Shown: in pieces, positions 1 to 64,000 of the stretch | How the letters are laid out: every line of letters begins with the position of its first letter | Position numbering within the stretch: position 1 is the stretch's first letter | Assembly: GCA_035703525.1 (NCBI GenBank) | Contig: DASSYA010000017.1 | Location: 171,304-235,303, forward strand | Direction of reading: 5' to 3' | Length of the DNA stretch: 64,000 nt | Source: Gemmatimonadales bacterium | Lineage (GTDB): Bacteria > Gemmatimonadota > Gemmatimonadetes > Gemmatimonadales > GWC2-71-9 | The notes under the pieces: generated by a model | Databases searched by the model: none | What the model saw: only the letters and a program-made list of their open reading frames with translations | What the model was told of the DNA's origin: nothing | Made by a program: the position numbers and the translations under genes

Positions 1-4
1 AACC

Positions 5-2776
<2,772 letters not shown>

Positions 2777-2883
2777 ACGAGAAGTGAGAAGTGAGAAGTG
2801 AGAACGTCGAAGGCCGGCATCTGTTCCTGATGCCGGCCTTCTGCAGTCCGAGGACTTCTCACTTCTCACTTCTCACTTTTCCC
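2777..2883. repeat. heptad-repeat palindromic element 1: ACGAGAA+GTGAGAAx3, central GC hairpin, then TTCTCACx3+TTTTCCC
   Basis: Read directly and cross-checked against the translation of track ORF 2791..3042. Left array is 2777-2804 and right array 2856-2883. The arms are reverse complements and sit between the acnA stop (2774-2776) and the convergent sigma stop (2886-2888). Confidence 0.9.
2809..2841. terminator. bidirectional intrinsic-terminator-like hairpin
   Basis: Perfect 13-bp stem GAAGGCCGGCATC / GATGCCGGCCTTC with a 7-nt loop TGTTCCT, between two convergent stop codons. It is flanked by pyrimidine/T-containing heptads on both transcribed strands. Confidence 0.6.
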
Positions 2884-2885
2884 CG

Positions 2886-3779
2886 CTACGCGACCAGGTC
2901 CTTCAGCCGCTCCCCCGTCTCACCCTCGCGGAGGCGGATGAGCGCCCGATCGCGGAGCTGGCGGATCCGCTCGCGCGTCACCCCCATCATCCGCCCGATT
3001 TCCTCGAGAGTCCGGGGTTGGCCGTCGTCGAGCCCGAAGTAGAGGCGCAGGACCTTGGCATCGCGCGGCGGGAGCGAATCGAGGGCCGCCTCGATGTCGG
3101 CGCTCTGCGAGTTCGCCATCGTGTTCGCATCGGTCCCCTCCTGCTCGGCCAGCGCGAATCGCTCCATGCGCTCGTTGCCATCCCCCTCACGGGTGGGATG
3201 GTCGAGCCGGACCGCCTCGGTGTTGAGGCTCGAGAGCGAGCGGACGGCCTCCTCGGTCAAGCCGGTGGCGCGGGCAAGCTCATCGACCGTGGGCATCCGC
3301 CCGAGCTTCTCCTTCAGGTAGGTCGTCGTCTTGCCGAGGCGCGACAGGTCGGCCGTCCGGTTGAGCGGCACCCGGACGGGGCGGCCGTGACGGGCGATGG
3401 CGGCCTGGACCGCCTGGCGGATCCACCAGACCGCGTACGAAATGAACTTGACACCGCGATCCGGATCGAACTTCCGTGCTGCCGTCATCAGCCCGAGATT
3501 GCCCTCGCCGATCAGGTCGACGAGCGGCACACCCCGGTTCTGGAACTTCTTGGCCACCGAGACGACGAAGCGCACGTTGTGCCGGGCCAGACGCTCCTGG
3601 GCGAGCACATCGCCCTTGAACGCCTTGCGGGCAAGCTCCATCTCCTCCTCACGGTTGAGGAGCGGAACCCGAGAGATCTCGTCGAGATACAGATCGAGGC
3701 TCTCGCGTCCCTCGTCGACAGCCCGGGCGATCTGGGCCGGACGGAGGGAGCGCCGCTTCCCGCGGGTACGAATGGTCAC
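2886..3779 (-). CDS. RNA polymerase sigma factor, sigma-70 family (short RpoD/SigA-like form, about 297 aa)
   Basis: Region 2 (DLIGEGNLGLMTAARKFDPDRGVKFISYAVWWIRQAV), region 3, and region 4.2 HTH (TLEEIGRMMGVTRERIRQLRDRAL) are present. Start moved to GTG 3779, which follows GAGGAG by 6 nt. The track ORF extends to 3872, but that N-terminal extension is Arg/Gly-rich junk. Confidence 0.85.
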   Translation of the reverse strand: MTIRTRGKRRSLRPAQIARAVDEGRESLDLYLDEISRVPLLNREEEMELARKAFKGDVLAQERLARHNVRFVVSVAKKFQNRGVPLVDLIGEGNLGLMTAARKFDPDRGVKFISYAVWWIRQAVQAAIARHGRPVRVPLNRTADLSRLGKTTTYLKEKLGRMPTVDELARATGLTEEAVRSLSSLNTEAVRLDHPTREGDGNERMERFALAEQEGTDANTMANSQSADIEAALDSLPPRDAKVLRLYFGLDDGQPRTLEEIGRMMGVTRERIRQLRDRALIRLREGETGERLKDLVA

Positions 3780-3884
3780 ATCAGCTCCTCGGCAACGATC
3801 GCTGGCCCCAGACCTCGTCCCATGCCGGACGGGCCCTGCCAGCGCACAGATTCGTTTGGGCCGGACATTCACCCAAAGTCATCA

Positions 3885-3913
3885 AAAATAGCGTCCGGAT
3901 CCAACTCTGGCAA
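3885..3913 (-). promoter_or_regulatory. candidate sigma-70-type promoter for the sigma gene (TTGCCA-N17-TATTTT on minus strand)
   Basis: AT-rich island in a GC-rich background. On the minus strand TTGCCA (3913..3908), a 17-nt spacer, and TATTTT (3890..3885), about 105 nt upstream of GTG 3779. Confidence 0.45.
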
Positions 3914-3986
3914 TTCATGCCGTAACACACTGTGAAACTTCACCCTATATACGCGCGGGCGCGTGAAACGGTTCCGGAAAGGCAGT

Positions 3987-4016
3987 CAGGCCCGGGAGCC
4001 GGGGCTTCCGGGCCTG
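3987..4016 (-). terminator. hairpin downstream of pntB
   Basis: CAGGCCCGGGAGCC..GGCTTCCGGGCCTG, about 14 bp with one mismatch, roughly 57 nt after the pntB stop. On the minus strand it is followed by ACTGCCTTTCC. Confidence 0.45.
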
Positions 4017-4072
4017 CCGCCTTCGGGAGAGGGGACGCGCGAGGGTGCCGAATCGTCACATCTCGCGGGGTC

Positions 4073-5473
4073 CTACAGCGTCTTGATCTCACTGACGAGG
4101 GCGGTGAGTGACCCCTTGGCATCCCCGAACAGCATGGCGGTCCGCGGGTGGAAGAAGAGGGCATTCTCGATCCCGGCGAAGCCCGGATTCATCCCCCGCT
4201 TCATCACGATCACGCTCCGGGCCTTGTCGACGTCGAGGATCGGCATCCCGTAGATGGGGCTGGAGGGATCCGAGCGGGCCGCCGGGTTCACCACATCGTT
4301 GGCGCCGATCACCAGCGCCACGTCGCACTCCTCGAACGCGGGATTGATGTCCTCCATGTCGACCAGCTTGTCATACGGCACATTGGCCTCCGCGAGCAGG
4401 ACGTTCATGTGCCCCGGCATCCGGCCGGCGACGGGGTGGATCGCGTAGCGGACCGTGCCGCCGTTCTTCTCGATCAGGTCGGCCAGCTCCCGGACCGCAT
4501 GCTGAGCCTGGGCCACGGCGAGTCCGTAGCCGGGCACGATGATCACCTGCTGGGCGTAGGCGAGCTGGACGGCGGCGTCCTCGACGCTGACGCTGCGGGC
4601 CACGAGCCCCTCCGAACTGGCCCCACCTCCGGTCGCGGCAGCACTCCCCTGCCCGAAGGCCCCGAAGAGCACGTTCGCCAGTGAGCGGTTCATCGCCTTG
4701 CACATGATCCGGGTCAGGATGATGCCGCTCGAGCCGACCAGCGCGCCGGCGATGATCAACACGTGATTGTTGATCACGAAGCCGGTCATCGCCGCGGCGA
4801 TCCCGGAATAGCTGTTGAGGAGCGATATCACGACCGGCATGTCGGCGCCCCCGATCGGGATCACCAGCAGGACCCCGAGGAGCAGGGACAGGCCGATCAC
4901 CAGGTAGAAGGCCACCGAAAGCGGTGCCACCGTGCTCACTTGCCACCCTGCGAGGCCGATGATGCCGAGACCGATCGCGGCCGTCATCAGCTTCTGGCCG
5001 GTCCATGTGATCGCCCGGCCGGTCATCACCTCCTGCAACTTGGCCCAGGCGATCATCGAACCGCTGAATGTCACGCCACCGATCAGCAGGGAGAGCTGGA
5101 TGACGATGCCGGTCTCCATCGGGATCGCATCGCCGCGGAGCTCGGCTCGCAGGAACTCCGCCCCGGCGACCAGCACCGAGGCGGCACCCCCGAAGCCGTT
5201 GAGCAAGGCGACCAGTTGTGGCATCGAGGTCATCTGCACCGTGCGCGCCATCCAGAGGCCGATCGCACTGCCACCCACGAGGCCGATGCCGATGGCCGAC
5301 CAGCTCACGATCTGCGCATCGAGGAGGGTGACGACGATCGCGATGAGCATGCCCCACGCCGAGAGGCGATTGCCAGCCGGCGCCGTCGCAGGCGAGCCGA
5401 GCCGCTTGAGGCCGACGATGAAGCAGGCGGAGGCGAGCAGGTATCCCAGTTCCGCAAGGACGTGCGGGATCAC
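4073..5473 (-). CDS. pntB: NAD(P) transhydrogenase subunit beta
   Basis: Multi-TM N-terminal part plus C-terminal dIII NADP(H) domain (GYGLAVAQAQHAVRELADLIEKNGGTVRYAIHPVAGRMPGHMNVLLAEANVPY). Start set at GTG 5473 (VIPHVLAELGY...), which overlaps the pntAB stop as GTGA. The 100-aa track extension is rejected. Confidence 0.93.
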   Translation of the reverse strand: MIPHVLAELGYLLASACFIVGLKRLGSPATAPAGNRLSAWGMLIAIVVTLLDAQIVSWSAIGIGLVGGSAIGLWMARTVQMTSMPQLVALLNGFGGAASVLVAGAEFLRAELRGDAIPMETGIVIQLSLLIGGVTFSGSMIAWAKLQEVMTGRAITWTGQKLMTAAIGLGIIGLAGWQVSTVAPLSVAFYLVIGLSLLLGVLLVIPIGGADMPVVISLLNSYSGIAAAMTGFVINNHVLIIAGALVGSSGIILTRIMCKAMNRSLANVLFGAFGQGSAAATGGGASSEGLVARSVSVEDAAVQLAYAQQVIIVPGYGLAVAQAQHAVRELADLIEKNGGTVRYAIHPVAGRMPGHMNVLLAEANVPYDKLVDMEDINPAFEECDVALVIGANDVVNPAARSDPSSPIYGMPILDVDKARSVIVMKRGMNPGFAGIENALFFHPRTAMLFGDAKGSLTALVSEIKTL

Positions 5474-5763
5474 GAGGCGCCCCCGTCCTTCGTGAACATC
5501 CGGAGCATCCGATCCGTCACGGCGTAGCCGCCCACGACATTCATCATCGCGAAGGCGACCGCGCCGATCCCGAACACCGTCGAGATCCAGCCGAATCCCC
5601 CCCCCGCAACCACCAGGGCGCCCACGATCGTGATCCCGCTGATGGCGTTGGACCCGGACATGAGCGGCGTATGCAGGGTCGGGGGCACCCGCTGGATCAG
5701 CTCGAAGCCGAGAAAGGTCGCGAGGGTGAAGATGACAATCCCGATGATGATGCCTTCGCTCAC
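5470..5763 (-). CDS. pntAB: NAD(P) transhydrogenase subunit alpha part 2 (membrane part)
   Basis: About 97-aa hydrophobic protein (SEGIIIGIVIFTLATFLGFELI...MSGSNAISGITIVGALV). GTG 5763 overlaps the pntAA stop (GTGA). This is the classic three-gene pnt layout. Confidence 0.88.
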   Translation of the reverse strand: MSEGIIIGIVIFTLATFLGFELIQRVPPTLHTPLMSGSNAISGITIVGALVVAGGGFGWISTVFGIGAVAFAMMNVVGGYAVTDRMLRMFTKDGGAS

Positions 5764-6869
5764 GTTCCACGCTCCTGGCGGCGAGCGCCCGCGTGCGCGA
5801 GGCACATGGCGCCGGTGATCTCGTCGTCGAGGTCGAGCGTCAGCTCGCCCTTCGGCGCGAGGTGATCGAGGAGGGTCTGCACATTGCGCCCGAACATCTG
5901 CGAGGCGTGTTGGGGCATCGTGCTCGGCAGGTTGAGCGGCCCGAGGATCGCGACGTCCCCATGTCGGACCGTCTCGCCCGGCACCGTGAGCTCGCAGTTG
6001 CCGCCCGTCTCGGCCGAGACATCGACGATCACCGAGCCGGGCCGCATCGAGTCGACCATCGCCCGGGTGATGAGGCGCGGCGCCGGACGGCCCGGAATGG
6101 CCGCCGTCGCGATCACCAGATCCATCGCGTCGATCGCTCCGGCGACGGCCTCCAGCACCTTCTGCTGGGCGGCGTCGGCGAGTTCCTTGGCATACCCGCC
6201 ACGCGTTTCCGCGTCGGTCCCGACCGCCTCGGGCGCCAGGAACCTGGCCCCGAGCGACGCAACCTGCTCCGCCGCTGCGGGCCGGACATCGAATCCGGTG
6301 ACCACCGCGCCCAATCGGCGCGCCGTCGCGATCGCCTGCAGGCCCGCCACCCCGGCGCCCAGGATCAGGACCTTGGCCGGCGCGATCGACCCGGCGGCCG
6401 TCGTGAGCATGGGGAGGAAGCGCGGCAGCTGGCTCGCGCCCACCAGCACCGCCTCGTAGCCGGCAACCGTGGCCTGGGACGAGAGGACATCCATCGATTG
6501 GGCACGCGTGATCCGGGGCACCCGTTCGAGGGCCAGCACGGTGACTCGACGGGTGTTGAGCACCTCGAGCGATCCCTCGCCGGCTGTGCCGATCAGCGCG
6601 ATCAGGACCGCCGACTCTGCCAGGCGAGCGGACCGAGCCGGGTCAGGCGCCTGCACGGCGACGACGAGCTCGGCGGATTCGGCGGCAGCGGCATCACCGA
6701 GGACACAGCCGGCCTCCTCGTAGAGGAGATCGGGGAATGACGCGGCCGCTCCCGCACCGCGTTCGACGACGATGCTCGATCCGGCCTTGATGAGACGGCG
6801 GGCGGCATCGGGGGTGAGGGCGACACGTCGTTCGCGTGGAGCGGTTTCCTTGAGCACACCAATGCGCAT
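5760..6869 (-). CDS. pntAA: NAD(P) transhydrogenase subunit alpha part 1 (alanine dehydrogenase/PNT domain)
   Basis: MRIGVLKETAPRERRVALTP... N-terminus and Rossmann motif VLILGAGVAGLQAIATARRLGA. The ATG at 6869 was confirmed by codon arithmetic. The upstream 200 aa of the track ORF are rejected. Confidence 0.92.
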   Translation of the reverse strand: MRIGVLKETAPRERRVALTPDAARRLIKAGSSIVVERGAGAAASFPDLLYEEAGCVLGDAAAAESAELVVAVQAPDPARSARLAESAVLIALIGTAGEGSLEVLNTRRVTVLALERVPRITRAQSMDVLSSQATVAGYEAVLVGASQLPRFLPMLTTAAGSIAPAKVLILGAGVAGLQAIATARRLGAVVTGFDVRPAAAEQVASLGARFLAPEAVGTDAETRGGYAKELADAAQQKVLEAVAGAIDAMDLVIATAAIPGRPAPRLITRAMVDSMRPGSVIVDVSAETGGNCELTVPGETVRHGDVAILGPLNLPSTMPQHASQMFGRNVQTLLDHLAPKGELTLDLDDEITGAMCLAHAGARRQERGT

Positions 6870-6950
6870 CGACCGTATCTCCTGACAGGATCGGGGGGAA
6901 TGACAGCATCGACACATGGCCGAGCCATCTGCGAAGCTACCGGGCATTGG

Positions 6951-6980
6951 TTGGACTTTCAACGCGAGGGGTGGTAGCGT
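6951..6980 (+). promoter_or_regulatory. candidate promoter giving a leaderless thrA mRNA (TTGGAC-N18-TAGCGT-N6-ATG)
   Basis: A -35-like TTGGAC (6951-6956) and a -10-like TAGCGT (6975-6980) end 6 nt before ATG 6987. There is no Shine-Dalgarno sequence in between. Confidence 0.3.
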
Positions 6981-6986
6981 AGCCGC

Positions 6987-9494
6987 ATGGCCACTCGACC
7001 AGCGCGTCCATCGATCCACAAGTTCGGGGGTGCCGCGCTCAAGGACGCGGGGTCCATGCTGGCCGTGACCCGGATCCTGGCCGAGCAGCCCACCCCACAG
7101 ATCGTCGTGGTCTCCGCGCTCGCCGGGGTCACGGATGCGTTGCTCGATCTGATCGCGGTCGCTGAATCGGGCGACCAGTCGGGTGCCGTCGGGCGAGCGG
7201 ATGCATTCCGCGCTCGTCACGAATCCTTCCTCGCCGCCCTGCTCCCGGCCACCCGCCGGGCGCCGATCCAGGCCGCGATCACCGAGATGAGTGACGAGCT
7301 CGTCGGATTGGCGCGGGCGCTGGCGGTCCTCCGGGAGGCATCGCCGCGGCTCCGGGATCATATCGTGGCCCGGGGCGAGCGGTTGAGCGCCCTGCTGCTT
7401 GCCGGTGCGTTGAGTCGCGCTCGCCAACCGGCCGAAGCGGTCGACCCTGGCGCGGTGATCATCACTGACGGCCCCCATGGCGGCGCCGCCCCGGTGGTCG
7501 ACGCGACCAGACGCGCGGCCCGGGCCACGCTTGAGCCGATGCTCGCTCGCGGAGTGACGCCGGTGATCCCGGGATTCCTGGGCCGCGCGCCGGGCGGTGG
7601 TCTCGCCACCCTTGGACGCGGTGGTTCCGATCTGACGGCGACGTCGCTCGGTCGGGCGATGACGTCACCCCAGGTCACCCTCTGGAAGGATGTCCCGGGC
7701 CTGCTCACGGCCGACCCGCGGATCGTCCCGGATGCCCGGCTCCTCGAGTTGGTGCACCCCACCGAAGCCGCCGAGCTCGCCTATTACGGCGCCAACGTCC
7801 TGCACCCGCGGGCGCTGCTTCCGCTTGCGGGCACCCGGACGGCGCTCCGCGTCCGTCCCTTCGGTGATCCGACCGCACCGGGGACCGAGATCAGTGCACG
7901 GCGAGAGAGCGCCCCGCCCCCGGTACGCTCGTTGTCGGCCGTGCGCGACCAGGCGCTGGTCACGGTGTCGGGCTCGGGCATCCTTGGTGTGCCGGGCATG
8001 TCGGCCCGCACGTTCGGCGCGCTTCAGGCGGCCGACATTTCCGTCTCACTGATCGCCCAGGCCTCGTCGGAGTACACGATCGACTTCACGGTGCCCGACG
8101 AGGTCGCGGAGCATGCCGTGGAGGTCCTGCATCGTGCCTTCCGCGCGGAGATTGCCCACGGGGAGCTCGAGGCGGTCCGGACACGGCGTGGGGTCGCGAT
8201 CCTGGCGGTGGTCGGGCTCCGGATGGCCGGGCATCCGGGCATCGCCGCCCGCGTCTTCGAGGCGCTCGAGCTGGCCGAGGTGAACGTGGTGGCGATCGCC
8301 CAGGGGTCGTCGGAGCACAACATCTCGATCGTGGTGGACACCGGCGCGGTCCCGGCCGGTCTTCGCCGCATCCATGCCGCGTTCCAGCTCGGCAAGGAGG
8401 GGGGGGGACGCCCGCGGCGGCGGACCGGCAAGGATGTGGTGTTGCTGGGCGCCGGGACCATCGGACGGGCGACCCTCGAGATGCTCGCGGCCGCCCCGGC
8501 ACGGTTCGGGATGCTGCGCGTGGTGGCGGTGGTCGATCGGACGGGGATGGTCGCGGATGCGGGCGGCTTCGACCCGGTGGCCCTGCGCGCGATTGCGGCG
8601 TGCAAGCGGGCTGGGGGGGGGGTCGCCGGTCTCCCGGGCGGGGTGCGCGGCACGCCGGCGGCGGTCCTCGCCACCCTGGCCCAGCAGGCGCTGATCCGTC
8701 CCGTGATCGCGGACCTCACCGCGGATGACAGCACGGCACTGCTCACGATGGTGGCGCGCGCCGGATTCGATGTGGTGCTCGCCAACAAACGGCCGGTCGC
8801 GGGGCCGTGGACCGAGTACCGGGCACTCCGCGATGCCTTGGCCGCCCACGGGGGCCGACTCCGTCACGAGGCGACGGTGGGCGCCGGGCTGCCCCTCGTG
8901 CTGGCGGTGGACCAGTTGCTGCGCACGGGCGACCGGGTGCACCGGCTCGAGGGCGTGCTCTCGGGGACCCTGGCCGCAGTGCTGACCAGCCTTGAGGATG
9001 GGGTCCCCTTCTCCGAGGCCGTCCTGGCGGCCGAGTCCGCCGGGATGACCGAACCGGATCCGCGCGACGACCTGCACGGCACCGACGTGGCCCGCAAGGC
9101 GCTCATTCTCGCCCGCATGCTCGGACAGCATCGCGAACTCCATGAGGTCGCGACCGAATCCCTCGTGCGCGGCACGGGAGGCGGTACCATGGCAGCCTGG
9201 CGGAAGACGCTTGCCCGGGATGATGCCTGGTGGCAGGCGCGCGTGGTCAGGGCCCGCGACAAGGGGAAGGTGTTGCGATACGTCGCCTCGATCACGGCCA
9301 GCAAGACCGAGGTGGGCCTCCACGAGGTCCCTCACGACCATCCGCTCGGTCAACTGCGCGGTCCGTCGAACCGGTTGGTGATCACCTCGGACCGCTACCA
9401 CGCGCATCCACTGGTGATCACCGGTCCCGGGGCCGGTCCGGAGGTCACGGCGACCGGCGTCGTGGCGGACCTCCTCTCCCTGACGGGCGCATGA
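6987..9494 (+). CDS. thrA: bifunctional aspartate kinase / homoserine dehydrogenase
   Basis: 835 aa. N-terminal amino-acid kinase domain (IHKFGGAALKDAGS), ACT-like middle region, and C-terminal homoserine dehydrogenase (EATVGAGLPLV). Followed by thrB and thrC with ATGA overlaps. Confidence 0.92.
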   Translation: MATRPARPSIHKFGGAALKDAGSMLAVTRILAEQPTPQIVVVSALAGVTDALLDLIAVAESGDQSGAVGRADAFRARHESFLAALLPATRRAPIQAAITEMSDELVGLARALAVLREASPRLRDHIVARGERLSALLLAGALSRARQPAEAVDPGAVIITDGPHGGAAPVVDATRRAARATLEPMLARGVTPVIPGFLGRAPGGGLATLGRGGSDLTATSLGRAMTSPQVTLWKDVPGLLTADPRIVPDARLLELVHPTEAAELAYYGANVLHPRALLPLAGTRTALRVRPFGDPTAPGTEISARRESAPPPVRSLSAVRDQALVTVSGSGILGVPGMSARTFGALQAADISVSLIAQASSEYTIDFTVPDEVAEHAVEVLHRAFRAEIAHGELEAVRTRRGVAILAVVGLRMAGHPGIAARVFEALELAEVNVVAIAQGSSEHNISIVVDTGAVPAGLRRIHAAFQLGKEGGGRPRRRTGKDVVLLGAGTIGRATLEMLAAAPARFGMLRVVAVVDRTGMVADAGGFDPVALRAIAACKRAGGGVAGLPGGVRGTPAAVLATLAQQALIRPVIADLTADDSTALLTMVARAGFDVVLANKRPVAGPWTEYRALRDALAAHGGRLRHEATVGAGLPLVLAVDQLLRTGDRVHRLEGVLSGTLAAVLTSLEDGVPFSEAVLAAESAGMTEPDPRDDLHGTDVARKALILARMLGQHRELHEVATESLVRGTGGGTMAAWRKTLARDDAWWQARVVRARDKGKVLRYVASITASKTEVGLHEVPHDHPLGQLRGPSNRLVITSDRYHAHPLVITGPGAGPEVTATGVVADLLSLTGA

Positions 9495-10414
9495 CACGGC
9501 CCGGTGTGGTAGCCACTGCGCCGGGATCGATCGGCAATGTCGGGCCCGGCCTCGATATCCTCGGGCTGGCCGTCGCCGGGCCCGGCGACTCGGTGCATGC
9601 CGACTTCGGCTCCGGCTCGGGCATTGTGGTCCTGGACGCCGGTCACCCCGAACTCCCGCGCGACCCGACCCGCAACACCGCCGCGATTGCGGCAGCGGCC
9701 GTGAGTCGCCTGCTCGGCAACACACGCGGCCTCGCGTTGTCGGTCACCAAGGGTCTCCCGCTGTCCGGGGGGCAAGGCGGCAGCGCGGCCTCGGCGATCG
9801 GGGGCGCAGTCGCCACCGATGCATTGCTGGGGGGGGGACTCACCACGGCCCAGCTGCTTGCCTGTGCCCTCGAGGCGGAGGCGACCGTGGCCGGGCGCCA
9901 CCTCGACAACCTCGCCCCGTCGCTCCTGGGCGGACTGGTGCTCGTCCGGACGCTCGACCCGATCGAGGTGGTGCGCCTCACCCTGCCACCCGACCTGCAG
10001 GTGGTGCTGGTGCACCCGGCCCAGCGCATGCGGACGCGGGACGCGCGGGCCGTGCTCCCGGCGAGCCTCCCACGGGAGGTGGCACTCCAGCAGGCCGCCA
10101 ACGTCGCGGCGATGGTGGCCGGGGCATGTCTCGGGGACATGGCGCTCTTCGGTCGTGCCATCGACGATCGGATCGCCGAGCCGGTGCGAGCCCCCCTGCT
10201 TCCGGGCTTCCAGGCGGCCCGGGACGCTGCGCACGCAGCCGGGGCGCTGGGGTGCTCGATCAGCGGTGCCGGGCCGACGGCGTTCGCCTTCGCTGCGGAC
10301 CCTGACATCGCCGCCCGGGTGGCGCAGGCGATGACGGCGGCCTATCGTGCCGACGGTCTCGCTGCCTCCGCCACCATCACGCAGGTCGATCACCAAGGAG
10401 CCCGCCTCTCATGA
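9491..10414 (+). CDS. thrB: homoserine kinase
   Basis: GHMP kinase motifs GSIGNVGPGLDILG and PLSGGQGGSAASAIGG. ATG 9491 overlaps the thrA stop (ATGA). The track ORF start at 9230 is rejected. Confidence 0.9.
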   Translation: MTRPGVVATAPGSIGNVGPGLDILGLAVAGPGDSVHADFGSGSGIVVLDAGHPELPRDPTRNTAAIAAAAVSRLLGNTRGLALSVTKGLPLSGGQGGSAASAIGGAVATDALLGGGLTTAQLLACALEAEATVAGRHLDNLAPSLLGGLVLVRTLDPIEVVRLTLPPDLQVVLVHPAQRMRTRDARAVLPASLPREVALQQAANVAAMVAGACLGDMALFGRAIDDRIAEPVRAPLLPGFQAARDAAHAAGALGCSISGAGPTAFAFAADPDIAARVAQAMTAAYRADGLAASATITQVDHQGARLS

Positions 10415-11697
10415 ACCCAACCGGTGCGGTGATCGTCCGATGCGAGGGATGTGATCGCGACTTCCCCGATACCACGGCCGCGGTGCGCTGCCCCTGTGGT
10501 GGCCTGCTCACTGTGGTGCACGACCCCGCCGCACGGGGGGGGGAGCTCCGGGCGATGTTCGACGAGGCCTGCTGCGCCCGCCCGTCACGCACCGCCTCCG
10601 GCGTCTGGCGATTCGGGCCGATTGTGCACCCGAGCGCCATGGACGATGCCGTGTCCCATCCCGAGGGCCACACGCCGGTGATGCAGCGCGACCGCCTCTC
10701 CGCCTGGACCGGGATTGACGGCTTTCACGTCAAGCACGAGGGGTACAACCCGACCGGATCGTTCAAGGACCGCGGGATGACCGTCGCCATGACCCAGGCG
10801 CGTCGCACGGGCGCCACGGCGGTCGCGTGTGCCTCGACGGGCAACACCTCGGCGTCGCTGGCGGCGTACGCATCTCAGGCCGGACTCGACCCGCTGGTCT
10901 TCGTCCCCGAGGGTCAGGTCGCGGTGGGCAAGTTGGCCCAGTCGCTCGCCTATGGTGCCCGTACCCTGATGGTGCGAGGAGACTTCGACGCCTGCCTCAG
11001 CCTCGTGCAGGATGCGGGGGAGGCGCTCGGGATCTACCTGGTCAACTCGATCAATCCCTTCCGGCTCGAGGGTCAGAAGACCATCGTCCTCGAGCTGCTG
11101 CGCCAGTGGAATTGGGCCCCCCCGGAGTGGATCGTCTTGCCGGCCGGCAACCTCGGCAACACGGCCGCCTTCGGGAAGGCCCTTGAGGAGGCCCACGCCT
11201 GGGGCCTCATCGCCAGGATCCCGCGTCTTGCGGCCATCCAGGCCGCGGGGGCGGCGCCGTTCGCGGCCGCGTTTGCACGCGGCTTCGATCATCTGGTGCC
11301 GGTGCACGCCGAGACGCTCGCCACCGCCATCAGGATCGGGGCCCCGGCATCGTACCACCGGGCCGTTCGAGCCATCCGGGCGACCAACGGGGTGGTCATG
11401 GCGCTCGACGATGCAACCATCCTGGCCGCGAAGGCGGAGGTGGATGCCGCGGGAATCGGGGCAGAGCCCGCCAGTGCCGCATCGGTGGCTGGGGCCCGGG
11501 CTCTTCGGGCGAGCGGGCTCATCGCCACGAGGGATCGGGTTGTGGCGATCCTGACCGGTCATCTGCTCAAGGACCCCGGGATCATCGAACGGATGCACGG
11601 CACGCCGCCGCTTGTCCCGCACCCCAACCGACCGGTGACGATCGAACCGACCCTCGAAGCCCTCCGGACCGTCCTCGCCTCCCGGGCAGCCCCCTGA
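10411..11697 (+). CDS. thrC: threonine synthase
   Basis: PLP-lysine motif NPTGSFKDRG, an N-terminal Cys-rich zinc-ribbon-like segment, and an ATGA overlap with thrB. Confidence 0.92.
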   Translation: MNPTGAVIVRCEGCDRDFPDTTAAVRCPCGGLLTVVHDPAARGGELRAMFDEACCARPSRTASGVWRFGPIVHPSAMDDAVSHPEGHTPVMQRDRLSAWTGIDGFHVKHEGYNPTGSFKDRGMTVAMTQARRTGATAVACASTGNTSASLAAYASQAGLDPLVFVPEGQVAVGKLAQSLAYGARTLMVRGDFDACLSLVQDAGEALGIYLVNSINPFRLEGQKTIVLELLRQWNWAPPEWIVLPAGNLGNTAAFGKALEEAHAWGLIARIPRLAAIQAAGAAPFAAAFARGFDHLVPVHAETLATAIRIGAPASYHRAVRAIRATNGVVMALDDATILAAKAEVDAAGIGAEPASAASVAGARALRASGLIATRDRVVAILTGHLLKDPGIIERMHGTPPLVPHPNRPVTIEPTLEALRTVLASRAAP

Positions 11698-11873
11698 GGC
11701 ACGGACTTCGCACTGGAGCCCAACAGGCGGTGTCGGTGGAGTCCCCTCGAAGGGGGTGACCCGCCGGCTGTCCTCGCCTCGAACCACCCTACCCGTCCCG
11801 GAGGAAGCCTGCCGCTCGACTCGACCGTTGTTGCCTGTCCAGGTGGGGCGTTGACCCGCCGGGATCGGTCCTG

Positions 11874-13694
11874 GTGACGTCGCCTCGCATCGGCGACATC
11901 CTGCTCATGCGTGGCCTGATCACGCAGGGGCAGCTCGAGCAGGCGCTCGTCCAGCAACGCCGGACGGGAGAACGGCTCGGTCGGGTCGTGTTGACCCTGG
12001 GCATGGTGACGCGGCTCGAGCTGGCGCGGGCCCTCGCGGAGCGCTGGCAGCAGCCGTTCGTGATGGTCACTCCCGACATGGTCACGCCGAGCATTGCGCG
12101 ACGATTCCCGCTCGACGCCACCCTCGCGCTCCGGGCGGTTCCGCTGTCCGACGACGGGCAGGTCGTGCTGGTCGCCTCCGGCGAAGAACCGAGCGACACG
12201 CTGCGTGACACGCTCAACGTCGTCTACCCGGGTCGGCACCAGGACATCCGGATCACCACCGAGTGGGATATCGATCGAGCCATCGGCATCGCGCACCGCC
12301 GCGAGATGGTCGACGCCTCGATTCACGGGCTGTACTTCCGCCATCAGGAGGAGAGTGCCTTCCGGGTGTTCAGCCCGGGGCAGTACCTGTTGATCGTCCT
12401 CCTGCTGATGAGCATCCTCGTCGGTCTCTGGATGATCCCGCTCACCACGATGCTGCTGCTCACGCTGCTCTCCGCACTCGCCTTCGGCGGCGCGGTGATC
12501 TTCCGCATGCTGGTCGGACTGGCGGAGACACCGACCTCGGCGAGGATCACCGTCACCCCCGAGAGCCTCGCGGCGCTGACCGAACGCAGTCTCCCGACCT
12601 ACTCGATTCTGGTCCCGTTCGATCGCGAGCCTGCGCAGGTTGTCCCGTTGCTCGCCTCGCTGGCCGCGCTGGACTATCCGGTCGACAAGCTGGACGTGAC
12701 GCTGCTGTTCCATGAAGAAGACCTGGAGAGTCTCGACGCAGCGAAGGCCGCCGCTCCCCCCGACAACATCCGGTTTCTGGTAGTGCCCGCCGGCGAACTC
12801 CACACCAAGCCGATGGCCTGCAACGTGGGCCTGCTCTATGCCAAGGGCGAATTCCTCGTGGTGCTCGATGCCGGGGACCGGCCGGAACCGGATCAGCTCC
12901 GGAAGGCCGTGGTCGCATTTCGTCGCGGGCCCCGTCGGCTGGCGTGCCTGCAGGCCACGCGCAACGCCCGCAATTCGCGCACGACCTTCCTCAGCCGGTT
13001 CGCCACGATTGACCAGCTGTTCTGGCTCGAGCACTTGCTCCCGGGCCTTGATCGGTGGCGGTTCCCCGTGCCGATTGGCGGGACCAGCAACCACTTCCGT
13101 ACCGAGGTCTTGCGGGAGCTCGGCGGGTGGGATCCGTTCAACGTCACCGAGGATGCCGATCTCGGGGTGCGTGCTGCCATGCACGGCCACCGGGTGGGTA
13201 CGATCAACAGTGCGACGTCCGTTGTCATCAATGCGACATTGCTCGCATGGCTCCGCGAGCGAACCCGCTGGATCAAGGGATACATGCAGACGGCGCTGGT
13301 TTTCCTGCGTGATCCGATGACGCTCGCCCACCGACTCGGACCACGTCGCACCTTCGGATTCGCGTTCCTGATCGCTGCCACCCCCCTCGGCCATCTGATG
13401 CAGCCCGTGGCGACGGGACTCACCCTCCTCTGGATCATGGTCGACCCCAGACTGCTCGTGACGGCATCTCCGGCCTGGGCCATCGACGCCTCCGTGCTGT
13501 CACTCCTCATGGGGTATGCCGGCGTCATCACGATCCACTTGTTCACCGCACTCCGACATCGACGCTACGGCCTGGCGCTGCTCGCGCCGCTCGCCCCCCT
13601 CTATTGGCTCCTGCACAGCCTGGCGGCCTCGGCGGCGTTGGTCCAGCTCCTGCTCCATCCGGACCGGCTCAGGACCCAGGTCCAGGACGAGTAG
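11874..13694 (+). CDS. MshEN(T2SSE_N)-domain-containing family 2 glycosyltransferase, putative c-di-GMP-controlled processive polysaccharide synthase
   Basis: N-terminus has two tandem 24-aa MshEN motifs separated by 5 aa: RIGDILLMRGLITQGQLEQALVQQ, RRTGE, RLGRVVLTLGMVTRLELARALAER. These are followed by TM helices and a GT2 core with DAGD, TED (VTEDADLG) and a Q/ExxRW-like motif (RERTRWIKG), then C-terminal TM helices. Confidence 0.8.
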   Translation: MTSPRIGDILLMRGLITQGQLEQALVQQRRTGERLGRVVLTLGMVTRLELARALAERWQQPFVMVTPDMVTPSIARRFPLDATLALRAVPLSDDGQVVLVASGEEPSDTLRDTLNVVYPGRHQDIRITTEWDIDRAIGIAHRREMVDASIHGLYFRHQEESAFRVFSPGQYLLIVLLLMSILVGLWMIPLTTMLLLTLLSALAFGGAVIFRMLVGLAETPTSARITVTPESLAALTERSLPTYSILVPFDREPAQVVPLLASLAALDYPVDKLDVTLLFHEEDLESLDAAKAAAPPDNIRFLVVPAGELHTKPMACNVGLLYAKGEFLVVLDAGDRPEPDQLRKAVVAFRRGPRRLACLQATRNARNSRTTFLSRFATIDQLFWLEHLLPGLDRWRFPVPIGGTSNHFRTEVLRELGGWDPFNVTEDADLGVRAAMHGHRVGTINSATSVVINATLLAWLRERTRWIKGYMQTALVFLRDPMTLAHRLGPRRTFGFAFLIAATPLGHLMQPVATGLTLLWIMVDPRLLVTASPAWAIDASVLSLLMGYAGVITIHLFTALRHRRYGLALLAPLAPLYWLLHSLAASAALVQLLLHPDRLRTQVQDE

Positions 13695-13789
13695 GGCCGG
13701 ACCGCGGGGCCGAGGAGTGACGTCTCCCGTGCTCCGTGCGTCTTCAGGGGGACTCGCCAGCCCGCTGCCCCGGACCCGGACGACTGCTC

Positions 13790-14239
13790 ATGCGTGCCAT
13801 TCCCCTGCTCATTGCCCTCACGATCGCGAGCTGCGCCTCGCCGACCCTCCCCGAGGAACGTGAACTCGCGTCAGCCGAGGCCCGCTGGGACGCCAGGTCG
13901 TTTCCCGACTACGAGATGGAACTCCGGATCAGTTGCTACTGTCCGACCGAGGTCGGTGACTGGGCTCGCGTCCGGGTCGAAGGGGGGAGGGTCACCCAGG
14001 TCATGCGGCTGTCGGACCGCACCATCTACGCGCCACACTTGTGGACGATGTGGCATTCGATCGACGACATCTTCGAGCGACTCCGGAGCGTGCCCGGCTC
14101 CGACGTCTACGCGCGGTTCACCGCGACGTTCGACCCCGCGCTCGGTTTCCCGCGGGAGGCCAACCTGATCGAGCGGCCGAACATCGCCGACGCCGGGATC
14201 GCGTGGAGCATCCGGAACGTGGTGCCATTCACGAGGTGA
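13790..14239 (+). CDS. small lipoprotein, function unknown (possibly DUF6174-like)
   Basis: Lipobox LTIASC after MRAIPLLIA, and a conserved-looking CYCP motif. Start moved to the internal ATG 13790. The family call is from memory and weak. Confidence 0.55.
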   Translation: MRAIPLLIALTIASCASPTLPEERELASAEARWDARSFPDYEMELRISCYCPTEVGDWARVRVEGGRVTQVMRLSDRTIYAPHLWTMWHSIDDIFERLRSVPGSDVYARFTATFDPALGFPREANLIERPNIADAGIAWSIRNVVPFTR

Positions 14240-14268
14240 GCACGGCCCACGGAAGGACGCAATGCCGA

Positions 14269-14302
14269 ACGGTGCGGACCCTCGTGTGAGGATCCGCACC
14301 GT
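14269..14302. terminator. bidirectional hairpin between convergent genes
   Basis: ACGGTGCGGACC / GGATCCGCACCGT (12 bp with a 1-nt bulge) and a 9-nt loop, lying between the lipoprotein stop (14239) and the DPP-IV stop (14324). Confidence 0.5.
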
Positions 14303-14323
14303 CTCGCTCCTGGCGGCGGGCGC

Positions 14324-16423
14324 TCAGCTGGTGAGCTTCGCCGGCCGCATCACCAGGTTCTCGATGAAGAACTCCATCATCCGGGCAGAGTTGAGGCCCG
14401 AGTGTCCGGCGTCCGGACCGACCTGCACCTCGAAGCTCTTGCCGGCCTTCTGCAGTGACTGGATCAACTGCATCATGTTGTTCGGATGGACGTTGTCGTC
14501 GGCCGTGCCATAGTAGAGCATGAGCCGGCCATCAAGGTCCTTGGCGTACGTCATGGCATCGCCCGCCTCGTAGCCCGCCTTGTTCCCCTGTGGCGTCCAC
14601 ATGTAGCGCTCGGTATAGATCGTGTCGTAATGGTACCACGCCGTCACGGGCGAGGACGCCGATGCGGCCGCGAAGGCCTCCGGATGGCGGAGCAACGCCA
14701 TCGCCGAGGCATAGCCCCCGTAGGAGGTACCGAAGATGCCGACCCGCGTGCCGTCGACATACGGCCTGGTTGCCAGGTACTTCGAGGCCGCCGCCATGTC
14801 ATCGATCTCGGGCACGCCGAGCTTCTCGTAGATCGCGTCGAGGAAGTGCTTGCCCCGACCCGCGGCACTGCGGGTGTCGAGCGTCACCACCAGGAAGCCG
14901 TACTCCGTGTAAGGATGCGACGTGGCGTAGGTCTCCCGTGCCCCGTTGGTCGCCGGTCCGCCATAGACCGAGAAGATCACCGGGTACTTCTTCGACGGAT
15001 CGAAGTTGGATGGGAAGTTGAGCATGCCGTGAAGCGGCGTCTTGCCGTCCGCGGACGTATAGGTGAACAGTTCCACCGGCTTGAGCCCGAGCGCCTTGGC
15101 ACCACTGTCATCGCTCTCGGCGATGGTGGCGAGCACCTTCCCGTTCGCATCCATCAGGCGACTCACGGGCGGCGTGTCATGCGTCTGCGCGACATCGACG
15201 AACGTCTTGCCGTCGGGGGCCACCGTCACGGTGTGCAGGAACGCGGGATCGGTGAGCCGGCGGTCGTTCTTGCCGTCGAGTCCCACCCGGTGCAATTGCA
15301 CCTTCATGTAGTTGTCGCCGCTTCGGGCATAGTACCAGAGCTGCTTTGCCTTCTCGTCGACCTTGACGATGCCGTTCACCTCGAAGGGATGATTCGTGAG
15401 CGTCGCGAGCAGTGTGCCGCTGATGTCGTAGAGATAGTAGTTCTTGAAGCCGGTCCGCTCGGACTCCCAGATGAACCGCTTGCCGTCCTCGAGCCAGCGG
15501 ATCGTCGGCGAGTTGTCGGTCCAGGATGCCGGCCACGACTCGCGCACGATCACCCGACAGGCGCCGGTCGCCGGGGCGCAGGCGGTGAACTCCATGATGT
15601 TCTGGCGGCGGTTGGTCCGGTTGAAGAGCAGCTCGCTGCCATCGGGGCTCCACCGCACGCCGTAGACGTAGTAGCCGACGACATCATCGGCCGAGGGCTT
15701 GCCATCCCGGACCTCGACCTTGGTGGTCTTCCCCGAGGCAACATCGTAGACATAGAGGTCGACGATCGGGTTGTCCGTGCCGGCCTTCGGGTAGGCCTCC
15801 GTGGCGATCTCGTCGTAGAGCTTGGTCTGGTCCACCTGGAGGAAGTAGTCCTTGACCGGGCCCTCGTCGAAGCGGTAGTACGCCAGCTTGGTCCCGTCCG
15901 GGGACCACCACATCGCGGTGGTCTGGCGGAGCTCCTCGCCATAGACCCAGCTCGCGGTACCGTACTTGATGCGGCGTTCCTCGCTGCCGTCGGTGGTCAG
16001 CGGCTGTTCGCCGCTGCCGTCGGCCGCGCTCAACCAGACATTCCGGTCACGGTAGAAGGCCTTCTTCGTGGAATCCGGCGACATCGCCTCGGTGGCCTGG
16101 CGACCCCGCCCCGGCCCGCCGCGACGGAAGCCAGCGCCCCGATTGGTCTCCGCCGCCTCGATCTCGGTCGCGCTGCGCTTGCCGAGATCGTAGCGGTAGC
16201 GCTTGCCGTCAAGCGAGTAGATGAACGACTTGCTGTCATCGGCCCAGTCGGGTGAGACCTGCCCGCGCGTGACGGCGCTCCCGATCTTGGGCGCCATCTC
16301 GGCGTAACGGGCGTAGCCAGGCATCTCCTTGAGGCGATCCTGGGCGTGCAGCGAGACCACGAGGCCGCCCAGCAGGATCACGAGGGCGGTGTGGGAGGTA
16401 TGACGGACAATCCGAGAGGACAC
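14324..16423 (-). CDS. dipeptidyl-peptidase IV family serine peptidase (S9B)
   Basis: 699 aa with a signal peptide, a beta-propeller N-terminal domain and a C-terminal S9 catalytic domain. Catalytic residues: Ser in GTSYGGY, Asp in DDNVHPNN, His in AGHSG. GGAG lies 9 nt before GTG 16423. Confidence 0.88.
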   Translation of the reverse strand: MSSRIVRHTSHTALVILLGGLVVSLHAQDRLKEMPGYARYAEMAPKIGSAVTRGQVSPDWADDSKSFIYSLDGKRYRYDLGKRSATEIEAAETNRGAGFRRGGPGRGRQATEAMSPDSTKKAFYRDRNVWLSAADGSGEQPLTTDGSEERRIKYGTASWVYGEELRQTTAMWWSPDGTKLAYYRFDEGPVKDYFLQVDQTKLYDEIATEAYPKAGTDNPIVDLYVYDVASGKTTKVEVRDGKPSADDVVGYYVYGVRWSPDGSELLFNRTNRRQNIMEFTACAPATGACRVIVRESWPASWTDNSPTIRWLEDGKRFIWESERTGFKNYYLYDISGTLLATLTNHPFEVNGIVKVDEKAKQLWYYARSGDNYMKVQLHRVGLDGKNDRRLTDPAFLHTVTVAPDGKTFVDVAQTHDTPPVSRLMDANGKVLATIAESDDSGAKALGLKPVELFTYTSADGKTPLHGMLNFPSNFDPSKKYPVIFSVYGGPATNGARETYATSHPYTEYGFLVVTLDTRSAAGRGKHFLDAIYEKLGVPEIDDMAAASKYLATRPYVDGTRVGIFGTSYGGYASAMALLRHPEAFAAASASSPVTAWYHYDTIYTERYMWTPQGNKAGYEAGDAMTYAKDLDGRLMLYYGTADDNVHPNNMMQLIQSLQKAGKSFEVQVGPDAGHSGLNSARMMEFFIENLVMRPAKLTS

Positions 16424-16531
16424 GGCAACGTCTCCGAGGAAGTGGGATCAGGAGGACTGAGCCCTTGTCGGGCCCAACCAACCGCTACGCATCACGGGCC
16501 GCCGAGGTTGCACCCCGACGGCCCGCGTTGG

Positions 16532-17074
16532 TCACCTTGCGGCCCGGACTGCCGCCTTGAGTTCGTCGTATGCGGTCGGGTCGATCTCGCGGAACGGCCG
16601 CATGACCGTCTGGACGGTACCGGTGGGTCCGACCACGAACAGCACCCGGGATTCCCATTGGCGCCCCTCGGCGAGGGTACCGTAGGCCTTGCCGGCCACC
16701 CCGTCGACGTCCGCGGCAAAGCGGAACGGGAACTTCTCATCCGCGGCCCAGCTCGCGAGATCGGCCGGCGTGTCCTTCGAGATGGCGATCAGCACGACAT
16801 CATCACCTCCGCCGAACAACTCGGTGAATCGGTCTCGATAGGCGCGCATCTGAATGGTGCAGCCACTGGTCCGTGCCTTCGGGAAGAAGGCGAGCACCAC
16901 CGTCTTGCCCCGGAGCGAGGAGAGCGCGAGGGAATCGCCCACCCCCGCCATCGTCGCCATCGGCAGCCGCCAGTCCGGGGCCGTGTCACCGACCGCCGGT
17001 CCCTGCGCCACGCCCAGCGACGTGAGACCACAGATGGCCACGGCCAGGGTCAGGCTTCGTGCGAACCATGTCAT
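16532..17074 (-). CDS. secreted peroxiredoxin (AhpC/TSA, Bcp-like)
   Basis: Signal peptide MTWFARSLTLAVAICGLTSLGVAQG and peroxidatic Cys context FFPKARTSGCT. Confidence 0.8.
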   Translation of the reverse strand: MTWFARSLTLAVAICGLTSLGVAQGPAVGDTAPDWRLPMATMAGVGDSLALSSLRGKTVVLAFFPKARTSGCTIQMRAYRDRFTELFGGGDDVVLIAISKDTPADLASWAADEKFPFRFAADVDGVAGKAYGTLAEGRQWESRVLFVVGPTGTVQTVMRPFREIDPTAYDELKAAVRAAR

Positions 17075-17083
17075 GATATTGCC

Positions 17084-18319
17084 TCAGTTCATGCGTGTGA
17101 TGCGCCAGACCTTGCCGCTCTGATCGGACGCGATATAGAGCGCACCATCGGGACCTACGGCCACGCCGCTCGGTCGGAGCGAGGTCTCGCCGGTCGACCC
17201 GACCGCGAACGTCGAGTACGCGCCGGTCGGCTTGTTGTCCTTGAACGGCATGAAGACCACCCGGAACCCGGCTTGCGGCAGTGGCGCGCGATTCCATGAA
17301 CCGTGGAAGGCCAGGAACGCGCCATCCTGATAGGCCGCCCCAAGCTCCGGATGCGGGTTGAACGCGAGTTGCATCGGTGCCCAGTGACCTGGGAAGGCGA
17401 TGGCCGGCTGCGTCGTGCCGGCACACTCGCCCACGAGCTTCCCGTCGCCACCGTACTCCGGTGCCAGCACCTTCTGCTTCAGCTCCCCGTCGTAGTAACA
17501 GTAGGGCCAGCCGAAGTTCGCCCCCTTCGCGATCAGACCGAATTCCTCCGCCGGTTTTTCGGCATTCGCCTCATCGCTGAAACCCCAATTGGCGCCCAGC
17601 TGGTCTCGACCATGCGAGGCGCCCCAGAGCAGACCAGTGACCGGCTGCACGGCGATCGCCATCGCATTCCGGAAGCCGATGCCCCAATGCACACCATCAG
17701 CGGGCGTCTGTCCGGGACGAGCGGCGTCGTAGCGCCAGATGCCGGCGCGCTCCGGAAGCTCGGGACAGGGGCGGACGCCGGGCGAGCGATCCTGGCGGTC
17801 TTCCGCCTGACAGGAGTTGGTCCGCGACCCATGGTCGACATACATCGCCCCATCGGGGCCGAGCGTGAGTGTGGTCGCGCTGTGGCCCCCCGTCGGGAGC
17901 CCCGAGACGATCACAGTGCCATCGCCGGTCGGAGCCAGGTCACCCCGCGTGCGCGGATACCGGATGATGCGATCGTCCATGCCGAACCAGACCGCGTCAG
18001 CGGTCGCGGCGATCCCCGTCCCGCTCCCCGGGCCGAACCGCGCGACCTGTTCCGCGTGGCCGTCGCCATCGACGTCCCGCATCGCAACCGCTCCCCCCCC
18101 CTGCCTCGCCCGACTCCCCGCGAAGACCACGCCGTCGGGCGACACGGCCAGATGTCGGGCCCCCGGCACCTCGGCGAACAGGGTGGCGCAAAATCCGTCG
18201 GGGAGGGAGAGTCCGGCGTTGTCGGGGTCACAGCTCGCGCGCTGGTGCGGTCGCATCGCCAGACCGGCGACGGCAACACCGGCAACCAGCGCGAACGAGC
18301 GGAAGTGGCGAATGGTCAT
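17084..18319 (-). CDS. PQQ-dependent sugar (glucose/sorbosone) dehydrogenase family protein
   Basis: Signal peptide and a beta-propeller with GSDH-like segments (GHSATTLTLGPDGAMYVDHGSRTNSC, ASHGRDQLG, FPGHWAP). Start set at ATG 18319. The longer GTG 18352 falls inside the upstream terminator stem. Confidence 0.75.
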   Translation of the reverse strand: MTIRHFRSFALVAGVAVAGLAMRPHQRASCDPDNAGLSLPDGFCATLFAEVPGARHLAVSPDGVVFAGSRARQGGGAVAMRDVDGDGHAEQVARFGPGSGTGIAATADAVWFGMDDRIIRYPRTRGDLAPTGDGTVIVSGLPTGGHSATTLTLGPDGAMYVDHGSRTNSCQAEDRQDRSPGVRPCPELPERAGIWRYDAARPGQTPADGVHWGIGFRNAMAIAVQPVTGLLWGASHGRDQLGANWGFSDEANAEKPAEEFGLIAKGANFGWPYCYYDGELKQKVLAPEYGGDGKLVGECAGTTQPAIAFPGHWAPMQLAFNPHPELGAAYQDGAFLAFHGSWNRAPLPQAGFRVVFMPFKDNKPTGAYSTFAVGSTGETSLRPSGVAVGPDGALYIASDQSGKVWRITRMN

Positions 18320-18347
18320 GAGGAGTCCCTGAGGCAAGAGGCGAAGC

Positions 18348-18370
18348 GGCACCGCCCGAGGCGCGGTGCC
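18348..18370 (-). terminator. hairpin after the DUF885-like gene
   Basis: GGCACCGC..GCGGTGCC, an 8-bp stem about 30 nt after the stop at 18399. An AT-rich tract (CAATAATAG) lies between the stop and the stem. Confidence 0.4.
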
Positions 18371-18398
18371 TATCCCTCAATAATAGCCCCCGGGCCGC

Positions 18399-19694
18399 TC
18401 AGGGGGCCGCGAGGTCGCTCGGCAGCCTCGGCGAAGCGAGCAATGACGCGAAGGCGCGCCACCGGGCAGTGGGATCGTCACCCCCCTCGCGCTGGACCCA
18501 ATCGGCCACCAGATCACGGCCGAGGTTGTAGTTGATCACATAGCTCCGGTAATCCTTGATGAACTGGAGGGTCTTGGCACCGGCGGCCGGACTCTGCAAC
18601 CAGTAGCGCTCCATGGCGGCGACGGCCTGGGTGCTGTCGATGTCGCCATCGAGGTAGCGACGCGCGACCTCGTTCCGGGCGTAGTTGAGGGCGGTGTTGA
18701 TGTCGCGAATCCTGGCGTTCTGCTCGGCGAGCGCCGGATCGAGGCCGGCGAGCGGAAAGAGCACATCACGCTCGAACGCGGTGCGCTCGTCACCGGGGAA
18801 CGCCATCTCGATCCCGAAGTTGGCGCTGCCCTCGGCGATGAGCGACTGCGGGGAGAAGAGCGGATAGACCGAGAACTCGACCCAGTCACGGTCCCGGACG
18901 AGTGCCTTCTCGAGCGAGGCATTGTAGACGTGATGCCCGGGATATCCCTCGTGGCACGCGAGATCGATCGCGCGATCAACGGCGATCGGGAAGTCCATGT
19001 TGACCTGGATCAGCGAATGCGAGTTGCCCTTGTACCAGTTGTAGGCATTCCACGACGTCCCCGTGACGTACTCGAGATCGAACTTCTCGCCGGCTGGCAG
19101 CGCGATGTGCGCGAGCGTCCGTTCGCGGCACGCGGCGATGGCGGTCTTGAAGACGGTGTCGACCAGCGCATTCGGGATCTCGACCCGTGTCCGGAACGCC
19201 TGATACCGTGCGGCAAGCGAACCCTGCCCCGGGACGAGCGTGTCGAGCTCGGCGAGCAGCGAATCGAAATGCGCGTCGGAGAGATGTGGTGGTGTCGCAT
19301 CGTAGAGGGCCTTCGCCTCCTGGTCGAACGAGAGTGTGGTCCCCTCGAGCATCCGGGCACGCGCGACCATCGAACCGAGCTGGGTACGGAGGTACCGATG
19401 CCGCATCGTGACGAGAGAATCATCGTAGGCCGGGACCGTGTCGCCCAGGATCACGATCAGCGAATCGGCCGACGTCCGGATCTGTGCCAGCGAGAGCGAA
19501 TCAGCGTCGGCCTGGACCTTGAGCGAGTCCGGGCCATAGTAGGCATCGACATAGGCCGGATCGTGGTGACCCATTTCCAGGGCGAGCACGACGTAGCGGG
19601 TGGCGATCGCGTCGAGGTCCGGACGGGCCGGCGCCGTGGGGGTGCACGCGGCAAAGGCGAGAATCGCGGCGACGTGACGGAACGTGGTGCGCAT
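18399..19694 (-). CDS. DUF885-like putative metallopeptidase lipoprotein
   Basis: MRTTFRHVAAILAFAACT lipoprotein signal and a HEGYPGHH motif resembling the DUF885 HExxPGHH signature. Start at ATG 19694, preceded by GGAGG 8 nt upstream. Confidence 0.5.
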   Translation of the reverse strand: MRTTFRHVAAILAFAACTPTAPARPDLDAIATRYVVLALEMGHHDPAYVDAYYGPDSLKVQADADSLSLAQIRTSADSLIVILGDTVPAYDDSLVTMRHRYLRTQLGSMVARARMLEGTTLSFDQEAKALYDATPPHLSDAHFDSLLAELDTLVPGQGSLAARYQAFRTRVEIPNALVDTVFKTAIAACRERTLAHIALPAGEKFDLEYVTGTSWNAYNWYKGNSHSLIQVNMDFPIAVDRAIDLACHEGYPGHHVYNASLEKALVRDRDWVEFSVYPLFSPQSLIAEGSANFGIEMAFPGDERTAFERDVLFPLAGLDPALAEQNARIRDINTALNYARNEVARRYLDGDIDSTQAVAAMERYWLQSPAAGAKTLQFIKDYRSYVINYNLGRDLVADWVQREGGDDPTARWRAFASLLASPRLPSDLAAP

Positions 19695-19724
19695 GGGTGG
19701 GCCTCCGGTTGGGACGACTGGCTC

Positions 19725-19856
19725 CAGGGGCGACCGCATTCAGGGGCGACCGCATTCAGGGGCGACCGTCAGGTCGCCCTCTGGATCATTGTAACAGGAA
19801 TCAGGCCCGACCGTGTTCAGGGGCGACCGCATTCAGGGGCGACCGTCAGGTCGCCC
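19725..19856. repeat. duplicated block of 16-nt direct repeats (CAGGGGCGACCGCATT) ending in hairpin GGGCGACC-GTCA-GGTCGCCC; 77-bp period
   Basis: Block A is 19725-19780 (16-mers at 19725, 19741 and 19757; hairpin at 19760-19779). Block B is 19802-19857 (16-mers at 19802 [degenerate], 19818 and 19834; hairpin at 19837-19856). Cross-checked against the translation of track ORF 19697..21148. Confidence 0.9.
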
Positions 19857-19879
19857 TCCGTATCCATGGCGGGATCCGG

Positions 19880-21115
19880 TCATTGGTCGTGCCGCACGAC
19901 CTGACGGTCGTGCCTGAAACATCGGTCATTGATCGTGCCAGAACGCCCCAACCCCGCCTCGATATCGGCCACGAGATCCTCGGCCGACTCGATCCCCACC
20001 GACAGCCGAAGCAACGAATCACTGATGCCCGCGAACGTGCGAGCCTCCGCGTCCATCGACGCGTGCGTCATGGTTGCCGGATGCGCCACCAGCGATTCGA
20101 CACCACCCAGCGACTCGGCCAACGTGAAGCATCGGAGTCCATCCAGGAAGTGCCGCACCGCGAGTTCCCCGCCCCGCAACTCGAACGAAACCATCGCCCC
20201 AAATCCGAGCTGCTGCCGGGCAGCGATCTCGTGACCGGGATGGCTCCGGAGTCCGGGATACCAGACGCGCTCGACGGCGGGATGCGCGCCCAGCGCGGCG
20301 ACCACCTCGACGGCGTTCTCCTCGTGGATCCTGGTGCGCGCGTGCAGCGTACGGATGCCGCGGAGCGTGAGGTAGCTGTCGAACGGCGCACCGGTCACAC
20401 CCAGGCAGTTGGCCCACCAGCCGAGCTCCTCGACCAGCGAGGCATCGCGGGCCACGACCGCGCCGCCCACCACGTCGCTGTGCCCATTGAGATACTTGGT
20501 CGTCGAATGCACGACGATGTCGGCACCGTGCTCGAGCGGTCGCTGCCACGCGGGCGACAGGAAGGTGTTGTCTGCCACAACCAGCGCACGGAGCGCATGA
20601 GCTTTCGCCGCAACCGCGCCGATGTCGGTGATCCTGAGCAACGGATTGCTCGGTGTCTCGATCCAGACCAGCCGCGGGCTTCGAGTGGCATCTCCGACTT
20701 CCGACTCCCGACTTCCGATTCCCTCCCCCGCGCCCCACGCACCGAGATCGACGAACTCCACGTCGAACAACCCCCGTCGACTGAGGTGCGTCAGCAGCCG
20801 ATGGGTGCCGCCGTAGCAATCGTGGGTGGCCAGGATCAGGTCACCCGGACGAACCAGCTGCAGCACCGTGGTGATCGCCGACATCCCGCTGCTCGTGATG
20901 ACGCCCCCACTCGCACCCTCGAGCTCCGCGATGGCTGCACCGAGCAGATCCCGCGTCGGGTTGCCCGAGCGCGTGTAGTCGTACGGTCGCTTGACACCGA
21001 ACCCTTCGAACGAGAAGGTCGACGAGAGATGGATCGGCGGGACCACCGCCCCGTGCTCGCGGTCGGAGCAGATGCCGGCACGGACGGCGTTGGTGACGCG
21101 GGGCTCACGCGGCAT
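19880..21115 (-). CDS. metB: cystathionine gamma-synthase / O-acylhomoserine-utilising PLP enzyme (MetB/MetZ family)
   Basis: Collinear with E. coli MetB as I remember it, with PLP-Lys motif [12 protein letters not shown] and C-terminal [12 protein letters not shown] 21115 overlaps the end of metX. MetB versus MetZ cannot be decided from sequence alone. Confidence 0.8.
20694..20721. repeat. intragenic heptad array CCGACTT-CCGACTC-CCGACTT-CCGATTC inside metB
   Basis: Coordinates derived codon by codon from the metB ORF. On the minus strand it is translated as [10 protein letters not shown]. Confidence 0.85.
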
Positions 21116-22016
21116 GGCGCACCTCGCTTTCGAGCGCGCGGTGGATGAACGCGCCGACCGACTCGACTTCCTTGAGGAAGCCATCGTGCCCGTAGATCGA
21201 TGACACGAGCTCGAGACGACATGCCGCAGTGCACTTCCGGGCCAGCTCCTCGAGCTGCCACGCCGGGACCAGCGTGTCCTCGTGGAAGCCGAGCAGGTCG
21301 AGCGGCACGGTGATCGCCGACGGGTCGACCTCGTGCAGGTCGAGTGATTCCGAGAGGGTCAGGTAGCGATCCGGCTCCCAGGTGGCGGCGAACCGCTGGC
21401 TGCCGTGATCGAGATAGCCTTCAACCGGGAATGCTCCCGAGGCCGTATCGCGCCCCGACTCGAATCGGGCCGCGAACTCCTCGGCCGTCCGGTAGGTGGT
21501 CATGCCGAGGGCACGGGCGAGTGCCACACCCTCGGTGGGGAGGCCGGCGGCGAGTCCGAGCCGGATGATCCGCCGCTGGATGACGCGGTGCGCCGTCGCC
21601 ATCGGATGGGTCTGATGCGCCGCCGCGATCACGACGAGGCGACCGACGCGCGTCGGATGACGTGCGGCGAACGCGAGCGCCACCATCCCGCCGTACGACG
21701 CGCCGACGATCGCATGGACCGCCTCACCGCCGAGCTCATCGAGGACGGTCGCGAGCTGATCGGCCTGATCGGTGGTCGTGACCGGTGCTCCGTCGGTGTG
21801 CCAGTCGATGCCGAGCACGCGCTGGCGTCTGGTGTCGACGGCGAGACCGGGACCGACGATGCCGTCCCACCAACCGGGCTGCGGATTGCTCTCGGTCTGG
21901 CAGAGATGGCGATGGGCGGAGATCCCGCCGAGCACCACCACGAGAGGGGCGTGCGGCGGGCCGGTGAGTTCCCAGGTCAGTGGTGTCGTGGGCGTGCGGG
22001 CAGTCGTGAGGGACAT
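21105..22016 (-). CDS. metX: homoserine O-acyltransferase (MetX family, short form)
   Basis: Alpha/beta hydrolase with MetX signatures PGWWDGIVGPGLAVDT, nucleophile elbow GASYGGM and C-terminal GHDGFLKE. Lies directly upstream of metB. Confidence 0.8.
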   Translation of the reverse strand: MSLTTARTPTTPLTWELTGPPHAPLVVVLGGISAHRHLCQTESNPQPGWWDGIVGPGLAVDTRRQRVLGIDWHTDGAPVTTTDQADQLATVLDELGGEAVHAIVGASYGGMVALAFAARHPTRVGRLVVIAAAHQTHPMATAHRVIQRRIIRLGLAAGLPTEGVALARALGMTTYRTAEEFAARFESGRDTASGAFPVEGYLDHGSQRFAATWEPDRYLTLSESLDLHEVDPSAITVPLDLLGFHEDTLVPAWQLEELARKCTAACRLELVSSIYGHDGFLKEVESVGAFIHRALESEVRHAA

Positions 22017-22110
22017 CGTGCGTCTCCGGCGGGTGAATGTTGCTCCACGACTCCCGGGCGGAAACGACGAACGCCCGGCGGCACGTGAAGGCCGCCAGGC
22101 GAGATACGCA
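22017..22110 (-). promoter_or_regulatory. structured 5' leader of metX-metB (candidate riboswitch/attenuator, class unknown)
   Basis: The minus-strand leader contains mutually exclusive helices: GCCTGGCGGC/GCCGCCGGGC versus CCGGGCG/CGCCCGG. The 5' segment GTGCGT..TCTC is complementary to the SD-start region GGAGACGCAC. Confidence 0.35.
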
Positions 22111-22139
22111 CTTTTAGCAGTTGTTTAACGTGGTTGCAA
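22111..22139 (-). promoter_or_regulatory. candidate sigma-70-type promoter of metX (TTGCAA-N17-TAAAAG on minus strand)
   Basis: The only AT-rich patch in this intergenic region. Hexamers lie at 22139..22134 and 22116..22111 with exactly 17-nt spacing. Confidence 0.45.
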
Positions 22140-22213
22140 GCAGCGGCAAATGACCACGGACTCCTTCGATTGTGACCGGAGGATAGATCCGGGGTTGGGC
22201 GTGGTCAAGGGAG

Positions 22214-22241
22214 GGATCGGACGTCGGAGGTCGGACGGCAG
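22214..22241. repeat. heptad array GGATCGG-ACGTCGG-AGGTCGG-ACGGCAG (left arm)
   Basis: Read directly and cross-checked with track ORF 22150..22794. It is complementary to the array at 22803-22837, with a 12-nt perfect core GTCGGAGGTCGG. Confidence 0.75.
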
Positions 22242-22309
22242 CTGCGTGGCCAGACGGTTCGGATCCAGGTCACCTATGATTCCCCGGCACCCCGTTCACG
22301 GAGCGGACC

Positions 22310-22783
22310 ATGATCCCCAGTCTCCCCACCCCTCTCGCCCCATGGGAACGGCGACTGATCCACGCCGCCTATCTCTTCGGGCTGGTGGTGGTCGGCCGCG
22401 TGGCAGCCGGCATCCTGAAGTGGATGCCGCCGGCCAGCGTCCTGATCGCACTCCAGCTCCTCGCCGCGGCAGGGGGCGTGATGTTCGTCTATCTCAGATG
22501 GTCTGCGCGTGGTCGAGCGGGTGCCCCACCGGCGTGGTTCGTGACACACGTCCTCTGGTTGATGATGTCGTTCCTCTATACCGTGGCCTGGGCGATCGGG
22601 ACGGCGGTATTCCTCTTCGGAGCCGTGGTGGTGGTCGCGACATTCCGCTCGCTCGCGGCACTGGCGGTGTATGGCCCGATCCTGGTGGCAGCCTTGATCG
22701 CGCTCTGGTTCATCTATCGAATGGTGCGGGGGTACCTGGATTACCTGCGAGAGTACCCGGCGGCGGAGATGTTGCCGCGCTGA
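22310..22783 (+). CDS. small integral membrane protein (4 predicted TM helices), function unknown
   Basis: The hydrophobic segment pattern is clear. GGAG lies 6 nt before ATG 22310. The alternative-frame 214-aa ORF (22150..22794) is Arg/Pro/Gly-rich and is rejected. Confidence 0.6.
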
Positions 22784-22802
22784 CGCCCGCGTAGATGCCG
22801 CC

Positions 22803-22837
22803 CCGACTTCCGACCGCCGACCTCCGACCGCCGACCT
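22803..22837. repeat. heptad array CCGACTT-CCGACCG-CCGACCT-CCGACCG-CCGACCT (right arm)
   Basis: Coordinates derived from the translation of track ORF 22274..22927 (...[13 protein letters not shown]...). It lies between the membrane-protein stop and the ettA start. Confidence 0.85.
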
Positions 22838-22856
22838 CCCGTTATCTTCCGCCCCC

Positions 22857-24533
22857 ATGGCCGGCGAATACATCTTCACGATGCGGGACCTCCGGAAGGT
22901 CGTCCCGCCCCAGCGCGAGATCCTCAAGGGGATCCACCTTTCCTTCTACCCGGGCGCCAAGATCGGCGTGATCGGGTCGAACGGCAGCGGCAAGTCGTCG
23001 CTCCTCAAGATCATGGCCGGAGTCGACACCGACTTCCTGGGCGAGGCGAAGCCGCTGGCGGGCACCCGGATCGGGTACCTCCCGCAGGAGCCGGTACTCG
23101 ATCCGACCAAGGATGTCCGCGGCAACGTCGAGGAGGCGCTCGCCCCCATCCGGGCGCTGCTCACCGAGTTCGAGGAGATCTCCGCGAAGTTCGCGGAACC
23201 GATGAGCGACGACGAGATGAACGCGCTGCTCGAGAAACAGGGCGCCGTGCAGGATCGGATTGACCAGGCCAACGCCTGGGAGATCGACCACACGCTCGAC
23301 ATGGCGATGGACGCCCTCCGGCTGCCGCCGGGCGATGCCGATGTCTCGACCCTCTCTGGCGGCGAAAAGCGGCGGGTGGCGCTTTGCCGGTTGTTGCTTG
23401 CCAAGCCCGAGATGCTGCTCCTCGACGAGCCGACCAATCACCTCGACGCCGAATCGGTGGCATGGCTCGAACGGTATCTGCAGGAGTTCACCGGCACCGT
23501 GGTGGCGATCACCCATGACCGCTACTTCCTCGACAACGCCGCGCAGTGGATCCTCGAGCTCGATCGGGGCGAGGGGATGCCGTACAAGGGCAACTACTCG
23601 AGCTGGCTCGACCAGAAGCAGCAGCGTCTCGCCACCGAGGAGAAGCAGGCCAGCGCTCGGCAACGCAACCTCCAACGCGAGTTGGAGTGGGTACGGCTGT
23701 CGGCGCGTGGCCGGCAGGCCAAGAGCAAGGCGCGCATCAACGCCTACGAGTCGCTGGTCGCGGCAGAGGAAAAGGCCGACAACCAGGGACACGAGATCCT
23801 GATCCCGCCGGCGCCGCGTCTGGGCGACGAAGTGGTGGTCGCCAAGAAGCTCGCCAAGGCGTACGGCGACAAGCTGCTGTTCGACAACCTCGAGTTCTCG
23901 CTGCCGCGTGGCGGCATCGTGGGCGTGATCGGTCCGAACGGCGCCGGCAAGACGACACTCTTCCGGATGATCGTGGGCCAGGAGACGCCCGACAGCGGCG
24001 AACTGGTGGTCGGTCAGACGGTGATCCCCTCGTATGTCGACCAGTCGCGCGAAGCGCTCGATCCGGAAAAGACGGTGTATCAGGAGATCGCCGGCGACTA
24101 CGACAACCTGCAGTTCGGCACCCGGACCGTGAACTCACGCGCCTATTGCGGGTGGTTCGGGTTCAAGGGCTCGGACCAGCAGAAGAAGGTCGGGACGATG
24201 TCGGGCGGCGAGCGCAATCGACTCCACCTCGCGAAGCTGCTCAAGACGGGTGGCAACCTGCTGATGCTCGACGAACCGACCAACGATCTGGACGTCGACA
24301 CCCTTCGCGCCCTCGAGGACGCGCTGCTGACCTTCTCGGGCTGCGCGGTGGTGATCTCGCACGATCGCTGGTTCCTCGACCGGATCGCGACGCACATCCT
24401 CGCGTTCGAGGGCGATTCGGAGACGGTCTGGTTCGAGGGGAACTATCAGGACTATTCCGCGGACTACAAGCGCCGGAAGGGCGTCGCGGTCGACCAGCCG
24501 CACCGGATCAAGTACCGGAAGCTGCCGACCTGA
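22857..24533 (+). CDS. ettA: energy-dependent translational throttle protein EttA (ABC-F ATPase)
   Basis: 558 aa with two ABC cassettes: Walker [10 protein letters not shown] and GPNGAGKTT, signatures LSGGEKRR and MSGGERNR. The N-terminus [18 protein letters not shown] is typical of EttA. Confidence 0.93.
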
Positions 24534-24536
24534 TAC

Positions 24537-24689
24537 GTGAGAAGCGAGAAGCGAGAAGTGAGAAGCGAGAAGTGAGAAGCGAGAAGTGAGACGCAGGAAC
24601 TCGGACGTCCACAGCGGATGGGTGTCGCAGCATCCGGAGCTTCTCGCTTCTCGCTTCTCGCTTCTCGCTTCTCACTTCTCGCTTCTCAC
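24537..24689. repeat. heptad-repeat palindromic element 2: (GYGAGAA)x8, 48-nt spacer, (TTCTCRC)x7
   Basis: Left array is 24537-24592 and right array 24641-24689. Cross-checked with track ORF 23546..24589 (...REKREARSEKREVRSEK*). It starts 3 nt after the ettA stop. Confidence 0.9.
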
Positions 24690-24721
24690 GCGTTTGTTCC
24701 AGACTCCATTGGAGGATTCCC

Positions 24722-26380
24722 GTGCGCTTCCTGATCCTCGGCGCCGCGCTCGTTGCCGCCCCGCTCGCCACCACCGCCCAGACGCCCCGCGTCTTCGGCC
24801 ATGCCGACACCCTGCGCGGATCGAACGGCCCCGGGCGGGCGTGGTGGGATGCCACCTTCTATGACTTGCACGTGACGGTCAACCCCGCGGACAGCAGCGT
24901 CGGAGGCCGGAACGGCATCACCTACGAGGTCCTCGGGCGGGCCACCGAGATGCAGATCGACCTGCAGATGCCGCTCGCGGTGGACAGCATGGTCCAGGAG
25001 GGCCGCCCCCTCGTGTATCGCCGCGATGGCAACGCCTACTTCGTGACGCTCACCGCCCCACAACCGCTCGGCTCCCGCCAGACGGTCACGGTGTACTACC
25101 ATGGCAGCTTCGGGGGGGGGAGCACCACGCCCGGTCGCCGCTCGGGGCCGTTTACCTGGGCCACCGACAGCAGCGGCGCGCCCTGGTTCGCGACGGCCAA
25201 CGAAGGGCCGGGCGCCAGCACCTGGTGGCCGCTCAAGGACTTTGCGGCCGACGAGCCGGACAGCCAGCGGATCGCCATCACCGTGCCGGATCCGTTGATC
25301 AATGTCTCCAACGGTCGGCTGCGCTCGACGACCCACAACACCGATGGCACCACCACCTTCGAGTGGTTCGTCGCCAATCCGATCAACAGCTACAATGTCG
25401 CCATCAACGCGAGCCCCAACTATGTGCCGGTGCGGAGCGAGTATCTCGGGCTCCGGGGCCCCCTGACGATCGAGTTCTGGGCGCTGGCCTCGCACCGGGC
25501 CAACGCAGAGGCGCTCATCCCCGAGGTCAAGACGATGCTCGCGTGCTTCGAGCACTGGTTTGGCCCCTACCCCTGGTACCAGGATGGCTACAAGCTGATC
25601 GAGGTGCCCTACCTCGGCATGGAGCACCAGAGCGGGATCGCCTACGGCAACCAGTATCTCCGAGGCTACCTCGGGCGTGATCTGTCGAAGACCGGCGAAG
25701 GGATGAGCTGGGACTACATCGTGGTGCACGAGAGCGCCCACGAATGGTTCGGCAATAACATCAGTGCCAAGGACCATGCCGACATGTGGATCCACGAGAG
25801 CTTCGGCATGTACGCCGAGGCACTGTACCTCGAATGCACTGAGGGGAAGGAGGCCGGCGTCAACTACCTGGTCGGCGTGCGCTCCAGCATGATCAGGAAC
25901 GACACACCGATCATCGGCCAGTACGGTGTGCAGGATGTCCCTCGCTCGCAGGACCGATACCCCAAGGGCGCCAACATGCTGATGACCATGCGGGCCGTGG
26001 TAGGCGATGACACCACATGGCTCGCGACGCTCCGGGGACTCAACCAGACCTTCTGGCACCAGACCGTGACCGCGAAGCAGATCCGCGACTACATGAGCGC
26101 CTCGACGGGCGTCGACCTCAACCCGATCTTCGTGCAGTATCAGGAGACGATCAAGATCCCGGCACTCGAGTACAAGCTCGGGAACGGGTCACTCTCCTAC
26201 CGGTGGACCAATGTCGTGCCGGGATTCACCATGCCGGTCGATGTGATGGTCGGGAACCAGAGGGTGACCCGCCTTGCTCCGACCGAGCAGTGGCAGTCGA
26301 TGCCGGTCACGACCGCGGCCGGGGCGTCACTAGCCGTGATACCGGAGTACTACGTGACAACCCAGCGGGTGGAGGACTAG
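24722..26380 (+). CDS. secreted M1-family zinc aminopeptidase
   Basis: Signal peptide, GMEHQ (GAMEN-like) exopeptidase motif, and HESAHEWFGN...E zinc motif. GGAGGA lies 5 nt before GTG 24722. Confidence 0.85.
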   Translation: MRFLILGAALVAAPLATTAQTPRVFGHADTLRGSNGPGRAWWDATFYDLHVTVNPADSSVGGRNGITYEVLGRATEMQIDLQMPLAVDSMVQEGRPLVYRRDGNAYFVTLTAPQPLGSRQTVTVYYHGSFGGGSTTPGRRSGPFTWATDSSGAPWFATANEGPGASTWWPLKDFAADEPDSQRIAITVPDPLINVSNGRLRSTTHNTDGTTTFEWFVANPINSYNVAINASPNYVPVRSEYLGLRGPLTIEFWALASHRANAEALIPEVKTMLACFEHWFGPYPWYQDGYKLIEVPYLGMEHQSGIAYGNQYLRGYLGRDLSKTGEGMSWDYIVVHESAHEWFGNNISAKDHADMWIHESFGMYAEALYLECTEGKEAGVNYLVGVRSSMIRNDTPIIGQYGVQDVPRSQDRYPKGANMLMTMRAVVGDDTTWLATLRGLNQTFWHQTVTAKQIRDYMSASTGVDLNPIFVQYQETIKIPALEYKLGNGSLSYRWTNVVPGFTMPVDVMVGNQRVTRLAPTEQWQSMPVTTAAGASLAVIPEYYVTTQRVED

Positions 26381-26392
26381 GGGGCGAACGGC

Positions 26393-27067
26393 ATGGCCAC
26401 CGATGCGCCGGTCGGACCTGGATCGGCGGGGCCGGGATCGCACGCGCATGTCCTCCTCGTTCACGGCCTCGGGCGCACCCCGGGGTCACTGGCCTCGCTG
26501 GGTTGGGCGCTACGGCGCGAGGGGTACCCCGTGCACCAGCTGGGGTACGTTGCCGCGTTCGAATCCGTGGATCGCATCATCGGGCGGGTCAGGGACCGCC
26601 TGGAGGAGCTGAGCGCAACGCAGGTACCGCTGGTTGTCATCGGCCATTCGCTCGGTGGCATCCTCGTCCGCGCCGCCCTCGCCGAGGCCGACACACGCGC
26701 GATCCGCGTCGACCATCTCATCATGCTCGGGCCACCGAACCGGCCGCCGCGTCTCGCTCGACGACTGCAACGCAACTGGCTCTATCGCATCGTCAACGGC
26801 GATGCCGGTCAGCGACTCGCCGACCCGGGGTTCCTCGATTCGCTGCCGCCACTCACCATCCCGCACACCATCATCGCCGGTACAGGCGGGCCGACGGGCC
26901 GGTGGAGTCCCTTCGGCGGCGATCCGAATGACATGATCGTGGCGGTCGACGAGACGCACTGCACGAACGATGAGCCCGTCATCCAGTTGCCGGTTCGACA
27001 TACATTCATGATGAACGATCCGCGGGTTCGGGCCGTGATCACCGGCGTACTCGCGCAGGTCGACTGA
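26393..27067 (+). CDS. alpha/beta hydrolase (lipase/esterase-like)
   Basis: HVLLVHGLG oxyanion region and GHSLGG nucleophile elbow. Confidence 0.65.
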   Translation: MATDAPVGPGSAGPGSHAHVLLVHGLGRTPGSLASLGWALRREGYPVHQLGYVAAFESVDRIIGRVRDRLEELSATQVPLVVIGHSLGGILVRAALAEADTRAIRVDHLIMLGPPNRPPRLARRLQRNWLYRIVNGDAGQRLADPGFLDSLPPLTIPHTIIAGTGGPTGRWSPFGGDPNDMIVAVDETHCTNDEPVIQLPVRHTFMMNDPRVRAVITGVLAQVD

Positions 27068-27107
27068 CCACGATCATGCCGAGCAACACTGCACGCAAGG
27101 AGTCACC

Positions 27108-27641
27108 ATGTCGGACGCCGGATCGACGCCTCCCCATTCCGCCACTCATCCCTTCCGTGACCGGTTGTACCAGCTCTGGCCCGGACGCGAACCGGTGGCA
27201 CGCGACATCAATGCCGAGGTCGAGCGACGTTCGACCCTGGGCGATCGCCTTGCCGACCGGATCGCCGGCTTCGGCGGTTCCTGGCCGTTCATCATCATCT
27301 TCCTCGCCTTCCTCGCGATCTGGACCTACCTCAACACCGCGATCCTGGGGCCGCGGCACGAGGCGTTCGACCCCTACCCGTACGTCTTCCTCAATCTCTT
27401 CCTGTCGATGATCGCCGCACTCCAGGCACCGGTCATCCTGATGTCACAGAACCGGCAGTCCGAACGTGATCGACTCGCGGCCGCCAACGACTTCGAGGTG
27501 AATGTGCGGGCCGAGCTGGCGATCCGGGCGTTGCACGAGCAGGTCGAGGTCATGAGGATGGAGCAGATGGCACTCCTCAGGGAGCTGGTGGAGTCACGGG
27601 ATGGCTCCGGGTCCGCGAAGGGGAAGACGCATGGCGCATAG
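27108..27641 (+). CDS. DUF1003 family membrane protein
   Basis: GSWPFIIIFLAFLAIWTYLN...FDPYPYVFLNLFLSMIAALQAPVILMSQNRQ matches my memory of DUF1003. AAGGAG SD is present. Confidence 0.65.
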   Translation: MSDAGSTPPHSATHPFRDRLYQLWPGREPVARDINAEVERRSTLGDRLADRIAGFGGSWPFIIIFLAFLAIWTYLNTAILGPRHEAFDPYPYVFLNLFLSMIAALQAPVILMSQNRQSERDRLAAANDFEVNVRAELAIRALHEQVEVMRMEQMALLRELVESRDGSGSAKGKTHGA

Positions 27642-28083
27642 TCTCCATGATCCTGCCCTCGTCGCGTCACTCCACGGCCGACTCGACGCGCTCCGGGCCG
27701 ACAGCCCCAGGCAGTGGGGCACGATGACGGTCCAGCAGATGTTGGCGCACTGCGCGCGCGGGGCCGAGATGGCACTCGGCGACCGGACGCCGCCACGAAT
27801 CCTCATGGGCCGGCTGCTCGGCCCGCTCGTCAAGCGGATGATCCTCAAGGACGACTCGCCGATGATGCGGAACGCGCCGACCGCGCCCTCACTCGTGGTC
27901 GCCGACCAACCGCAACTCGATGCCGAGCGCACGCGACTCCACGTCCTGATTGATCGATTCGCCTCGGGACCAGCGGCATGCACCACGCATCCCCATCCGT
28001 TCTTCGGGACCATGACGCCTGACGAGTGGGGCATCCTGGCCTACAAGCATCTTGACCACCACTTGCGGCAGTTCGGGGTCTGA
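27631..28083 (+). CDS. DinB-like / DUF1569 family protein
   Basis: C-terminal HPFFGTMTPDEWGILAYKHLDHHLRQFG is typical of DUF1569. Start set at the internal ATG 27631 (MAHSLHD...). Confidence 0.6.
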   Translation: MAHSLHDPALVASLHGRLDALRADSPRQWGTMTVQQMLAHCARGAEMALGDRTPPRILMGRLLGPLVKRMILKDDSPMMRNAPTAPSLVVADQPQLDAERTRLHVLIDRFASGPAACTTHPHPFFGTMTPDEWGILAYKHLDHHLRQFGV

Positions 28084-28085
28084 CG

Positions 28086-28775
28086 ATGCGCGATGCCCGG
28101 TCCGGTGCCCGGACACGATCGCCCGCGCGCCCGCGTGCCCTGGTGCTCGCCCTTCTGCTCACCATCCCTGCACTCAGCCCGTGCACCGTCCGTGGACAGG
28201 ATGTCCAGTTCGGGGTCGGTGGGGCGGCGATCGTCCAGGCGGGAGACGGTGTCGGCGTGGAGTGCGACAGCCGCAACTACCGGCTCGCCCTCGGCGCAGA
28301 TCTGTCGGCTCGACTCCCCGTGACCGGACTCCGGATTGCGGCGACCGGGCGGTACTTCGGCGTCTCGCCCTCTCCCGGGTGTGTCACCGACCCGTTCGTC
28401 CCGCGTGATGGTGTCCATACCTTCGATGATCACGTTGCGCTGGAGAGCAGTGCGTTTGGCACGACCGATCTGCGACTCGACGTTGCGCCACTGCCGCGAC
28501 TTGTGGTGTCCGGCGGCGGGGGCATCGCCTGGCGCGGGAAGCAGCGGGGTCGGAACGCTCCCTACCTCCTTGCCGGAGTGGCCACGATGCTGCCCGGGCC
28601 GGATCGGATCCGGTTCCGCCTCGGGCTTGAGGTGACCTGGTTCCGGTTCGTCCACAACCGGAGCGAGGTCACCTTTGCGAACTACATCCCGATCGAGGTC
28701 GTCGAGCTTGGCGAGCGTCATTCCTGGGATCGCGCCGTGCTGCTCACTGCCGCCGCGCGGTTTCCCATCCCGTAG
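28086..28775 (+). CDS. hypothetical secreted/outer-membrane protein
   Basis: N-terminal signal-like region (ALVLALLLTIPALSP) and an alternating beta-strand-like pattern. No family recognised. Confidence 0.4.
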   Translation: MRDARSGARTRSPARPRALVLALLLTIPALSPCTVRGQDVQFGVGGAAIVQAGDGVGVECDSRNYRLALGADLSARLPVTGLRIAATGRYFGVSPSPGCVTDPFVPRDGVHTFDDHVALESSAFGTTDLRLDVAPLPRLVVSGGGGIAWRGKQRGRNAPYLLAGVATMLPGPDRIRFRLGLEVTWFRFVHNRSEVTFANYIPIEVVELGERHSWDRAVLLTAAARFPIP

Positions 28776-28918
28776 CGATGTCATTCATGCAGGGCAGATC
28801 ATCTCCCACCGACGCTCCGCAGCGGTTCCATCATCGTCGGGTCCTGCCCGGACGGTGTCACACCATGCGTAGTTTGCCCCTGCACCGCGTTCCTGTCTCC
28901 CCCGATCGGAGTTGTTCG

Positions 28919-30286
28919 ATGTCCGCCATCGCCCGCCTCATGACCATCGCCGTCCTCGTCGTGACCCCGTGTCTCCCGCTCACGGGCCAGGCCTGGCCGA
29001 GCGAGTCCGCGATCCGCGCCATGATCACGGCCCCGGTCGACAGCGGCTTCTACGCGGGGATCGCGGTGGGACTCGTCGCGCGCGATGGCACACGGCGCGT
29101 GGTGACCTACGGACCGCACGCCGGCGTGACCCCATTCGATGGCTCGACCGTGTTCGAGATCGCCTCGATCACCAAGACCTTCGCCGCCGCCATCCTCGCC
29201 GATATGGTCACGAAGGGTGAAGTGGCGCTCGACGACCCGGTGGTGAAGCATCTGCCGCCCGGCACGACGGTGCCCAGCCGTGGTGGTCGCGAGATCACGC
29301 TCCTCGACCTGGCGACCCAGACGTCGGGATTGCCGCGGCTCCCGGGCAACCTCGTGATCAGCGACTCGACGAACCCCTACGCGGACTACACGATCGCCGA
29401 CCTCGATGCCTTCCTCGCCCGCTATACGCTGCCGCGTGACATCGGCGCGAGCTACGAATACTCGAACCTCGGATTCGGGCTGCTCGGGCGAGCGCTCACG
29501 CACCGTGCAGGGACCGATTTCGAGACGATGGTGCGTCAACGCATCCTCACCCCACTCGGCATGAACGACACACGCATCGCCCTCACGCCGGAGATGAGAC
29601 GACGCCTCGCGCCGGGACATGCGGAGAACGGCACAGTCACGGCGAACTGGGACTTCCCCTCCCTGCCAGCGGCGGGTGCGCTGCGCTCGACCATCGATGA
29701 CATGCTGACCTACATCCACGCCAACGCCGACTCGACGTCAACGCCTCTCGGGCCGACACTGGCCATGACGCATTCGGCACGCAGGCCCGCCGGCTCCCCT
29801 GCGATGCAGATCGGCCTGGCATGGAACCGGGTCCGGGCACCTGCAGGTCACACCATCGTCTGGCACAACGGCGGAAGCGGGGGGTATCGCTCATTCACCG
29901 GCTACGACGAGGCCACCGGACTCGGTGTGGTCGTGCTCACCAACACCTCCCGCAGCGTCGACGAGATGGGCATGCACCTGCTCGACTCGCTCGTGCCGCT
30001 GCCCACGCTCCGGAAGGCCGTCTCGCTCCCGATCGAGGAGCTCGCGCAGTATGTCGGCACCTACGAGATCCAGCCTGGCGTGGTGTTCACGATCACCCGG
30101 GAGAGCAGCCAGCTGATGGCACAGATCACCGGACAGCCCGCCAACCCGATCTACCCGAGCGGCCCCGGGGAGTTCTTCTATACTGTGGTCGATGCGACAC
30201 TCTCGTTCCAGCGCGACAGCGCAGGAGCCGTGACCGGCCTCGTCCTGCACCAGGGCGCCCTGACCGTGCCGGCGAAGCGGAAGTAA
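28919..30286 (+). CDS. serine hydrolase, beta-lactamase/PBP-related (class C-like) with extra C-terminal domain
   Basis: SxxK motif FEIASITKTF and a YxN-like YSN motif, plus a signal peptide. GGAG lies 7 nt before ATG 28919. The track ORF start at 28778 is rejected. Confidence 0.8.
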   Translation: MSAIARLMTIAVLVVTPCLPLTGQAWPSESAIRAMITAPVDSGFYAGIAVGLVARDGTRRVVTYGPHAGVTPFDGSTVFEIASITKTFAAAILADMVTKGEVALDDPVVKHLPPGTTVPSRGGREITLLDLATQTSGLPRLPGNLVISDSTNPYADYTIADLDAFLARYTLPRDIGASYEYSNLGFGLLGRALTHRAGTDFETMVRQRILTPLGMNDTRIALTPEMRRRLAPGHAENGTVTANWDFPSLPAAGALRSTIDDMLTYIHANADSTSTPLGPTLAMTHSARRPAGSPAMQIGLAWNRVRAPAGHTIVWHNGGSGGYRSFTGYDEATGLGVVVLTNTSRSVDEMGMHLLDSLVPLPTLRKAVSLPIEELAQYVGTYEIQPGVVFTITRESSQLMAQITGQPANPIYPSGPGEFFYTVVDATLSFQRDSAGAVTGLVLHQGALTVPAKRK

Positions 30287-30332
30287 CAGGGCGCTGGCGC
30301 GCTAAGGGGCGCTCCGTACCGAGCCCACGGGT

Positions 30333-30355
30333 GGCCCGGCCCTCCGGGCCGGGCC
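30333..30355 (+). terminator. GC hairpin after the serine hydrolase gene
   Basis: Perfect 10-bp stem GGCCCGGCCC / GGGCCGGGCC with a 3-nt loop, 47 nt after the stop. There is no U-tract. Confidence 0.4.
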
Positions 30356-30570
30356 TCAGTGCCGAGAAGCGGCTGACAGCCGCTGGCCAGAAGCGCGAGT
30401 TCTCGGAACAGCTGCGCTTGACGCCGTGCGCCACGGCTCGGCGGCCCCCGAACAGACGCCGAACCTCCCGCGGTTCACCGGGCCACGCTGGCGGAGTCGT
30501 CCCCCCCCTGCTATTCATTCCCTGCACCCACCCGGCTGGCGGGGGGGGACAAGAGCTGGGAGGACAAGGC

Positions 30571-30954
30571 ATGGCGCGGAAGACCACGACCGTCCCGAAG
30601 CGGACGGCCACCGCTCGGTTGCGGCGCATGTTCGTTGATGGTGGCTATGTGCGGACCCAATCGCGCGCCGACGCGCGCGAGTACGGGACCGATGTGTACA
30701 AGAAGGGGCACGAGGTCCGACTCACCCTCGGATCGATGGCCGAGGCCCAGGAGGCCCGTGCCATGCTCGAGGTCGTCGGCCTGCGCGGTGGCAAGCCGTA
30801 CCAGAAGCACAGCAGGGTGATCCAGCCGGTCTACGGGCTCGATGCAGTCGAGTGGTTCCTCGACAACCTGGGCAAGGACCCCAAGTCACTCGGCTTCACG
30901 AAGGGCGGCCGCCGCCGGCAGCGCCGCACCCCGGTCCGACACGACGACGCGTAG
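30571..30954 (+). CDS. small basic hypothetical protein (127 aa)
   Basis: GGGAGGA SD lies 6-7 nt before ATG 30571. Arg/Lys-rich termini. No family recognised. The upstream 250 aa of track ORF 29821..30954 overlap the hydrolase gene and are rejected. Confidence 0.5.
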   Translation: MARKTTTVPKRTATARLRRMFVDGGYVRTQSRADAREYGTDVYKKGHEVRLTLGSMAEAQEARAMLEVVGLRGGKPYQKHSRVIQPVYGLDAVEWFLDNLGKDPKSLGFTKGGRRRQRRTPVRHDDA

Positions 30955-30967
30955 GCTCCTCACCTGC

Positions 30968-31005
30968 CTGACCCGGTGACCCCGATTCGGGGTCATGCGG
31001 GTCAG
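30968..31005. terminator. two-tier bidirectional hairpin between convergent genes
   Basis: Outer stem CTGACCCG/CGGGTCAG and inner stem GACCCCG/CGGGGTC with loop ATT. The right arm overlaps the PCu(A)C stop codon (31002-31004). Confidence 0.5.
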
Positions 31006-31463
31006 CGCACCGCATCCACCTCGTCATAACCGATCACGAACGCCTGGATCTCCACCGTGCCCGCCCGGGCAAAGGTGAGGCTGAGGCGCACCGAGTCACC
31101 CCGTGCCACGGCGGGAAGTGGCGGCTCGAACATGATGTGCCGTCCCCCTGGCGCCAGCAGCAGGGTCTCCCCGCCCCCGATGCCCATGGTCACCAACGGT
31201 TCCATTCCTGCCCCATGCAGGCTCGGCGTCGGGAAGCCCTCGCCTCCCCGTACCGCCACCAGGGTGTCTGGCACACTCCCCCGGTTCTCGATCCGGAGGT
31301 ACGTCGGCATCGGGCTGTTGCTGAACGGCACGAGCGCGTAGGCCGATCGGACCGTGATCTCACCACGTGAGGCAGAGGCATCCTTGATGCGCGCCACGAC
31401 CGGATTGGTGCGCGTGCAACTTGCGAGTATCAGGATCGTCAGGAGAGCTGGCAGCTGTTTCAT
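31002..31463 (-). CDS. copper chaperone PCu(A)C (DUF461) lipoprotein
   Basis: MKQLPALLTILILASC lipobox. His/Met-containing segment LHGAGMEPLVTMGIGGGETLLLAPGGRHIMF resembles the PCuAC Cu(I) site. Start at ATG 31463 by codon arithmetic. Confidence 0.7.
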   Translation of the reverse strand: MKQLPALLTILILASCTRTNPVVARIKDASASRGEITVRSAYALVPFSNSPMPTYLRIENRGSVPDTLVAVRGGEGFPTPSLHGAGMEPLVTMGIGGGETLLLAPGGRHIMFEPPLPAVARGDSVRLSLTFARAGTVEIQAFVIGYDEVDAVR

Positions 31464-31523
31464 GCCGATCAATATAGGTTTGGGGCTGGACGCTGTCCCG
31501 AGTCTCACCAAGGAGCATTGCTG

Positions 31524-31919
31524 ATGTGGCGGACCCTTTCCCAGGTGGCCGCGAGTGCCTGCCTGGTCCTGTTGATCAGTGTCGTCATGCCGAACCGGGC
31601 AGAGTCGACCCCGGAACTGCATCTGCGACTCACGAAGTCACAACCGGCAAAGGACACCCTCCTCGCGTCGCCACCGAGCGAAATCCGGCTGTGGTTCTCG
31701 GAAACACCGACACTCGCGCTCTCGCGTGTCACCCTTTCCGGTCCGGGTGGCAACATCGAGCTCGGGAAGGTCACCCGCGATCCGGACGACTCCACGCTGC
31801 TGGTCGCGAAGATCGTCCCGGAGCTGGTGGGTGGCAACTACTCCATCGCGTGGCGGACGGCCAGTGCCGACGGCCATCCGATCCGGGGGACCTTGCCGTT
31901 CTCGGTTCGTCCGGAGTAG
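31524..31919 (+). CDS. CopC-domain periplasmic copper-binding protein
   Basis: Signal peptide and CopC-like beta-sandwich sequence (LTKSQPAKDTLL...YSIAWRTASADGHPIRGTLPF). AAGGAG lies 8 nt before ATG 31524. The track start TTG 31518 is possible. Confidence 0.75.
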   Translation: MWRTLSQVAASACLVLLISVVMPNRAESTPELHLRLTKSQPAKDTLLASPPSEIRLWFSETPTLALSRVTLSGPGGNIELGKVTRDPDDSTLLVAKIVPELVGGNYSIAWRTASADGHPIRGTLPFSVRPE

Positions 31920-31948
31920 GCTGGGGCTCCCGCTAGCCGGAGCCGAGC

Positions 31949-32617
31949 ATCAAGTACCTCCTGATCGAGGATGACCCGCACCTCGCGGCAACGCTGCTCC
32001 GTGGACTGGGGGAGCAGGGCCTCCTCACCGAACACGCCGGGACCATCCGCGAAGGACATCGACGAGCGATCGAGGGGCATTGGCAGGCACTCATCGTGGA
32101 CGTGGCGCTCCCGGATGGTTCAGGGATCGAGCTCTGTCGGCGGCTCCGGCACGCCGGCAACACGACCCCGATCCTCATGCTCACGGCACGCGATGCGATC
32201 CAGGATCGGGTCACCGGACTCGATGCCGGTGCGGACGACTACCTGGTCAAGCCGTTTGCGTTCGCGGAACTGGTGGCGCGCCTCCGTGCCCTGGCCCGCC
32301 GTCCGGCCCCCCTCGTGCCGGACCAGCTCGTCGTAGGCGATCTCGAGATCGATTTCGTTGCCCGTTCGGCCGTTCGGGACGGCCGCGAACTCCGGCTCAC
32401 GGTCAAGGAGTTTGCGCTGCTCGAGATTCTCGCGCGCCGCGCGGGTGTCCTGGTCGACCGTCCGACCATCACGGCCGCCGTCTGGGACGAGAACCACGAC
32501 CCGTTCACCAACGTGCTTGATGTCCTCGTCCGGCGGCTGCGTCGAAAGCTCGACGACGAGGCATCCGTGCCCATGCTCGAGACGATCCGTGGTGCGGGCT
32601 ACCGGTTGCGCGCGTGA
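31949..32617 (+). CDS. OmpR-family response regulator (probable non-canonical ATC start)
   Basis: Receiver domain (KYLLIEDD, phospho-acceptor in LIVDVALPDGSG) plus winged-helix output (TIRGAGYRLR). The frame opens after TAG 31934-31936 and contains no ATG/GTG/TTG before 32096. GGAG (31939-31942) sits 6 nt before ATC 31949. Confidence 0.8.
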   Translation: MKYLLIEDDPHLAATLLRGLGEQGLLTEHAGTIREGHRRAIEGHWQALIVDVALPDGSGIELCRRLRHAGNTTPILMLTARDAIQDRVTGLDAGADDYLVKPFAFAELVARLRALARRPAPLVPDQLVVGDLEIDFVARSAVRDGRELRLTVKEFALLEILARRAGVLVDRPTITAAVWDENHDPFTNVLDVLVRRLRRKLDDEASVPMLETIRGAGYRLRA

Positions 32618-33918
32618 CATCGACCCAGGACTCCGGGGCCGTTCGCACCGCGCGTCGGCAGCTCACGCGCTGGTACTTGCTGACCATGGCGCTGATGCTT
32701 GGCCTCCTCGGTGCCGGCCTCTATCTCACCATCCGCCATCAGTTCCAGACCGAGCTCGACACCTCCCTCGCCCGGGCCACCGGCGAAGTGATCCGCGCTT
32801 CGCGGATCCGTGATCTCGAGGCGGGGGCCACCGGAACGGTGGTCGACGCCCTCGACGAACTGCGGATCCCTGACCGCTCACTGTACCTGATGGACTCCGA
32901 CGGGACACCGATCAAGCCGGCCCAGGCCGAGCCCTGGGTCATGGATGCGGCGCGACGCACCCCTGAAGGGGCAACCCTCGATCTGACCACGGAAGTCGCC
33001 GGCGACCGCACCCTCCGGATCCACAGCCAGTCGTTCGTGGCCTCGGGCGAACGCCACCGGATCGCTGTGGTCGTGGCTGACGAGGTGGAGCTCGAGCAGC
33101 AGTACGCCGCCCTGATCACCGCCTTCGGGGCCGCGGCACTCGTGGCACTCCTGCTGGTCGCCGTTGCCGGCCGGATGCTGGTCGACCGGTCGATGCAGCC
33201 GGTCGAGCTCGGCATCACCCGGATGCGCCAGTTCATGGCCGACGCGGCCCACGAACTCCGGACCCCGGTCGCTGTCCTGCGGACGCGGGCCGAGGTCGCC
33301 CTCCTCCAGCCACGCGATGCCGATGCCTACCGCGAGGCACTCGAGGGAGTCACGGCCGAGGCGACGCGATTGAGCGGCCTCGTGGGTGACCTTCTCCTGC
33401 TCGCCCATGCGGACGCGGGCGAGCGCCCCATCGAACCCGTCTACGGTCATCTCGACGACATCGTGCTCGACGCCTGCGATGCTGCACGGTCCCTGGCCAC
33501 CGTGGCCGGGGTGACGATCGAGATCGCGGGGTTCGAGCAGGCCGACGTGCATGCCGACCCTGCCCTGCTTCGCCAGGCCGTCATGATCCTCCTGGACAAT
33601 GCGGTCAAGTTCACCCCCCCCCACGGAACGATCACCGTGGCCGTCGGCACGACGGACAACGCGGCGTTCGTGACCATCAGCGACACCGGGCCCGGGATCG
33701 CACCCAGCGAGCGTGCGCGTGTCTTCGATCGCTTCATGCGCGGCACCGCCCCCCCCGGAGCAGGTCACCAGCCCGGCGCCGGCCTCGGGCTGTCGATCGC
33801 CCAGTGGATCGTCACCGCGCACGGGGGTCGGATCGCCTTGCACCCCGGGCGCCCCACGGGCACGGTGGCCAGGCTGAGCCTGCCGATTCCGGGCACGGCG
33901 GGCCGCAGCCTCTCGTAG
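32614..33918 (+). CDS. sensor histidine kinase (two TM helices, periplasmic sensor)
   Basis: H-box AAHELRTPVAVL, N-box LDNAVKFTPP and G-boxes DTGPGI / GLGLSIA. GTGA overlap with the regulator gene. Confidence 0.88.
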   Translation: MTSTQDSGAVRTARRQLTRWYLLTMALMLGLLGAGLYLTIRHQFQTELDTSLARATGEVIRASRIRDLEAGATGTVVDALDELRIPDRSLYLMDSDGTPIKPAQAEPWVMDAARRTPEGATLDLTTEVAGDRTLRIHSQSFVASGERHRIAVVVADEVELEQQYAALITAFGAAALVALLLVAVAGRMLVDRSMQPVELGITRMRQFMADAAHELRTPVAVLRTRAEVALLQPRDADAYREALEGVTAEATRLSGLVGDLLLLAHADAGERPIEPVYGHLDDIVLDACDAARSLATVAGVTIEIAGFEQADVHADPALLRQAVMILLDNAVKFTPPHGTITVAVGTTDNAAFVTISDTGPGIAPSERARVFDRFMRGTAPPGAGHQPGAGLGLSIAQWIVTAHGGRIALHPGRPTGTVARLSLPIPGTAGRSLS

Positions 33919-33966
33919 GACGCGCCGTGTCAGGTCACCGACAGGTGGCCGCAGTACACTCCCCGC

Positions 33967-35178
33967 ATGACCAGCACCCATCCGGCCCTGATCGGCCTCT
34001 GGCTCGTGATACCGCTCGGCAGCATCGCGGCGCAGGTGCCGACTCGCCCGCTCTCGCGGGTCGAGGCGCGGACGATGGCCGCCAGTGGCGGGCCCACCCT
34101 CCAGGTGGCGGCCGCCGACACGACGCTCGGCGCAGCCCTGGTCCGGGATGCAGGCCTGCGCGCCGACCCGACGCTTGCCACCTCGTGGACGAAGTCGACG
34201 CCCCGATATCACATCGAACTGTCCTGGCCCATTGATCTCCCGGGCGTGCGGGGCGCACGGCTCCGTGCTGCACGATCGTCCGCCGACGCACTCCGCCTCG
34301 GCTGGAGTGCGGCGCAGGCCAGTGCCGCCATGACGGCTGACACCCTCTACCTCCGCGCGCTGGAGTCCGAGGCCGTCGCGCAGGCCAGCACAGCCGATGC
34401 CATGACCGCTCGACGGTTGGCGGAGCTGGCGAGCGCCGGGGTGGCCGCCGGCGAGACCAGCCGGTTCGACGCCGCCCTTGCCGCCCTGTCGGCCGAACGC
34501 TCCCGTGATCAGCTCGCCAGCGATTCCCTGGCCCTGCATGCGGCGATGCTTGCCCTGCAACGCGCGGTCGGCGATTCGGCCGACACCATTCACTTGACGC
34601 TCACGGATTCCCTCGCGGCGCCGACGGCCGTGCTCCCGAGCCGGTTGAACGCCGACCTGCTCGCGGCCGATGCCACCACGCTCGCCGCCGACGAGGCGAT
34701 TCGCAGTGCGCGCCGGACACGATGGAGTGGCACCGCGCTCCTCACCGGCATCGAGTTCGGTGACCCGGCAGTCGCCCATCACGAACTCCTGCCGGTCATC
34801 GGCCTCAGCCTTCCGATCCCGTTGTTCAACCGTGGCCGCGGCGCGACGGCGATCGCCGAGGCCGAGGCGGTCCGGGCGAGCGCCGCACGAACCACGTTGC
34901 GACGTGAGCTCGAAACCGCCCGGGTGATCTACCGTGCGCAATTCGCGTCGGCGATGGCACGGCTCGAGCAGGACGCCGCGCGCCTGGCAACGGCCGACGA
35001 TCTCGAACGGATGGCGGTCCAGGGCTTCCGCGAAGGGGAAACCGGGTTGCCCGCTGTCCTGGAGGCGGCCCGCACCGCCCGCGACATCCGCGTCATGCGA
35101 GCCCACCTTCTCGCCGACGCCATGATCGCCGCGGCAGTCCTGGAACACGTGGGGCTCCTGGCCCCGGCGGCCCCATGA
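33967..35178 (+). CDS. TolC-like outer membrane efflux protein (OMF)
   Basis: 403 aa with a signal peptide and an Ala/Leu/Arg-rich coiled-coil repeat composition typical of OMF proteins. First gene of the OMF-MFP-RND triplet, joined by overlapping start/stop codons. Confidence 0.75.
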   Translation: MTSTHPALIGLWLVIPLGSIAAQVPTRPLSRVEARTMAASGGPTLQVAAADTTLGAALVRDAGLRADPTLATSWTKSTPRYHIELSWPIDLPGVRGARLRAARSSADALRLGWSAAQASAAMTADTLYLRALESEAVAQASTADAMTARRLAELASAGVAAGETSRFDAALAALSAERSRDQLASDSLALHAAMLALQRAVGDSADTIHLTLTDSLAAPTAVLPSRLNADLLAADATTLAADEAIRSARRTRWSGTALLTGIEFGDPAVAHHELLPVIGLSLPIPLFNRGRGATAIAEAEAVRASAARTTLRRELETARVIYRAQFASAMARLEQDAARLATADDLERMAVQGFREGETGLPAVLEAARTARDIRVMRAHLLADAMIAAAVLEHVGLLAPAAP

Positions 35179-36218
35179 CCCGCAGGATCTCGTTGCCCCG
35201 TCCCCTCCTCGCCCTCGTCGCGCTCGGTTCCGCGTGCGGCACGCCCGCTGCTCCCCCCCCCGACATTGCCGCGCCGACGGTGGCCACCGCGGTGGCCCGG
35301 ACGGACACCTTCGTCACGATCATCCCGGCCCTCGGTCGGGTGGCCGCTCGCGATGGCTTCATTGCGCGCCTCGGCGCACCCCAGCAGAGTCGCGTCACGG
35401 CGGTTCACGTCAGTCAGGGGGACCGGGTCACGGCGGGCGCACCACTCGTCAGCCTCGATCTTCCGGCCTTCCGGGCGCAGCTCGAGAGTGCCACCGCGCG
35501 CCTCGACGCCGCCGAGGCGGCGTGGCAGCGTGCCGTCCGTCTTGAGCGCGATGGGCTCGTCGCGCAGCGCGACGTCGAGCAGCGGGCGGCCGACCTGGCG
35601 GCGGCGCGCGCGGAATCGGTGAACAGTCACCTGAACGCCGAACGCGCCGAGTTGCGATCCCCGATCACGGGCGTGGTGGCATCCATGACGGCCACACTCG
35701 GCGCGACCGTCGATCCCGGCACCGTGCTGGTGGAGGTCGTCGATCCGGATCGACTCGAGATCGTGCTGGACGTGCCGCCGGACGTCGCGAGACAGTTGCA
35801 ACCCGGAATGCAGGCCGTCCTCCGGAGCGTGGCCACCAACGGCGACTCGCTGGGAATCGGAGTTGTCCGCACGGTCTCGCCGCTGCTCGACGCGGCGGGC
35901 GGCACCGTGCGCGTCCGCCTTCGTGTCGCATCCGGTCATGCGGCCCTCCGCCTCGGCGAATCGGTGCAGGCGGCCATCGTGGCTGGACGTGTGCCCGATG
36001 CCATCGTCGTGCCGATCGACGCCCTCGTCCCCGAAGGTGACAGCTTCATCGTCTACACGGTCGATGCCGATGGCATGGTGCACCACCGGCCGGTGCGCGT
36101 CGCCGGTCGAAATGCCGCGCTCGCCTCCATTTCGGCAGGGCTGAACGTCGGTGAGCGGGTCGTCACCACCGGCGCATACGGCATGGTGGACAGCACGACG
36201 GTCGGCATCGCTCCATGA
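35175..36218 (+). CDS. efflux RND transporter periplasmic adaptor (MFP/HlyD family)
   Basis: Lipoprotein-like N-terminus (ALVALGSAC), a biotinyl/lipoyl-like motif (SQGDRVTAGAPLVSLD), an alpha-hairpin and a beta-barrel segment. ATGA overlaps on both sides. Confidence 0.8.
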   Translation: MTRRISLPRPLLALVALGSACGTPAAPPPDIAAPTVATAVARTDTFVTIIPALGRVAARDGFIARLGAPQQSRVTAVHVSQGDRVTAGAPLVSLDLPAFRAQLESATARLDAAEAAWQRAVRLERDGLVAQRDVEQRAADLAAARAESVNSHLNAERAELRSPITGVVASMTATLGATVDPGTVLVEVVDPDRLEIVLDVPPDVARQLQPGMQAVLRSVATNGDSLGIGVVRTVSPLLDAAGGTVRVRLRVASGHAALRLGESVQAAIVAGRVPDAIVVPIDALVPEGDSFIVYTVDADGMVHHRPVRVAGRNAALASISAGLNVGERVVTTGAYGMVDSTTVGIAP

Positions 36219-39200
36219 GCGAGCTCCCGGGAGGTGGCTGGCTCCACCGCCAGCGTCGCGCGATCCATCTCGCCATCGCGGTACTGAGCGCGGCCGGCAT
36301 CTGGGCGGCGCTTCATACACCGTCGGCGATCTATCCCGAGCTCGAGTTCTCGCGCATCACGATTGTCGCCGACGCCTCGGCGCTCGGGGTCCGGCAGGTG
36401 CTCTTCGGGGTCACTCGGCCGATCGAGGAGGCGGTCACCGTGGTGCCTGGCGTGACCCGGGTCGAGTCGCGGGCGATTCGCGGGGGCAGCGAGACCACCG
36501 TCTCGTTCGCCCCGAAGACCGACATGCCGGTGGCACTCCAGCAGGTCCAGGCGCGCGTCAATCAGATCCAGGGCGACCTGCCGCTCGGAACCACGCTGCA
36601 GGTCGAGCGCCTGACGCCGTCGCTCTTCCCGATCCTCTCGTACAACCTCGAGGGAGGCGACCCGGCAGCGCTGCTCGACATCGCACGCTACCAGTTGCGC
36701 CCCCTCTTCTCCCGAGTCCCCGGTGTCGCCCGGGTCGACGTGATGGGGAGCGTGCAACGGGAAATCGAGGTCGTCGCCGATCCGATGCGCCTGGCTGCCC
36801 GCGGCATGACGTGGGAGGATCTGGCCACGGCGATTCGCGGCGCGAGCACCGTTACCGCGCTCGGCCCCTTGCCGACCTCGTACCGGCAGTACCTGCTCCT
36901 TGGCGGTCGGGAAGTCCACTCGGCCGACGAAGTGGCCGCCCTGCCGATCTCACCTGTGCTGCGAGTGCGGGATGTCGCCGATGTCCGGATCGGCACGACC
37001 GACCGGACGCTGCTGGTGACCGGCGGCGGCGCCCCTGCGGCGTTCATCACCGTGAGTCGGCAAGTCGGCGGCAACACACTGGCCATCGCCGACAGCATCG
37101 CCGGCACCGCCCGCACTCTCGCAGCCGAGCTGCCGCCCGGCGTCCGGCTCGTGCCGGTCTACGATCAGGCCATGCTGGTCCGTGACGCGATCCGATCGGT
37201 CCGCGACGCCATGCTCATCGGGGCGGTCCTCGCGGTGCTCGTGCTCTTTGCCTTTCTTCGTGATCTCCGCGTCACGGCCATTTCCGCGGCGGTGATTCCA
37301 CTCACGATGGCCATCACGACCCTCGTGATGGTACTGCTCGGACAGTCGTTCAACCTGATGACGCTCGGCGCGATGGCCGTGGCCATCGGCCTGGTGATCG
37401 ACGACGCCGTTGTGGTCACCGAGAACATCGTGCGGCATGTCCGCCAGACCCCGGACCGCTTCCGTGCCGTCGCCGACGCGGTGCGTGAGCTGCGCTGGCC
37501 CGTGACCACCTCGACGCTCACCACCATCGTGGTGTTCCTCCCGCTCGGCCTGCTCGGTGGCGTGGAAGGCCAGTTCTTCCGGACACTCGGCTTGACGCTC
37601 TCGGTCGCGGTCGTGGTCTCCCTCGTGCTGGCGTTCACGATCATTCCATTGCTCGCAACCAGCGTGCTGCGCACCCCGGCCCGATCCGCGGACCCGGAAG
37701 ACGCTTCGACCGACAATCCGCTCGCGTCGCGGTATGCCAGCCTGATCGACACACTGCTCGACCGACCGCGCCTGGCATGGTTGGCCGCCCTCCTGCTGTT
37801 GATCGCCGCGGGACTGATGTACCGCACGGTCGGCACCGGCTTCCTCCCCGAGATCGATGAGGGGGCCTTCGTGCTCGACTACTTCACGCCGGGGGGGACC
37901 GCGCTCCCCGAGACGGATCGACAGCTCCGCGTCGTCGAGCAGATCCTGCTGCACACACCCGAGGTCGAGGCCTTCTCCCGACGCACCGGTGCAGAACTGG
38001 GCCTGTTTGCGACGGGCCAGAACACCGGCGATTTCATCGTGCGTCTCCGACCGATGAACCAGCGCAGTCGGACCACGGCGGAGGTGATCGACGGGGTGCG
38101 ACAGCAGATCGAATCGGCAACCCCCCAGCTGAAGATCGAATTCGTGCAGATCCTCACTGATGTCATCAATGATCTGGCTGGTGTCCACAACCCGGTGGAA
38201 CTGAAGCTGTTCGGCCCCGACCTGCACCAGCTCGAGGCCTACGCCGACACCCTGACCGCGCATCTCGAGCCAGTCGCGGGCCTGGTGGACCTGTACAGCG
38301 GCGTGAGCGAGCCGGCAGCGGAGATGGCACTGGACGTCGACCCGATCGCGATCCGGCGTGCCGGTCTGGCGCCCGGCGAGGTCGAGCAACAGGTACGGGG
38401 CGCGCTCATGGGCGTCCCGGCCGGTGCTGTCCTGCTCGATGACCGCGCCATCGAGATCCGGGTCCGCGCACCGGATGCCGTCCGGTTCGACCCGACGGCA
38501 CTCGCGGTGTTGCCGATCCTGGCGCCCGCCAGCCCGACCGCCCTGCCCCTCAATGCCCTGGCCTCGATGCAACCCGAACTCGTTCGTGGCGAGCTGCGGC
38601 GCGAGGACCAGCAACAGATGCTCACGCTTACCGGCGATCTCGGCGGGCGGGCGCTTGGGGCCGTCATGACCGACGTCCGCACCGTGCTGGCGGCGACACC
38701 GCCACCGCACGGCATCCAGGTGCGGATCGCCGGCCAGGATGCGGGGCAACGCGCCGCATTTCGCGCGCTGCTCGCCGTCCTGTTGCTGGCCAGTGTCTCG
38801 GTGGTCGCGGTGATGGTCGTGCAGTTCCGGTCGTTCGCCGAACCGCTGATCATCCTGCTCGCGGCGCCACTCTCCGTGAGCGGGGCGCTTGGCGCACTGT
38901 GGTTGACCGGAACGGTGCTCAATGTCTCGAGCGTGATGGGGATGATTTTCCTGGTCGGGCTCGTCGTCAAGAACGGCATCATCCTGCTCGAGTTCGCCGA
39001 TGCGGAGATGCGCGCGGGCGTCCCGATCCGGATCGCGATCGGCGAGGCCGCGCGCGTCCGGCTCCGGCCGATTCTCATGACCACGCTCTGCACCCTGTTT
39101 GGCCTGCTGCCGCTCGCACTCGGGCTCGGTCCCGGCAGTGACATGCAACGCCCGCTCGCCCTTGCGGTCCTTGGCGGGCTGGCCCTCTCGACCCCCATCA

Positions 39201-39277
39201 CATTGTTCCTGGTGCCCGTGCTGTTCTACACCGTCCGCCGTCACGCGGATGCGTCTTCACCCAACAGGAGTACCTGA
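36215..39277 (+). CDS. efflux RND transporter permease (AcrB/CusA/CzcA superfamily)
   Basis: 1020 aa with 12-TM topology and two large periplasmic loops. TM4 motif AIGLVIDDAVVVTEN. Substrate class not assignable by eye. Confidence 0.88.
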   Translation: MSELPGGGWLHRQRRAIHLAIAVLSAAGIWAALHTPSAIYPELEFSRITIVADASALGVRQVLFGVTRPIEEAVTVVPGVTRVESRAIRGGSETTVSFAPKTDMPVALQQVQARVNQIQGDLPLGTTLQVERLTPSLFPILSYNLEGGDPAALLDIARYQLRPLFSRVPGVARVDVMGSVQREIEVVADPMRLAARGMTWEDLATAIRGASTVTALGPLPTSYRQYLLLGGREVHSADEVAALPISPVLRVRDVADVRIGTTDRTLLVTGGGAPAAFITVSRQVGGNTLAIADSIAGTARTLAAELPPGVRLVPVYDQAMLVRDAIRSVRDAMLIGAVLAVLVLFAFLRDLRVTAISAAVIPLTMAITTLVMVLLGQSFNLMTLGAMAVAIGLVIDDAVVVTENIVRHVRQTPDRFRAVADAVRELRWPVTTSTLTTIVVFLPLGLLGGVEGQFFRTLGLTLSVAVVVSLVLAFTIIPLLATSVLRTPARSADPEDASTDNPLASRYASLIDTLLDRPRLAWLAALLLLIAAGLMYRTVGTGFLPEIDEGAFVLDYFTPGGTALPETDRQLRVVEQILLHTPEVEAFSRRTGAELGLFATGQNTGDFIVRLRPMNQRSRTTAEVIDGVRQQIESATPQLKIEFVQILTDVINDLAGVHNPVELKLFGPDLHQLEAYADTLTAHLEPVAGLVDLYSGVSEPAAEMALDVDPIAIRRAGLAPGEVEQQVRGALMGVPAGAVLLDDRAIEIRVRAPDAVRFDPTALAVLPILAPASPTALPLNALASMQPELVRGELRREDQQQMLTLTGDLGGRALGAVMTDVRTVLAATPPPHGIQVRIAGQDAGQRAAFRALLAVLLLASVSVVAVMVVQFRSFAEPLIILLAAPLSVSGALGALWLTGTVLNVSSVMGMIFLVGLVVKNGIILLEFADAEMRAGVPIRIAIGEAARVRLRPILMTTLCTLFGLLPLALGLGPGSDMQRPLALAVLGGLALSTPITLFLVPVLFYTVRRHADASSPNRST

Positions 39278-39279
39278 TC

Positions 39280-39753
39280 ATGATGTCCACACCGCGCAAG
39301 ATGCTGAGTGCCCTCATCCTGACCCTGGCGATCGGGGCCATGGTCACGGCATGCACCAAGGACGCCGAGAGCGATGAGGCAAATGAAGGGGCGATGACCG
39401 CCGGCCAGACGACCGCCACGGCCGAGAAGGAGACCGGCGAGGCCAACGAGGGAGCGGAGGGCAATGAGGCCGCCGAGGAAAGCGCCGAGGCGCTCGCCAA
39501 GGAAGCGAAGATCGCGGAGGCCGATGCCCGGAAGACTGCGCTCGCCCAGGTGCCGGGGGGCATGGTCGAGGCGTTCGAGCTGGAGCGTGAGGGCGGCAAG
39601 CTGCTCTACAGCTACGACATCAAGACGACCGGCAAGTCGGGGATCGACGAGGTCCAGATCGACGCACTGACTGGCGCCCTGCTCTCCAACAAGCATGAGA
39701 CGCCGGCGGATGAGGCCAAGGAGGCCGCAGAGGACGCGGCCGCCAAGACCTGA
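39280..39753 (+). CDS. PepSY-domain lipoprotein with acidic Glu/Ala-rich linker
   Basis: Lipobox (AMVTAC), a low-complexity E/A-rich segment, and a C-terminal PepSY-like fold sequence (ALAQVPGGMVEAFELEREGGKLLYSYDIKT...IDALTGALL). Confidence 0.65.
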   Translation: MMSTPRKMLSALILTLAIGAMVTACTKDAESDEANEGAMTAGQTTATAEKETGEANEGAEGNEAAEESAEALAKEAKIAEADARKTALAQVPGGMVEAFELEREGGKLLYSYDIKTTGKSGIDEVQIDALTGALLSNKHETPADEAKEAAEDAAAKT

Positions 39754-39762
39754 TCCGAGCCG

Positions 39763-39978
39763 TCAGTTCTTCGACTTCATGCCTCCAACCAGCAGCCCGG
39801 CACCAAGGATGATCGCGCCGATCCCAGCCCACATCGGGATCGGCCGCTCCTTGTCGGCCGAGATCTGGACGGCGCCGATGTCGACGATCTTTTCGCGCGT
39901 GGTGAGGGAGCCACCGTTGATGGTGACCCATCCTCCGGCGAGGATGAGCAGGATACCAATGATTGCGACGGGCTTCAT
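39763..39978 (-). CDS. small two-TM membrane protein (DUF3185-like)
   Basis: 71 aa: MKPVAIIGILLILAGGWVTINGG...MWAGIGAIILGAGLLVGGM. GGAG precedes ATG 39978. The rest of the 433-aa track ORF is antisense to glgP and is rejected. Confidence 0.55.
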   Translation of the reverse strand: MKPVAIIGILLILAGGWVTINGGSLTTREKIVDIGAVQISADKERPIPMWAGIGAIILGAGLLVGGMKSKN

Positions 39979-40089
39979 GGCGTACTCCGTGGAGAGGGAC
40001 GGGCAGCGCGGGGACAGGTGATCATGCGTCAGGACGTCCCAACCGGCCCACGGTGACACGCCGGGGCCGGGTCCCACTAGGTTTGTGGC

Positions 40090-42267
40090 ATGGACCTTTT
40101 TGATCTTCAGCGCGCCAAGATCCCTGCCCTCCCGGCCCGGATCGAGGGCTTGGCCGCCCTTGCCTGTAACCTCGCCTGGAGCTGGCACCGCCAGTCCCGA
40201 GCCATCTTCCGACGCGTCGACCCGGTCATCTGGCGACGATCCGCCCACAACCCGATCACGTTGCTCCGAGAGGTCACGCCCGCTCGGCTCGAGGCGTTGC
40301 TCCACGACAATGACTTCCTGGCCCACTACGACGAGGTCATGTCGTGGTTCACGGTCGAACGCACTGCCGAAGGTGGCTGGTTCCGGGATCAGTGGCCGGA
40401 TCTGGGCACGGACCGCCCGGTCGCCTATTTCTGCGCGGAGTTCGGTCTCCACGCGTCGGTCCCGATCTATTCGGGCGGCCTGGGTGTGCTTGCCGGTGAT
40501 CACTGCAAGACGGCGTCGGACCTCGCGGTGCCGTTCGTCGGGGTCGGCCTCTTCTACAAGAAGGGCTACTTCGATCAGCAGGTGAGCCCGGTCGGGTGGC
40601 AGGAAGACGGGGACGACGAAGTGGATCCGATCCTCACGCCACTGGTCCGGATTCCCGGTGCGGATGGAGCCGCATGGGTCACGGTGCTCGAGACCTTCGG
40701 TCGTCCGGTACACATCGCGGTCTGGACCATGACGGTCGGGCGTGCACCGATCTACCTGCTCGATACCGACCTCGAGGAGAATGCCCCTGAGGATCGCGGG
40801 CTCACGAGCAAGCTCTATTCCGGCGGGCTTCCGATGCGACTCCGCCAGGAATGGGTGCTGGGTGTCGGGGGCACCCAGGTGCTCGCCGCGCTCGGCGTGA
40901 CGCCCGGTGCATGGCACGCGAACGAGGGGCATGCCGCCTTCATGATGCTCGAACGCGTGCGGCAGCGCGTGATGGCCGGCGTCGAATTCGATGCGGCCGT
41001 CAGCGAGGTCCGGCGCACCACCCTGTTCACCACTCACACGCCGGTCCCCGCGGGGCACGATCACTTCAATCTCGAGAGCGTGATCGAGTGCGCCGGGGCC
41101 GCCTGGCTGGCGAGTTTCGGTATCGGCCTCGACCGGGTGCTGTCACTCGGGGTCCATGCGGCCCGGGGCCTTGATCAGTTTCACATGACCGTGCTCGCGA
41201 TCCGCTGCGCCGGGCATGTGAACGGGGTGGCCCAGCGACATGGGATCGTCTCGCGGGAGATCTGGGGCGACCTCTGGCACAACCGCGCCCCCGAGCAGGT
41301 CCCGATCGGTGCGGTGACCAACGGCGTGCACCTGCCGACCTGGATGGCCAATCCGATCAAGCGCCTGCTCGATCGACATCTGGGTCGCGGCTGGGTCGCG
41401 CGGCGCGATGAGGCAGAGACGTGGGATGCCGTGCTCGGGCTCGACTCGCACATGCTGTGGGCCGAACACCAGGCGCTGAAGCAGGCACTGCTCCACCATG
41501 TGCGCGAGGATGCCCGGCGACGCTGGGGCGAGACGTGGACCGAAGCCGCCCAGGTCGTGGCGAGCGGCACGCTGCTCGACCCGAACGTGCTCACGATCGG
41601 CTTCGCGCGCCGGTTCGCGACCTACAAGCGCGCGGACCTGCTCTTCCGCGATACCGAACGCCTCCGGCGCATGCTCACCGACCAGCAGCAACCGGTTCAA
41701 CTGGTACTGGCCGGCAAGGCGCACCCGCAGGACAACCCCGGCAAGGAAGTGCTCCAGGCGATCCACTACTTCACGCGGGACCCGATGTTCGAGGGCCGGG
41801 TGGCGTTCCTGGAGGACTATGACATGCACCTCGCGCACCTGCTGGTCCAGGGCGTCGACCTCTGGCTCAATGTGCCACGGGTGCCGCTGGAGGCCAGCGG
41901 CACCAGTGGCATGAAGGCCGCCCTCAACGGGGTGCCGCACCTCTCGACCCTTGACGGCTGGTGGGAGGAGGGGGCGTCGGGTCGGAATGGCTGGACCATC
42001 CCGCGATCGATGGCCGCCACCGAGGAGGAGGTCGATGCCGAGGATGCCGAGGCGTTGTATCGGATCCTCGAGCAGGAAGTGATCCCGATGTGGTATCATC
42101 GAGATGACGATGGGGTGCCCCAGGGCTGGGTGATGCGCATGAAGGAATCGATCCGCGTCGCCGGCAAGCAGTTCGCGGCCCGCCGGATGCTCCAGGATTA
42201 CGCTCGGCAGTACTATGCACCGATCCTGAGGGGGGACCCCTTCACCGACGATCCACCGACAGGCTGA
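40090..42267 (+). CDS. glgP: alpha-glucan (glycogen/maltodextrin) phosphorylase, GT35
   Basis: 725 aa. N-terminal DUF3417-like region and PLP-lysine region EASGTSGMKAALNG. Confidence 0.9.
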   Translation: MDLFDLQRAKIPALPARIEGLAALACNLAWSWHRQSRAIFRRVDPVIWRRSAHNPITLLREVTPARLEALLHDNDFLAHYDEVMSWFTVERTAEGGWFRDQWPDLGTDRPVAYFCAEFGLHASVPIYSGGLGVLAGDHCKTASDLAVPFVGVGLFYKKGYFDQQVSPVGWQEDGDDEVDPILTPLVRIPGADGAAWVTVLETFGRPVHIAVWTMTVGRAPIYLLDTDLEENAPEDRGLTSKLYSGGLPMRLRQEWVLGVGGTQVLAALGVTPGAWHANEGHAAFMMLERVRQRVMAGVEFDAAVSEVRRTTLFTTHTPVPAGHDHFNLESVIECAGAAWLASFGIGLDRVLSLGVHAARGLDQFHMTVLAIRCAGHVNGVAQRHGIVSREIWGDLWHNRAPEQVPIGAVTNGVHLPTWMANPIKRLLDRHLGRGWVARRDEAETWDAVLGLDSHMLWAEHQALKQALLHHVREDARRRWGETWTEAAQVVASGTLLDPNVLTIGFARRFATYKRADLLFRDTERLRRMLTDQQQPVQLVLAGKAHPQDNPGKEVLQAIHYFTRDPMFEGRVAFLEDYDMHLAHLLVQGVDLWLNVPRVPLEASGTSGMKAALNGVPHLSTLDGWWEEGASGRNGWTIPRSMAATEEEVDAEDAEALYRILEQEVIPMWYHRDDDGVPQGWVMRMKESIRVAGKQFAARRMLQDYARQYYAPILRGDPFTDDPPTG

Positions 42268-42272
42268 CCGAC

Positions 42273-43769
42273 ATGCCCGCGCCCGCGCCCGTCCCGCTCC
42301 CACCCATCGATGGCTCGACGCCAACGATCGTGCACCTGAGCGCGGAATACTACCCGTACGCGCGGACGGGGGGCCTCGCCGAGGCCGCATGGGGACTCCA
42401 TCGCCTGCAGCATGGCCGCGGACGACCGACGGCTGCCATCGTGCCGCTGTTTCGCACGGTCCGCAAGCACCTGCGCGATGCGGTGCCCGTGGGCGAGCCG
42501 ATGACACTGCGCTTCGGGACACGGACCGAGTCGTTTCAGCTCTGGCACGATCGCGATCCCGCCTCCGGGACGCCAAGCTGGTTCATCCAGCACGACGGAC
42601 TCTTCGATCGCGAGGGCATCTACGGCGAGGGGGGGGACTACCCGGACAACCACTTCCGGTTCGCGGCCTTCGCAGCCGCCGCAATCGCATTCCTGCCACG
42701 CGTGACCACGGGACCCGTGGTGTTGCACGCGCACGACTGGCACGCCGCACTCGCCCCGGTCTACCTGCGCACCTGGTTCCGCGGCAACCCGTGGTTCGAT
42801 CGGATCCCGGTGGTCCTGTCGGTCCACAATGGCGGCTATCAGGGCCACTTCGGTCCCGAGGTGATCCCCGAGATCGGGCTGCCGTGGGAGCTGTTCCGCT
42901 TCGACAAGCTCGAGTGGCACGGCCAGACGAACCTGCTCAAGGGCGGGTTGACGCACTGTGACATCGCGACCACGGTCTCGCCGACCCATTCGACCGAGTT
43001 GCGCACGACGGCTGGCGGATTCGGTCTGCAGGACGTCTTCTCGTGGATGGGTGATCGATTCACGGGCGTCCTGAACGGGATCGATCAGGCGGAATGGAGC
43101 CCGCTCCGGGACGACCACACGGCAGCGCACTACGGTCCGGGCGACCTTGCCGGGAAGGCCGCCTGCAAGGCCGACCTGCAACGCCGGTTCGGCTTGGCCG
43201 AGCGGACCGATGTCCCGGTGATTGCGCTGGCCGGCCGGCTGGTGACCCAGAAGGGACTCGACCTGGTCGTCGACAATGCCAATCTCTTCGCCCTCCCCGC
43301 GCAGTTCGTCTTCCTCGGGAGCGGCGAGCGGAAGTTCGAGTCGGCCATCAAGGCTCGCCGTGACGCCGAGCCCGACCGCATCGGCATCGACACCACGTTC
43401 TCGGACGAGCGCGAGCATCAACTCATGGCTGGCGCCGACCTCTTCCTGATGCCGTCACAGTACGAACCGTGCGGCCTCACGCAGATGCGAGCCCAGCGCT
43501 ACGGGACGATCCCCGTGGCACGGCGTGTCGGTGGTCTCGCTGACACCATCGACGACGGCATCACCGGTTTCCTCTTCGATGCCTACGACGAACGGGCGCT
43601 CGCTGGCGGGATGTGGCGCGCCCTGACGGAGCAGGGTGCGACCGAGCAGTGGCGCGAGATGCAGGACACGGGGATGCAGCGTGACTTCGGCTGGGAGCGC
43701 GTGGCCGAGACCTACGCGACGATCTACAGCCGCGCGATCGCGCGTCGTGCCGGATTGGTCGGATCGTGA
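42273..43769 (+). CDS. glgA: glycogen synthase, GT5
   Basis: N-terminal AEYYPYARTGGLAEA (KTGGL-type motif) and C-terminal PSQYEPCGLTQM and ARRVGGLADT. Confidence 0.9.
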   Translation: MPAPAPVPLPPIDGSTPTIVHLSAEYYPYARTGGLAEAAWGLHRLQHGRGRPTAAIVPLFRTVRKHLRDAVPVGEPMTLRFGTRTESFQLWHDRDPASGTPSWFIQHDGLFDREGIYGEGGDYPDNHFRFAAFAAAAIAFLPRVTTGPVVLHAHDWHAALAPVYLRTWFRGNPWFDRIPVVLSVHNGGYQGHFGPEVIPEIGLPWELFRFDKLEWHGQTNLLKGGLTHCDIATTVSPTHSTELRTTAGGFGLQDVFSWMGDRFTGVLNGIDQAEWSPLRDDHTAAHYGPGDLAGKAACKADLQRRFGLAERTDVPVIALAGRLVTQKGLDLVVDNANLFALPAQFVFLGSGERKFESAIKARRDAEPDRIGIDTTFSDEREHQLMAGADLFLMPSQYEPCGLTQMRAQRYGTIPVARRVGGLADTIDDGITGFLFDAYDERALAGGMWRALTEQGATEQWREMQDTGMQRDFGWERVAETYATIYSRAIARRAGLVGS

Positions 43770-45415
43770 TGCGCTTCACCCTGATCCTGCACTCGCACAT
43801 GCCCTGGGTCCTGCACCACGGCCGCTGGCCGCATGGCAGTGACTGGCTGACCGAGGCAGCACTTGACACCTACCTCCCGCTCCTCGCCTGGCTCGAACGC
43901 GCCGAGGCGGAGGAGGCACCGGTGGCGCTGACACTCGGGGTGACGCCGATCCTCGCGGCACAGCTTGCGCATCCGTCGTTCCGGACCGACCTCGATGCCT
44001 ACTTCGCCCACCGCTTCGAGACACTGGACGAATCGGAAGCGTCGCTGAAGACGACCGGCGATGACGAGCTGATCCCGTTGGTGCCGTTCTGGCATGCACA
44101 CCTCACGCGCCTCTGCGAGCTGTGGCACCGGATCGACCGGGACATCGTGGGTGCGCTCCGCCACCATGCGGCCACGGGACGGATCGAACTGATCTCCTCG
44201 GCGGCGACCCATGGATTCCTGCCGCTGCTCGCCCGTGACGAGTCCATCCGCTTTCAACTGCTGCTCGGGCGCGCCGAGCACCTGCGGCATTTCGGGGTGC
44301 TCCCGAAGGGATGCTGGGTTCCGGAATGTGCATACCGGCCGGCCGGAGCCTGGCAGCCATGGCACAGCGCGAAGTGGGTGGCCCACCGCGTGGGGACCGA
44401 ATCGCACCTGCGCTACGCCGGGTTCCGATGGTTCGTGGTCGACGCGCACCTGGCTCGCGCCGGTGCGGCCTGGGAACTCTACGAGTCGCAGGCGACGCGG
44501 CCACTCGATGACGAGGCTGACGTCTCGCCCTACCGGAGCTTCGAGGTGGGGCATCGGCCACCCCGCACCCGCCCGGTCGATGTCGTGATCCGTGACCCCG
44601 AGACGACGGCCCAGGTCTGGAGCCGTCACGGTGGCTATCCCGGGGATTCACGCTACCTGGAGTTCCACAAGATCCGCTATCCCGGTGGCCTCAAGCTCTG
44701 GCGGGTGACCGATCCTTCGGCCGACCTCGGCGAGAAGGCCCCCTATGATCCGGCCGCAGCACGCGATGCCGCGGCCCAGCACGCCCGGCACTTCCGGGAG
44801 GTCTTGCACCGGATTGCGGCGCGCGCCACCGAGTCGGACACAGCCGTCGTGGCGCCATTCGACACCGAGTTGTTCGGGCACTGGTGGTTCGAGGGAATCG
44901 ACTTCCTCGCCGACCTCTACGCCCAACTCGACGAAGCCGGCAACGTGACGCCCGCCACTGGCAGCGCCCTCCTGACCGACGAGCCACCGGAGGCGGTGAT
45001 CGAGCTGGAAGCCGGTTCCTGGGGCGCCAACGGCGACTTCTCCAAGTGGCTCAACGACGAGACAGCGTGGACCTGGGAACGCCTCTGGCCACTCGAGGAA
45101 CGGTTCTGGAACGCCGTGCCGTCCGCGGTCGAGGAAGCCCATCTCGCCTCGATCGTCGAGCAGGCGGCCCGCGAACTCCTGCTGGCCCAGTCATCGGACT
45201 GGCAGTTCATCATCTCCACCGGGGCGGCCGGGGACTACGCTACCAAGCGATTCGTCGAACACTGCGATGCACTCGAGGCCCTGCTTCCCGCGATCGAGGG
45301 ATGGGGCGACGTGGTGCATGCCAGATACCTCGCCCAGGAATACAAGCGGGTGGATGATCCCTTCCCCTCGCTCCTCGGTGCGCTCGCCGCCGCATCCGAC
45401 CTTCCCGCCGCCTAG
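43766..45415 (+). CDS. GH57 family 1,4-alpha-glucan branching enzyme-like protein (DUF1957 type)
   Basis: N-terminus FTLILHSHMPWV, nucleophile region GCWVPECAY and acid/base region PFDTELFGHWWFEG. Overlaps the glgA stop. Confidence 0.8.
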   Translation: MMRFTLILHSHMPWVLHHGRWPHGSDWLTEAALDTYLPLLAWLERAEAEEAPVALTLGVTPILAAQLAHPSFRTDLDAYFAHRFETLDESEASLKTTGDDELIPLVPFWHAHLTRLCELWHRIDRDIVGALRHHAATGRIELISSAATHGFLPLLARDESIRFQLLLGRAEHLRHFGVLPKGCWVPECAYRPAGAWQPWHSAKWVAHRVGTESHLRYAGFRWFVVDAHLARAGAAWELYESQATRPLDDEADVSPYRSFEVGHRPPRTRPVDVVIRDPETTAQVWSRHGGYPGDSRYLEFHKIRYPGGLKLWRVTDPSADLGEKAPYDPAAARDAAAQHARHFREVLHRIAARATESDTAVVAPFDTELFGHWWFEGIDFLADLYAQLDEAGNVTPATGSALLTDEPPEAVIELEAGSWGANGDFSKWLNDETAWTWERLWPLEERFWNAVPSAVEEAHLASIVEQAARELLLAQSSDWQFIISTGAAGDYATKRFVEHCDALEALLPAIEGWGDVVHARYLAQEYKRVDDPFPSLLGALAAASDLPAA

Positions 45416-45420
45416 GACCG

Positions 45421-47373
45421 ATGTCGCACATCGTCGTCCACGCGCACTGCTACCAGCCACCGCGCGAGGATCCGTGGCTGGAACTGGTACCCGAGGAACC
45501 GAGCGCACTTCCCGACCACGACTGGAACGCGCGGATCACCCGGGAGTGTTACCGTCCGCTCTCGCGAGCACGGGTGCTCGATGCCGAGGGTCGGATCGTG
45601 CGTGTGCACAACGCCTGGGCCTGGCTGTCGTTCGATGTCGGCCCGACGCTCGTGCACTGGCTCGAACGCCACGCCACGGATGTGCTCGATGCCATGCGCG
45701 AGGGCGATCGCGCGGCGATCACCCGTACCGGACACGGCACGGCCATCGCGCACCCCTACCATCATATCATCCTGCCGCTGGCATCGAGGCGCGACAAGCG
45801 CACCGAGATCCGCTGGGGCATGCGGGAATTCCGTCGGGTGTTCGGTCGGGATCCGTTCGCGATGTGGCTCCCCGAGACGGCGGTTGACGAGGAAACCCTC
45901 GAGGTGCTGGCAGAAGAGGGCATCCGCGGGACGATCCTGGCACCCAGACAAGTCACGACCGTGGGTCCAGCAGGTGCACCCGTGCGCTGGGATCGCCCCG
46001 ATTGCGACATGCGGATTCTCGCCTACGATGGCGCGCTGGCGCACGACGTGGCCTTCGGTTCGTTGCTCCAGGACGCCGAGCGATTCGCGACCCGCCTGAC
46101 CGAGCCCCGTGATCGGGGCGTCGTGGCCCTCGCCACCGACGGCGAGACCTTCGGCCATCATCATCGGTTCGGCGACCTGGCGCTGGCGCGCGTCATCGAG
46201 ACCATCGCGGTACACCCGACGGCCCGGATGGTCGGCGCCGAGGCCGTCCTCGCCACCACGGACCCGGCCATCCCGACCGGCATCGTTGCCCCGAGCGCCT
46301 GGAGTTGCGAGCACGGTGTCGATCGATGGCAGGCCGACTGTGGCTGCCGGATGGATCCGCACACCTCCCAGGACTGGCGTGCGCCGCTCCGCGCCGGTCT
46401 CGAGGTCCTGGCCCTCGGCCTCGATGCCGTGGTCGAGCGCGAGTGGCCGCGTGCCGCCGGCAATCGCCACGAGATCCGGGACATCGCCGGTCCCCGGCTC
46501 GATGGCGCGGGCCCGCTCCCCCCCCCGGCACGACGACTGCTGGAGGCGGAGCGGCATGCCCTCGCGATGTTCACCTCGTGTGCCTGGTTCTTCGATGACC
46601 TCGCCCGGATCGAGCCGCGGGTGGTGCTGCGGCATGCGGCCCGCGCACTCGACTTCCTCCCTGCCGATGACGCGGAGGCACTCGAGGCGGCGCTCCGCAC
46701 GGCGCTCGCGGAGGCGCATGCCAACGATCATGGCGACGGGACCGGTGTGACGATCTGGGAACGGGATATCCTGCCGGGGCGACGCGCCGTGCCGGCGATG
46801 GTCGCCGGGATCGCGGCACTCCGTGAACTGGCACCGCACGCGCCGTTCGAGGGTGGCATGCCCGCGCACGAATGGACCTTCGACGGCGAGACCATCATGA
46901 CCACACATCGGGCCAGCCGCCGCACCCGACGCTGGCATACCGAGCCCATCACGCTCGGCGTGGTCCCACGACGGATCCATGTGCGAGAGGATCGCGAGGT
47001 CGGCTGGTCGGGCGTGATCCTGCTGGAGGAGGTCCCGCCCCCGCTGCGTCGGCGACTGCTCGCCCTGGCGCTGCCCGTCGTGCTCGAGGCAGCCGTGGGC
47101 ACCCGCCATCTCGATGCCACGGCGATGCTGGGCGGCGGGCTGGCCGCCCTGCTCCCTCGTATCTTGCGGGGCGCATGGCAACGCGGGTCCGAGGACGATC
47201 CGGTGGCGGCGGCAACGATCACCCATGCCGTCCTCGATCTCTGGTCGCTGAGCGGACACGAGATACCCGACAGTGTCGCGAGCGAAGCCTGGCTGCGACT
47301 GGTGGTCTGGCCCGCCGGCCCTGAACGCGAACACCTCGCCGAACGATTCGGCCTCTCCTTTCGGGATCCGTGA
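45421..47373 (+). CDS. GH57 family glycoside hydrolase with DUF3536-like C-terminal domain
   Basis: HAHCYQPPRE N-terminus, WLPETAV nucleophile region and ATDGETFGHHH acid/base region. The long C-terminal domain has unknown function. Confidence 0.75.
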   Translation: MSHIVVHAHCYQPPREDPWLELVPEEPSALPDHDWNARITRECYRPLSRARVLDAEGRIVRVHNAWAWLSFDVGPTLVHWLERHATDVLDAMREGDRAAITRTGHGTAIAHPYHHIILPLASRRDKRTEIRWGMREFRRVFGRDPFAMWLPETAVDEETLEVLAEEGIRGTILAPRQVTTVGPAGAPVRWDRPDCDMRILAYDGALAHDVAFGSLLQDAERFATRLTEPRDRGVVALATDGETFGHHHRFGDLALARVIETIAVHPTARMVGAEAVLATTDPAIPTGIVAPSAWSCEHGVDRWQADCGCRMDPHTSQDWRAPLRAGLEVLALGLDAVVEREWPRAAGNRHEIRDIAGPRLDGAGPLPPPARRLLEAERHALAMFTSCAWFFDDLARIEPRVVLRHAARALDFLPADDAEALEAALRTALAEAHANDHGDGTGVTIWERDILPGRRAVPAMVAGIAALRELAPHAPFEGGMPAHEWTFDGETIMTTHRASRRTRRWHTEPITLGVVPRRIHVREDREVGWSGVILLEEVPPPLRRRLLALALPVVLEAAVGTRHLDATAMLGGGLAALLPRILRGAWQRGSEDDPVAAATITHAVLDLWSLSGHEIPDSVASEAWLRLVVWPAGPEREHLAERFGLSFRDP

Positions 47374-49295
47374 TGCCCCGACCCGTGCGATTCTGCTTCG
47401 GACTCCATCTCCATCAGCCGGTGGGGAACTTCGACTCCGTCTTCCGCGATCACCTCGATGCCGTCTATGCCCCGCTCCTCGACGGACTCGAGCACGGCGA
47501 GACCTGGCCCGTGGCGATTCATGTCTCAGGCCCGCTCCTCGATTGGCTCGAAACGCACGCCTCCGCGTGGGTTGATCGACTCGGCCGACATGTGAGTGCA
47601 GGACAGGTCGAGTTGCTGGCCTCGGGCCACGACGAGCCGATCCTCGCCATCCTCGATCGTGAGGACCGTGTCGACCAGGTGCGCCGATATCGCGAGCGAC
47701 TGGTGCGACGGTTCGGCACCGAAGTGCGGGGGCTCTGGCTGACGGAGCGCGTCTGGGAGCCCGACTTGCCGGGCGATCTCGCGCGGGCCGGGATCGAGTT
47801 TGCGCTGGTCGATGATCGGCATCTCCGTGTCACGGGACTTCCGGCGGAGGCACGTCACCGCCCATGGGTCACCGAGCACGACGGCGCCCGCATCACGGTG
47901 CTCGCCATCGACCAGAACCTCCGGTACCTCGTGCCCTTTCGGCCGCCGGAGGAGCTGGCCGAATACCTGAATGCCATCCGCCACGACGGGCATCGACTCG
48001 CCGTCCTGGCCGATGATGGCGAGAAGTTCGGTGGCTGGCCGGGCACGGCCAAGTGGGTCTGGGCGGATGGCTGGTTCGATCGCTTCACGGAGCAGGTGCA
48101 CCGGATGCGTGAGGCCGGCATCGCCGAGCTGTCCCGCTTCGACGAGACGCTACTCGGCGTGCCTGCGGACGGGCCGGTCTACCTGCCCTCTGCCTCGTAC
48201 CAGGAGATGGAACGGTGGGCCCTGCCCCCGATCCAGGCTCGCGAACTGACGCGCCGCGAAGCGGCCATCCTGGCGCTCGATCCCAGCGCCGAAGCCGATC
48301 CGCTGGTGCGTGGCGGCCATTGGCGACATTTTCTCGCCAAGTATCCGGAATCCAATCGGCTGCACAAGGTGATGCAGCATCTCTCCCGGACATGCCGCGC
48401 CGCCGGCGACCCGCCCGACGCACGCCGTCACGTCGGGCGGGCGCAGTGCAACGACGCCTATTGGCATGGCGTCTTCGGCGGGCTCTACCTGCCCTTCCTG
48501 CGGGAGGCGCTGTGGCAGGAACTCGGGCACGCTGCCCGACTCCTGCTGCACGATCGCCCACCGGCCGCGACCCGGCTCGATCTCGACGCCGATGGCCAGG
48601 ACGAGGTCGTCGTCACCTCTCCCGGCCAGTTCGTCGTGGTCTCCCCGCATCGGGGGGGGGCGATTGATGTCATGCTGGACCTGCATGGCGGCGGCAACTG
48701 GGCCGACGCCCTGACACGGCACGAGGAGGCCTACCATCTGGCACCCGGAGCGCCCGCACCGGATGGCCCCGAGGGGGACGCGTCCGGCGATGGGGCAGCG
48801 ACGATCCACGACGCGGAGACGCAGGTGCAGGAAGCACCGGCCCTCGACCGCGAGACCCGCGCCCTGTTCGTGGACCGCCTGCTCCCGCACAACATCACAC
48901 GCGAGCAGTTCGTCGCGGGGACCGTCGACCCGATCGTCTCGTGGGCCGCTCGCCGGCTCGACGGCCGGCTCGAGACGGTTCCGCATGGAGTCGCGGTGCG
49001 ACTCTCCGCCGATCGATTCAGCAAGACACTGGTCTTCCACACCGACGGCCCGCTCGATGTGCATTGGACATGGGAGGGCGACGAGCCGGATGGTGCCTGG
49101 TTCACGACCGAACTCTCGCTGGCACGGCTGCCCCGCATCGTGGCGGATGGTGCCGAGCGCTGGGACTACCCGATCGAGACGGTCTCCCGGAGTGAAGCGG
49201 GATTCGACCACACCGTCCAGGGGACGGCGGTGGTGCTCCGGTGGCCCGTCGCTCGGCGCAGCGCGAGCGTGCGGATCACATGGATGGCGGACTGA
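47370..49295 (+). CDS. GH57 family 4-alpha-glucanotransferase/amylopullulanase-like protein
   Basis: FGLHLHQPVGN N-terminus, LWLTERVWEP nucleophile region and LADDGEKFGGWPG acid/base region. ATGA-type overlap with the preceding gene. Confidence 0.75.
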   Translation: MMPRPVRFCFGLHLHQPVGNFDSVFRDHLDAVYAPLLDGLEHGETWPVAIHVSGPLLDWLETHASAWVDRLGRHVSAGQVELLASGHDEPILAILDREDRVDQVRRYRERLVRRFGTEVRGLWLTERVWEPDLPGDLARAGIEFALVDDRHLRVTGLPAEARHRPWVTEHDGARITVLAIDQNLRYLVPFRPPEELAEYLNAIRHDGHRLAVLADDGEKFGGWPGTAKWVWADGWFDRFTEQVHRMREAGIAELSRFDETLLGVPADGPVYLPSASYQEMERWALPPIQARELTRREAAILALDPSAEADPLVRGGHWRHFLAKYPESNRLHKVMQHLSRTCRAAGDPPDARRHVGRAQCNDAYWHGVFGGLYLPFLREALWQELGHAARLLLHDRPPAATRLDLDADGQDEVVVTSPGQFVVVSPHRGGAIDVMLDLHGGGNWADALTRHEEAYHLAPGAPAPDGPEGDASGDGAATIHDAETQVQEAPALDRETRALFVDRLLPHNITREQFVAGTVDPIVSWAARRLDGRLETVPHGVAVRLSADRFSKTLVFHTDGPLDVHWTWEGDEPDGAWFTTELSLARLPRIVADGAERWDYPIETVSRSEAGFDHTVQGTAVVLRWPVARRSASVRITWMAD

Positions 49296-49304
49296 TGCGC
49301 GACA

Positions 49305-50291
49305 TCACTCGCGACTCAGGACCACACCGAATCCGCCGAAGAACTTGCCGGTATTCGGATTGACCTCGGCGAAGCGCGTCGTGAGTGCCAGGTTCGAACC
49401 GACCTGATAGCCGCCTTCGGCCACGAACTCGAGCGGGCCGAGGTGGACCCCCAGATTCAACGCCGTGACGATCCGCATTCCCGACAACTTCGGCTCCAGG
49501 GGCGCGCCCACCACGTCGGTCCCGGGGTCGCGGTAGGCGACCTCGCCGGTGCCGGAGAGCAGATCCACGCCGGCACCGGCGGCCAGGTCGAGCCAGTCGA
49601 ATCGCTTCCCCGCGAACAGGCGCACGTCGATCGAGGAGGCGTTGAAGGTGTACGCCGTCGTGTTGCCATCCGTGGTGCCGCCAAGCTGCACCGTCGGTGT
49701 CGAGCGCTTCATGATCGTGAGCGAGACCGTCGGGAGCGTCGGGCTCGTCATCCCGAACCGGACCCCCCAGTCGAGGGTCACGGCCGCCTTGCCGATCGTC
49801 CGACTCCCCGGCACCGGGGTGAACGCCGTGGTGCGATCGCTCGGGATCACCAGCGCCGAGAACATCGCGTCGACGCCAATTGTCCCCATTGGCATCACCA
49901 TCTGGACCAGGCCGAGCGCCAGATCGACGTGTGGCGCATAGAACTGCACCCGCTGGCCGACCGCCACAGTGTCGGTGCTGCCGTCGTAGGTGAGGTCGGG
50001 GATCACCCCCGTTGCCGTGGTGGCCCGGAGCGTCACGGCGAAGTGACCGAACTTCCCGATCGGCGCCGCACTGCCGAGACGGGGATTGCCACCGTTCATG
50101 AGGAGCGCCGCGAACGGGTGGAGCATCGTCGCGCCGTCGAGCGCGGCCTGACAGACCTTGAGTCCCCCCGCCGACAGCGAGTCGGGACAGACCACGGGGA
50201 GCGCCGTGGCCGCGGTATCGGCCTGGGCCACCGCCGGAATCGGCGTCGCGGCGACGAGGAGGGCGATCAGAACGAGCTGGCGAATGGGCAC
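49305..50291 (-). CDS. hypothetical secreted/outer-membrane protein
   Basis: Signal peptide ...LVLIALLVAATPIPAVAQA. Start preferred at GTG 50291 (GGAGA 5 nt upstream). The longest-ORF ATG 50306 has no SD and lies 6 nt from the repeat array. Confidence 0.45.
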   Translation of the reverse strand: MPIRQLVLIALLVAATPIPAVAQADTAATALPVVCPDSLSAGGLKVCQAALDGATMLHPFAALLMNGGNPRLGSAAPIGKFGHFAVTLRATTATGVIPDLTYDGSTDTVAVGQRVQFYAPHVDLALGLVQMVMPMGTIGVDAMFSALVIPSDRTTAFTPVPGSRTIGKAAVTLDWGVRFGMTSPTLPTVSLTIMKRSTPTVQLGGTTDGNTTAYTFNASSIDVRLFAGKRFDWLDLAAGAGVDLLSGTGEVAYRDPGTDVVGAPLEPKLSGMRIVTALNLGVHLGPLEFVAEGGYQVGSNLALTTRFAEVNPNTGKFFGGFGVVLSRE

Positions 50292-50312
50292 GGCGTCTCC
50301 GGGCATTGGCTT

Positions 50313-50546
50313 ACGAGAAACGAGAAGCGAGAAGCGAGAAGCGAGAAACGAGAAACGAGAAACGAGAAGCGAGAGACGAGACGAGACGAGAAACGAGAAA
50401 CGGGAGACGGGAGACGAGAGACGGGAGACGGGAGACGGGAGACGGGAGACGCGAGCAAGGTAATGGAACGTGTTTGGAGACAGGCGTCACGCTTCTCGCT
50501 TCTCACTTCTCATTTCTCGCTTCTCGCTTCTCGCTTCTCGCTTCTC
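50313..50546. repeat. heptad-repeat palindromic element 3 (expanded, asymmetric): 19 heptads + 2 pentamers, AT-richer spacer, 8 heptads
   Basis: Left array is 50313-50455 (ACGAGAA/GCGAGAA, then ACGGGAG variants). Right array is 50491-50546 (GCTTCTC/ACTTCTC/ATTTCTC). Verified against the translation of track ORF 50306..50572. The right array runs into the TAA stop (50550-50552) of the upstream minus-strand gene. Confidence 0.92.
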
Positions 50547-50549
50547 GCT

Positions 50550-51581
50550 TTACAGCCCTGCCCGCACAATAATCCGATACGACAGCTCCCACGGCGTCCC
50601 GAAGAACGCCTCGCTCTGTTCACTGTCGATCCGATGGAATCGCACTTCGGTGTCGAACGAGACGCCCGTGCTGGCGTCGCCGAAGCGGCGCCATGCACCG
50701 AGTTCGGTGTACCGGCGCTCGGCACGGTAGACGCCCGGCGTATGCCCCACGGAGCCGTAGTTGGCATCCCCGGCGGCGGCCGCGAAGTCCTGACCTCGCC
50801 AATGGATCACGAAGAGCGCCCAGAGTGGCCACGGATTCACCTCACCACGAAGCCATGTCCCCGACCCGCCGCGCGGTTGGTCGGTCGGGTAGGCCGGGTC
50901 GAGGTGCCCGTCGCTCCAGAGTCTCGCCGCCTGGACGCTGCCGTGCCGGACGATCGGGAGCGAACCTGACAAGGTCGCACCGAGTGCCGTGACGCGGTTG
51001 TTGGTCACCGGGACACCGGCATCGAACAACTGCCCGCCGTGATGCGACCAGAGGTGTTGGGCGTCGATGCTGAGGCCGCGCACCGGACGAACGCGTGCAA
51101 CGATGCCCATCTCGAACGCCTCACGCTGCGCCGGTGTATTCAGTCGCTGCCAGTTGATCCACGCCTCGGCGTCGAGCCGTTCGCGGCGTTCGCGCCACTG
51201 CAGGCCATACTCGATCGGCGTCGTGAGCTCGCGTGTGCTGACCATCAGTGGGTCAATGAGGCCGTGTCGACGCGTGTTCTCGAGGGTGCCGATCACACCC
51301 AGGGAATGCGGGGTCGTGTAGCGGGCGGCGAGGATCGGCTTGAGCGAGTCGGTGAACTCCTCGCTGCCCCAGCGACGGTCGGCGAAGACGCCCAGGCGGA
51401 GCGCCAGGTGACCGGTCGCCTGCCCGGAGATCCAGCCCTGCACCTGTCCACCGAGAATCGTCTCGCCGACACGGTACGGGGTGAAGAATTCGGTGTTGTC
51501 GCCGTAGAGCGTGGCGCGGAGCTGCCAGTCGATCCGCTGTGCGCCGAGGATGGGGCACGCGAGGGCCAGCAGGAGGATCAC
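50550..51581 (-). CDS. hypothetical secreted protein
   Basis: The only in-frame start near the hydrophobic N-terminus is GTG 51581 (M-ILLLALACPILGAQ). No family recognised. The start is uncertain. Confidence 0.4.
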   Translation of the reverse strand: MILLLALACPILGAQRIDWQLRATLYGDNTEFFTPYRVGETILGGQVQGWISGQATGHLALRLGVFADRRWGSEEFTDSLKPILAARYTTPHSLGVIGTLENTRRHGLIDPLMVSTRELTTPIEYGLQWRERRERLDAEAWINWQRLNTPAQREAFEMGIVARVRPVRGLSIDAQHLWSHHGGQLFDAGVPVTNNRVTALGATLSGSLPIVRHGSVQAARLWSDGHLDPAYPTDQPRGGSGTWLRGEVNPWPLWALFVIHWRGQDFAAAAGDANYGSVGHTPGVYRAERRYTELGAWRRFGDASTGVSFDTEVRFHRIDSEQSEAFFGTPWELSYRIIVRAGL

Positions 51582-51619
51582 GCGAAGGGCGACGGACCGG
51601 ATCGAGTGTGAAATGCGGC

Positions 51620-54600
51620 TCAGCCGATCTCGCCCTGCAGCTTGGCGATCCGGTCGCGGATCTCGCGCACCCGCGGTTGGAGCTTCGGGTCGGCGTTGGC
51701 CCAGAGTTCGGTGAACTGACTGTAGTAGTCGATGGCCTTGGCCTTGTTGCCCTTGTTCTCGTAGGCCTCGCCGAGGCGCTCCAGGATCTTGGCACGCCAC
51801 TGCCCGTCCGTGCCAGGCAAGGCTGCGGGTGTCGCCAGGAACTTCTCGTAGTAGACAATCACCGAATCCGTGCGCCCCAGTTCGAGGTGTGCGTTGCCAC
51901 GGACAAGGTCAGCGATGCGGGGCTCGAATGAGAACAGGCGTTCCGCCTGGTCGGCATACCGAATGGCATCTTCCCAACGCCCTTCCGCCATCGCGAGGTG
52001 CGCGGCATAGTCCGCGCGGCGACCCTCTGCATCCGAGGAGAAGCTGACCTGATCGCGCTCGAACCCGGCCATCGCTTCGCGCACCAGCGTCGGTTCCCTG
52101 AGGATGGCCCCGACGAACTTGATGAAGCCCCACGGCCGCTCGACTGGCGGGATCTCGGTCATCGGCACACGCGCCCGGGCCCGGGCGAGCGCGGCCAGCG
52201 TACTGGCCTTGGTGCCATACATCAGTTCGTAGTACACCGTGTCGAGCCCGATGCTCAGCAGGTTGCCGGGAGTCGGCTGCACCTTGTAGAGCGCGGCACT
52301 GTTTCTGGCCTGCCACCGCGCCGCCTCGGCGATCTGGCCACGCATCTCGGCGGTGGCCGTCAGCGCAGCGGTTGACCGGATCGCCTGCCGAACGGTCTTC
52401 GCCGAGGCGTCCACCGCGCGCGCGATCGAATCGGCTCCGGCGACATCCCCCTTCCCCCAGGCGACAAACCACTGCGCTTCCCAGAAGTCGTTGCTCTCCC
52501 CGAACGTGTTCCGGAAGGATGTGAGGGTGGAGTCGAGCGCGGCGCCCGAGCGGCCATTCAGGATTTGTGTCGTGATCAGGTTCGTGAACGCGCCACCGAA
52601 GGTATGCGGCAACCGGACCACGCGACGATAGAGTTCCTCGGCGCGGATGTCGTCGTTCATCTCACCCAGGATGACGGCCGCATTGTTGAGGGCCGAGGTG
52701 CTCAGGGTATCGAGCTTGGCGGCGGCCTCGTACGCGGCAAGCGCCTTCTCGCGATCGGGCGTCGGTCCCCGCGTATAGTAGAACCCCTCGGTGAGGAGGC
52801 GCTCCATCTCGGTCAGGCGGTCGCGGTGTCGATAGGCGGTCGAGATCGCGTTGATCATGCCGACCTGATCCCGACCCTCGTTGTTGAGCAGCACCGACAG
52901 CTTGCGCCATGCCATCGCGAACGACGTGTCGATGGTGACCGCCTCCCGGATCAACTCCATGCCGCGCTCGTTCTCGCCCTCCTCGTCGGCAAGGCGCGAG
53001 CCCTCGACGTACTTGCGGAGCGCGGCGAGCGAGGGGGTGGTGACCCGCTCGAGTTCGTTGCTCGCGCGGATCGACTTGAGCGACTCCCCGGCCTTGGCGC
53101 GGACGGCCTTCGACAAACGGCCGAGCGCCGGGAGGATCTCGTCCTCGTTGGACGCCTCCTCGCGGAACGAGGCGAGATCGGCGCCATCGAGGGCCGAGGC
53201 CAGCCGCGCCGTGATGACGTAACTCTTGCCGATCTCCGCAATGCCGCCATCGAGCACCGCCTTGGCGCCCTCACGCGTGGCGATCTCGCGGGCCAGGGCA
53301 TAGGGGACCGCCTCGTCCGGGGAGCGCTGCATCAGGGTGAGCGCCTCGCGGATTGCCGAGCGGGTCAGGACCGTGAGTGAGGTCGACTGCGCAAGATCGG
53401 TACGAAGTGCTTCAGCGACGGTGCCGCCGAGCGTCGAATCGCTGGGTGGCGAGGTGAAATCCGCGATCATCAGCGTCTCGCGATCACCGAAGGCGCCCTT
53501 CCCCTGGAGCGAGGCCATCGGCCCGATCCCCATCGCGCGCATCACCATGAACGCGAGGACCACGACGGCGAAGCCACCGACGGCGAACGCACCACCGAGC
53601 CAGGTGCGCCGCCACGAGACATGCGGACTCGCCTTCATCGCAAGCGTTGCCATCGTGCCCTGCGGGGATGGCGTGCGATTGGGTGTTGCGGTGAACGCCT
53701 TGTGCGTGGTCCGCTGGACGTAGGCCGTGAAGAGCAGCACCGGCAAGCCCGCGAGCATGACGCCGACCGCGCCGGGGAGGACCCAGTCGGGCAGGCCGAT
53801 CGCCTCACGAGCGGCCCACGCCGTCAGGGCGACGACGATCGTGGCGAAGGCCCAGAGTGCCACCGCGCGGCCGAGGCGGATCGGACCTCCACGCAGGATC
53901 TCGGGCACCGTCGCCCCGCTGCCGCTCGAGGTGATCGTGTCGAGGACCTGCACCAGCTCCGCGGAATCCCGGGGCCGGTCCTGGGGCTCCTTCTCGAGGC
54001 AGCGCATGACGAGGGCGGCGAGCGCGGGCGGGCAATCGGGGCGGAGTCCGAGAATATCCGGCGCGGGCTCCGTCATGTGCGCAGCGAGCAATTTCGTTGG
54101 CGTGGCAGCCACAAACGGTGTCCGGCCGGCCAGTGTCTCGAAGGCCATTACACCGAAGGCGTAGAGATCGGCGCGGTGGTCGGTGTCGGGATCGCCGGCG
54201 GCCTGTTCGGGTGCCATGTAGGCAGGCGTCCCGATCGAGGTGCCGACCTGGGTCAGCGCCTCGCCGTGGTCACCACCAGTGCGCGCAGCGTTGATCGCCT
54301 TGGCAATCCCGAAGTCGGTGACCGTGGCGCTCCCGGCCGAGAGGAGGACATTGTCAGGCTTGATGTCGCGGTGGACGATCCCCTGGGCATGGGCATAGGC
54401 GAGGGCCCGCGCCACGTCACGGAGGATGCTGACGGCCTCCCCGATCCCGACACCGCCCTTGGCCAGCCGATGGCGGAGCGAATCGCCATCGACATACGGC
54501 ATCGTGAACCAGGGGATGCCGCCGACATCGCCGGTGGTGAGCACCGGCACCACATGGGGATGCTGGAGCTGGGCGGCGAGGAGCACCTCGCGGCGAAAGC

Positions 54601-54775
54601 GTTCGACCGAAATGCCTGCGAGAAGCTCGGGAGCCAGGACCTTCACCACGACCCGGCGCTGGAGGGCATTCTCGCGCACGAGATAGGTCCTCGACATCCC
54701 TCCGCCACCCAACTCGCGCTCGAAGGTGTAGGCACCCGCGAGCGCCTGCTCCAGTCGCGGTCGGATGTCGTCCAT
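51620..54775 (-). CDS. Ser/Thr protein kinase with transmembrane segments and C-terminal TPR-repeat domain
   Basis: Hanks kinase motifs GGGGMSRTYL...VVVK, HRDIKPDNVLL, DFGIAK and GTPAYMAPE. Then TM helices and about 550 aa of TPR-like repeats. Start taken as ATG 54775 (MDDIRPRLEQ), with GTG 54844 as an alternative. Confidence 0.88.
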   Translation of the reverse strand: MDDIRPRLEQALAGAYTFERELGGGGMSRTYLVRENALQRRVVVKVLAPELLAGISVERFRREVLLAAQLQHPHVVPVLTTGDVGGIPWFTMPYVDGDSLRHRLAKGGVGIGEAVSILRDVARALAYAHAQGIVHRDIKPDNVLLSAGSATVTDFGIAKAINAARTGGDHGEALTQVGTSIGTPAYMAPEQAAGDPDTDHRADLYAFGVMAFETLAGRTPFVAATPTKLLAAHMTEPAPDILGLRPDCPPALAALVMRCLEKEPQDRPRDSAELVQVLDTITSSGSGATVPEILRGGPIRLGRAVALWAFATIVVALTAWAAREAIGLPDWVLPGAVGVMLAGLPVLLFTAYVQRTTHKAFTATPNRTPSPQGTMATLAMKASPHVSWRRTWLGGAFAVGGFAVVVLAFMVMRAMGIGPMASLQGKGAFGDRETLMIADFTSPPSDSTLGGTVAEALRTDLAQSTSLTVLTRSAIREALTLMQRSPDEAVPYALAREIATREGAKAVLDGGIAEIGKSYVITARLASALDGADLASFREEASNEDEILPALGRLSKAVRAKAGESLKSIRASNELERVTTPSLAALRKYVEGSRLADEEGENERGMELIREAVTIDTSFAMAWRKLSVLLNNEGRDQVGMINAISTAYRHRDRLTEMERLLTEGFYYTRGPTPDREKALAAYEAAAKLDTLSTSALNNAAVILGEMNDDIRAEELYRRVVRLPHTFGGAFTNLITTQILNGRSGAALDSTLTSFRNTFGESNDFWEAQWFVAWGKGDVAGADSIARAVDASAKTVRQAIRSTAALTATAEMRGQIAEAARWQARNSAALYKVQPTPGNLLSIGLDTVYYELMYGTKASTLAALARARARVPMTEIPPVERPWGFIKFVGAILREPTLVREAMAGFERDQVSFSSDAEGRRADYAAHLAMAEGRWEDAIRYADQAERLFSFEPRIADLVRGNAHLELGRTDSVIVYYEKFLATPAALPGTDGQWRAKILERLGEAYENKGNKAKAIDYYSQFTELWANADPKLQPRVREIRDRIAKLQGEIG

Positions 54776-54898
54776 GGGGGCCTGTCCGATGGGTTGGGAA
54801 GTGTCAAGTATGGCACCGGACGGCCGGTGAGGAAAGCCTTTCACCCCATCCGATCCGCGCCGAGGCCCTCATCTCCTGTATGGGCACTATTTTGGGGG

Positions 54899-55801
54899 AT
54901 GACCACTTCGTCTCGCATCGTCCGCATCGGACTCGTCCAGCAGCGGGTCGGCCCCGACCCTGCCGCCAACCTCGAGCGCGCCATCGAGGGCATTCGTGAG
55001 GCCGCAGCCAAGGGCGCCCGGATCGTCTGCCTGCAGGAGCTCTTCGGCTGGTACTACTTCTGCCAGCGGGAAGATCACGAATTCTTCAAGCTTGCCGAGC
55101 CGATCCCGGGACCCAGCTCGGAACGGCTCGCGGCCGTCGCGAAGGAGCTCGGGGTCGCCATTGTCGCCTCGCTGTTCGAGAAGCGGGCCGAGGGGCTCTA
55201 CCACAACACCGCGGCGATGCTCGACGCCGATGGCTCGTACATGGGGAAGTATCGCAAGATGCACATTCCCGATGACCCGCAGTTCTACGAGAAGTTCTAC
55301 TTCACACCGGGCGACCTCGGCTTCCAGCGGTGGGACACGCAGCACGCGCCGATCGGTACACTGATCTGCTGGGACCAGTGGTATCCGGAGGCCGCACGCC
55401 TCACGGCGCTCACCGGTGCCCAGGTGCTCTTCTATCCGACGGCGATCGGGTGGCTTCCCGGCGAGAAGGCCGAGTTTGGTGCGCGTCAGCAGGCGTCGTG
55501 GGAGACGATCCAGAAGAGTCACGCCGTGGCGAACGGCGTGTTCGTCTGCGCCGTCAATCGAACCGGCCACGAGGTGTTGCCCGGGAGTGAGCCGGGGCAC
55601 CCCGGGATCGAATTCTGGGGAGGCTCGTTCATCTGCAACCCGAGTGGCGAGGTGATCGCCAAGGCGGGTCAGGGCGAGGAGGTCCTGGTCGCCGACTGTG
55701 ACCTGGCCGAGGTCGATGTGGCGCGGACGCACTGGCCGTTCCTCCGGGACCGCCGCATCGATGCCTACGGCGACATCACGCGGCGGTATATCGATGAGTG
55801 A
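54899..55801 (+). CDS. aguB: N-carbamoylputrescine amidase (nitrilase superfamily)
   Basis: CN-hydrolase Glu-Lys-Cys triad context (CLQELF, YRKMHIP, LICWDQWYPE). Adjacent to agmatine deiminase. The upstream 425 aa of track ORF 53621..55801 are antisense to the kinase and are rejected. Confidence 0.85.
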   Translation: MTTSSRIVRIGLVQQRVGPDPAANLERAIEGIREAAAKGARIVCLQELFGWYYFCQREDHEFFKLAEPIPGPSSERLAAVAKELGVAIVASLFEKRAEGLYHNTAAMLDADGSYMGKYRKMHIPDDPQFYEKFYFTPGDLGFQRWDTQHAPIGTLICWDQWYPEAARLTALTGAQVLFYPTAIGWLPGEKAEFGARQQASWETIQKSHAVANGVFVCAVNRTGHEVLPGSEPGHPGIEFWGGSFICNPSGEVIAKAGQGEEVLVADCDLAEVDVARTHWPFLRDRRIDAYGDITRRYIDE

Positions 55802-56921
55802 GGATGGGGCGCGCACGGAGGGAGACGGGCGAGGAGGCCCCGCCGCCCTCCCTTCGGTCGGGGGTGGGGCGGCAGGCATGCTCCGCATGCCTGCCGAATG
55901 GGAGCGGCACCGGGGGACCTGGCTCTCGTGGCCGCACAAGGAGGCATCGTGGCCGGGCAATTTCGGTCCGATTCCCGGCATCGTCGCCGAGATGGTGCGC
56001 CACCTCGTGCCCGGCGAGGAGGTCCACATCAATGTCGCCGATGCCGCCATGGAGCAGGCAGCGGGCGAGGTCCTGCTCACGGCTGGTGTCTCGACCGACA
56101 ATGTCTTCTTCCATCATGTGCCGACCAACGACGCCTGGTGCCGTGACCACGGCCCGATCTTCGTCGAACGCTCGCTCTCCGGGGGGGGGATGGAGCAGAT
56201 CGCCCTCGACTGGGGCTTCAATGCATGGGGAGACAAGTACCCGCCCTATGATCTTGACAACCGCGTCCCCACGCGCGTGGCCGGGATCCTGGGCATCCCG
56301 AGCATCGCCCCCGGGATGATCCTCGAGGGTGGCTCGATCGACGTGAACGGGGCCGGCACCCTGATCACGACCGAGGCCTGCCTCCTCAACCCGAATCGGA
56401 ACCCCGAGCGCAGCAAGGCCGAGATCGAAGCGATGCTGCGCGCCTATCTGGGCGTGCGCACCATCCTGTGGCTCGGCGATGGCATTGTCGGTGATGACAC
56501 CGACGGGCATGTCGATGATCTCACGCGGTTCGTCGACGCGCGGACGGTGGTGACCGTGGTCGAGGACGATCCTGATGACGTCAACCATGACGTGCTGCGG
56601 GACAACCTCGCCCGGCTCCGAACGATGCAGATCCAGGATGGCACCCCGCTCCGGGTCATCGAACTGCCGATGCCCCGGCCCGTGATCCACGAGGGTGAGC
56701 GCCTCCCCGCGAGCTATGCCAATTTCTACATCGGCAACGAGGTGGTCCTGGTGCCCGGCTACGACCCCGAGCGAGACGAGATCGCTCGCCGGACCCTGCA
56801 AGGGCTCTTCCCGACCCGCCGGGTCGTGGTGATCGATTGCACGGCGATGGTCTGGGGCCTCGGGGCCTTTCACTGCCTCACGCAACAATGGCCGCTGACA
56901 GCGATCTCGACGGCGAGCTGA
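55794..56921 (+). CDS. aguA: agmatine deiminase
   Basis: RMPAEWERH N-terminal motif and C-terminal catalytic Cys context GAFHCLTQQ. The start is ambiguous: ATG 55794 overlaps the aguB stop, while ATG 55878/55887 fit homologue N-termini better but lie inside a perfect hairpin. Confidence 0.85.
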   Translation: MSEDGARTEGDGRGGPAALPSVGGGAAGMLRMPAEWERHRGTWLSWPHKEASWPGNFGPIPGIVAEMVRHLVPGEEVHINVADAAMEQAAGEVLLTAGVSTDNVFFHHVPTNDAWCRDHGPIFVERSLSGGGMEQIALDWGFNAWGDKYPPYDLDNRVPTRVAGILGIPSIAPGMILEGGSIDVNGAGTLITTEACLLNPNRNPERSKAEIEAMLRAYLGVRTILWLGDGIVGDDTDGHVDDLTRFVDARTVVTVVEDDPDDVNHDVLRDNLARLRTMQIQDGTPLRVIELPMPRPVIHEGERLPASYANFYIGNEVVLVPGYDPERDEIARRTLQGLFPTRRVVVIDCTAMVWGLGAFHCLTQQWPLTAISTAS

Positions 56922-56943
56922 CGCTCGCCGCTGAATGGGTCCC

Positions 56944-56974
56944 TGCAACCCTTCGGCCCAGGGCACCGTCCAAG
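56944..56974 (+). promoter_or_regulatory. ECF-type promoter TGCAACC-N17-GTCCAAG upstream of the ECF sigma gene
   Basis: Exact bipartite match, with the same spacing, to 60749-60779. Sequence verified through the translation of track ORF 56935..57549. Confidence 0.6.
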
Positions 56975-57033
56975 CTGACGTGACCCATACGATGACCTTT
57001 TCGACGCCCGTGGCCGGTGTACCGAGCCTCGAC

Positions 57034-57549
57034 ATGGAAACCGCCCTGGTCCGCCGTGCCGCCGCCGGCGACGAACACGCCTTCGAGGGGCTGTACCGCC
57101 GTCACGTCGACCGAATCCACTCACTGGTCCGGCGGATGACGGATGCGGTGCAGGCGGATGAATTGACCCAGGACGTCTTCGTCCGCGCCTGGCAGAAGCT
57201 CACGACGTTCCGTGGCGAGAGTGCCTTCGGGACCTGGCTCCACCGACTCGCGGTCAATGTCGTCCTCAGCCATCGTCGACGCGACCGCACCGAACGGGAC
57301 TGGTTGCTCCCGACCGATGACATCCTGCCCAGCCTCGGTCAGCGCGCCGTGCATCCGGGCGTCGCGATGGATCTGGAGGATGCGATGGCCAGACTGCCCG
57401 AAGGTGGCCGGCAGGTCTTCATCCTGCACGACATCGAAGGCTGGACCCACGAGGAGATCGCCGAGCAACTCGGCCTGGTCGCCGGGACCTCGAAATCACA
57501 GTTGTCGCGGGCACGTGCCGCGCTCCGGAGAATGCTCGATGGTTATTGA
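57034..57549 (+). CDS. ECF-type RNA polymerase sigma factor
   Basis: Region 2 (AFEGLYRRHVDRIHSLVRRM...DELTQDVFVRAWQK) and region 4 (WTHEEIAEQLGLVAGTSKSQLSRARAALRRML). Start is ATG 57034 or 56992. ATG 56935 lies upstream of the predicted promoter. Confidence 0.85.
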   Translation: METALVRRAAAGDEHAFEGLYRRHVDRIHSLVRRMTDAVQADELTQDVFVRAWQKLTTFRGESAFGTWLHRLAVNVVLSHRRRDRTERDWLLPTDDILPSLGQRAVHPGVAMDLEDAMARLPEGGRQVFILHDIEGWTHEEIAEQLGLVAGTSKSQLSRARAALRRMLDGY

Positions 57550-58084
57550 ACCCGATCGCCCCGACCCGCGTCTCGCCGGCCTGATCGACGGTCTCGTCGA
57601 TCGTGCTCCGGCGTCTGATCTCTGGCCCGGCATCTCCGCCCGGCTGACGCCTCACCGCCGCGGTACCGTGGTGATGCGGTGGCCCACCGCGCTGGCTGCC
57701 GGTTTGGCCCTCGTGACGGGATCCGTCGGCCTCACCCTGCTCATGCAGGCTCGACCCGTGGCCAGCCGTCCCCTCCCCGACCACCCGGCCCCGACCGGAC
57801 CCGAGGCGGTGCTGCCGGCCGGATTCGTGCAAGCGACCGGCACCCTGCAGCGGGCGATTGACGACCTCGAGCAGACCCTGGCGACGACGACCCAGGCCCT
57901 CGATCCCACCACCCGTGACCGGGTCCGCGAAGCCATCGCGACACTCGACGCGGCGATTGATGATGCACGCCAGCGCGCCATGGGGGCACCGACCGACCTC
58001 GGCGCGGCACGCTACCTCACGCGCGCGATGCAGCGGAAGCTCGATGTGCTCCAGAGCGTCGCCACCCTGACGCACCGGAGCTGA
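57539..58084 (+). CDS. putative membrane-anchored anti-sigma factor
   Basis: Overlaps the end of the sigma gene. Single TM helix (WPTALAAGLALVTGSVGLTLLM), with a short cytoplasmic N-terminus and a helical periplasmic C-terminus. No ZAS motif. Confidence 0.6.
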   Translation: MVIEPDRPDPRLAGLIDGLVDRAPASDLWPGISARLTPHRRGTVVMRWPTALAAGLALVTGSVGLTLLMQARPVASRPLPDHPAPTGPEAVLPAGFVQATGTLQRAIDDLEQTLATTTQALDPTTRDRVREAIATLDAAIDDARQRAMGAPTDLGAARYLTRAMQRKLDVLQSVATLTHRS

Positions 58085-58938
58085 TGATGCACGTCCTCCT
58101 CACCGCGGCCCTGCTCGGCGCGCCGCTCGCCGCCCAGGCACGCGATACGACGGTCCGGCTCACACCCGGCACGACCGTCGAGGTGTCGAGCTTTTCGCAG
58201 CCGATCATGGTCACCGGGACGTCGGGTGACTTGCTCACGGTCCGTGGCGCGACGATCGATGTGGGCCGGCGCACGGTCGAGATCGACGGACAGGTGTTCG
58301 GTCGGGGCCCGAAGGGTCCGATCATGATTCAGCTGCCCACATCGGCCCGCCTCACGATCGATGCCGTCTCGGGTCCGGTCACCGTGACGAATGCACCGGA
58401 CCGACTCGAGATCGATGCGGTGGACGGTCCGGTGAACATCACTGGTGGCCGCGGCGAGATGAGCATCTCCGCCACCGGCGAGATCAGCGTGGCGAATTTC
58501 GCCGGCGAACGACTGTCGATCAACGGACTCGCCGGCGGCATCATCGTCCGCGGCGCCAGCGGCATCGTGGAGATCGAGAACGTCAATGGCCCGATTCTCC
58601 TCGAGCGCATGGCGAGTCGCGACGTCCAGATCAGTTCGGTCAACGGTCAGGTGCGGTGGCGCGGGGACTTCGACCCGGCGGGTCGGTTCACGATCGAGTC
58701 GCACAACGGTGGCATCGAGCTCGTGGTGCCGGCGACCCTCAGCGCCAGGCTCCAGATCGAGACCTTCAACGGCGGCCTCTCCTCCGAGATCCCGGCGCGG
58801 ATCACCGGCGACGACCGGAGACGGGACGGCCCCCCGACGGAGCGAAGCATCACCGCCACCTATGGCCGCGGTCAGGCGGCGATCGACATCACGACCTTCA
58901 ACGGTGGCATTCGCATCCTGCGGCTCGGCGGGACCTGA
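58084..58938 (+). CDS. DUF4097 (Toastrack / putative adhesin) domain protein 1
   Basis: Signal peptide and repeated beta-helix-like units (IDAVSGPVTV, IDAVDGPVNI, SSVNGQVRW, ETFNGGLS, TTFNGGIRI). TGATG overlap with the anti-sigma gene. Confidence 0.7.
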   Translation: MMHVLLTAALLGAPLAAQARDTTVRLTPGTTVEVSSFSQPIMVTGTSGDLLTVRGATIDVGRRTVEIDGQVFGRGPKGPIMIQLPTSARLTIDAVSGPVTVTNAPDRLEIDAVDGPVNITGGRGEMSISATGEISVANFAGERLSINGLAGGIIVRGASGIVEIENVNGPILLERMASRDVQISSVNGQVRWRGDFDPAGRFTIESHNGGIELVVPATLSARLQIETFNGGLSSEIPARITGDDRRRDGPPTERSITATYGRGQAAIDITTFNGGIRILRLGGT

Positions 58939-58946
58939 TCCCGCAG

Positions 58947-60659
58947 TCAGTCGAAGGCGGGTGGCCGGCGGCGATGCACGTTCGAGAGCATCTGCCAGGC
59001 ATGCGCCATCCGCAGGCACAGATCTTCCCTCCAGAGCGCCCCGATGATGGTGAGGCCCTGTTGCGCACCATCCTCCGGTCCCCCGATCGGGACCGTCACC
59101 GCCGGATGCCCGGTGAGGTTGGTGGTCGCCAGCGCCGTCTCGGTCATCGGTGGTACCAGGATGACATCCACACCCGTGAAGATGGCGTGTACACGACGGC
59201 TGGTCAGGGTTCGGACCCGATTTGCCTGCACATATTGCACGGCGGGGATGAAGTGCGCCGCACGAAGCACATTGGGCCTCGCGTCCACCCCCTGGTCGAC
59301 CAGCCGATCGTCGGCACCGTGGGCGACGATCTCCTCGAAGGCGGCGGCACCCTCCACTCGCATGATGATGTCCATGGCGGTGGTCGGGATGTCGGTCGGC
59401 CACGCAACCGGCCGCATGCCGACACCCGCACGACGCAGCGTCTCCACCGCCGCCGCGACAAGTGGACGTTCGTGCGCATCCCCCGTGAGCAGGTCCGGGT
59501 GGAGTCCCACGCGGATCTCGGCGAGTGCCTGGTCGGGATCGAACGCGAACGGCATCGGATGCGACGACGGGTCCCGGGCGTCCTCGCCCTGGATGGCAGC
59601 GAACACCACCGCCAGATCTTCGGCACTGCGCGCGATCGGTCCGAGCTTGTCGAGCGTCCAGGCGAGTGACATCGCGCCGAAGCGCGACACCCGTCCGTAG
59701 GTCGGTCGCAGGCCGCTGACCCCGCATCGCGTGGCGGGAGCGAGGATGCTTCCCAGTGTCTCGGAACCGATCGCGAATGGCAGCATCCCTGCGGCCACTG
59801 CAGCGGCAGAGCCTGCCGATGATCCGCTCGCGCCCTCACTCACTCGCCACGGGTTGCGGGTCCGGCCGCCATACCAGAGATCACCATAGGCCAGCTCGCC
59901 GAGCGCGAGCTTCGCGACGAGGACGGCCCCGGCTGCGTCGAGTCGCTCGACCACGGCGGCGGTCTCCGGCAGGGTACGCTTCCGGTACATCGGGGTGCCC
60001 CAGGTGGTGGGGTAGTCCGGCACGGCCAGAAGGTCCTTCGCCCCCCAGGGTATCCCGTGCAGTGGCCCACGCCATTCGCCACGCGTCGCCTCGGCATCGA
60101 GCAGATCGGCCTGGTGGAGCGCCCGCGCAGCGGTCAAGGTCACGACCGCATTCAAGTCGGGATTGAGCCGCTCGAGACGGCTGAGCGTCCGCTCGGTCAG
60201 CGCCCGAACCGTGAGACGGCCCGTGCGAAGCAGTGCTCCCAGTTCGGCGATCGTGGCGAACCCCAGATCGGCGTCCGTCGCGATCGTCGGGACCGCGGCC
60301 TCACGAACCCGGACAGCTCCGGCCGGTGGAATCCCGGCAGTCTCCCCTGCCGGGACCGGGTCAAACCGGAACGCCGGAGGGACATCATTGGGAATGGGAG
60401 CCTTCTCGAGCGTGGCGTAGGCACGGAGGGCTTCCTCGAGGTGCCCCAGCATCTGGTCGCGGTCCGCGTCGCTGAAGGAGAGGCCGAGCACCTTCTCGGC
60501 CGCCGCGACTTGCTCCTTCGTGATCCGGAGGAGCTGCGCCGTGTCATGCGAATGCCCCATGGACCCGAGGGTGGCCCAGCTCCGTTCGGCCACCGTGAGT
60601 GGCAGCCCTGCCGCCGCACAGGACGTCAGGAAGGCTCGGCGATCGATTGGGCTCCTCAT
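58947..60659 (-). CDS. amidase-signature family amidase with Tat signal peptide
   Basis: Twin-arginine motif IDRRAFLTS, AS-family Gly/Ser-rich motif GASGSSAGSAAAVAAG and a catalytic-Ser region. GGGAG lies about 10 nt before ATG 60659. Confidence 0.82.
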   Translation of the reverse strand: MRSPIDRRAFLTSCAAAGLPLTVAERSWATLGSMGHSHDTAQLLRITKEQVAAAEKVLGLSFSDADRDQMLGHLEEALRAYATLEKAPIPNDVPPAFRFDPVPAGETAGIPPAGAVRVREAAVPTIATDADLGFATIAELGALLRTGRLTVRALTERTLSRLERLNPDLNAVVTLTAARALHQADLLDAEATRGEWRGPLHGIPWGAKDLLAVPDYPTTWGTPMYRKRTLPETAAVVERLDAAGAVLVAKLALGELAYGDLWYGGRTRNPWRVSEGASGSSAGSAAAVAAGMLPFAIGSETLGSILAPATRCGVSGLRPTYGRVSRFGAMSLAWTLDKLGPIARSAEDLAVVFAAIQGEDARDPSSHPMPFAFDPDQALAEIRVGLHPDLLTGDAHERPLVAAAVETLRRAGVGMRPVAWPTDIPTTAMDIIMRVEGAAAFEEIVAHGADDRLVDQGVDARPNVLRAAHFIPAVQYVQANRVRTLTSRRVHAIFTGVDVILVPPMTETALATTNLTGHPAVTVPIGGPEDGAQQGLTIIGALWREDLCLRMAHAWQMLSNVHRRRPPAFD

Positions 60660-60748
60660 GCCATGCACGCTCCCAGGGGTCGCGGCCCGTGGATTCGACC
60701 GCATTCACACGATACGCCTGACACACCCACCCAGGTTGAGTCCGGGGA

Positions 60749-60779
60749 TGCAACCATCGGCACCACCTCGGTGTCCAAG
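60749..60779 (+). promoter_or_regulatory. ECF-type promoter TGCAACC-N17-GTCCAAG upstream of DUF4097 genes 2 and 3
   Basis: Exact bipartite match to 56944-56974. Coordinates derived from track ORF 60520..61644. It lies 50 nt upstream of ATG 60829, which has an AAGGA SD. Confidence 0.6.
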
Positions 60780-60828
60780 GGGTGCGTCCAAGATCCCTAC
60801 TCCGCTCCCCAGACCCAAGGACACCACA

Positions 60829-61644
60829 ATGGTTCGTCTCCTGCTCGCCGCCGTTGCCGTCACCGGGTTCGGCCTGTCGCGGCACCTCACCTCCCCCGAC
60901 CCCGCGACGGCTGGGACCTCACTCCGGGCCCAGGATGACTACCGGTTCACGAAAGTGCTCAGGCCAGGCGACGAGCTGGGGATCTCGAACGTCGAGGGCG
61001 ACGTCACGGTGACCCAGGGTACCGGGACCACTGCGGAGATCTCGGTCCGCAAGCGAGTGATTCGGGGTGATGGTGACCTGGTCTCGGCGATCATGGAAGA
61101 GACCAGCGACGGGATCCGGGTCTGTACCGTCTACCTGAATCGACCGGACGAGGCGCGGACGAGTTGCCGCGGGGGCACTCACATCGATCGGCGCCGCGAG
61201 CCACTCGAGGTCGAGATGACGTACACCGTCACGATCCCGCGTGGCGCACGACTCGATGCCACCACCGTCGATGGCGACCTTCGCATCGAAGGGCTCGACA
61301 CGCCAGCCGAGATCACGACGGTCGATGGGGATGTCACCTATCGAGGCGTGATGCCCGCACACCTCAGTTCGGTTGACGGCGACGTGCTGCTCGACATCGA
61401 GGGGCAGGTGGCGCACGACACCCGCATCAGCACGGTCGATGGCAGCATCACGTTGCATCTCGACCGCGATGTCGCGGTCGATGTGGCCGCGACCAGCGTC
61501 GACGGTGACCTCGAAAGCGATTTCCCGCTGACCGTCAAGGGCAAGTGGGGCCCGCGCACCATGCGCGGCACGATCAACGGCGGGGGTGCGTCCATGCGCC
61601 TCTCCACGGTCGACGGATCAATCCGGATCCGTCGGGCCCACTGA
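60829..61644 (+). CDS. DUF4097 (Toastrack) domain protein 2
   Basis: Signal peptide and repeated TVDGD/SVDGD units. Shares RVCTVYL...RTSCRGG and VKGKWGPRTMRGTI with the next gene. Confidence 0.7.
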   Translation: MVRLLLAAVAVTGFGLSRHLTSPDPATAGTSLRAQDDYRFTKVLRPGDELGISNVEGDVTVTQGTGTTAEISVRKRVIRGDGDLVSAIMEETSDGIRVCTVYLNRPDEARTSCRGGTHIDRRREPLEVEMTYTVTIPRGARLDATTVDGDLRIEGLDTPAEITTVDGDVTYRGVMPAHLSSVDGDVLLDIEGQVAHDTRISTVDGSITLHLDRDVAVDVAATSVDGDLESDFPLTVKGKWGPRTMRGTINGGGASMRLSTVDGSIRIRRAH

Positions 61645-61671
61645 CCCCTTCTTTCCCAGGAGCCTTGCCTG

Positions 61672-62454
61672 ATGCTACGCCATGCGACCACCCTGCTCGG
61701 CCTCACGATCATCGCCTTGCCACTCAAGGCACAGGAGACCCACTTCGCCCGGACCATGTCGCCCGGTGAGCGACTCGAGCTCTCGAACCTCAACGGCCAG
61801 ATCCGCGTGACCCAGGGAACGGGACGCGACTTCGACCTCGTCGCCACCACGGTGGTGAAGTCGGGCGATCCACGCCTCGTCAAGGTGATCCTCGAGGAAG
61901 GCCAGGGCTTCGTCCGGGTCTGCACGATCTACCTGACACGCGACCCGAATCGGACCAGCTGTCGTGGTGGCAACTCGACGGATGACTGGACCAATCGGCG
62001 GGGGGAGCGTCTCGACATCAGCATCGACTACGAGGTGCGTGCGCCAGCGGGCGTCAAGCTGGAGGTGGACAATGTCAACGGCGGGGTCGTGCTGCGAGGC
62101 CTCGACACCCCCGCGACTGTCGAGACGGTCAACGGCGGGATCGCATTCGATGGGGTCGGTGCGCACCGACTCTCGACAGTCAACGGACGGATCACCGGTC
62201 GCTTCACGAGTTCGAGCTGGAGCGGGGACCTTGACCTTTCGACGGTCAACGGAGCCATCGACCTGACCCTCCCGGCCGACTTCGGCGCCGAGATCCGCGG
62301 CCAGACCGTCAACGGCGGGATCGACTTCGGGGAGTTTCCGGTCACCATGAAGGGGAAGTGGGGGCCCAGGACGTTCACCGGCACGATCGGCTCGGGCGGG
62401 CGGCGGGTGAACATCGAGACCGTGAATGGCTCGGTGCGGTTGCAACGGCGGTAG
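61672..62454 (+). CDS. DUF4097 (Toastrack) domain protein 3 (tandem paralog of protein 2)
   Basis: Signal peptide and repeated TVNGG/TVNGR units. Shares RVCTIYL...RTSCRGG and MKGKWGPRTFTGTI. Confidence 0.7.
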   Translation: MLRHATTLLGLTIIALPLKAQETHFARTMSPGERLELSNLNGQIRVTQGTGRDFDLVATTVVKSGDPRLVKVILEEGQGFVRVCTIYLTRDPNRTSCRGGNSTDDWTNRRGERLDISIDYEVRAPAGVKLEVDNVNGGVVLRGLDTPATVETVNGGIAFDGVGAHRLSTVNGRITGRFTSSSWSGDLDLSTVNGAIDLTLPADFGAEIRGQTVNGGIDFGEFPVTMKGKWGPRTFTGTIGSGGRRVNIETVNGSVRLQRR

Positions 62455-62471
62455 GAGTCTAGATTGTCCGG

Positions 62472-62864
62472 ATGGACAACTTCTTCACGACCGATGGCCT
62501 TGCCGCGTGGCGAGGCCATCTGCTGCATTCGACCGACTTCGCGGAGGCGGCGCGCGGCTGGAGTGGCACCCTGTTGCTCCGGGAGTCCGCCACCGGCGGC
62601 GATCCACGACGGGCATGGATCTCCCTCGAGGATGGTCGACTCCTCGAGCTCAGGGTCGGCACGGACGAGGATGAGGCCGTGGCGGAATTCGTGCTCGCGG
62701 CCGAGGCCGAGATCTGGCGCAGTCTCGTCGATGGCTCGCGCGATCTCGCGAAGGCTGCGTTCACCGGCGAGCTCAGACTCGAACGGGGCTCGGTGCTGCG
62801 TCTCTTGCCGCATGCCCGCGCGGCAGCGGCGTTGTTGCGGGCGGCACGGGGGGCTGCAATGTGA
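62472..62864 (+). CDS. SCP2 sterol-binding-like small protein
   Basis: 130 aa. The pattern ...AEFVLAAEAEIWRSLVDGSRDLAKAAFTGELRLERG resembles the SCP2/alkyl-sulfatase C-terminal fold. Weak, from memory. Confidence 0.4.
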   Translation: MDNFFTTDGLAAWRGHLLHSTDFAEAARGWSGTLLLRESATGGDPRRAWISLEDGRLLELRVGTDEDEAVAEFVLAAEAEIWRSLVDGSRDLAKAAFTGELRLERGSVLRLLPHARAAAALLRAARGAAM

Positions 62865-62927
62865 CCATTCGGGCTCGACTCGAGTCTCCCTGATGCGTTG
62901 AACCCGAGCGATCAGGGAGCCCATTCG

Positions 62928-64000
62928 ATGAAGCGTCGATTCACCGTCAGCCTCACGATCTGTGGCGTCCTTCTGGCTGCCGCGTGCGCCGACTCCCCGA
63001 CCCGGATCGGTTTCGGTCCTCCGAGCAGGATCGAGGTCGTTTCCGGTGGCGCTCAGTCACAGTTGGCGGGATACCCGCTCGATCAGGCTGTCGTACTGCG
63101 TGTGGTCGACGAGCGCGGCCTGCCAGTCGCGGGGGTGCCACTCACGGTATCGACCGTCACACCTGCCGCGCAGCTCTTCCTGGATACCAAGACAACTGAT
63201 CAGCAGGGGAAGCTCTCATTCCATTGGCGGCTGGGCGCAGTACTCGGCCAACAGGTGGTACGGATCGAGGCGCCTGGTGTGGCCAGTGGCATGTCGACCC
63301 AGGTCTCGGCGAGCGCAACCGGGAGCGCGGTCCGCGCGATCTCCGGCGGATCGCCAGGACTGTGTGCGGTCTATTCCGATGGCCGAATCGGCTGCTGGAA
63401 GGTCGACCGCGGCATCCCGACAGCCCCTCCCACCGTCCATCCGGTCGAGACCACGCTCCGGTTCACATCCCTCACCCTGATCACAACCCCTGCGTCCGAC
63501 ACTCCCGCCAAGGGATGTGCGATCGCGGAGTCGGGGCGAGTCTGGTGCTTCGATCTTGATCAGGATCACTGGACCGTGGACAACATGCGCGAGGTCCCCG
63601 GAGACTACGACAACATGCAATCGCTGGAGAGTGCCCGGAACGGGGGCACGAGCTCGTTCGGTGGCGGCTTCTGCGGGCTGGATCGCGAGGGACATGCCTG
63701 GTGTTGGGGAGAGAACGTGCATGACCGGCTCGGCTTCCCGAACATTGGACCGATCCCAGTGGCCACACGGGTTCCGATCCCGGGAACGCTGTCAACGCTC
63801 TCCCTCGCCCTCACCCACGGGTGTGCCACACAGGTCGATGGCAGAACTTGGTGCTGGGGCTCGAACGCCACCGGTGAGCTCGGACGGGCGGGTACGGACC
63901 AGGACCCGATCGACCTGGCCCCGATGCCGATTGATTCACCGCTCCGGTTCGAGCGGGTGTTGACGATCTATCTCGGCAGCTGCGGGATCACGGTGGCTGA
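62928..64000 (+). CDS. lipoprotein with Ig-like (Big) N-terminal domain and RCC1-like repeats; 3'-truncated by window end
   Basis: Not in the ORF track because it has no stop. I translated it by hand from ATG 62928 with no stop through 64000. Lipobox LLAAAC, a Big-like segment (VVSGGAQSQLAGYPLDQAVVLRVVDERGLPVAGVPLTV), and RCC1-like repeats (HAWCWGENVHDRLG, RTWCWGSNATGELG). Confidence 0.65.
   Translation, partial: MKRRFTVSLTICGVLLAAACADSPTRIGFGPPSRIEVVSGGAQSQLAGYPLDQAVVLRVVDERGLPVAGVPLTVSTVTPAAQLFLDTKTTDQQGKLSFHWRLGAVLGQQVVRIEAPGVASGMSTQVSASATGSAVRAISGGSPGLCAVYSDGRIGCWKVDRGIPTAPPTVHPVETTLRFTSLTLITTPASDTPAKGCAIAESGRVWCFDLDQDHWTVDNMREVPGDYDNMQSLESARNGGTSSFGGGFCGLDREGHAWCWGENVHDRLGFPNIGPIPVATRVPIPGTLSTLSLALTHGCATQVDGRTWCWGSNATGELGRAGTDQDPIDLAPMPIDSPLRFERVLTIYLGSCGITVA

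Follow-up and report, generated by a model that had tools for sequence, protein, structure and literature searches.

The window, the whole 64,000-nt stretch of DNA from a Gemmatimonadales metagenome-assembled genome (MAG) analysed here, contains a short intergenic palindrome, element 1, between the convergent genes acnA and rpoD/sigA. Pfam assigns the flanking genes to the aconitases and to the sigma-70 family, and homologues identify the second product as the primary sigma factor RpoD/SigA, with a real length of 297 aa. The C-terminus of AcnA (...LRLFNE*) is identical in orthologues. Exact-protein look-ups of AcnA and EttA of the window and of the 100%-identical sigma protein (P0002) returned no record. 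The core of element 1 is a hairpin whose 13-bp stem is perfect (GAAGGCCGGCATC / GATGCCGGCCTTC). On its two flanks, up to both stop codons, lie two inverted heptanucleotide simple-sequence-repeat arrays (Table 1), both of which were detected by TRF at 100% identity. An earlier note on this DNA gave the arms, hairpin and stops of element 1 correctly to the base, except that the right arm, said to end 3 nt before the convergent stop, ends 2 nt from it.

Table 1. Stop codons, palindrome parts and repeat arrays in the window
Feature	Position	Strand	Remarks
acnA stop codon TAG	2774-2776	+	Left arm begins at the following base
Element 1 left arm, purine-rich, ACGAGAA + 3 x GTGAGAA	2777-2804		Sequence, TRF, pattern search
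Element 1 core GC hairpin, perfect 13-bp stem + 7-nt loop	2809-2841		Kept at the orthologous site in relatives
Element 1 right arm, pyrimidine-rich, 3 x TTCTCAC + TTTTCCC	2856-2883		Sequence, TRF, pattern search
rpoD/sigA stop codon, convergent with acnA	2886-2888	-	Primary sigma factor
Second-family left array, GGACGTC GGAGGTC GGACGGC	22214-22239		Starts shortly past the riboswitch/metX promoter's -35-like box; left inversion breakpoint
Second-family right array, CCGACYN x 5	22803-22839		Inverted relative to 22214-22239; right inversion breakpoint
Element 2 left arm, 8 units GYGAGAA	24537-24592		Starts 3 nt past the ettA stop (24531-24533)
Element 2 unique centre	24593-24638		Not related to the other two centres
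Element 2 right arm, 7 units RCTTCTC	24639-24689		32 nt separate its end from the GTG start (24722) of the M1 peptidase gene
Element 3 composite left arm, blocks of ACGAGAA, GCGAGAA, ACGAG and ACGGGAG	50313-50455		6 nt from the start codon 50304-50306 (-)
Element 3 right arm, ~9 units GCTTCTC	50490-50549		Ends at the stop codon 50550-50552 (-) of ORF 50550-51800

As RNA, element 1 is predicted to fold at -77.7 kcal/mol on the + strand and at -77.8 kcal/mol on the - strand (z = -12.3 and -10.9), and as DNA at -43.9 kcal/mol (z = -10.9). Intrinsic terminators have a GC-rich stem-loop downstream of a stop codon, and the one at 2809-2841 lies between two stops. No T-run directly follows the core stem: one strand continues with TGCAGTCC, the opposite strand with GACGTTCT. 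Past the outer stem, the + strand has only the TTTT at 2877-2880. A consensus scan for classical terminators flagged neither element 1 nor the other elements. Classical terminators of the hairpin and T-run type are scarce in the window as a whole, with 8 detected against about 16 expected from shuffles. In essence, element 1 is a GC-rich hairpin, conserved among relatives, placed where acnA and rpoD converge with their 3' ends; in position and shape it corresponds to a bidirectional terminator.

Two further copies of this architecture had been noticed at 24537-24689 and 50313-50546, near stop codons, and both were recovered here as elements 2 and 3, which start at distances of 3 nt and 0 nt, respectively, from a stop. 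The strong fold anticipated for such palindromes holds for all three elements (z = -11 to -12.6): element 2 folds at -112.5 kcal/mol (z = -11.3) and element 3 at -121.3 kcal/mol (z = -12.6), both without a strong core hairpin. Element 3 is asymmetric, its left arm having about 20 units and its right arm about 9, and the start codon beside its left arm is that of ORF 49305-50306 on the - strand. Both elements sit shortly upstream of the start of a neighbouring gene. The centres of the three window elements are mutually unrelated, and the repeat unit alone is common to them. The pattern GAGAAGYGAGAAG, allowing at most one mismatch, has 31 matches in the window, all confined to elements 1-3, compared with 0.07 expected from shuffles. 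Elements 1-3 are copies of a clade-wide family of heptamer-armed palindromes.

Period 7 predominates in this clade. In a comparison set of 694 kb of related DNA, picked by protein and not by repeats, the period was 7 in 50 of 64 short tandem arrays and in each of the 15 inverted pairs. Pattern searches retrieved 119 matches to heptamer palindromes, Gemmatimonadota contributing 24 loci from 17 genomes. The paired GAGAAGY-type arrangement is present in several phyla, and the family is therefore not lineage-specific in the narrow sense once proposed for it. The association with gene ends that accompanied that proposal is well founded. When the element boundaries were checked directly for an ORF end or start, 29 of 66 lay within 12 nt of the stop of a long ORF, compared with 1.7% of random positions. 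On the stop side, the median distance was 0 nt (56/68 at 12 nt or less), while the start-side median was 32.5 nt. The neighbours of the elements were two stops in 21 cases, a stop and a start in 16 and two starts in three; the window itself has 3 convergent, 15 co-directional and 3 divergent intergenic regions of at least 30 nt. Elements thus prefer convergent gaps and shun divergent ones. Arrays stop at functional boundaries of several kinds, namely stop codons, a -35-like box at 22203-22208 and the TTATCTTC box preceding ettA. One array is located inside a coding loop.

The arms also have a marked polarity. Of the 41 GAGAAG-type elements, 40 had the pyrimidine arm on the 3' side (p = 4e-11), as did 7 of 8 elements built from other strongly skewed units. 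A U-rich 3' arm is not a universal rule, being true of the GAGAAG type (39/41) and untrue of unskewed units (12 vs 15). Neither is a stop codon in all three frames: (TGAGAAG)n yields TGA in every frame, as TAACTGA repeats do, and the RCGAGAA, TTCCGAG and GGGAATC units contain no stop codon. A special association with ettA was likewise discarded. Across 80 ettA loci, nine elements lay beside ettA and one elsewhere, a difference that is not significant because a rough count of intergenic regions of at least 60 nt gives 68 adjacent to ettA and 37 others.

At the orthologous rpoD/acnA site, relatives retain the core hairpin GAAGGCCGGC...GCCGGCCTTC, in which we detected a paired change from GGCATC/GATGCC to GACATC/GATGTC. 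Depending on the lineage, the arms at this site consist of GTGAGAA, RCGAGAA or GAGTCGT units, and in most copies the two arms are near-perfectly complementary despite these differences in unit sequence. Since the centre of the rpoD/acnA element is an orthologous, conserved hairpin, the arms appear to have been added around resident DNA. The distant lineages L154-156 and L121 have a classical terminator there, with a GC stem followed by TTTT(T). In some relatives, the sites of heptamer elements are occupied by unrelated REP-like palindromes or ordinary terminators.

Unit number, unit sequence and orientation of the arms differ even between strains with 99-100% identical rpoD. Whole 7-nt units are gained or lost: 3 vs 4 between L128 and L133, and both 4 vs 6 and 3 vs 4 between L120 and L122. 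Such copy-number differences, found between strains whose flanking genes are 99-100% identical, fit the earlier proposal that the arms grow by replication slippage. In L120 and L122, with 100% identical rpoD, unit counts differ and the centre is also reverse-complemented (55/61 vs 40/61), and a second interior flip at the element 1 site distinguishes L136 from L128. Element 2 has changed in another way in L239, where the right arm is orthologous and the left arm has been swapped for another array, with gene order the same. Most of its stem is lost there (-31.5 vs -112 kcal/mol), suggesting that the long stem is dispensable at this locus, as pairing was lost with gene order unchanged. Within a genome, the unit family matches between the rpoD and ettA loci, with GAGAAGY at both in the window and TGAGTCS at both in L128/L237. 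Arrays on the same contig shared a unit in 4 of 12 pairs, compared with 5.8% between contigs, three of the four coming from the window, which was picked for the feature.

The window contains a second unit family, GGTCGGR, in the vicinity of ettA. The left array of this family lies beside the -35-like box mentioned above, and the right array terminates at the conserved TTATCTTC box. The array upstream of ettA has 5 units in the window and about 19 in L239. Compared with the window, L239 has the 0.6-kb segment bounded by these two inverted arrays (22214 and 22839) in the opposite orientation. This array-ORF157-array segment is present in the window and in L239 and absent from L237, L238 and L240, and its boundaries are not clean.

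In several respects, the elements resemble bidirectional intrinsic terminators. Both lie between convergent stops and have a GC-rich hairpin, the A- or purine-rich 5' flank and the U- or pyrimidine-rich 3' flank can pair and extend the stem, and relatives carry a canonical terminator at the equivalent site. However, no U-tract adjoins the core stem of our elements, the flanks are long periodic arrays, and, as elements 2 and 3 show, copies may also lie shortly before start codons. REP/BIME/REPIN, Correia and ERIC sequences are likewise extragenic, multi-copy, hairpin-forming, often placed directly past stops and genome-specific. REP-type palindromes are thought to stabilise the upstream mRNA, and REPs within 15 nt of a stop codon reportedly affect translation termination, a finding said to be that of Liang, Rudd and Deutscher in 2015. 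REP-like palindromes take the place of heptamer elements at equivalent sites in relatives; the heptamer elements nevertheless lack a conserved palindromic core, and their arms are tandem repeats of variable number. We rejected an identity with REP/BIME/REPIN, given that the three window centres are unrelated and only the unit is common. Classification as a MITE was rejected on the absence of flanking direct repeats or target-site duplications, the unrelated centres and the resident centre at rpoD/acnA, and classification as a CRISPR array on the head-to-tail 7-nt units without spacers and the inversion of the arrays. Foldback (FB) transposons, known from Drosophila and other eukaryotes, have long inverted arms of tandem repeats and a variable centre that may bear genes, and they promote inversions. 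They are eukaryotic and much larger, and their transposition has been demonstrated, whereas no evidence of transposition was found here.

Heptamer repeats of cyanobacteria, the STRR sequences, are said to have been described by Mazel et al. in 1990. Period 7 is by far the commonest period of long simple-sequence repeats (LSSRs) in prokaryotes (Mrazek, Guo & Shah 2007, as quoted by PMC4692102 and PMC4679880). One or a few heptanucleotide units occur at many intergenic sites per genome, with variable copy number, and slippage by the polymerase has been proposed. Geobacter has (GGGACCG)4 elements (PMC2700814), and the TAACTGA repeats of Beggiatoaceae lie upstream of start codons (PMC4679880). The arrays described here share with LSSRs the head-to-tail 7-nt units, the excess of period 7 and a copy number that varies among close relatives. 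Other heptamer LSSRs are mostly single direct arrays, whereas these are inverted pairs around a unique centre at gene 3' ends.

The GGGAATC repeats of Xanthomonas (Rehm 2015, PLoS One, PMC4692102) are also 7-nt tandem arrays, of 2-26 units and about 185 per genome. Of these arrays, 89-93% are intergenic; they sit shortly after the preceding ORF (mean 28 nt) and well away from the following one, and 70-75 convergent close pairs per genome have the purine-rich strand first and could form a stem-loop (PMC4692102). Convergent array pairs, an intergenic position nearer the upstream ORF end and rarity in divergent gaps (7-8% in Xanthomonas, 3/40 here) were all found in our elements. The same source describes variation in length and sequence at equivalent sites of related genomes, as here. 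In contrast to the arrays covered there, ours belong to the phylum Gemmatimonadota, have GAGAAGY and related units without G-runs, and abut the stop codon (median 0 nt, instead of a mean of 28 nt). The G-rich unit able to form a G-quadruplex has no counterpart here, as consecutive Gs are absent from GAGAAGY. Interior flips, arm swaps and co-variation of units between loci were seen in our dataset, and we found no report of them in the accessible part of the Xanthomonas account (PMC4692102). No Rfam model matched the elements at its gathering score, and under permissive settings the matches were limited to eukaryotic miRNA-precursor models scoring below threshold (e.g. 31 bits vs 90, and 59 vs 168). 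The earlier description as an unnamed repeat family therefore agrees with Rfam, but the paired architecture had already been described in Xanthomonas (PMC4692102). The heptamer palindromes belong to a described, little-studied class of bacterial intergenic repeats.

We consider that these elements are probably bidirectional terminator-type hairpins with heptanucleotide arms that grow by slippage and are exchanged by inversion and ectopic recombination. Our confidence is high as to what element 1 is and how such elements evolve; a role as a terminator or stabiliser, deduced from sequence features, falls slightly short of an even chance. Arrays gain and lose whole 7-nt units, the copy-number changes being observed and slippage being their presumed cause. 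Palindrome interiors were seen to flip between strains, and in one observed case an arm was replaced by an array of another locus's unit family. These three processes would keep the arms alike and spread unit families among loci, while arrays would fill all unconstrained intergenic DNA until a stop codon or promoter box is reached. Once transcribed, the arms would lengthen the core stem, giving a hairpin of 25 to 60 bp or more with a pyrimidine- or U-rich 3' arm, which may substitute for the U-tract that is mostly lacking in this GC-rich genome; we propose that it can do so because the r(pyrimidine):d(purine) hybrid is weak. Through its symmetry, one hairpin could serve both converging genes, and it may also protect the 3' end from exonucleases. 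The idea that the CUUCUC arm stands in for a U-tract came from the earlier note. It requires a pyrimidine arm on the 3' side, which is the polarity found, and is in line with the scarcity of classical terminators. The loss of the element 2 stem in L239 speaks against a terminator or stabiliser. Also counting against a terminator are the three elements between divergent starts, and strong termination at elements 2 or 3 would interrupt an operon. The stops of some convergent genes in the window are only 8-9 nt apart, indicating that a hairpin is not required everywhere.

Alternatively, the arrays may be neutral or selfish space-fillers, a possible but rather unlikely explanation under which slippage-prone satellite arrays nucleate on terminator palindromes and expand where tolerated, the stem being unselected. 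The biases in position and polarity would then reflect tolerance and seeding, for example by the A-tract/T-tract flanks of bidirectional terminators. Arrays do end exactly at functional boundaries of different kinds, be it a stop, the -35-like box or the TTATCTTC box, and their turnover is extreme compared with that of the flanking genes. The loss of pairing in L239 with gene order unaltered, the unrelated REP-like palindromes or ordinary terminators at equivalent sites in relatives, the array within a coding loop and the highly unequal arms of element 3 also agree with this explanation. Flips and arm exchange can, moreover, maintain the complementarity of the arms without selection on pairing. 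A G.U-based comparison of strand folds gave the better fold to the sense strand in 10 of 13 elements and, in a larger set, in 13 cases vs 11 (p = 0.42), which is compatible with an unselected stem. However, tolerance alone would hardly yield a polarity of 40/41 or a 21:3 excess of convergent over divergent gaps. The arms mostly stay near-perfectly complementary though lineages differ in unit, and space-filling gives no account of why every orthologous gene end examined bears some hairpin. The same G.U comparison, in which an RNA-specific signal was not found, is also compatible with a function at the DNA level, in which the elements would be cruciform or recombination sites, invertible switches or protein-binding arrays. 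The DNA hairpin of element 1 is stable, interiors have flipped in two element 1 lineages and the gene-bearing 0.6-kb segment has been inverted. Nevertheless, inverting a near-symmetric hairpin alters almost nothing, the different units borne by one site across lineages argue against a sequence-specific binding protein, and the biases in position and polarity follow transcription units; we regard a DNA-level function as very unlikely.

Several observations could point to mobility: one unit is present at three sites in 64 kb, at two in L164 and at three in L052, the rpoD and ettA loci of a genome co-vary in unit family, relatives either have or lack the array-ORF157-array segment, which is inverted between two carriers, and the unit and architecture are found in several phyla. 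A mobile element in which a trans-acting enzyme (REPIN/RAYT, MITE or foldback type) moves palindromes or arrays, with the inverted arrays as termini, is nonetheless quite improbable. The three window centres are unrelated, that of rpoD/acnA is orthologous and conserved, target-site duplications are absent at the three window elements and no transposase and no RAYT (an IS200/IS605-type Y1 transposase) was detected among the 10 of about 47 window ORFs scanned. Ectopic recombination between arrays is a simpler account of the L239 arm swap. It is unlikely, too, that a foldback-like system operates here, with a trans-acting recombinase, transposase or templated polymerase writing a genome-specific unit family onto intergenic sites. 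Such an activity could also homogenise units across loci and invert or mobilise inter-array DNA, including the ORF157 cassette; its footprints could be the rpoD/ettA unit co-variation, the L239 arm swap, the inversions between strains and the recurrence of one unit and polarity across several phyla. Least probable of all are other structures or factors, namely G-quadruplex, i-motif or triplex DNA, or a Rho loading (rut) site formed by the CU-rich arm. In composition the arms come close to homopurine/homopyrimidine, and the 3' arm is C-rich and G-poor, like rut sites. Rho, however, requires unstructured RNA, and in the predicted folds the whole CU arm pairs with the GA arm. A G-quadruplex or i-motif has been proposed for the Xanthomonas GGGAATC repeats (PMC4692102), but a G-quadruplex is impossible for GAGAAGY, which has no G-runs. 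H-DNA needs a mirror repeat, which the heptamer unit is not, and the triplex motif treated in PMC4666352 has another sequence, rich in G/C.

Heptanucleotide repeats were noted in 2007 as the commonest long simple-sequence repeats of bacteria and are known from Xanthomonas, cyanobacteria, Beggiatoaceae and Geobacter. A unit that is not G-rich removes the G-quadruplex explanation for the paired architecture. The abutment of stop codons, the purine 5' and pyrimidine 3' arms and the preference for convergent gaps are rules that indicate transcript 3' ends. The metagenomic strain series reveals unit gain and loss, inversion, arm replacement and co-variation between loci while the neighbouring gene is unchanged, and the function and spread of these arrays become directly testable. 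If the arms are indeed substitutes for U-tracts, they would help to explain how transcription ends in GC-rich bacteria with few classical terminators.

Element 1, one of three paired inverted heptamer arrays in the window, is bounded by the stop codons of acnA and rpoD, the latter encoding the primary sigma factor (100% identity to a Gemmatimonadales MAG protein). The layout in the earlier note, a hairpin core between two inverted arrays, held at every coordinate re-checked, except that the gap to the convergent stop is 2 nt rather than 3. Both arms have period 7 with 100% identity (TRF), and the proposed palindrome is confirmed by the RNA folds predicted for either strand. A T-run after the core stem is absent, which counts against the functional part of the explanation, namely action as a terminator or 3′-end stabilizer.

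Features and predicted folds of the elements in the window
Feature	Position	Molecule, strand	MFE (kcal/mol)	z	Remark
acnA stop TAG	2774-2776				element 1 left boundary
Element 1 left arm	2777-2804				ACGAGAA + 3 x GTGAGAA
Element 1 core	2809-2841				perfect 13-bp GC stem, 7-nt loop
Element 1 right arm	2856-2883				3 x TTCTCAC + TTTTCCC
rpoD stop (convergent gene)	2886-2888				2 nt beyond element 1 right arm
Element 1	2777-2883	RNA, +	-77.7	-12.3	
Element 1	2777-2883	RNA, -	-77.8	-10.9	
Element 1	2777-2883	DNA, +	-43.9	-10.9	
Element 2	24537-24689	RNA, +	-112.5	-11.3	
Element 3	50313-50549	RNA, -	-121.3	-12.6	

Element 2 begins 3 nt past the stop of the upstream ABC-F gene, ettA, and finishes 32 nt short of an M1 peptidase start, while element 3 extends from the stop codon of a secreted-protein-like ORF up to 6 nt short of the start of the next. 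That one unit recurs at all three loci, as previously noted, is borne out by 31 matches to GAGAAGYGAGAAG (at most one mismatch), confined to these loci, against 0.07 expected from shuffles. The three centres are mutually unrelated, and no direct repeats flank the elements in the window. Among its intergenic regions, those with elements 1 and 2 have the strongest fold per nucleotide and the lowest GC. Shuffles lead one to expect about 16 classical sites with a GC stem and T-run, but the window has 8, none of them at elements 1-3.

The rpoD/acnA synteny is conserved in relatives (loci of related genomes carry L-numbers). Three lineages have the core hairpin GAAGGCCGGC...GCCGGCCTTC, in which GGCATC/GATGCC of the window corresponds to GACATC/GATGTC in L120, a paired change. 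The arm units are GTGAGAA in the window, ACGAGAA/GCGAGAA in L120 and L122, and GAGTCGT in L128-L135, where the TGA stop itself is in phase with the array. In L121 and the more distant L154-L156 (sigma 88%), the site has no arrays but an ordinary GC stem with TTTT(T) behind it. L133 exceeds its near-identical relatives by one unit. L120 and L122, with identical rpoD (894/894 bases) and flanks 99.6-99.7% identical, differ in unit counts (4 vs 6 and 3 vs 4), and their central 61 nt match at 55/61 positions in reverse complement versus 40/61 in forward orientation. The centre of L136 is likewise flipped relative to the L128 group (rpoD 99.2-99.6% identical). Assembly artefacts are an unlikely source of the L120/L122 and L136 differences, because typical reads and assembly k-mers exceed the length of both the arms (28-45 nt) and the whole elements (~100-115 nt). 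The whole-unit differences among near-identical strains support the earlier suggestion that arms grow by slippage. The short-read contigs of L123 and L125 end within a heptamer array, 32 nt past the rpoD stop, consistent with assemblies breaking at the arrays on account of their multiple copies.

At the ettA locus of L239 (EttA 99%), the right arm of element 2 is kept unit for unit, and (GAAGTCG)4, from a second unit family (GGTCGGR/GAAGTCG-type), stands in place of the left arm and centre. The predicted fold weakens from -112 kcal/mol in the window to -31.5 kcal/mol, again speaking against the functional part. L237, on the same contig as L128, has TGAGTCG/TGAGTCC units past the ettA stop, a family shared with the rpoD site of that genome; this co-variation between the two loci is based on two genomes. 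In L238 and L240 this position is taken by an unrelated REP-like palindrome. Window segment 22213-22827, in which inverted GGTCGGR arrays enclose a 157-aa hydrophobic ORF (22310-22783) with no Pfam hit, is inverted in L239 (1770-2385; 90% identity in reverse) between collinear flanks (92-98%), with breakpoints within the arrays. L237, L238 and L240 lack this segment. The array before ettA counts ~19 units in L239 vs 5 in the window.

Several further features were observed around ettA. A TTATCTTC box (-10-like TATCTT; 22841-22859), 5-8 nt upstream of the ettA start, is conserved at the same position in L157-L169 and L237-L240, and the heptamer arrays stop exactly there. No Shine-Dalgarno separates box and start, which points to an ettA mRNA with a very short leader or none. 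A promoter-like TTGACC-17-TATCCT (22208-22180, minus strand) precedes a match to the SAM_alpha riboswitch (22094-22167, minus strand; 40.9 bits against a gathering score of 36), a family named after Alphaproteobacteria but met here in Gemmatimonadales; genes for an alpha/beta-hydrolase (MetX-like) and a MetY-like protein follow as a pair. Within the MetY-like (Cys/Met PLP enzyme) ORF (19880-21184, minus strand), a GGAAGTC-family heptamer array (20693-20722) encodes the sole hypervariable stretch (~aa 150-170); elsewhere the protein and its L240 orthologue share ~95% identity. Two blocks of a 16-nt tandem repeat, CAGGGGCGACCGCATT, lie at 19725-19870, each followed by a hairpin, GGCGACCGTCAGGTCGCC; related palindromes (GGGGCGACCGTGAGGTCGCCC...) occur at the ettA 3′ site of L238 and L240, and together these look like a separate REP-like family. 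Another multi-copy intergenic palindrome, the ~70-nt TGTCACCCCGAGCCGNAGGCGAGGGGGCGG...CCGCCCCNTCGCTGCGCTCNGGGTGACA, lies on both sides of ettA in L237 (~2330-2470 and ~4235-4310). Downstream of ettA, L237 (4317-4714) and L240 (5993-6193) have inserted HicA/HicB toxin-antitoxin genes at the position directly occupied by the M1 peptidase gene in the window.

Heptamer-armed elements are a real and widespread phenomenon, far beyond chance. A scan for three tandem GAGAAGY units, with one genome per species, retrieved at least 119 loci; among the matches listed, 24 loci in 17 genomes belonged to Gemmatimonadota, and the others were spread across Acidobacteriota, Planctomycetota, Bacteroidota, Verrucomicrobiota and Proteobacteria. 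Many of the matches listed have the paired layout, such as three elements within 8 kb in Lamprocystis purpurea. In a 694-kb census of the window and the relatives' rpoD and ettA loci, selected via proteins and not repeats, 50 of 64 arrays (≥21 nt, ≥3 units, ≥85% identity) had period 7, other periods being represented by 1-5 each, and all 15 inverted pairs had period 7. Units vary by genome (e.g. TTCCGAG, GGTGAAG, GCAGCGG and AGATTTC). Downstream of the ettA orthologue in L161 and L162, 8-nt-unit arrays replace heptamers directly past the stop codon: (ACGGTAAG)n, which has an inverted partner, and (GCGGGACA)8, respectively.

With genes called by simple ORF and GC3 rules, 29 of the 66 boundaries of 33 elements had the stop of an inward-reading, long, high-GC3 ORF no more than 12 nt away, against 1.7% of random positions. 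For the 69 elements of a more sensitive set, the median distance was 0 nt on the stop side (≤12 nt in 56/68) and 32.5 nt on the start side. Where both neighbours were classifiable, 21 elements were stop/stop, 16 stop/start and 3 start/start; the window's intergenic regions of at least 30 nt comprise 3 convergent, 15 co-directional and 3 divergent. The acnA stop that the arrays abut is native, since the AcnA C-terminus is unchanged. Array ends on start sides coincide with promoter-like boxes, with the array at 22214 starting just past the -35-like TTGACC of the riboswitch promoter and that at 22803-22839 stopping at the conserved TTATCTTC box. Of 41 GAGAAG-type elements, 40 have their pyrimidine-rich arm on the 3′ side (p = 4e-11) and 39 have T > A there; the same polarity is seen in 7/8 elements with other strongly purine/pyrimidine-skewed units; unskewed units have no measurable polarity. 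Because an element reads the same on both strands, the rule is valid for transcription from either side. A G.U asymmetry test of sense versus antisense folding in a larger set was null (13 vs 11, p = 0.42), a further point against the functional part.

Units would be gained and lost by replication slippage, to which the general excess of heptanucleotide repeats is attributed (Mrazek et al. 2007, as cited in PMC4692102 and PMC4679880). Flips and ectopic exchange among arrays may maintain the similarity of the two arms and spread unit families to further sites. At the RNA level, the arms would extend a terminator-type stem, which could also shield the transcript 3′ end. The r(Py):d(Pu) hybrid is weak, so a pyrimidine 3′ arm could act as a U-tract in both directions. 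This terminator reading is consistent with position and polarity. Some elements, however, adjoin start codons or sit between divergent genes, and some convergent gene pairs have 8-9 nt between stops, both counting against function. Two such pairs in the window (49296-49304 and 58939-58946) leave no space for any terminator hairpin.

Array boundaries, turnover and the loss of pairing in L239 would also be accounted for by a neutral satellite that fills available space. We regard this as possible but rather unlikely, as neither the 40:1 polarity nor the excess in convergent gaps is easily explained by it. A mobile element would place one unit at unlinked sites; however, the centres of elements 1-3 are unrelated, target duplications are missing and the hairpin at rpoD/acnA is a resident orthologous one, making this origin improbable. 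The interior flips hint at a DNA-level switch, although flipping a symmetric hairpin would alter little, and we consider such a role very improbable. The sequence and the predicted pairing exclude or disfavour a role as G-quadruplex, triplex or Rho-loading site.

The earlier statement that the elements match no named family stands for Rfam, where no matching family was found, but not for the architecture, since paired heptamers are known from Xanthomonas. There, PMC4692102 describes ~185 GGGAATC arrays per genome, 89-93% intergenic, a mean of 28 nt behind the upstream ORF, with 70-75 convergent pairs per genome; they are transcribed, variable among species and rare between divergent genes. This is the nearest precedent, sharing intergenic convergent pairs behind ORF ends, rarity in divergent gaps and variability, whereas its G-rich unit is not found in the Gemmatimonadales elements. 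The wider class is that of heptanucleotide long SSRs, including cyanobacterial STRR, Geobacter (PMC2700814) and Beggiatoaceae TAACTGA (PMC4679880) repeats. The elements may be likened to intrinsic terminators but lack the U-tract, and unlike REP elements they have no conserved core. They belong to an already known kind of repeat. As far as we found, strain-level flips, arm swap and unit co-variation have no earlier report for such repeats, and they provide a practical handle on how heptamer repeats spread.

Follow-up and report, generated by a model that had tools for sequence, protein, structure and literature searches.

Does a membrane glycosyltransferase with a well-preserved c-di-GMP receptor motif at its N-terminus still act as an exopolysaccharide (EPS) synthase when its catalytic signatures and its gene neighborhood have changed? 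The question is raised by a gene in a 64,000-nucleotide stretch of DNA from a Gemmatimonadales bacterium, here called the window. A sequence-only reading of the window had described the product as a c-di-GMP-gated EPS synthase in which a tandem MshEN motif precedes a glycosyltransferase of the GT2 type. The features of the locus are listed in Table 1.

Table 1. Features of the MshEN-GT2 locus (window positions; residue numbers refer to the MshEN-GT2 protein).
Feature	Position	Strand	Details
MshEN-GT2 (XagB-family) gene	11874..13694	+	GTG start, 606 aa
MshEN_N c-di-GMP-binding motif (predicted), two 24-residue repeats	11886..12044	+	residues 5-28 (RIGDILLMRGLITQGQLEQALVQQ) and 34-57 (RLGRVVLTLGMVTRLELARALAER)
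MshEN_C (T2SSE_N1-like) subdomain	12045..12308	+	residues 58-145; Pfam, PDB alignments, model
TM helices 1-2 between sensor and GT domain	12366..12521	+	residues 165-216; hydropathy, model
GT-A glycosyltransferase core and interface helix	12591..13313	+	residues 240-480; Pfam, hhalign, Foldseek
DAGD, deviant form of family DAED	12867..12878	+	residues 332-335
TED catalytic motif, kept	13146..13154	+	residues 425-427
SVVIN in place of family xEEAx	13218..13232	+	residues 449-453
ERTRW; counterpart of QxxRW in which E stands for Q; R and W kept	13257..13271	+	residues 462-466
C-terminal membrane region and short tail lacking W[DE]KTxH	13341..13691	+	residues 490-594, tail 595-606
Conserved non-coding blocks in GT-to-DUF6174 spacer	13717..13749	.	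GTGAC[GT]TC, GCGTCTTCAGGG
DUF6174 lipoprotein gene	13790..14239	+	149 aa when started from Met at 13790; lipobox Cys15; clade-specific neighbor, functional link unproven

Hydropathy analysis placed two hydrophobic blocks in the protein, at residues 161-219 and 512-594. In the AlphaFold model (pLDDT 85.8) these regions were represented by helices 168-187 and 189-216, and by helices 490-523, 534-561 and 571-594. The fusion of the MshEN domain through TM helices, two in number, to a membrane GT2 of the processive fold was found as described, and so were the further C-terminal TM helices. The MshEN_C subdomain was modeled with strands 88-93, 97-102 and 122-127 and flanking helices.

The MshEN motif has been defined as two 24-residue copies of the pattern RLGxx(L/V/I)(L/V/I)xxG(L/V/I/F)(L/V/I)xxxxLxxxLxxQ with a 5-residue spacer, and the affinity of such receptor domains for c-di-GMP ranges from nM to low uM (Wang et al. 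2016). Both repeats of the window protein fitted this pattern and the spacer was five residues long (RRTGE), as the sequence-only reading had stated. A six-frame translation of the whole 64-kb window gave just two matches to the pattern, both located here, and the chance expectation of the tandem motif was ~1e-14. The substitutions L to I at position 2 of motif 1 and Q to R at position 24 of motif 2, which had been given as the only deviations, were indeed present, but they have to be supplemented by a third, F/L/V/I to M at position 11 of motif 2. An R at the last motif position is permitted by the published relaxed pattern (PMC5013675). Under that pattern 22 of the 22 specified positions agreed; among 83 other homologues, no more than 3 scored as high. 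In the HMM searches that had been proposed as a check, the NCBIfam model NF053729 ('c-di-GMP_motif, MshE-related') matched residues 5-56 with 61.6 bits, well above its cutoff of 38, and Glyco_tranf_2_3 was matched as well. The match to Pfam MshEN (PF05157) covered only the MshEN_C part (residues 60-138) and was marginal, with 21.6 bits against a cutoff of 23.1.

Alignment to PDB sequences connected the sensor to Vibrio cholerae MshE (5HTL, E 6e-10) and to the c-di-GMP-binding domains of Thermus thermophilus PilF, the alignments extending to residues 110-137. The 53-residue tandem motif thus aligns with solved c-di-GMP complexes; the output of MshE and PilF, which belong to the T2SS/T4P ATPases, is a secretion ATPase, whereas here it is a membrane glycosyltransferase. 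XpsE, which does not bind c-di-GMP, is altered at eight positions (PMC5013675). By manual mapping on the MshE/PilF alignment, the window protein agreed with MshE at seven of these eight, either exactly or by a conservative substitution, the remaining one being Q61 of MshE, which corresponds to R57. The motif residues were under purifying selection, with a dN/dS of 0.10-0.18. The MshEN domain is therefore predicted from its sequence to bind c-di-GMP. That it is merely a T2SSE_N-type fold which does not bind the nucleotide, with a misleading motif match, is very improbable: the slightly sub-threshold Pfam score, the degenerate motifs of many XagB-family members and the terminal R in motif 2 would fit such a domain, but the NF053729 score far over the cutoff, the agreement at all specified positions, the inclusion of the terminal R in the relaxed pattern and the purifying selection on the motif argue against it.

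The window protein belongs to the XagB/Sfz2 family, which is widespread and already catalogued. The family search yielded 4,497 homologues, several of which bear the JGI name 'glycosyltransferase XagB', and MshEN-GT2 proteins occurred in at least 599 species genomes from more than 10 phyla. The order of an N-terminal MshEN/T2SSE_N domain, a TM pair, GT2 and a C-terminal membrane region is the same as in XagB of Xanthomonas xagABCD and in Sfz2. Full-length homology was shared with the proteins of two Xanthomonas loci that we took to be XagB (34-35% identity over residues 6-596). The N-terminal position of MshEN, which the sequence-only reading had set apart from NfrB, is not new: 'MshEN - Glyco_trans_2_3' was tabulated by Wang et al. 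2016 (Supplementary Table 4), the same architecture was described for Sfz2 of the sfz cluster in Zetaproteobacteria (PMC8250860), and it recurs in the Xanthomonas homologues and in the species genomes counted above. The window protein differs from XagB and Sfz2 in that XagC/PMT-like, BcsB-like and XagA/D-like neighbors are lacking and in that DAED, xEEAx, QxxRW and the C-terminal WEKTxH are altered or deleted. Its MshEN motif, on the other hand, is far better preserved than that of Xanthomonas XagB or of most family members.

Escherichia coli NfrB, the GT2 of the NfrBA-YbcH system that is activated by c-di-GMP, also combines MshEN and Glyco_trans_2_3 in one membrane protein, but in reversed order (GT, TM, then MshEN); the C-terminal location of its MshEN domain had been given correctly (PMC8669469). 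The MshEN domains of the two proteins aligned with an hhalign probability of 96%. When the family profile was compared with NfrB by hhalign, only the MshEN part was reported and the GT domain stayed unaligned. The motifs HDAED, TED, QxSRW and W[DE]KTxH, read straight from the NfrB sequence, are shared by NfrB and canonical XagB-family members, and three of these four signatures were lost from the window protein. No NfrA- or YbcH-like genes, the former encoding an outer-membrane protein, were found in the window. Membership in the NfrB family was rejected because of the reversed order and a NF008411 score of 43.4 bits against a cutoff of 1170, with the match confined to the MshEN part.

For the GT domain, Pfam Glyco_trans_2_3 and Glyco_tranf_2_3 matched with E ~1e-17, and hhalign aligned the core with residues 272-556 of E. 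coli BcsA at a probability of 98%. The best Foldseek match was BcsA as well (5ej1_A; E 3.5e-12, TM 0.52, rmsd 4.7, 439 columns), followed by CvHAS, XlHAS1 and Chs1 (hyaluronan synthases and chitin synthases). The model showed the arrangement of processive GT2 enzymes, in which interface and TM helices support the GT-A domain. The likeness to BcsA includes c-di-GMP control, which for the window protein is a prediction, and canonical XagB-family members are paired with a BcsB-family protein, to which Truepera adds a GH5 cellulase. BcsA differs in having PilZ at the C-terminus instead of MshEN at the N-terminus and 8 TM helices against ~4; furthermore, this clade has neither BcsB nor a FxVTxK-like loop, and the Q of QxxRW is E. 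A cellulose synthase proper was rejected on the scores of TIGR03030 (52 bits, cutoff 699) and NF008558 (34, cutoff 992) and the missing PilZ domain, and PgaC on its equivalog score.

The DAGD, TED and RxRW sequences listed in the sequence-only reading are all present. DAGD and RxRW cannot be taken as the processive motifs of the family, however, since they are deviant forms of DAED, which is found in 82 of the 83 other homologues, and of QxxRW, which is found in all 83. The 'RxRW' is part of R-E-R-T-R-W (461-466), in which E is found where Q or R would be expected. The xEEAx signature occurs in 83 of the 83 homologues and the C-terminal WEKT in 80. From the set DAED, TED, xEEAx, QxxRW and W[DE]KTxH the window protein has thus kept TED only, and the changes in the others are confined to this Gemmatimonadales clade. 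In the hhalign alignment, the BcsA DCD motif has its second Asp opposite family residue E334. Gly takes its place in the window protein, so that D332 and D335 remain but the two-carboxylate DxD does not. Position 334 is now unconstrained across the clade (G/A/A/P/S/T) and D332 is kept in 5 of 6 members; the sister lineage P0006 lacks the first Asp as well (YHPTD). TED, R465, W466, D335 and GGTSNHF are invariant in 6/6 clade members. In the family, W[DE]KTxH follows the final amphipathic helix; here the motif is deleted and the helix before it has gained in hydrophobicity. From its position and motif similarity, W[DE]KTxH is a candidate equivalent of the FxVTxK gating loop that follows IF3 in BcsA and CesA.

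Whole-gene dN/dS against the orthologues in two clade loci (L004 and L005) was 0.11-0.13. Within the clade the GT domain had the lowest value of all domains, 0.06-0.09. Of 185 family-conserved columns 41 were changed; the GT core and the C-terminal region together accounted for 37 of these, TM1-2 for 3 and MshEN for 1. The distance to outgroups relative to that of canonical sisters was 1.67x for the GT domain, 1.56x for the C-terminal region and 1.05x for MshEN. The sensor is the best-preserved module of the protein.

XagB-family genes usually have a polytopic XagC/PMT-like gene (69/87 loci) and a BcsB-like gene (45/87 loci) as neighbors; about 9 long family loci likewise have no recognized partners. 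In relatives with 58-63% identity, PMT-like, BcsB-like, GT and XagC-like genes are present. Two of three such relatives (L003 and L006) occupy the same thrBC...DPP-IV slot, and the third (L091/L092) lies on short contigs on which the thrBC...DPP-IV flank is missing. In this clade the slot holds only the GT and DUF6174 genes. No homologue of the XagC/PMT-like or BcsB-like partners was found by tblastn in the 64-kb window, and these partners were also missing from the clade loci L004, L005, L093 and L089. The window furthermore yielded no GGDEF, EAL, HD-GYP or PilZ protein, no outer-membrane EPS porin and no nucleotide-sugar gene, by which the earlier remark that diguanylate cyclase (DGC), export and sugar-precursor genes are not nearby was extended to the whole window. 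DGC/PDE candidates from a regex scan (50553-51908 and 58230-59666) had no Pfam domain and were discarded as spurious. As the sequences are MAG contigs, partner genes may be located elsewhere in the genome. No c-di-GMP riboswitch or other RNA element was found near the gene, the sole Rfam match being a chance snoRNA (E 0.46). Scans of 11600-14450 for sigma-70 promoters and intrinsic terminators gave no hits with consensus patterns that may not suit Gemmatimonadota.

The open reading frame downstream was assigned to DUF6174 (PF19671, E 3e-20) and carries the lipobox IAS-C. It follows the MshEN-GT2 gene in 4/4 loci of the closest clade, where the non-coding blocks in the spacer, which is 95 bp here, are kept in all four as well. 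Neither the sister lineage nor any other sampled MshEN-GT2 locus had DUF6174. The lipoprotein that had been paired with the synthase is therefore present, but it is limited to the closest clade and is not a conserved XagB-family partner. A model based on 5 homologues reached a pLDDT of only 53.

What the protein does now can be approached by weighing these results. An ordinary c-di-GMP-gated processive EPS synthase/exporter, with accessory proteins that are remote or not needed, would agree with the BcsA/HAS-like fold and the intact MshEN domain. It would also be in line with the requirement of xagA and xagB for biofilm formation in a Xanthomonas rpfG mutant (PMC3609779), with Sfz2 being a stalk-matrix candidate (PMC8250860), with the other long loci devoid of recognized partners and with the MAG origin of the sequence. 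Against it stand the deletion of the partners from this very syntenic slot, the change of four conserved catalytic or gating signatures in this clade alone and the faster evolution of the GT and C-terminal regions; moreover, ~4 TM helices may not form a translocation channel alone. With partners lost and active-site motifs changed, the protein is probably not an ordinary EPS synthase, and we consider this explanation unlikely; of the initial proposal the MshEN domain and the processive fold stand, and the plain synthase function is doubtful. The same changes could mean that activity was lost altogether, since catalysis by BcsA and CesA8 depends on the two carboxylates of DxD and on the gating loop (PMC10592267) and NfrB, whose motif is HD169AED, is inactive when the first Asp of DAED is replaced (D169A; PMC8669469). 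The protein would then be a pseudo-synthase with a dead GT domain, anchored in the membrane as a receptor for c-di-GMP or as a scaffold (or a glycan- or nucleotide-binding module), and would pass the signal on. The freely varying position of the second carboxylate, the loss of the first Asp in the sister lineage, the disappearance of signatures present in 80-83 of 83 homologues and the good preservation of the sensor point in this direction. The low dN/dS of the GT domain, the residues invariant in the clade and the near-constant D332 point the other way; such a pattern is difficult to account for unless the domain acts in catalysis or, as a minimum, in substrate binding. A dead enzyme thus seems rather unlikely, although it deserves consideration.

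Our best reading, to which we give somewhat less than an even chance, is that the protein is still a c-di-GMP-controlled glycosyltransferase whose job has changed. In its layout this member of the XagB/Sfz2 family is a protein of the inner membrane: the MshEN domain at the N-terminus is cytosolic and is followed by two TM helices, by the GT-A domain with its interface helix, again on the cytosolic side, and by C-terminal membrane helices. The Gemmatimonadales lineage is a derived offshoot in which the polytopic XagC/PMT-like and periplasmic BcsB-like partners were deleted. Its active site was remodeled on the side of donor, metal and gating (second DxD carboxylate, xEEAx, Q of QxxRW, W[DE]KTxH loop). 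The TED catalytic base, both R and W in QxxRW, and GGTSNHF on the acceptor side were kept under strong purifying selection. Because channel or periplasmic partners and the gating loop are lacking, the product would more likely be short or membrane-proximal (a glycolipid or primer, for instance) than a long-chain EPS that is secreted. We infer allosteric control, retained catalysis and the nature of the product; for the first there is a precedent in NfrB, where c-di-GMP binding to MshEN was found experimentally to be required for GT function (PMC8669469). A more specific proposal, which we regard as possible but tentative, is that a former EPS synthase kept its sensor and became either a pure membrane c-di-GMP receptor or a c-di-GMP-gated non-processive transferase that makes, for instance, glycolipids or primers and has a putative relocated metal ligand. 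The putative relocation in the transferase form would consist of the loss of E334 and the gain of E/H462.

In phyla without PilZ-type synthases, few predicted c-di-GMP outputs are as common as MshEN-GT2 proteins. To our knowledge, the only one studied biochemically is NfrB, with its reverse domain order. In our family survey most XagB-family MshEN domains were degenerate, those of the Xanthomonas homologues among them, which calls for caution in annotating the whole family as c-di-GMP-gated. The canonical sisters in the same slot, whose operon is complete and whose catalytic signatures are all in place, form a natural comparison with the stripped clade. This comparison could separate the elements needed for polymerization and export from those for signal reception, and could reveal whether W[DE]KTxH is an MshEN-controlled gating loop. 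If true, either repurposed form would be a natural case of an EPS synthase module reused after losing its secretion partners.

The open reading frame assigned from the sequence alone to an MshEN-GT2 glycosyltransferase exists and encodes a product of 606 aa. The tandem MshEN motif claimed for its N-terminus was confirmed: residues 5-28 and 34-57 each match the 24-residue pattern and are separated by a 5-residue spacer. Translating the window in all six frames gave no further match, and the chance expectation for the tandem is ~1e-14. HMM searches gave 61.6 bits for NCBIfam NF053729 (c-di-GMP_motif, MshE-related; cutoff 38) over residues 5-56 and 21.6 bits for Pfam MshEN over residues 60-138, slightly below its cutoff of 23.1; two GT2 models also matched (E ~1e-17). 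By sequence, the N-terminus aligned with the solved c-di-GMP-binding MshEN domains of V. cholerae MshE (5HTL, E 6e-10) and T. thermophilus PilF.

The architecture of N-terminal MshEN followed by GT2 is not new: Wang et al. 2016 give both 'MshEN - Glyco_trans_2_3' (Rhodobacter sphaeroides Rsph17029_0522) and 'Glyco_trans_2_3 - MshEN' (NfrB) in their Supplementary Table 4. The reverse, C-terminal position in NfrB, named in the sequence-only reading, was verified by profile comparison, by the NfrB sequence and in the literature (PMC8669469). The protein collection held 4,497 homologues of the window protein, several named 'glycosyltransferase XagB' by JGI; the identical sequence is an entry from a Gemmatimonadales MAG. 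With one genome scanned per species, the family appeared in at least 599 species genomes from more than 10 phyla, and the matches listed included two Xanthomonas proteins (L075, L081; 34-35% identity, residues 6-596). Sfz2 of the Zetaproteobacterial stalk cluster combines an N-terminal T2SSE_N domain with a GT2 carrying TED and QxxRW and adjoins the BcsB-like Sfz1 (PMC8250860). Freshwater iron oxidisers have a cluster 'bcsB-like, xagB, xagC, xagD' (PMC4643136), and the excess biofilm of a Xanthomonas oryzae mutant lacking the HD-GYP protein RpfG requires xagA and xagB (PMC3609779). Descent and architecture place the window protein in the XagB/Sfz2 lineage, from which it departs in signatures and operon.

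An AlphaFold model of the window protein (input alignment of 42 sequences) was confident (pLDDT 85.8, pTM 0.81). Its top PDB match was bacterial cellulose synthase BcsA (5ej1_A; E 3.5e-12, TM 0.52, rmsd 4.7 Å, 439 columns), followed by Chlorella-virus and Xenopus hyaluronan synthases and chitin synthases, and a profile alignment with E. coli BcsA covered residues 240-523 at 98% probability. On these matches the body is a membrane-integrated GT2 of processive-synthase fold, which bears out at fold level the suggested processive-type core fused through TM helices. In the model, two TM helices (168-187, 189-216) precede the GT domain, the QxxRW equivalent sits on interface helix 456-477, and three more helices (490-523, 534-561, 571-594) come after it.

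The catalytic signatures are remodelled in the clade formed by the window gene, its close Gemmatimonadales relatives (L004, L005, L093) and a sister lineage (P0006, L089). Among 83 homologues outside it, DAED is found in 82, TED in 82, xEEAx and QxxRW in all 83 and C-terminal WEKT in 80. The clade versions read DA[G/A/P/S]D, SVVI[N/D/H] and [E/H]RTRW, the C-terminus stops short of WEKT, and P0006 lacks the first Asp as well (YHPTD). Of the GT2 motifs in the sequence-only reading, TED is retained, whereas DAGD and RxRW deviate from the DAED and QxxRW of these homologues. The family D-A-E falls on D-C-D in the BcsA alignment. In BcsA/CesA8 both DxD aspartates hold the Mg2+ touching the beta-phosphate, R and W of QxxRW touch diphosphate and acceptor, and activity requires the FxVTxK gating loop located after IF3 (PMC10592267). 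E. coli NfrB (L087) reads HD169AED, TED, QKSRW and W-D-K-T-T-H (470-475), the last directly preceding its MshEN domain; its D169A, D267A and W330A mutants are inactive (PMC8669469). The motif W-[DE]-K-T-x-H is common to NfrB and 80 of the 83 XagB-family C-termini (aligned past window residue 594) and resembles the BcsA gating loop; we infer that it is the equivalent of this loop in canonical members, where it could be a candidate element under MshEN control. There it comes after a polar-faced last helix (mean hydropathy 0.1-1.0), while the last helix of the clade is far more hydrophobic (1.5-1.7).

The motif changes were found again in six independent assemblies and are therefore not sequencing errors. 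Within-clade dN/dS was 0.11-0.13 overall, 0.06-0.09 for the GT domain and 0.10-0.18 for the motif region; the gene is not decaying. In 36 sequences from outside the clade, 185 columns show conservation of 95% or more; the clade departs from 41 of them (MshEN 1, TM1-2 3, GT 23, C-terminal region 14). With Chloroflexota and Deinococcota as outgroups, the clade-to-canonical distance ratios were 1.05 for MshEN, 1.20 for TM1-2, 1.67 for GT and 1.56 for the C-terminal region. Change came in a burst limited to the catalytic and membrane modules, with strong constraint afterwards.

Canonical relatives usually encode the GT in an operon. In Truepera radiovictrix its neighbours are, on one side, a gene of the BcsB family (32 bits with Pfam BcsB, cutoff 21) and, on the other, one for a 452-aa polytopic membrane protein, with a GH5 cellulase gene neighbouring the locus. 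Two Gemmatimonadales relatives, L003 and L006 (59% and 62% identity), carry in the slot of the window gene a set of genes for PEP-CTERM, PMT-like membrane and BcsB-like proteins, for the GT and for a membrane protein of 461 aa, of which 377 residues are visible in L006 before the contig ends. The slot is marked by thrB-thrC upstream and by DPP-IV downstream, the latter visible only in L003 because of the same contig end. Overlaps between the genes point to translational coupling. A third relative (L091/L092, 63% identity) has PMT-like, BcsB-like, GT and 457-aa membrane genes on short contigs that end before the thrBC and DPP-IV flanks. Iterated profiles over 87 loci detected an XagC/PMT-like membrane protein at 69, a BcsB-like protein at 45 and a 272-aa XagA/D-like protein at 15; the BcsB-like partners have a signal peptide and C-terminal anchor, the XagC-like ones ~9-10 hydrophobic segments. 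XagC-like (~460 aa) and PMT-like (~491 aa) proteins, both present in the canonical Gemmatimonadales operons, reach the same matches in iterated HMM searches and so appear homologous and GT-C-like. About nine partner-less loci with long flanks (L010, L013, L015, L021, L027, L028, L048, L078, L086) keep DAED, TED, xEEAx and QxxRW, and all except L028 keep WEKT; partner loss by itself is unaccompanied by motif remodelling.

The clade locus is a stripped version of this operon. The window, L004, L005 and L093 (81-100% identity) share the order thrABC, GT, a spacer of 95 bp, a single or duplicated DUF6174 gene and DPP-IV, with a GH3 gene before DPP-IV in L004 and L005 only and absent from the window; the L093 contig stops just past DUF6174, leaving the GH3/DPP-IV end beyond view. 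Sister P0006 (67% identity) has thrABC ahead of the GT, two unrelated small genes between GT and DPP-IV and no DUF6174. Searches by tblastn with all partner proteins found no homologues in the 64-kb window, and a Pfam inventory of its remaining parts contained no GGDEF, EAL, HD-GYP or PilZ proteins and no EPS-export or nucleotide-sugar genes, in agreement with the earlier view that no cyclase, export or precursor gene adjoins the GT gene. The efflux region (see table) was ruled out as an EPS exporter, OEP with AcrB-type RND being a drug or metal efflux system.

The small lipoprotein gene noticed after the GT encodes a DUF6174 protein. It is clade-specific, being confined among the 87 loci to the window and the two relatives nearest to it, and has only five close homologues; no functional tie to the synthase was found. 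The second copy in the L005 tandem duplication is 58% identical to the window protein. Non-coding blocks are conserved in the clade genomes despite a dS of ~0.6-0.9 between GT genes: GGCACGGACTTCGCACTGGA directly follows the thrC stop in 4/4 close-clade loci and partially in sister L089, GTGAC[GT]TC and GCGTCTTCAGGG lie within the 95-bp spacer in 4/4 loci, and GTGACGTC covers the GT start codon. The blocks had no match to Rfam, promoters or terminators.

Coordinates of features in the window and in related loci
Locus	Feature	Coordinates	Strand	Remarks
Window	MshEN-GT2 glycosyltransferase	11874-13694	+	
Window	DUF6174 lipoprotein	from Met 13790		149 aa; lipobox IAS-C
Window	Conserved non-coding blocks	11698-11717; 13717-13724; 13738-13749		
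Window	Efflux region	32521-39274		histidine kinase, then outer-membrane efflux protein (OEP), AcrB-type RND transporter
Window	Alpha-glucan (glycogen) metabolism cluster	40081-49292		phosphorylase-like protein with DUF3417; GT5 glycogen synthase; GH57 branching enzyme with BE_C; GH57/DUF3536 protein; GH57 amylase/4-alpha-glucanotransferase
Window	Ser/Thr protein kinase	51623-54868	-	1,082 aa; C-terminal TPR repeats
Window	Two DUF4097 'toastrack' proteins	57964-58935; 60421-61641	+	amidase gene between
L005	Tandem DUF6174 genes	10968-11426; 11514-11975		
L003	PMT-like and XagC-like proteins	6534-8009; 11811-13196		
L006	PMT-like and XagC-like proteins	6484-7959; 11769-12899		

Judged from its sequence, the window protein may be a transferase under c-di-GMP control whose role has changed, a reading that we prefer tentatively and place somewhat short of an even chance. 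Such an enzyme would work autonomously, and it would probably not be a polymerase that secretes its product. In favour of this reading, strong constraint has preserved TED, R/W and the residues on the acceptor side. That the protein is instead a catalytically dead receptor is rather unlikely, with the loss of donor, metal and gating elements, an unconstrained position 334 and the loss of D332 in the sister lineage on its side and the constrained residues against it.

An ordinary EPS synthase with remotely encoded partners is less probable again: the fold would suit it, and the altered signatures would not. It is very unlikely that the N-terminal domain does not bind c-di-GMP. Eight altered positions were given for the non-binder XpsE by Wang et al. 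(PMC5013675); mapped by hand onto the sequence alignment with the solved MshEN domains, seven of them carry in the window protein either the residue found in MshE or a conservative replacement. The eighth, Q61, is R57, and R is permitted by the relaxed pattern (PMC5013675).

The sensor of the window protein follows a trend opposite to that of its catalytic part, being kept where the signatures are altered. All 22 specified MshEN motif positions are satisfied in the window protein and in only 3 of 83 other homologues, and the R-x-G start is retained in both halves in only 15 of these. At most 16 positions (columns of window residues 5-57) are satisfied in 34 of the 83. The domain is visibly degenerate in Mucilaginibacter (L036-L065), in the Xanthomonas homologues, where it reads LLGRALV... 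and RLGDVILAQRGV..., and in others. MshEN domains are mostly degenerate across the XagB family, and direct gating by c-di-GMP may not be universal in it.

Follow-up and report, generated by a model that had tools for sequence, protein, structure and literature searches.

How does a 7-nt tandem repeat, of a kind that usually lies between genes, come to be read in frame inside a housekeeping enzyme, and does it serve as a switch there? The question is raised by a 64,000-nucleotide stretch of a Gemmatimonadales genome (contig DASSYA010000017.1), hereafter the window (Table 1). A first-pass annotation had reported four heptads on the plus strand at 20694-20721 (CCGACTT CCGACTC CCGACTT CCGATTC), in frame within metB, and both the sequence and its translation bear this out. 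These are the four best units of an array that, once its decayed end units are included, reads GGGAATC GGAAGTC GGGAGTC GGAAGTC GGAGATG on the coding strand. It thus comprises about four or more head-to-tail units with the consensus GGRARTC, the first of them being exactly GGGAATC; the sense strand at the array reads GGGGCGCGGGGGAGGGAATCGGAAGTCGGG, and the corresponding oligonucleotide sequence is GGGGCGCGGGGGAGGGAATCGGAAGTCGGGAG. Tandem Repeats Finder delimited the array at 20693-20722 (period 7, 4.4 copies, 87% matches). The units match one another only imperfectly, and strict 7-nt periodicity extends over at most 14 nt (2 units). Translated in the minus-strand frame, the array gives the core of a 13-residue peptide (residues 153-165 of a 434-aa open reading frame [ORF]). 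We consider it likely that the array is a fixed, translated simple sequence repeat (SSR) of the intergenic heptad type, sitting in an insertion-tolerant loop of MetB as a stable relic, with no role as a switch.

Table 1. Positions of the metX-metB operon, of the heptad arrays, and of associated features in the window.
Feature	Position	Strand	Remarks
Heptad segments, (GAGAAGT)n / (ACTTCTC)n	2775-2807 / 2851-2884		Inverted pair (2775-2884) flanking a GC hairpin where two genes converge
metB, cystathionine gamma-synthase / O-succinylhomoserine (thiol)-lyase	19880-21115	minus	TIGR02080 and PDB matches
Heptad array in metB	20689-20723	minus	5 units, 35 nt, decayed end units included
metX, homoserine O-succinyltransferase	21105-22016	minus	First operon gene; NF006449, 341.8 bits (cutoff, 296)
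SAM-II (SAM_alpha) riboswitch	22094-22167	minus	metX leader; RF00521, 40.9 bits (gathering score, 36)
Promoter-like site, metX-metB	22180-22208	minus	TTGACC, 17 nt, TATCCT; consensus match only
Heptad array, TCGGACG TCGGAGG TCGGACG	22217-22237	plus	CCGAC-core family; upstream arm flanking orf157
orf157, 157 aa, function unassigned	22310-22783	plus	Between inverted heptad arrays
Heptad array, CCGACTT CCGACCG CCGACCT CCGACCG CCGACCT	22803-22839	plus	Between orf157 stop and ABC-F start
Heptad segments	24531-24591 / 24636-24689		Inverted pair (24531-24689), directly 3' of the ABC-F stop codon
Heptad segments	50311-50457 (two adjoining segments) / 50484-50554		Inverted pair (50311-50554)

MetB scored 544 bits against NCBIfam TIGR02080 (curated cutoff, 504.55) and matched both the cystathionine gamma-synthase (CGS) of Xanthomonas (6ld9; E=5e-154) and MetB of Escherichia coli (1cs1; E=2.7e-134). 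The mechanically called ORF extends to 21184 and encodes 434 aa; the true start is probably M24 (ATG at 21113-21115), because a metagenomic protein that is 100% identical to the window MetB (P0001) has 411 aa. With this start, the last 11 nt of metX are shared with metB, an arrangement also seen in relatives. metB is, in short, a housekeeping biosynthetic gene controlled by a SAM-II riboswitch, and the -35 box of the predicted metX-metB promoter is adjoined by the heptad array at 22217-22237. Long-range pairing between that array and the metB array within the metX-metB mRNA was considered and rejected, since the predicted promoter and the riboswitch both lie downstream of the 22217-22237 array.

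By period and by unit, the metB array is an intergenic-type repeat. A scan of the 64-kb window for s[i] = s[i+p] periodicity returned nine segments of period 7 and zero or one each for periods 5, 6, 8, 10, and 11. The other eight of the nine period-7 segments are intergenic and adjoin stop or start codons, and a relaxed-threshold scan found no further decayed heptad arrays inside window genes, leaving the one in metB as the sole intragenic case. Inverted pairs recur (Table 1), including the arrays around orf157, and several unit families coexist in the one genome (GAGAAGY, GAGACGG, and GGAAGTC). The first-pass annotation had also pointed to a related array at 22803-22837; it is there, extends to 22839, was delimited at 22809-22839 by the periodicity scan, and shares both the orientation and the CCGAC core of the metB array, relative to which the array at 22217-22237 is inverted. 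Against chance, the pattern CCGAYYYCCGAYYY occurs three times in the window (0.18 expected; three or more in 0/100 shuffles), and CCGACNNCCGAC occurs seven times (1.2 expected), with all seven matches falling within the metB array or one of these two neighbors. The same CCGAC-core unit is also found in two relatives, L081 (2462-2489, 4271-4307, and 4872-4900) and L082 (391-429). Further, the relatives' loci L081-L088 hold 14 heptad segments in 75 kb, compared with two in 123 kb of Gemmatimonadota loci from the Genome Taxonomy Database (GTDB) and two in 533 kb of other loci, which marks heptad arrays as characteristic of the window's sub-lineage. In one respect the metB array is unlike most intergenic arrays of the window, because it has no inverted partner: such a partner was sought and rejected, as the RNA fold of the loop region gave z = +1.8 (stable local RNA structure is absent), and the array is hence a single arm that forms no hairpin.

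Relative to the MetB family, the array is a true in-frame addition of 27 nt, or 9 aa. The annotation had put the spacing between FVD and LVxxE(S/T)PSNP at about 16 aa for E. coli, as against 25 aa in the window, with the extra roughly 27 nt coinciding with the array. Comparison with 1cs1, with LVLVESPSNP as the second motif, showed both spacings to be exact, and HMMER placed a 9-aa gap in the array loop against both 1cs1 and 6ld9. Nor does the wider family share the longer loop. Specifically, the segment from YGG(T/S) to E(T/S)PSNP could be read in 75 of 80 reference loci drawn from GTDB species genomes (Gemmatimonadota, many Gammaproteobacteria, and others), and it measures 49 aa in 73 of these, 47 aa in one, and 51 aa in the other, versus 58 aa in the window, so that the insertion stands when distant orthologues are aligned. 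The closest GTDB species relative (L001) is 74% identical, and the GTDB loci were used as a length baseline only.

The properties of the loop and of the unit suggest how such an addition could be borne. In an AlphaFold model of MetB (mean pLDDT, 78.9), residues 153-171, lying between a helix (147-152) and a strand (172-176), form a coil whose pLDDT drops under 50 at 156-161; the insertion falls in this low-confidence coil, and elsewhere the model can be superposed on Xanthomonas CGS (6ld7; Foldseek target-normalized TM, 0.89-0.90; 64% identity). All family-invariant residues, including the pyridoxal phosphate (PLP) lysine, K230, are kept, and the ORF is intact. Judged by conservation, MetB would be functional with its insert, and the insert would be neutral for enzyme function. 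As for the reading frame, 7 is coprime to 3, so that successive units of a heptad array fall in each of the three frames in turn. AAGTCGG is translated as KSEVGSR and its complement as PTSDFRL, with stop codons in neither orientation in any frame; arrays of GAGAAGT, among the commonest intergenic units here, contain TGA. About half of all heptamers are stop-free in both orientations, and a stop-free unit is a weak but necessary filter for translated arrays.

The history of the array can be followed in the DNA of eleven metagenomic relatives. L081 (94% identity) has the same loop length as the window and reads AATCGG AAGTCGG AAGTCGG AGGTCGG, and L082 and L210 (86-88% identity) also keep that length, with five decayed units (for example, GGAAGTT GGAAGTG GGAAATT GGACGTT GGTGTCG). 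Loop length is thus identical in P0001, L081, L210, and L082 (86-100% protein identity), while the units differ by point substitution; therefore, the array has kept its length across substantial divergence while decaying. The sole length change in the window's clade is one of 21 nt, or three units, which preserves the frame: L083 and P0005 (clade A) are shorter by exactly this amount and retain an array remnant of one to two units, and L209 (also clade A) reads GGTCGAAGTCGGAGTTGG, with about two units left. In a neighbor-joining (NJ) tree, the 51-aa sequences P0005/6 were placed inside the 58-aa group, a topology compatible with either a contraction or an expansion. No length variant occurred among the sequences clustered with the closest proteins. 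Metagenome contigs were also scanned, with exact flanks, for arrays of other copy number; the scan gave 0 matches and is uninformative, since it missed even the L081 sequence, whose JGI contig may lie outside the collection.

Beyond the window's clade, the same loop has been entered repeatedly. The segment has its standard 49 aa in 87 of the 120 closest homologues and is lengthened to 56-132 aa in 20, i.e., by +7 to +83 aa in the array loop, which is, termini aside, the sole internal site of insertions of at least 3 aa among these sequences. A second clade carries other inserts in the loop, and in the NJ tree sequences of standard length fall between it and the window's clade; at least two independent gains are needed. 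The inserts are varied. Three consist of heptads in hairpin arrangement, namely, (GAGACGY)4-loop-(ACGTCTC)4 in L085, (GCGAGGR)4 ... (YCCTCGC)n in L086, and (GGAGGAY)4 ... (ATCCTCC)n in L087, and here complete heptad hairpins are translated in frame (RNA fold z, -4.1, -5.4, and -6.7, respectively). L088 has an imperfect GAGAGAGAAGCGAAC palindrome, L084 a 150-nt insert with a palindromic stretch that is REP- or MITE-like in look, and P0036, at the protein level, +83 aa in which the motif SLHSRLRRSVGMTG occurs twice. Because the unit differs between close relatives in the second clade, arrays there either turn over fast or get replaced. The proposal that an intergenic-type 7-nt repeat has been kept in frame in metB finds support in the period, in the match of the unit, and in the repeated entry of this loop in relatives. 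We found no published description of such events concentrated in one enzyme loop across a clade, with the hairpins translated.

Two further features of the locus concern the behavior of the arrays as DNA. The product of orf157, which had no Pfam or NCBIfam match, is encoded between inverted arrays, and a 615-bp segment (22213-22827 of the window) is inverted in L081, with both flanks colinear. The cassette has the window orientation in L082 and is absent from L083, and its upstream array arm, 21 nt long in the window, reaches about 120 nt in L081. The inversion in L081 indicates that heptad arrays can act as recombination substrates.

The other feature is a co-variation of units. A heptad array also makes up the first codons of metX in L085 (CGTCTCG/A), L086 (CCCTCGC), and L088 (ATCTCGY), each in the unit family of that genome's own metB-loop array and in the complementary orientation; the window and L081 have a promoter-adjacent CCGACTT array in place of the metX-codon array. 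The co-varying families are CCGACTT/AAGTCGG, CGTCTCR/GAGACGY, CCCTCGC/GCGAGGG, and ATCTCGY/GCGAGAA, and the two sites (the metX 5' end or promoter and the metB loop) lie 1.3-1.6 kb apart in the same genome. This suggests that local copying between arrays may be behind the co-variation, and for the metB array, seeding from a neighboring array then becomes no less likely than slippage in situ alone.

Could the heptads in metB be an accident, an ordinary Gly/Ser/Glu loop extension that is 7-periodic by chance and has nothing to do with the intergenic arrays? The array is short, and surface loops frequently acquire low-complexity residues. However, selection at the peptide level is not expected to give a period of 7, the pattern is significant against shuffles, the unit is identical to that of arrays 1.5-2.1 kb away and of the relatives' intergenic arrays, and unmistakable heptad hairpins occupy the equivalent loop in relatives. 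Coincidence is largely refuted by these points, and we regard it as highly improbable. Just as improbable, in our estimation, is the idea that the array is a contingency locus or fragile site, at which a one-unit slip frameshifts metB and brings about phase variation in the form of reversible methionine auxotrophy. It is plain from the sequence that a change of one 7-nt unit, up or down, would frameshift the gene, and arrays with the CCGAC core do vary in length between relatives, as the upstream arm of orf157 does between L081 and the window. Contingency loci, however, are long perfect tracts whose copy number changes from one near-identical strain to another and that lie in surface or restriction-modification genes. 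The metB array, in contrast, has only four to five imperfect units with at most 14 nt of perfect periodicity, and neither copy-number switching nor a frameshifted allele was seen among relatives: the four that are 86-100% identical are equal in length and accumulate point changes, and the only indel is one of 21 nt, in frame. Its host is, moreover, a riboswitch-controlled housekeeping gene and not a surface, virulence, or restriction-modification gene. What the array does share with the contingency SSRs of Haemophilus and Neisseria is a unit that is not a multiple of three in an expressed gene, in which a slip would cause a frameshift, and 7-bp repeats do occur among the phase-variable SSR loci of Haemophilus influenzae (PMC2651432). 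The contingency or fragility site that the first-pass annotation had envisaged in metB is thus not upheld, given the imperfect units, the 14-nt tract, and the stable length with its single 21-nt indel.

More room, although still little, is left for a functional nucleic-acid element, i.e., a G-quadruplex or protein-binding array that tunes metB translation or that pairs or recombines with neighboring arrays. The (GGGAATC)n repeats of Xanthomonas form G-quadruplexes in vitro (PMC4692102), the sense strand here is G rich with a G-run upstream of the array, the metB-loop array matches an array near the metX 5' end in four unit families, and the inverted arrays around orf157 have recombined. On the other side, GGG is present in only two of the five units, and one loop of the quadruplex would be 11 nt; no stable local RNA structure was predicted; and the array at 22217-22237 is probably outside the metX-metB mRNA, upstream of the predicted -35 box. 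Further, the units decay in L082 and L210 without a change in length, which argues against constraint at the sequence level. On balance, we hold such an element to be unlikely.

The reading that we prefer, a stable translated relic, can be put as a sequence of events. The lineage is rich in 7-nt arrays, mostly just outside coding regions and often in inverted, hairpin-forming pairs. An array in the MetB loop would have expanded from about two to five units, whether through slippage or through copies taken from neighboring arrays with a shared unit, and its landing site would be the one MetB loop that tolerates insertions. It would have survived there by virtue of a stop-free unit (AAGTCGG) and of a frame that is kept only by changes of three units (21 nt). 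The product is a loop longer by 9 aa, rich in Gly, Ser, and Glu and unstructured in the model, that lies between the FVD strand and a second strand and leaves the catalytic core intact. At present, the array is decaying by point mutation, and we assign no switching function to it. A bolder version, which we put forward only tentatively and do not expect to prevail, is that the heptad arrays of this clade are actively propagated over short range, by template switching or gene conversion, with the MetB loop as a recurrent landing site. If true, the arrays would constitute a self-renewing, recombinogenic repeat system that remodels gene order as well as protein loops.

The unit is not confined to this locus or to this gene. 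At least 120 metagenome contigs contain (AAGTCGG)4, and 80 loci among the matches listed were analyzed, with G+C contents from 0.33 to 0.75. In 52 of these 80, fewer than 50 stop-free codons in every frame were available on at least one side of the array, and these arrays are intergenic or lie at a gene end. At least 100 stop-free codons on both sides were found in 14 of the 80 loci, again among the matches listed, and two of the 14 have Pfam domains on both sides, in a HypF (YrdC domain on one side of the array, Kae1-like domain on the other) and in an Fe-S flavoprotein. These two arrays come from unrelated metagenome contigs.

The metB array belongs with known heptamer SSRs and with known in-frame repeats, and the clade-wide pattern is more interesting than the array itself. 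Reportedly, cyanobacterial STRR heptamers were described by Mazel and colleagues in 1990, and the literature that we found on STRR concerned only their use for fingerprinting. As summarized in PMC4679880, Mrazek et al. (2007) distinguished a class of long SSRs with 5-11-nt units, of which heptameric SSRs were the most abundant in many prokaryotes, and proposed polymerase slippage as their origin. In Xanthomonas, there are about 186 GGGAATC arrays per genome, of which 89-93% lie between genes, for the most part no more than 50 bp from an ORF end, and 7-11% overlap ORFs, with about 70 forming convergent inverted pairs and with lengths that vary between species (Rehm et al. 2015, PMC4692102); of the GGGGAYT heptamers of Nostoc, 32% overlap ORFs (PMC4692102). 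The arrays described here resemble both in having tandem 7-nt units in some four or more copies, in the over-representation of period 7 (here, in the window), in a mostly intergenic placement near ORF ends with inverted stem-loop pairs and a minority in ORFs, and in differing in length and sequence between close relatives, and the first unit and consensus of the metB array recall the Xanthomonas unit. They differ in their Gemmatimonadales host, in the several unit families within one genome, in that most units here lack the GGG needed for a G-quadruplex, in that the metB copy lies deep inside a conserved enzyme and not at an ORF end, and in that relatives translate full hairpins in frame. The intergenic TAACTGA direct repeats of marine Beggiatoaceae and cyanobacteria, which have been proposed to act in translational regulation (PMC4679880), are likewise heptamers near start codons that are spread over several phyla, with occasional ORF-internal copies that are translated in the stop-free orientation; unlike the repeats here, they have one dominant unit per genome and are almost never inverted (1 indirect repeat in 170 sets). 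For Gemmatimonadetes/Gemmatimonadota, our literature search found no description of heptanucleotide repeats or repetitive elements.

The classic in-frame repeats are the Rickettsia palindromic elements (RPEs), known from studies of 2000 and 2002 as reviewed in PMC10969869. As with RPEs, intergenic-type repeat DNA lies in frame in a functional housekeeping gene and is translated, is tolerated where the fold permits, and persists while decaying over evolutionary time. The resemblance is close for the hairpin inserts of L085-L087 and for the 150-nt, palindrome-containing insert of L084. The metB insert of the window differs: RPEs are dispersed, measure about 100-150 bp, and share a conserved family sequence, whereas the insert has 27 nt, 7-nt units, and a locus-specific unit, and it is one arm only and not palindromic.

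These findings carry several implications. The loop is a natural insertion-tolerant site in the cystathionine gamma-synthase fold, accommodating +7 to +83 aa, and it is useful for protein engineering. For annotation, translated repeats (KSEVGSR/PTSDFRL and hairpin-derived peptides) inflate the apparent novelty of proteins in metagenomes. The co-variation of units, together with the inversion of orf157, offers a tractable system for studying the origin and spread of heptamers. Finally, the loop inserts represent a phenomenon of the Rickettsia RPE type, in which intergenic repeats are translated within housekeeping enzymes, here driven by heptads and in a free-living phylum of soil or sediment.

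The gene cassette encoding orf157, a 157-aa ORF between the metX side and the ABC-F gene, has flipped through recombination between its inverted heptad arrays (Table). Specifically, the orf157 segment lies in the opposite orientation in L081, a metagenomic relative whose MetB is 94 % identical to that of the window, while L082 shares the window's orientation and three further relatives (L083, L086 and L088) lack the segment.

Table. Repeat-derived and regulatory features of the window and related metB loci
Feature	Locus	Position	Remark
SAM-II riboswitch (SAM_alpha, RF00521), upstream of metX	window	22094-22167	minus strand
Promoter-like site with the metX SAM-II riboswitch	window	22208-22180	
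Heptad arrays as N-terminal MetX codons	L085	3452-3490	in frame
	L086	5091-5124	in frame
	L088	5098-5127	in frame
Region with a 150-nt insert in the MetB loop that holds the window's metB array	L084	2503-2721	in frame
Long intergenic hairpins of heptad arrays	window	2775-2884, 24531-24689, 50311-50554	
orf157 segment, 615 bp	window	22213-22827	flanking inverted heptad arrays 22217-22237 and 22803-22839
Counterpart of orf157 segment	L081	4284-4899	
16-nt tandem repeats CAGGGGCGACCGCATT, 3' of metB, and the end of the metB ORF with its copies	window	19725-19858 and 19880-19943	
	L081	7250-7368 and 7904-8126	

Heptads also enter coding sequence at metX, where, in three related genomes, the unit of the N-terminal array is the complement of that in the same genome's metB loop. 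Upstream of this gene, the pairing of a SAM-II riboswitch with metX occurs here in a Gemmatimonadales genome. The MetB loop accommodates other inserts as well: in L084 part of the insert is palindromic (GTCATTCCGAGCGCAGCGGCCCGAAGGGCCGCGGAGTCGAGGAATCC) and resembles a REP or MITE, and the homologous protein P0036, read at the amino-acid level, carries an in-frame insert of 83 aa that has the motif SLHSRLRRSVGMTG at two places and may comprise two copies of such an element.

The mechanical metB ORF (434 aa) is probably over-extended at 21116-21184. Homologues begin at the residue equivalent to M24, and a start there would give a 411-aa MetB and a metX-metB overlap of 11 nt. The C-terminal tail is unusual, and it may also be repeat-derived; L081 has five further copies of the final ~40-64 nt of the ORF, one at 7250-7368 and the other four at 7904-8126, and every 16-nt tandem repeat 3' of metB terminates in the hairpin GGGCGACC-GTCA-GGTCGCCC.

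Between genes, the three long hairpins have arms built from (GAGAAGY)n ... (RCTTCTC)n and also (ACGAGAA/GAGACGG)n ... (CGCTTCT)n, and start at stop codons or a few bases away, with the first (2775-2884) enclosing a GC-rich terminator-like stem-loop.

Beyond these relatives, at least 120 metagenome contigs contain (AAGTCGG)n, the unit of the metB array, with at least four perfect copies. Some arrays lie in frame within real genes, encoding HypF (L089) and an Fe-S flavoprotein (L114), and L099, L121, L163 and L164 apparently provide further in-frame cases. Across the 80 of these loci that were analysed (L089-L168), G+C ranges from 0.33 to 0.75, a spread which indicates that several phyla carry such arrays.

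Follow-up and report, generated by a model that had tools for sequence, protein, structure and literature searches.

The gap between an ettA-like gene and the peptidase gene that follows it in a soil Gemmatimonadales bacterium is occupied over its whole length by an inverted pair of heptanucleotide arrays. The pair belongs to a dispersed class, found shortly after stop codons, in which the purine/G-rich arm is nearly always the 5′ one. We have very little doubt as to the make-up of the element: two arrays of simple sequence repeats (SSRs) in inverted orientation around a core that is not conserved. It is real, highly non-random and evolutionarily labile, as well as ordinary for its class, and it has no role specific to ettA. 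The architecture is the same as that of the Xanthomonas heptanucleotide repeats, an already described class, found here in a distant phylum.

Anatomy of the heptad pair between ettA and the peptidase gene

Table 1. Heptad arrays and neighbouring genes in the window, i.e. the whole 64-kb stretch of DNA that was analysed
Feature	Position	Strand	Remarks
G-rich heptad array, TCGGAGG/TCGGACG	22217..22237	+	5′ partner; 19 nt, 89% complementary to 22809-22827
C-rich heptad array, CCGACCT/CCGACCG	22803..22839	+	between 157-aa ORF and ettA
ABC-F (EttA-like) gene, 558-aa ORF	22857..24533	+	TGA stop 24531-24533; 3 nt upstream of the element
Left (5′) arm, 8 purine-rich GYGAGAA heptads	24537..24592	+	84% purine
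Core, 48 nt	24593..24640	+	small stem CGGATG 24616-24621 / CATCCG 24630-24635
Right (3′) arm, 7 pyrimidine-rich TTCTCRC heptads	24641..24689	+	complement of the left arm
Peptidase leader, 32 nt	24690..24721	+	GCGTTTGTT immediately 3′ of the stem; GGAGGA Shine-Dalgarno 24711-24716
M1-family peptidase gene, GTG start	24722..26380	+	Pfam Peptidase_M1
Member 1: GAGAAGT x3.7, core, ACTTCTC x3.6	2779..2878	.	core with its own GC hairpin
Member 3: mixed left arm of ~20 copies, 34-nt core, CGCTTCT x8.7	50313..50550	.	

The upstream gene encodes an EttA-like protein (two Pfam ABC_tran domains, 1e-51, and ABC_tran_Xtn) with 97% amino acid identity to its orthologue in the related locus L002. Its TGA stop is joined to the left arm by the linker TAC; the element lies 3 nt from the ettA stop, as compared with 32 nt from the peptidase start. 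The left arm reads GTGAGAA, GCGAGAA, GCGAGAA, GTGAGAA, GCGAGAA, GTGAGAA, GCGAGAA and GTGAGAC, the eighth unit being degenerate. In the right arm four TTCTCGC units are followed by TTCTCAC, TTCTCGC and TTCTCAC, and the motif TTTGTT starts 3 nt past the end of the stem. A first-pass annotation of this DNA had described the layout of 8 units, a 48-nt core, 7 units, a Shine-Dalgarno sequence and a GTG start, and on re-reading of the sequence all of it was borne out, coordinates included. The same annotation had the Y position of the unit alternating between C and T, which is not what the arms contain: the order is T C C T C T C T in the left arm and G G G G A G A in the right one.

Tandem Repeats Finder (TRF) reported period 7 for both arms, with 7.6 copies and 89% matches on the left and 7.0 copies and 95% matches on the right. 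An inverted-repeat finder delimited arms of 51 nt (24536-24586 and 24640-24690), 94% complementary and 53 nt apart. For the string GAGAAGYGAGAAG, at most one mismatch being allowed, the window contains 31 occurrences where 0.07 would be expected, and 31 of the 31 fall within three loci. The RNA fold of the element has an energy of -121.2 kcal/mol versus -77.4 +/- 4.6 kcal/mol for shuffled sequences (z = -9.6); for single-stranded DNA the energy is -67.5 kcal/mol (z = -10.9). Window positions 24660-29380 are reproduced with 0 mismatches in an independent Logan assembly (SRR25158252), therefore the element is real rather than an artefact of assembly; the Logan contig breaks inside the right arm, its first base being 24660.

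At the Rfam gathering threshold no family was found at 24537-24689, the sole match in the window being SAM_alpha at 22094-22167. A scan of 22000-27500 gave no sigma-70-like promoter for the + strand, Gemmatimonadota promoters being outside the models of the scan, and called no canonical intrinsic terminator (a hairpin with a U tract) at the element. Such terminators have short GC-rich stems and loops of 3-8 nt; the stem here exceeds 50 bp and has a centre of 48 nt. The array is outside any ORF and, with promoters of this phylum again beyond the models used, no recognisable -35/-10 hexamers were seen around it. The unit, written in another register as GAGAAGY, has no GG, and four or more runs of three or more G, by which a G-quadruplex is recognised, are absent; thus no G-quadruplex is possible.

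Turnover at the orthologous junction

Orthologues of the peptidase define a set of related loci (L002-L081) and place the window in Gemmatimonadales. The ettA gene is kept upstream of the peptidase gene in 2 of the 80 related loci, L002 and L003, and in both of them a minus-strand gene of 187 aa stands between the two. After the ettA stop the window has TGATAC, 8 heptads, the 48-nt core and 7 heptads; L003, a related MAG, has TGATAC, GTGAGAA x3, an unrelated core of ~50 nt and TTTCTCG x4. The junction of TGATAC with GTGAGAA is identical in the two. The L003 pair sits between convergent genes, and the stop codon of the 187-aa gene is within the outermost unit of the right arm. What follows the ettA stop in L002 is a different, REP-like palindrome (AGGGGCGACCGTGAGGTCGCCC...), with edges GCGTGAAG ... 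CTTCTTCACACGC that are one-unit heptad remnants. The DNA flanking the junction has 79-91% identity to the window; unit number and core at this fixed site change much faster than the surrounding sequence.

As L003 carries 3+4 units and another core at the same junction, copy number and core turn over in place. A comparison of copy number at the orthologous junction had been proposed in the first-pass annotation, with copy-number invariance named beforehand as part of the outcome that would count against its reading; the numbers vary (3+4 versus 8+7 units), and invariance is contradicted by L003. A look-up of the exact EttA-like protein for strain-level variants returned no record.

The element was also said to separate two co-directional genes. 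It does so in this genome; in L002 and L003 the minus-strand gene intervenes, so the co-directional setting is particular to the window. Since purine-rich arrays normally follow a gene on the same strand (see below), the window lineage has probably lost an intervening minus-strand gene that was once followed by the right arm, the alternative order being a gain in L002 and L003. Through such a loss the heptad pair would have become the whole of the ettA-peptidase spacer. The 157-aa ORF upstream of ettA, considered as a relocated copy of the 187-aa gene of L002 and L003, proved unrelated to it (BLASTP E = 0.18).

Around this 157-aa ORF the arrays at 22217-22235 and 22803-22839 pair with each other, and L002 is without both of them and without the ORF, other repeats occupying the gap. 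Both arrays by which ettA had been described as bracketed are indeed present; the bracketing is incidental, given that the upstream array pairs with 22217-22235 and is absent from L002. We rejected an ettA-specific role for the heptads, as ettA of L002 has no heptad arrays on either side.

Distribution, polarity and placement of heptad pairs

GAGAAGY pairs were found at three loci in the 64-kb window. Member 1 is separated by 2 and 7 nt from the aconitase and sigma-70 genes that converge on it, and member 3 (left-arm units ACGAGAA, GCGAGAA and GACGGGA) lies between two minus-strand genes; a lone heptad array is in frame within metY. The genes neighbouring the pairs are functionally unrelated (aconitase, sigma factor, ettA, peptidase, kinase). 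When the cores of five copies (three from the window, one each from L003 and L063) were aligned, they were no more alike than shuffled sequences, in agreement with the earlier statement that the arms, not the core, are the conserved feature. At the three window copies there were no target-site duplications (CTGATAC/GCGTTTG, GTAGAC/TTCCCC and TTGGCTT/TACAGCC), and the copies share no conserved palindromic unit of 20-40 nt of the REP/REPIN kind, only the heptad being common to them. No transposase or RAYT gene was seen among the few flanking genes scanned.

TRF detected 69 period-7 arrays in 27 of 81 Gemmatimonadales sources (1.29 Mb); among the higher-scoring arrays whose period is not divisible by three, 7 and 14 are conspicuous. 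Many of these arrays form inverted pairs with other units, namely GAGCTGN in L005 and L007, GACGGCG in L017, GATGGAA in L023, CGAGAAG in L063 and GGAGAAC in L069. Arrays begin 2-7 nt past stop codons and often occupy the whole intergenic gap; the pairs upstream of the peptidase gene in L005 and L007 are, as judged by eye, between divergent genes. Arms are frequently unequal, e.g. 3.3 versus 7.0 copies in L063, which argues that pairing is not tightly maintained. The 17 period-7 arrays within 8.8 kb of one contig, L273, are built of many different units, which contradicts one uniform unit per genome as a general rule. The idea that units were chosen to provide stops in three frames fits GTGAGAA and GAGCTGA and was rejected, since GCGAGAA, GACGGCG, GATGGAA and GGAGAAC are without a stop.

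Three GAGAAGY units in tandem were found in at least 120 metagenome contigs, whose GC content lies between 31% and 72%, and a complementary arm within 300 nt in 23 contigs among the matches listed. The mirror-image control, GAAGAGT x3, was present in 55 contigs of a viral collection versus 16 for GAGAAGT. We therefore rejected GAGAAGT as a special universal motif: the mirror unit is the commoner one in the viral collection, and other Gemmatimonadales use other units. The first-pass annotation had recognised a family of heptad arms, correctly for the members in the window; the family extends beyond this genome, being present in other Gemmatimonadales, in metagenomic contigs and, in published work, in Xanthomonas.

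Pairs are also situated between rpsE, rpmD and rplO, ahead of secY (the S5-L30-L15-SecY operon), and another one separates the alpha and beta subunit genes of a 2-oxoacid:ferredoxin oxidoreductase. In L017 and L023 pairs are in frame within a dnaE2-type polymerase gene, in a surface loop that in homologues measures 3 aa at its shortest and, as peptide coded by heptads, more than 40 aa at its longest. Read-through of such pairs is tolerated, and their presence in an operon for ribosomal proteins and in the reading frame of dnaE2 makes efficient termination of any kind unlikely. For the in-frame dnaE2 pairs and the divergent cases of L005 and L007 a function at 3′ ends is inapplicable.

The order of the arms is strongly biased. 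The purine/G-rich arm was the 5′ one, rather than the pyrimidine-rich arm, in 14 versus 0 Gemmatimonadales pairs, in 21 versus 2 pairs of metagenome contigs among the matches listed and, for GAGAAGT and the control GAAGAGT taken together, in 14 versus 0 pairs of the viral collection, making 49 of 51 in the three sets pooled (the metagenome part being among the matches listed). Context statistics were obtained with crude gene calls (GC3 and ORF length). For 173 lone arrays, oriented with the purine-rich strand as +, the 5′ gene within 40 nt was on the + strand in 80 cases and on the - strand in 10; the ratio becomes 80:29 if 19 minus-strand ORFs that span an array are all counted against the same-strand rule. 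Pairs were found in convergent (12), tandem (9) and divergent (1) contexts, against a background of 33 convergent, 109 tandem and 31 divergent adjacent gene pairs in the same loci.

Folding does not tell the two strands apart. At the ettA element the energies are about equal (-112.1 versus -108.7 kcal/mol), and when both strands of 12 pairs were folded in search of an asymmetry from G.U over A.C pairing the differences were small and inconsistent; in three clearly tandem pairs the sense strand folds slightly better, too few cases to count. As both strands fold about equally well, the sequence is silent on whether RNA or DNA is the relevant form.

Known heptad repeats and candidate explanations

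The closest published parallel is that of the GGGAATC repeats of Xanthomonas (Rehm et al. 2015, PMC4692102), with about 185 arrays per genome, ~90% of them intergenic, and 70-75 inverted pairs per genome 'in convergent orientation'. They lie on average 28 nt from the 5′-neighbouring ORF, are rare between divergent genes, vary across related species and are mostly transcribed; experiments found no function for them (PMC4692102). For these repeats and the heptameric GGGGAYT SSRs of Nostoc, with 2 to >20 copies, a G-quadruplex/i-motif idea was proposed (PMC4692102). The arrays described here are like them in having tandem 7-nt units and convergent arrays able to form stem-loops, in lying nearer to the 5′-neighbouring ORF, in being rare between divergent genes and in varying in length and sequence at the same gene pair. 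The differences are the GAGAAGY unit without G tracts, to which the G-quadruplex/i-motif idea is inapplicable, the occurrence in Gemmatimonadota and the long arms (8 and 7 units) that occupy an entire intergenic gap.

Other heptamer families are known from Beggiatoaceae, where TAACTGA repeats form 169 direct sets and one indirect set and an RNA-binding factor was proposed (PMC4679880), and from Geobacter metallireducens (GGGACCG and MTYCTGA; PMC2700814). Together with the cyanobacterial STRR, these families resemble ours as genome-wide non-coding tandem heptanucleotides, often near ORF boundaries; theirs are mostly direct and upstream of starts, whereas we see an inverted pair after a stop. 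In a literature search we found no GAGAAGT array strings in a bacterial context and no link between Gemmatimonadota and heptanucleotide repeats.

The REP, BIME and REPIN sequences of enterobacteria and pseudomonads are extragenic palindromes located at 3′ ends of genes and inside operons; REP hairpins are transcribed, protect the upstream mRNA and modulate expression within operons. What REPs have in common is a conserved, imperfectly palindromic unit of 20-40 nt and a link with RAYT transposases, in contrast to a mere 7-nt unit in free copy number here. Rickettsia palindromic elements (RPEs) recall the in-frame relatives of this element, in the DnaE2 loop of L017 and L023 and in metY; RPEs are mobile elements of 100-150 bp with conserved sequence, whereas the present arrays consist of simple sequence and vary in unit as well as in length.

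We are evenly balanced on a combined reading, by which a slippage-driven SSR pair, once transcribed, functions as a 3′ hairpin of the REP kind or as a partial attenuator. The REP-like 3′ hairpin role by itself, drawn by analogy, we put forward tentatively, as something short of an even chance. In the combined reading the arms would lengthen and shorten by slipped-strand mispairing, fairly independently of each other, as the often unequal arm lengths suggest, and the core would be replaced over time like the centres of long palindromes. Transcribed from ettA, the pair would fold into a hairpin of ~60 bp, which would form a barrier to 3′ exonucleases and partially block RNA polymerase. A portion of the ettA message would then be stabilised or ended and the remainder would read through into the peptidase gene, whose expression may well depend on such read-through, since a promoter of its own does not fit into the 32-nt leader. 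The hairpin could in this way let the levels of the ettA message and of the peptidase vary independently.

The main alternative, conceivable if rather doubtful, is that the arrays are a pure mutational by-product with no function, accumulating through 7-nt slippage made frequent in these genomes by a replication or repair process, wherever they are tolerated, i.e. in 3′ intergenic DNA and permissive protein loops, and doing nothing for ettA or the peptidase. The quick turnover of units, copy numbers and cores among close relatives would be expected on this account, as would arrays in frame in metY and the dnaE2 loop, 17 arrays of diverse units in 8.8 kb of one contig, the often unequal arms and the Xanthomonas experiments that found no function (PMC4692102). 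Undirected slippage does not predict, however, a polarity of 49/51 (with the metagenome part among the matches listed) or a placement of 80:10; to explain these a strand-asymmetric mechanism or selection is needed. Besides, a hairpin of about -110 kcal/mol situated 32 nt upstream of a start is unlikely, if transcribed, to be without consequence. An efficient bidirectional intrinsic terminator, in which the pyrimidine-rich 3′ arm would give a weak RNA:DNA hybrid in either direction, would account for the start 3 nt past the stop codon, the enrichment of pairs between convergent genes, the pyrimidine-rich arm being 3′ on both strands in nearly all pairs, the TTTGTT 3 nt past the stem and the GC-rich inner hairpin of member 1. 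We consider it quite unlikely: no canonical hairpin with a U tract was found at the element by the scan, the 32 nt up to the peptidase start are too few for a promoter, and the scan detected none, pairs are present inside the S5-L30-L15-SecY operon, between oxidoreductase subunits and in the dnaE2 reading frame, and C-rich 3′ arms, e.g. CGCCGTC in L017, would not form weak hybrids.

A binding array for a trans-acting factor that regulates neighbouring genes, be it an RNA-binding protein (CsrA-, S1- or CspA-like) or a DNA-binding one, with a phase-variable spacer setting peptidase expression as a variant, is in our estimate very unlikely. One unit does recur at several loci of the genome, placement at ORF ends is strict with a strong strand rule, and a comparable proposal exists for the TAACTGA repeats of Beggiatoaceae (PMC4679880). 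Still, units differ widely among related genomes and even within one contig, the mirror control unit is at least as frequent (55 versus 16 viral-collection contigs), the neighbouring genes are unrelated in function and no candidate factor was identified; the array is in no ORF and, by the promoter models of the scan, not between recognisable hexamers. That we deal with a mobile palindromic element of MITE or REPIN kind, with heptads as terminal inverted repeats and spread by a transposase such as RAYT, seems to us extremely improbable, even with one unit at three unlinked loci in 64 kb, gene content differing between the window and L002 exactly at repeat-bearing intergenic sites, the 157-aa ORF flanked by inverted heptad arrays and in-frame dnaE2 copies reminiscent of Rickettsia RPEs. 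The cores are at shuffled-level similarity and target-site duplications are missing; copy number in the arms varies and the arms are often unequal; at the orthologous site the left junction is identical and yet the core and the number of units differ; the dnaE2 loop lengths form a continuum rather than empty and filled states; and no transposase was found beside any copy among the few flanking genes scanned.

The observations set constraints on any explanation of the class, namely the purine-first order in 49 of 51 pairs (with the metagenome part among the matches listed) and the 80:10 preference of lone arrays for the position after same-strand stops. A Xanthomonas-type layout with a unit that makes no quadruplex removes the sole structural hypothesis proposed for the class. 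Heptad arrays break short-read assemblies, as seen from the Logan contig that ends in the arm, and are therefore likely to be under-represented in MAGs.

One could speculate further, and we regard this as a long shot, that heptad pairs are the footprint of one directional process operating across bacterial phyla and coupled to the end of translation or transcription, e.g. polymerase slippage and strand switching provoked by R-loops or triplexes on pyrimidine-rich templates. Such a process would be distinct from random slippage with subsequent filtering; in lineages rich in heptads, the present one included, it would place arrays in coding loops as well, those of the imuB-dnaE2 mutasome genes among them. 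As seven is not a multiple of three, changes in copy number could switch a reading frame on and off; if the directional process is real, arrays in these genes might reversibly turn error-prone repair on and off.

Repeat-bearing sites that separate the window from its closest relative

Between positions 16572 and 37234 of the window, all synteny breaks relative to the closest relative, L002, in which ettA is likewise kept upstream of the peptidase gene, were found at repeat-bearing intergenic sites (see table), where genes present in one genome are missing from the other. The entire block upstream of ettA that carries a membrane-like ORF is absent from L002; other repeats occupy the site there. 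Inverted heptad arrays of 19 nt with 89% complementarity (22217-22235 and 22809-22827) border this ORF, for which a Pfam search returned no match.

The repeats are not all heptads. We observed a second family, made of 16-nt tandem units (CAGGGGCGACCGCATT) with a terminal REP-like hairpin, GGGGCGACCGTCAGGTCGCCC; the motif of this hairpin makes up a long palindrome at the ettA 3' site of L002.

Coordinates of repeats, genes and other features in the window and in other loci
Feature	Location	Details
Synteny-break sites vs L002	window 19652-19866, 22174-22840, 24529-24711, 27054-28956
Second repeat family, distinct from heptads	window 19725-19846; L002:9150-9255
metY-like gene (Cys_Met_Meta_PP)	window ORF 19880-21184	minus strand
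Heptad array TCCGACT x4.4	window 20693-20723	30 nt, in frame within metY-like gene
SAM_alpha (SAM-II) riboswitch match	window 22094-22167	minus strand; Rfam
Membrane-like ORF	window 22310-22783	157 aa; within block 22217-22839
Heptad palindrome, unit GACGGCG	L017:3689-3799	in frame, DnaE2/ImuC-like polymerase, 37 aa
Heptad palindrome, units GATGGAA/GATCGAA	L023:2416-2481	in frame, DnaE2/ImuC-like polymerase, 22 aa
GAGAAGT heptad palindromes	L103:6050-6383 (JFJP01022119.1, 48% GC)	ribosomal-protein operon

The metX-like/metY-like operon

The metY-like gene contains a heptad array coding for a peptide (given as 11 letters) immediately ahead of the ETPSNP motif. A SAM_alpha match scoring 40.9 bits (Rfam gathering score 36; E = 8.8e-6) lies 78 nt upstream of the operon that this gene forms with the metX-like gene (21105-22016), and its sequence is kept in L002 at ∼7180-7255. 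The family takes its name from Alphaproteobacteria; the match reported here is in a Gemmatimonadales genome.

Heptads in other operons and in polymerase genes

In the metagenome contig L103, GAGAAGT palindromes fill two consecutive intergenic gaps, rpsE/rpmD and rpmD/rplO, and further palindromes of this unit are present elsewhere on the contig.

Two Gemmatimonadales loci, L017 and L023, carry palindromes of different units at an identical site, a PHP-domain loop of the DnaE2/ImuC-like polymerase, whose gene adjoins an imuB-like gene in both. Among homologues the length of this loop ranges from 3 aa ('GEH') to a heptad-coded peptide of >40 aa. Over 8.8 kb of ENA contig_38906 (L273:1-8805) we counted 17 period-7 arrays, which are built from a wide variety of units and lie for the most part within imuB-like and dnaE2 coding sequence; dnaE2 was called there as four ORFs, a split in which frameshifts at the arrays are indistinguishable from errors of long-read assembly. 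The heptad arrays in the DnaE2/ImuC-like loop could be phase-variable.
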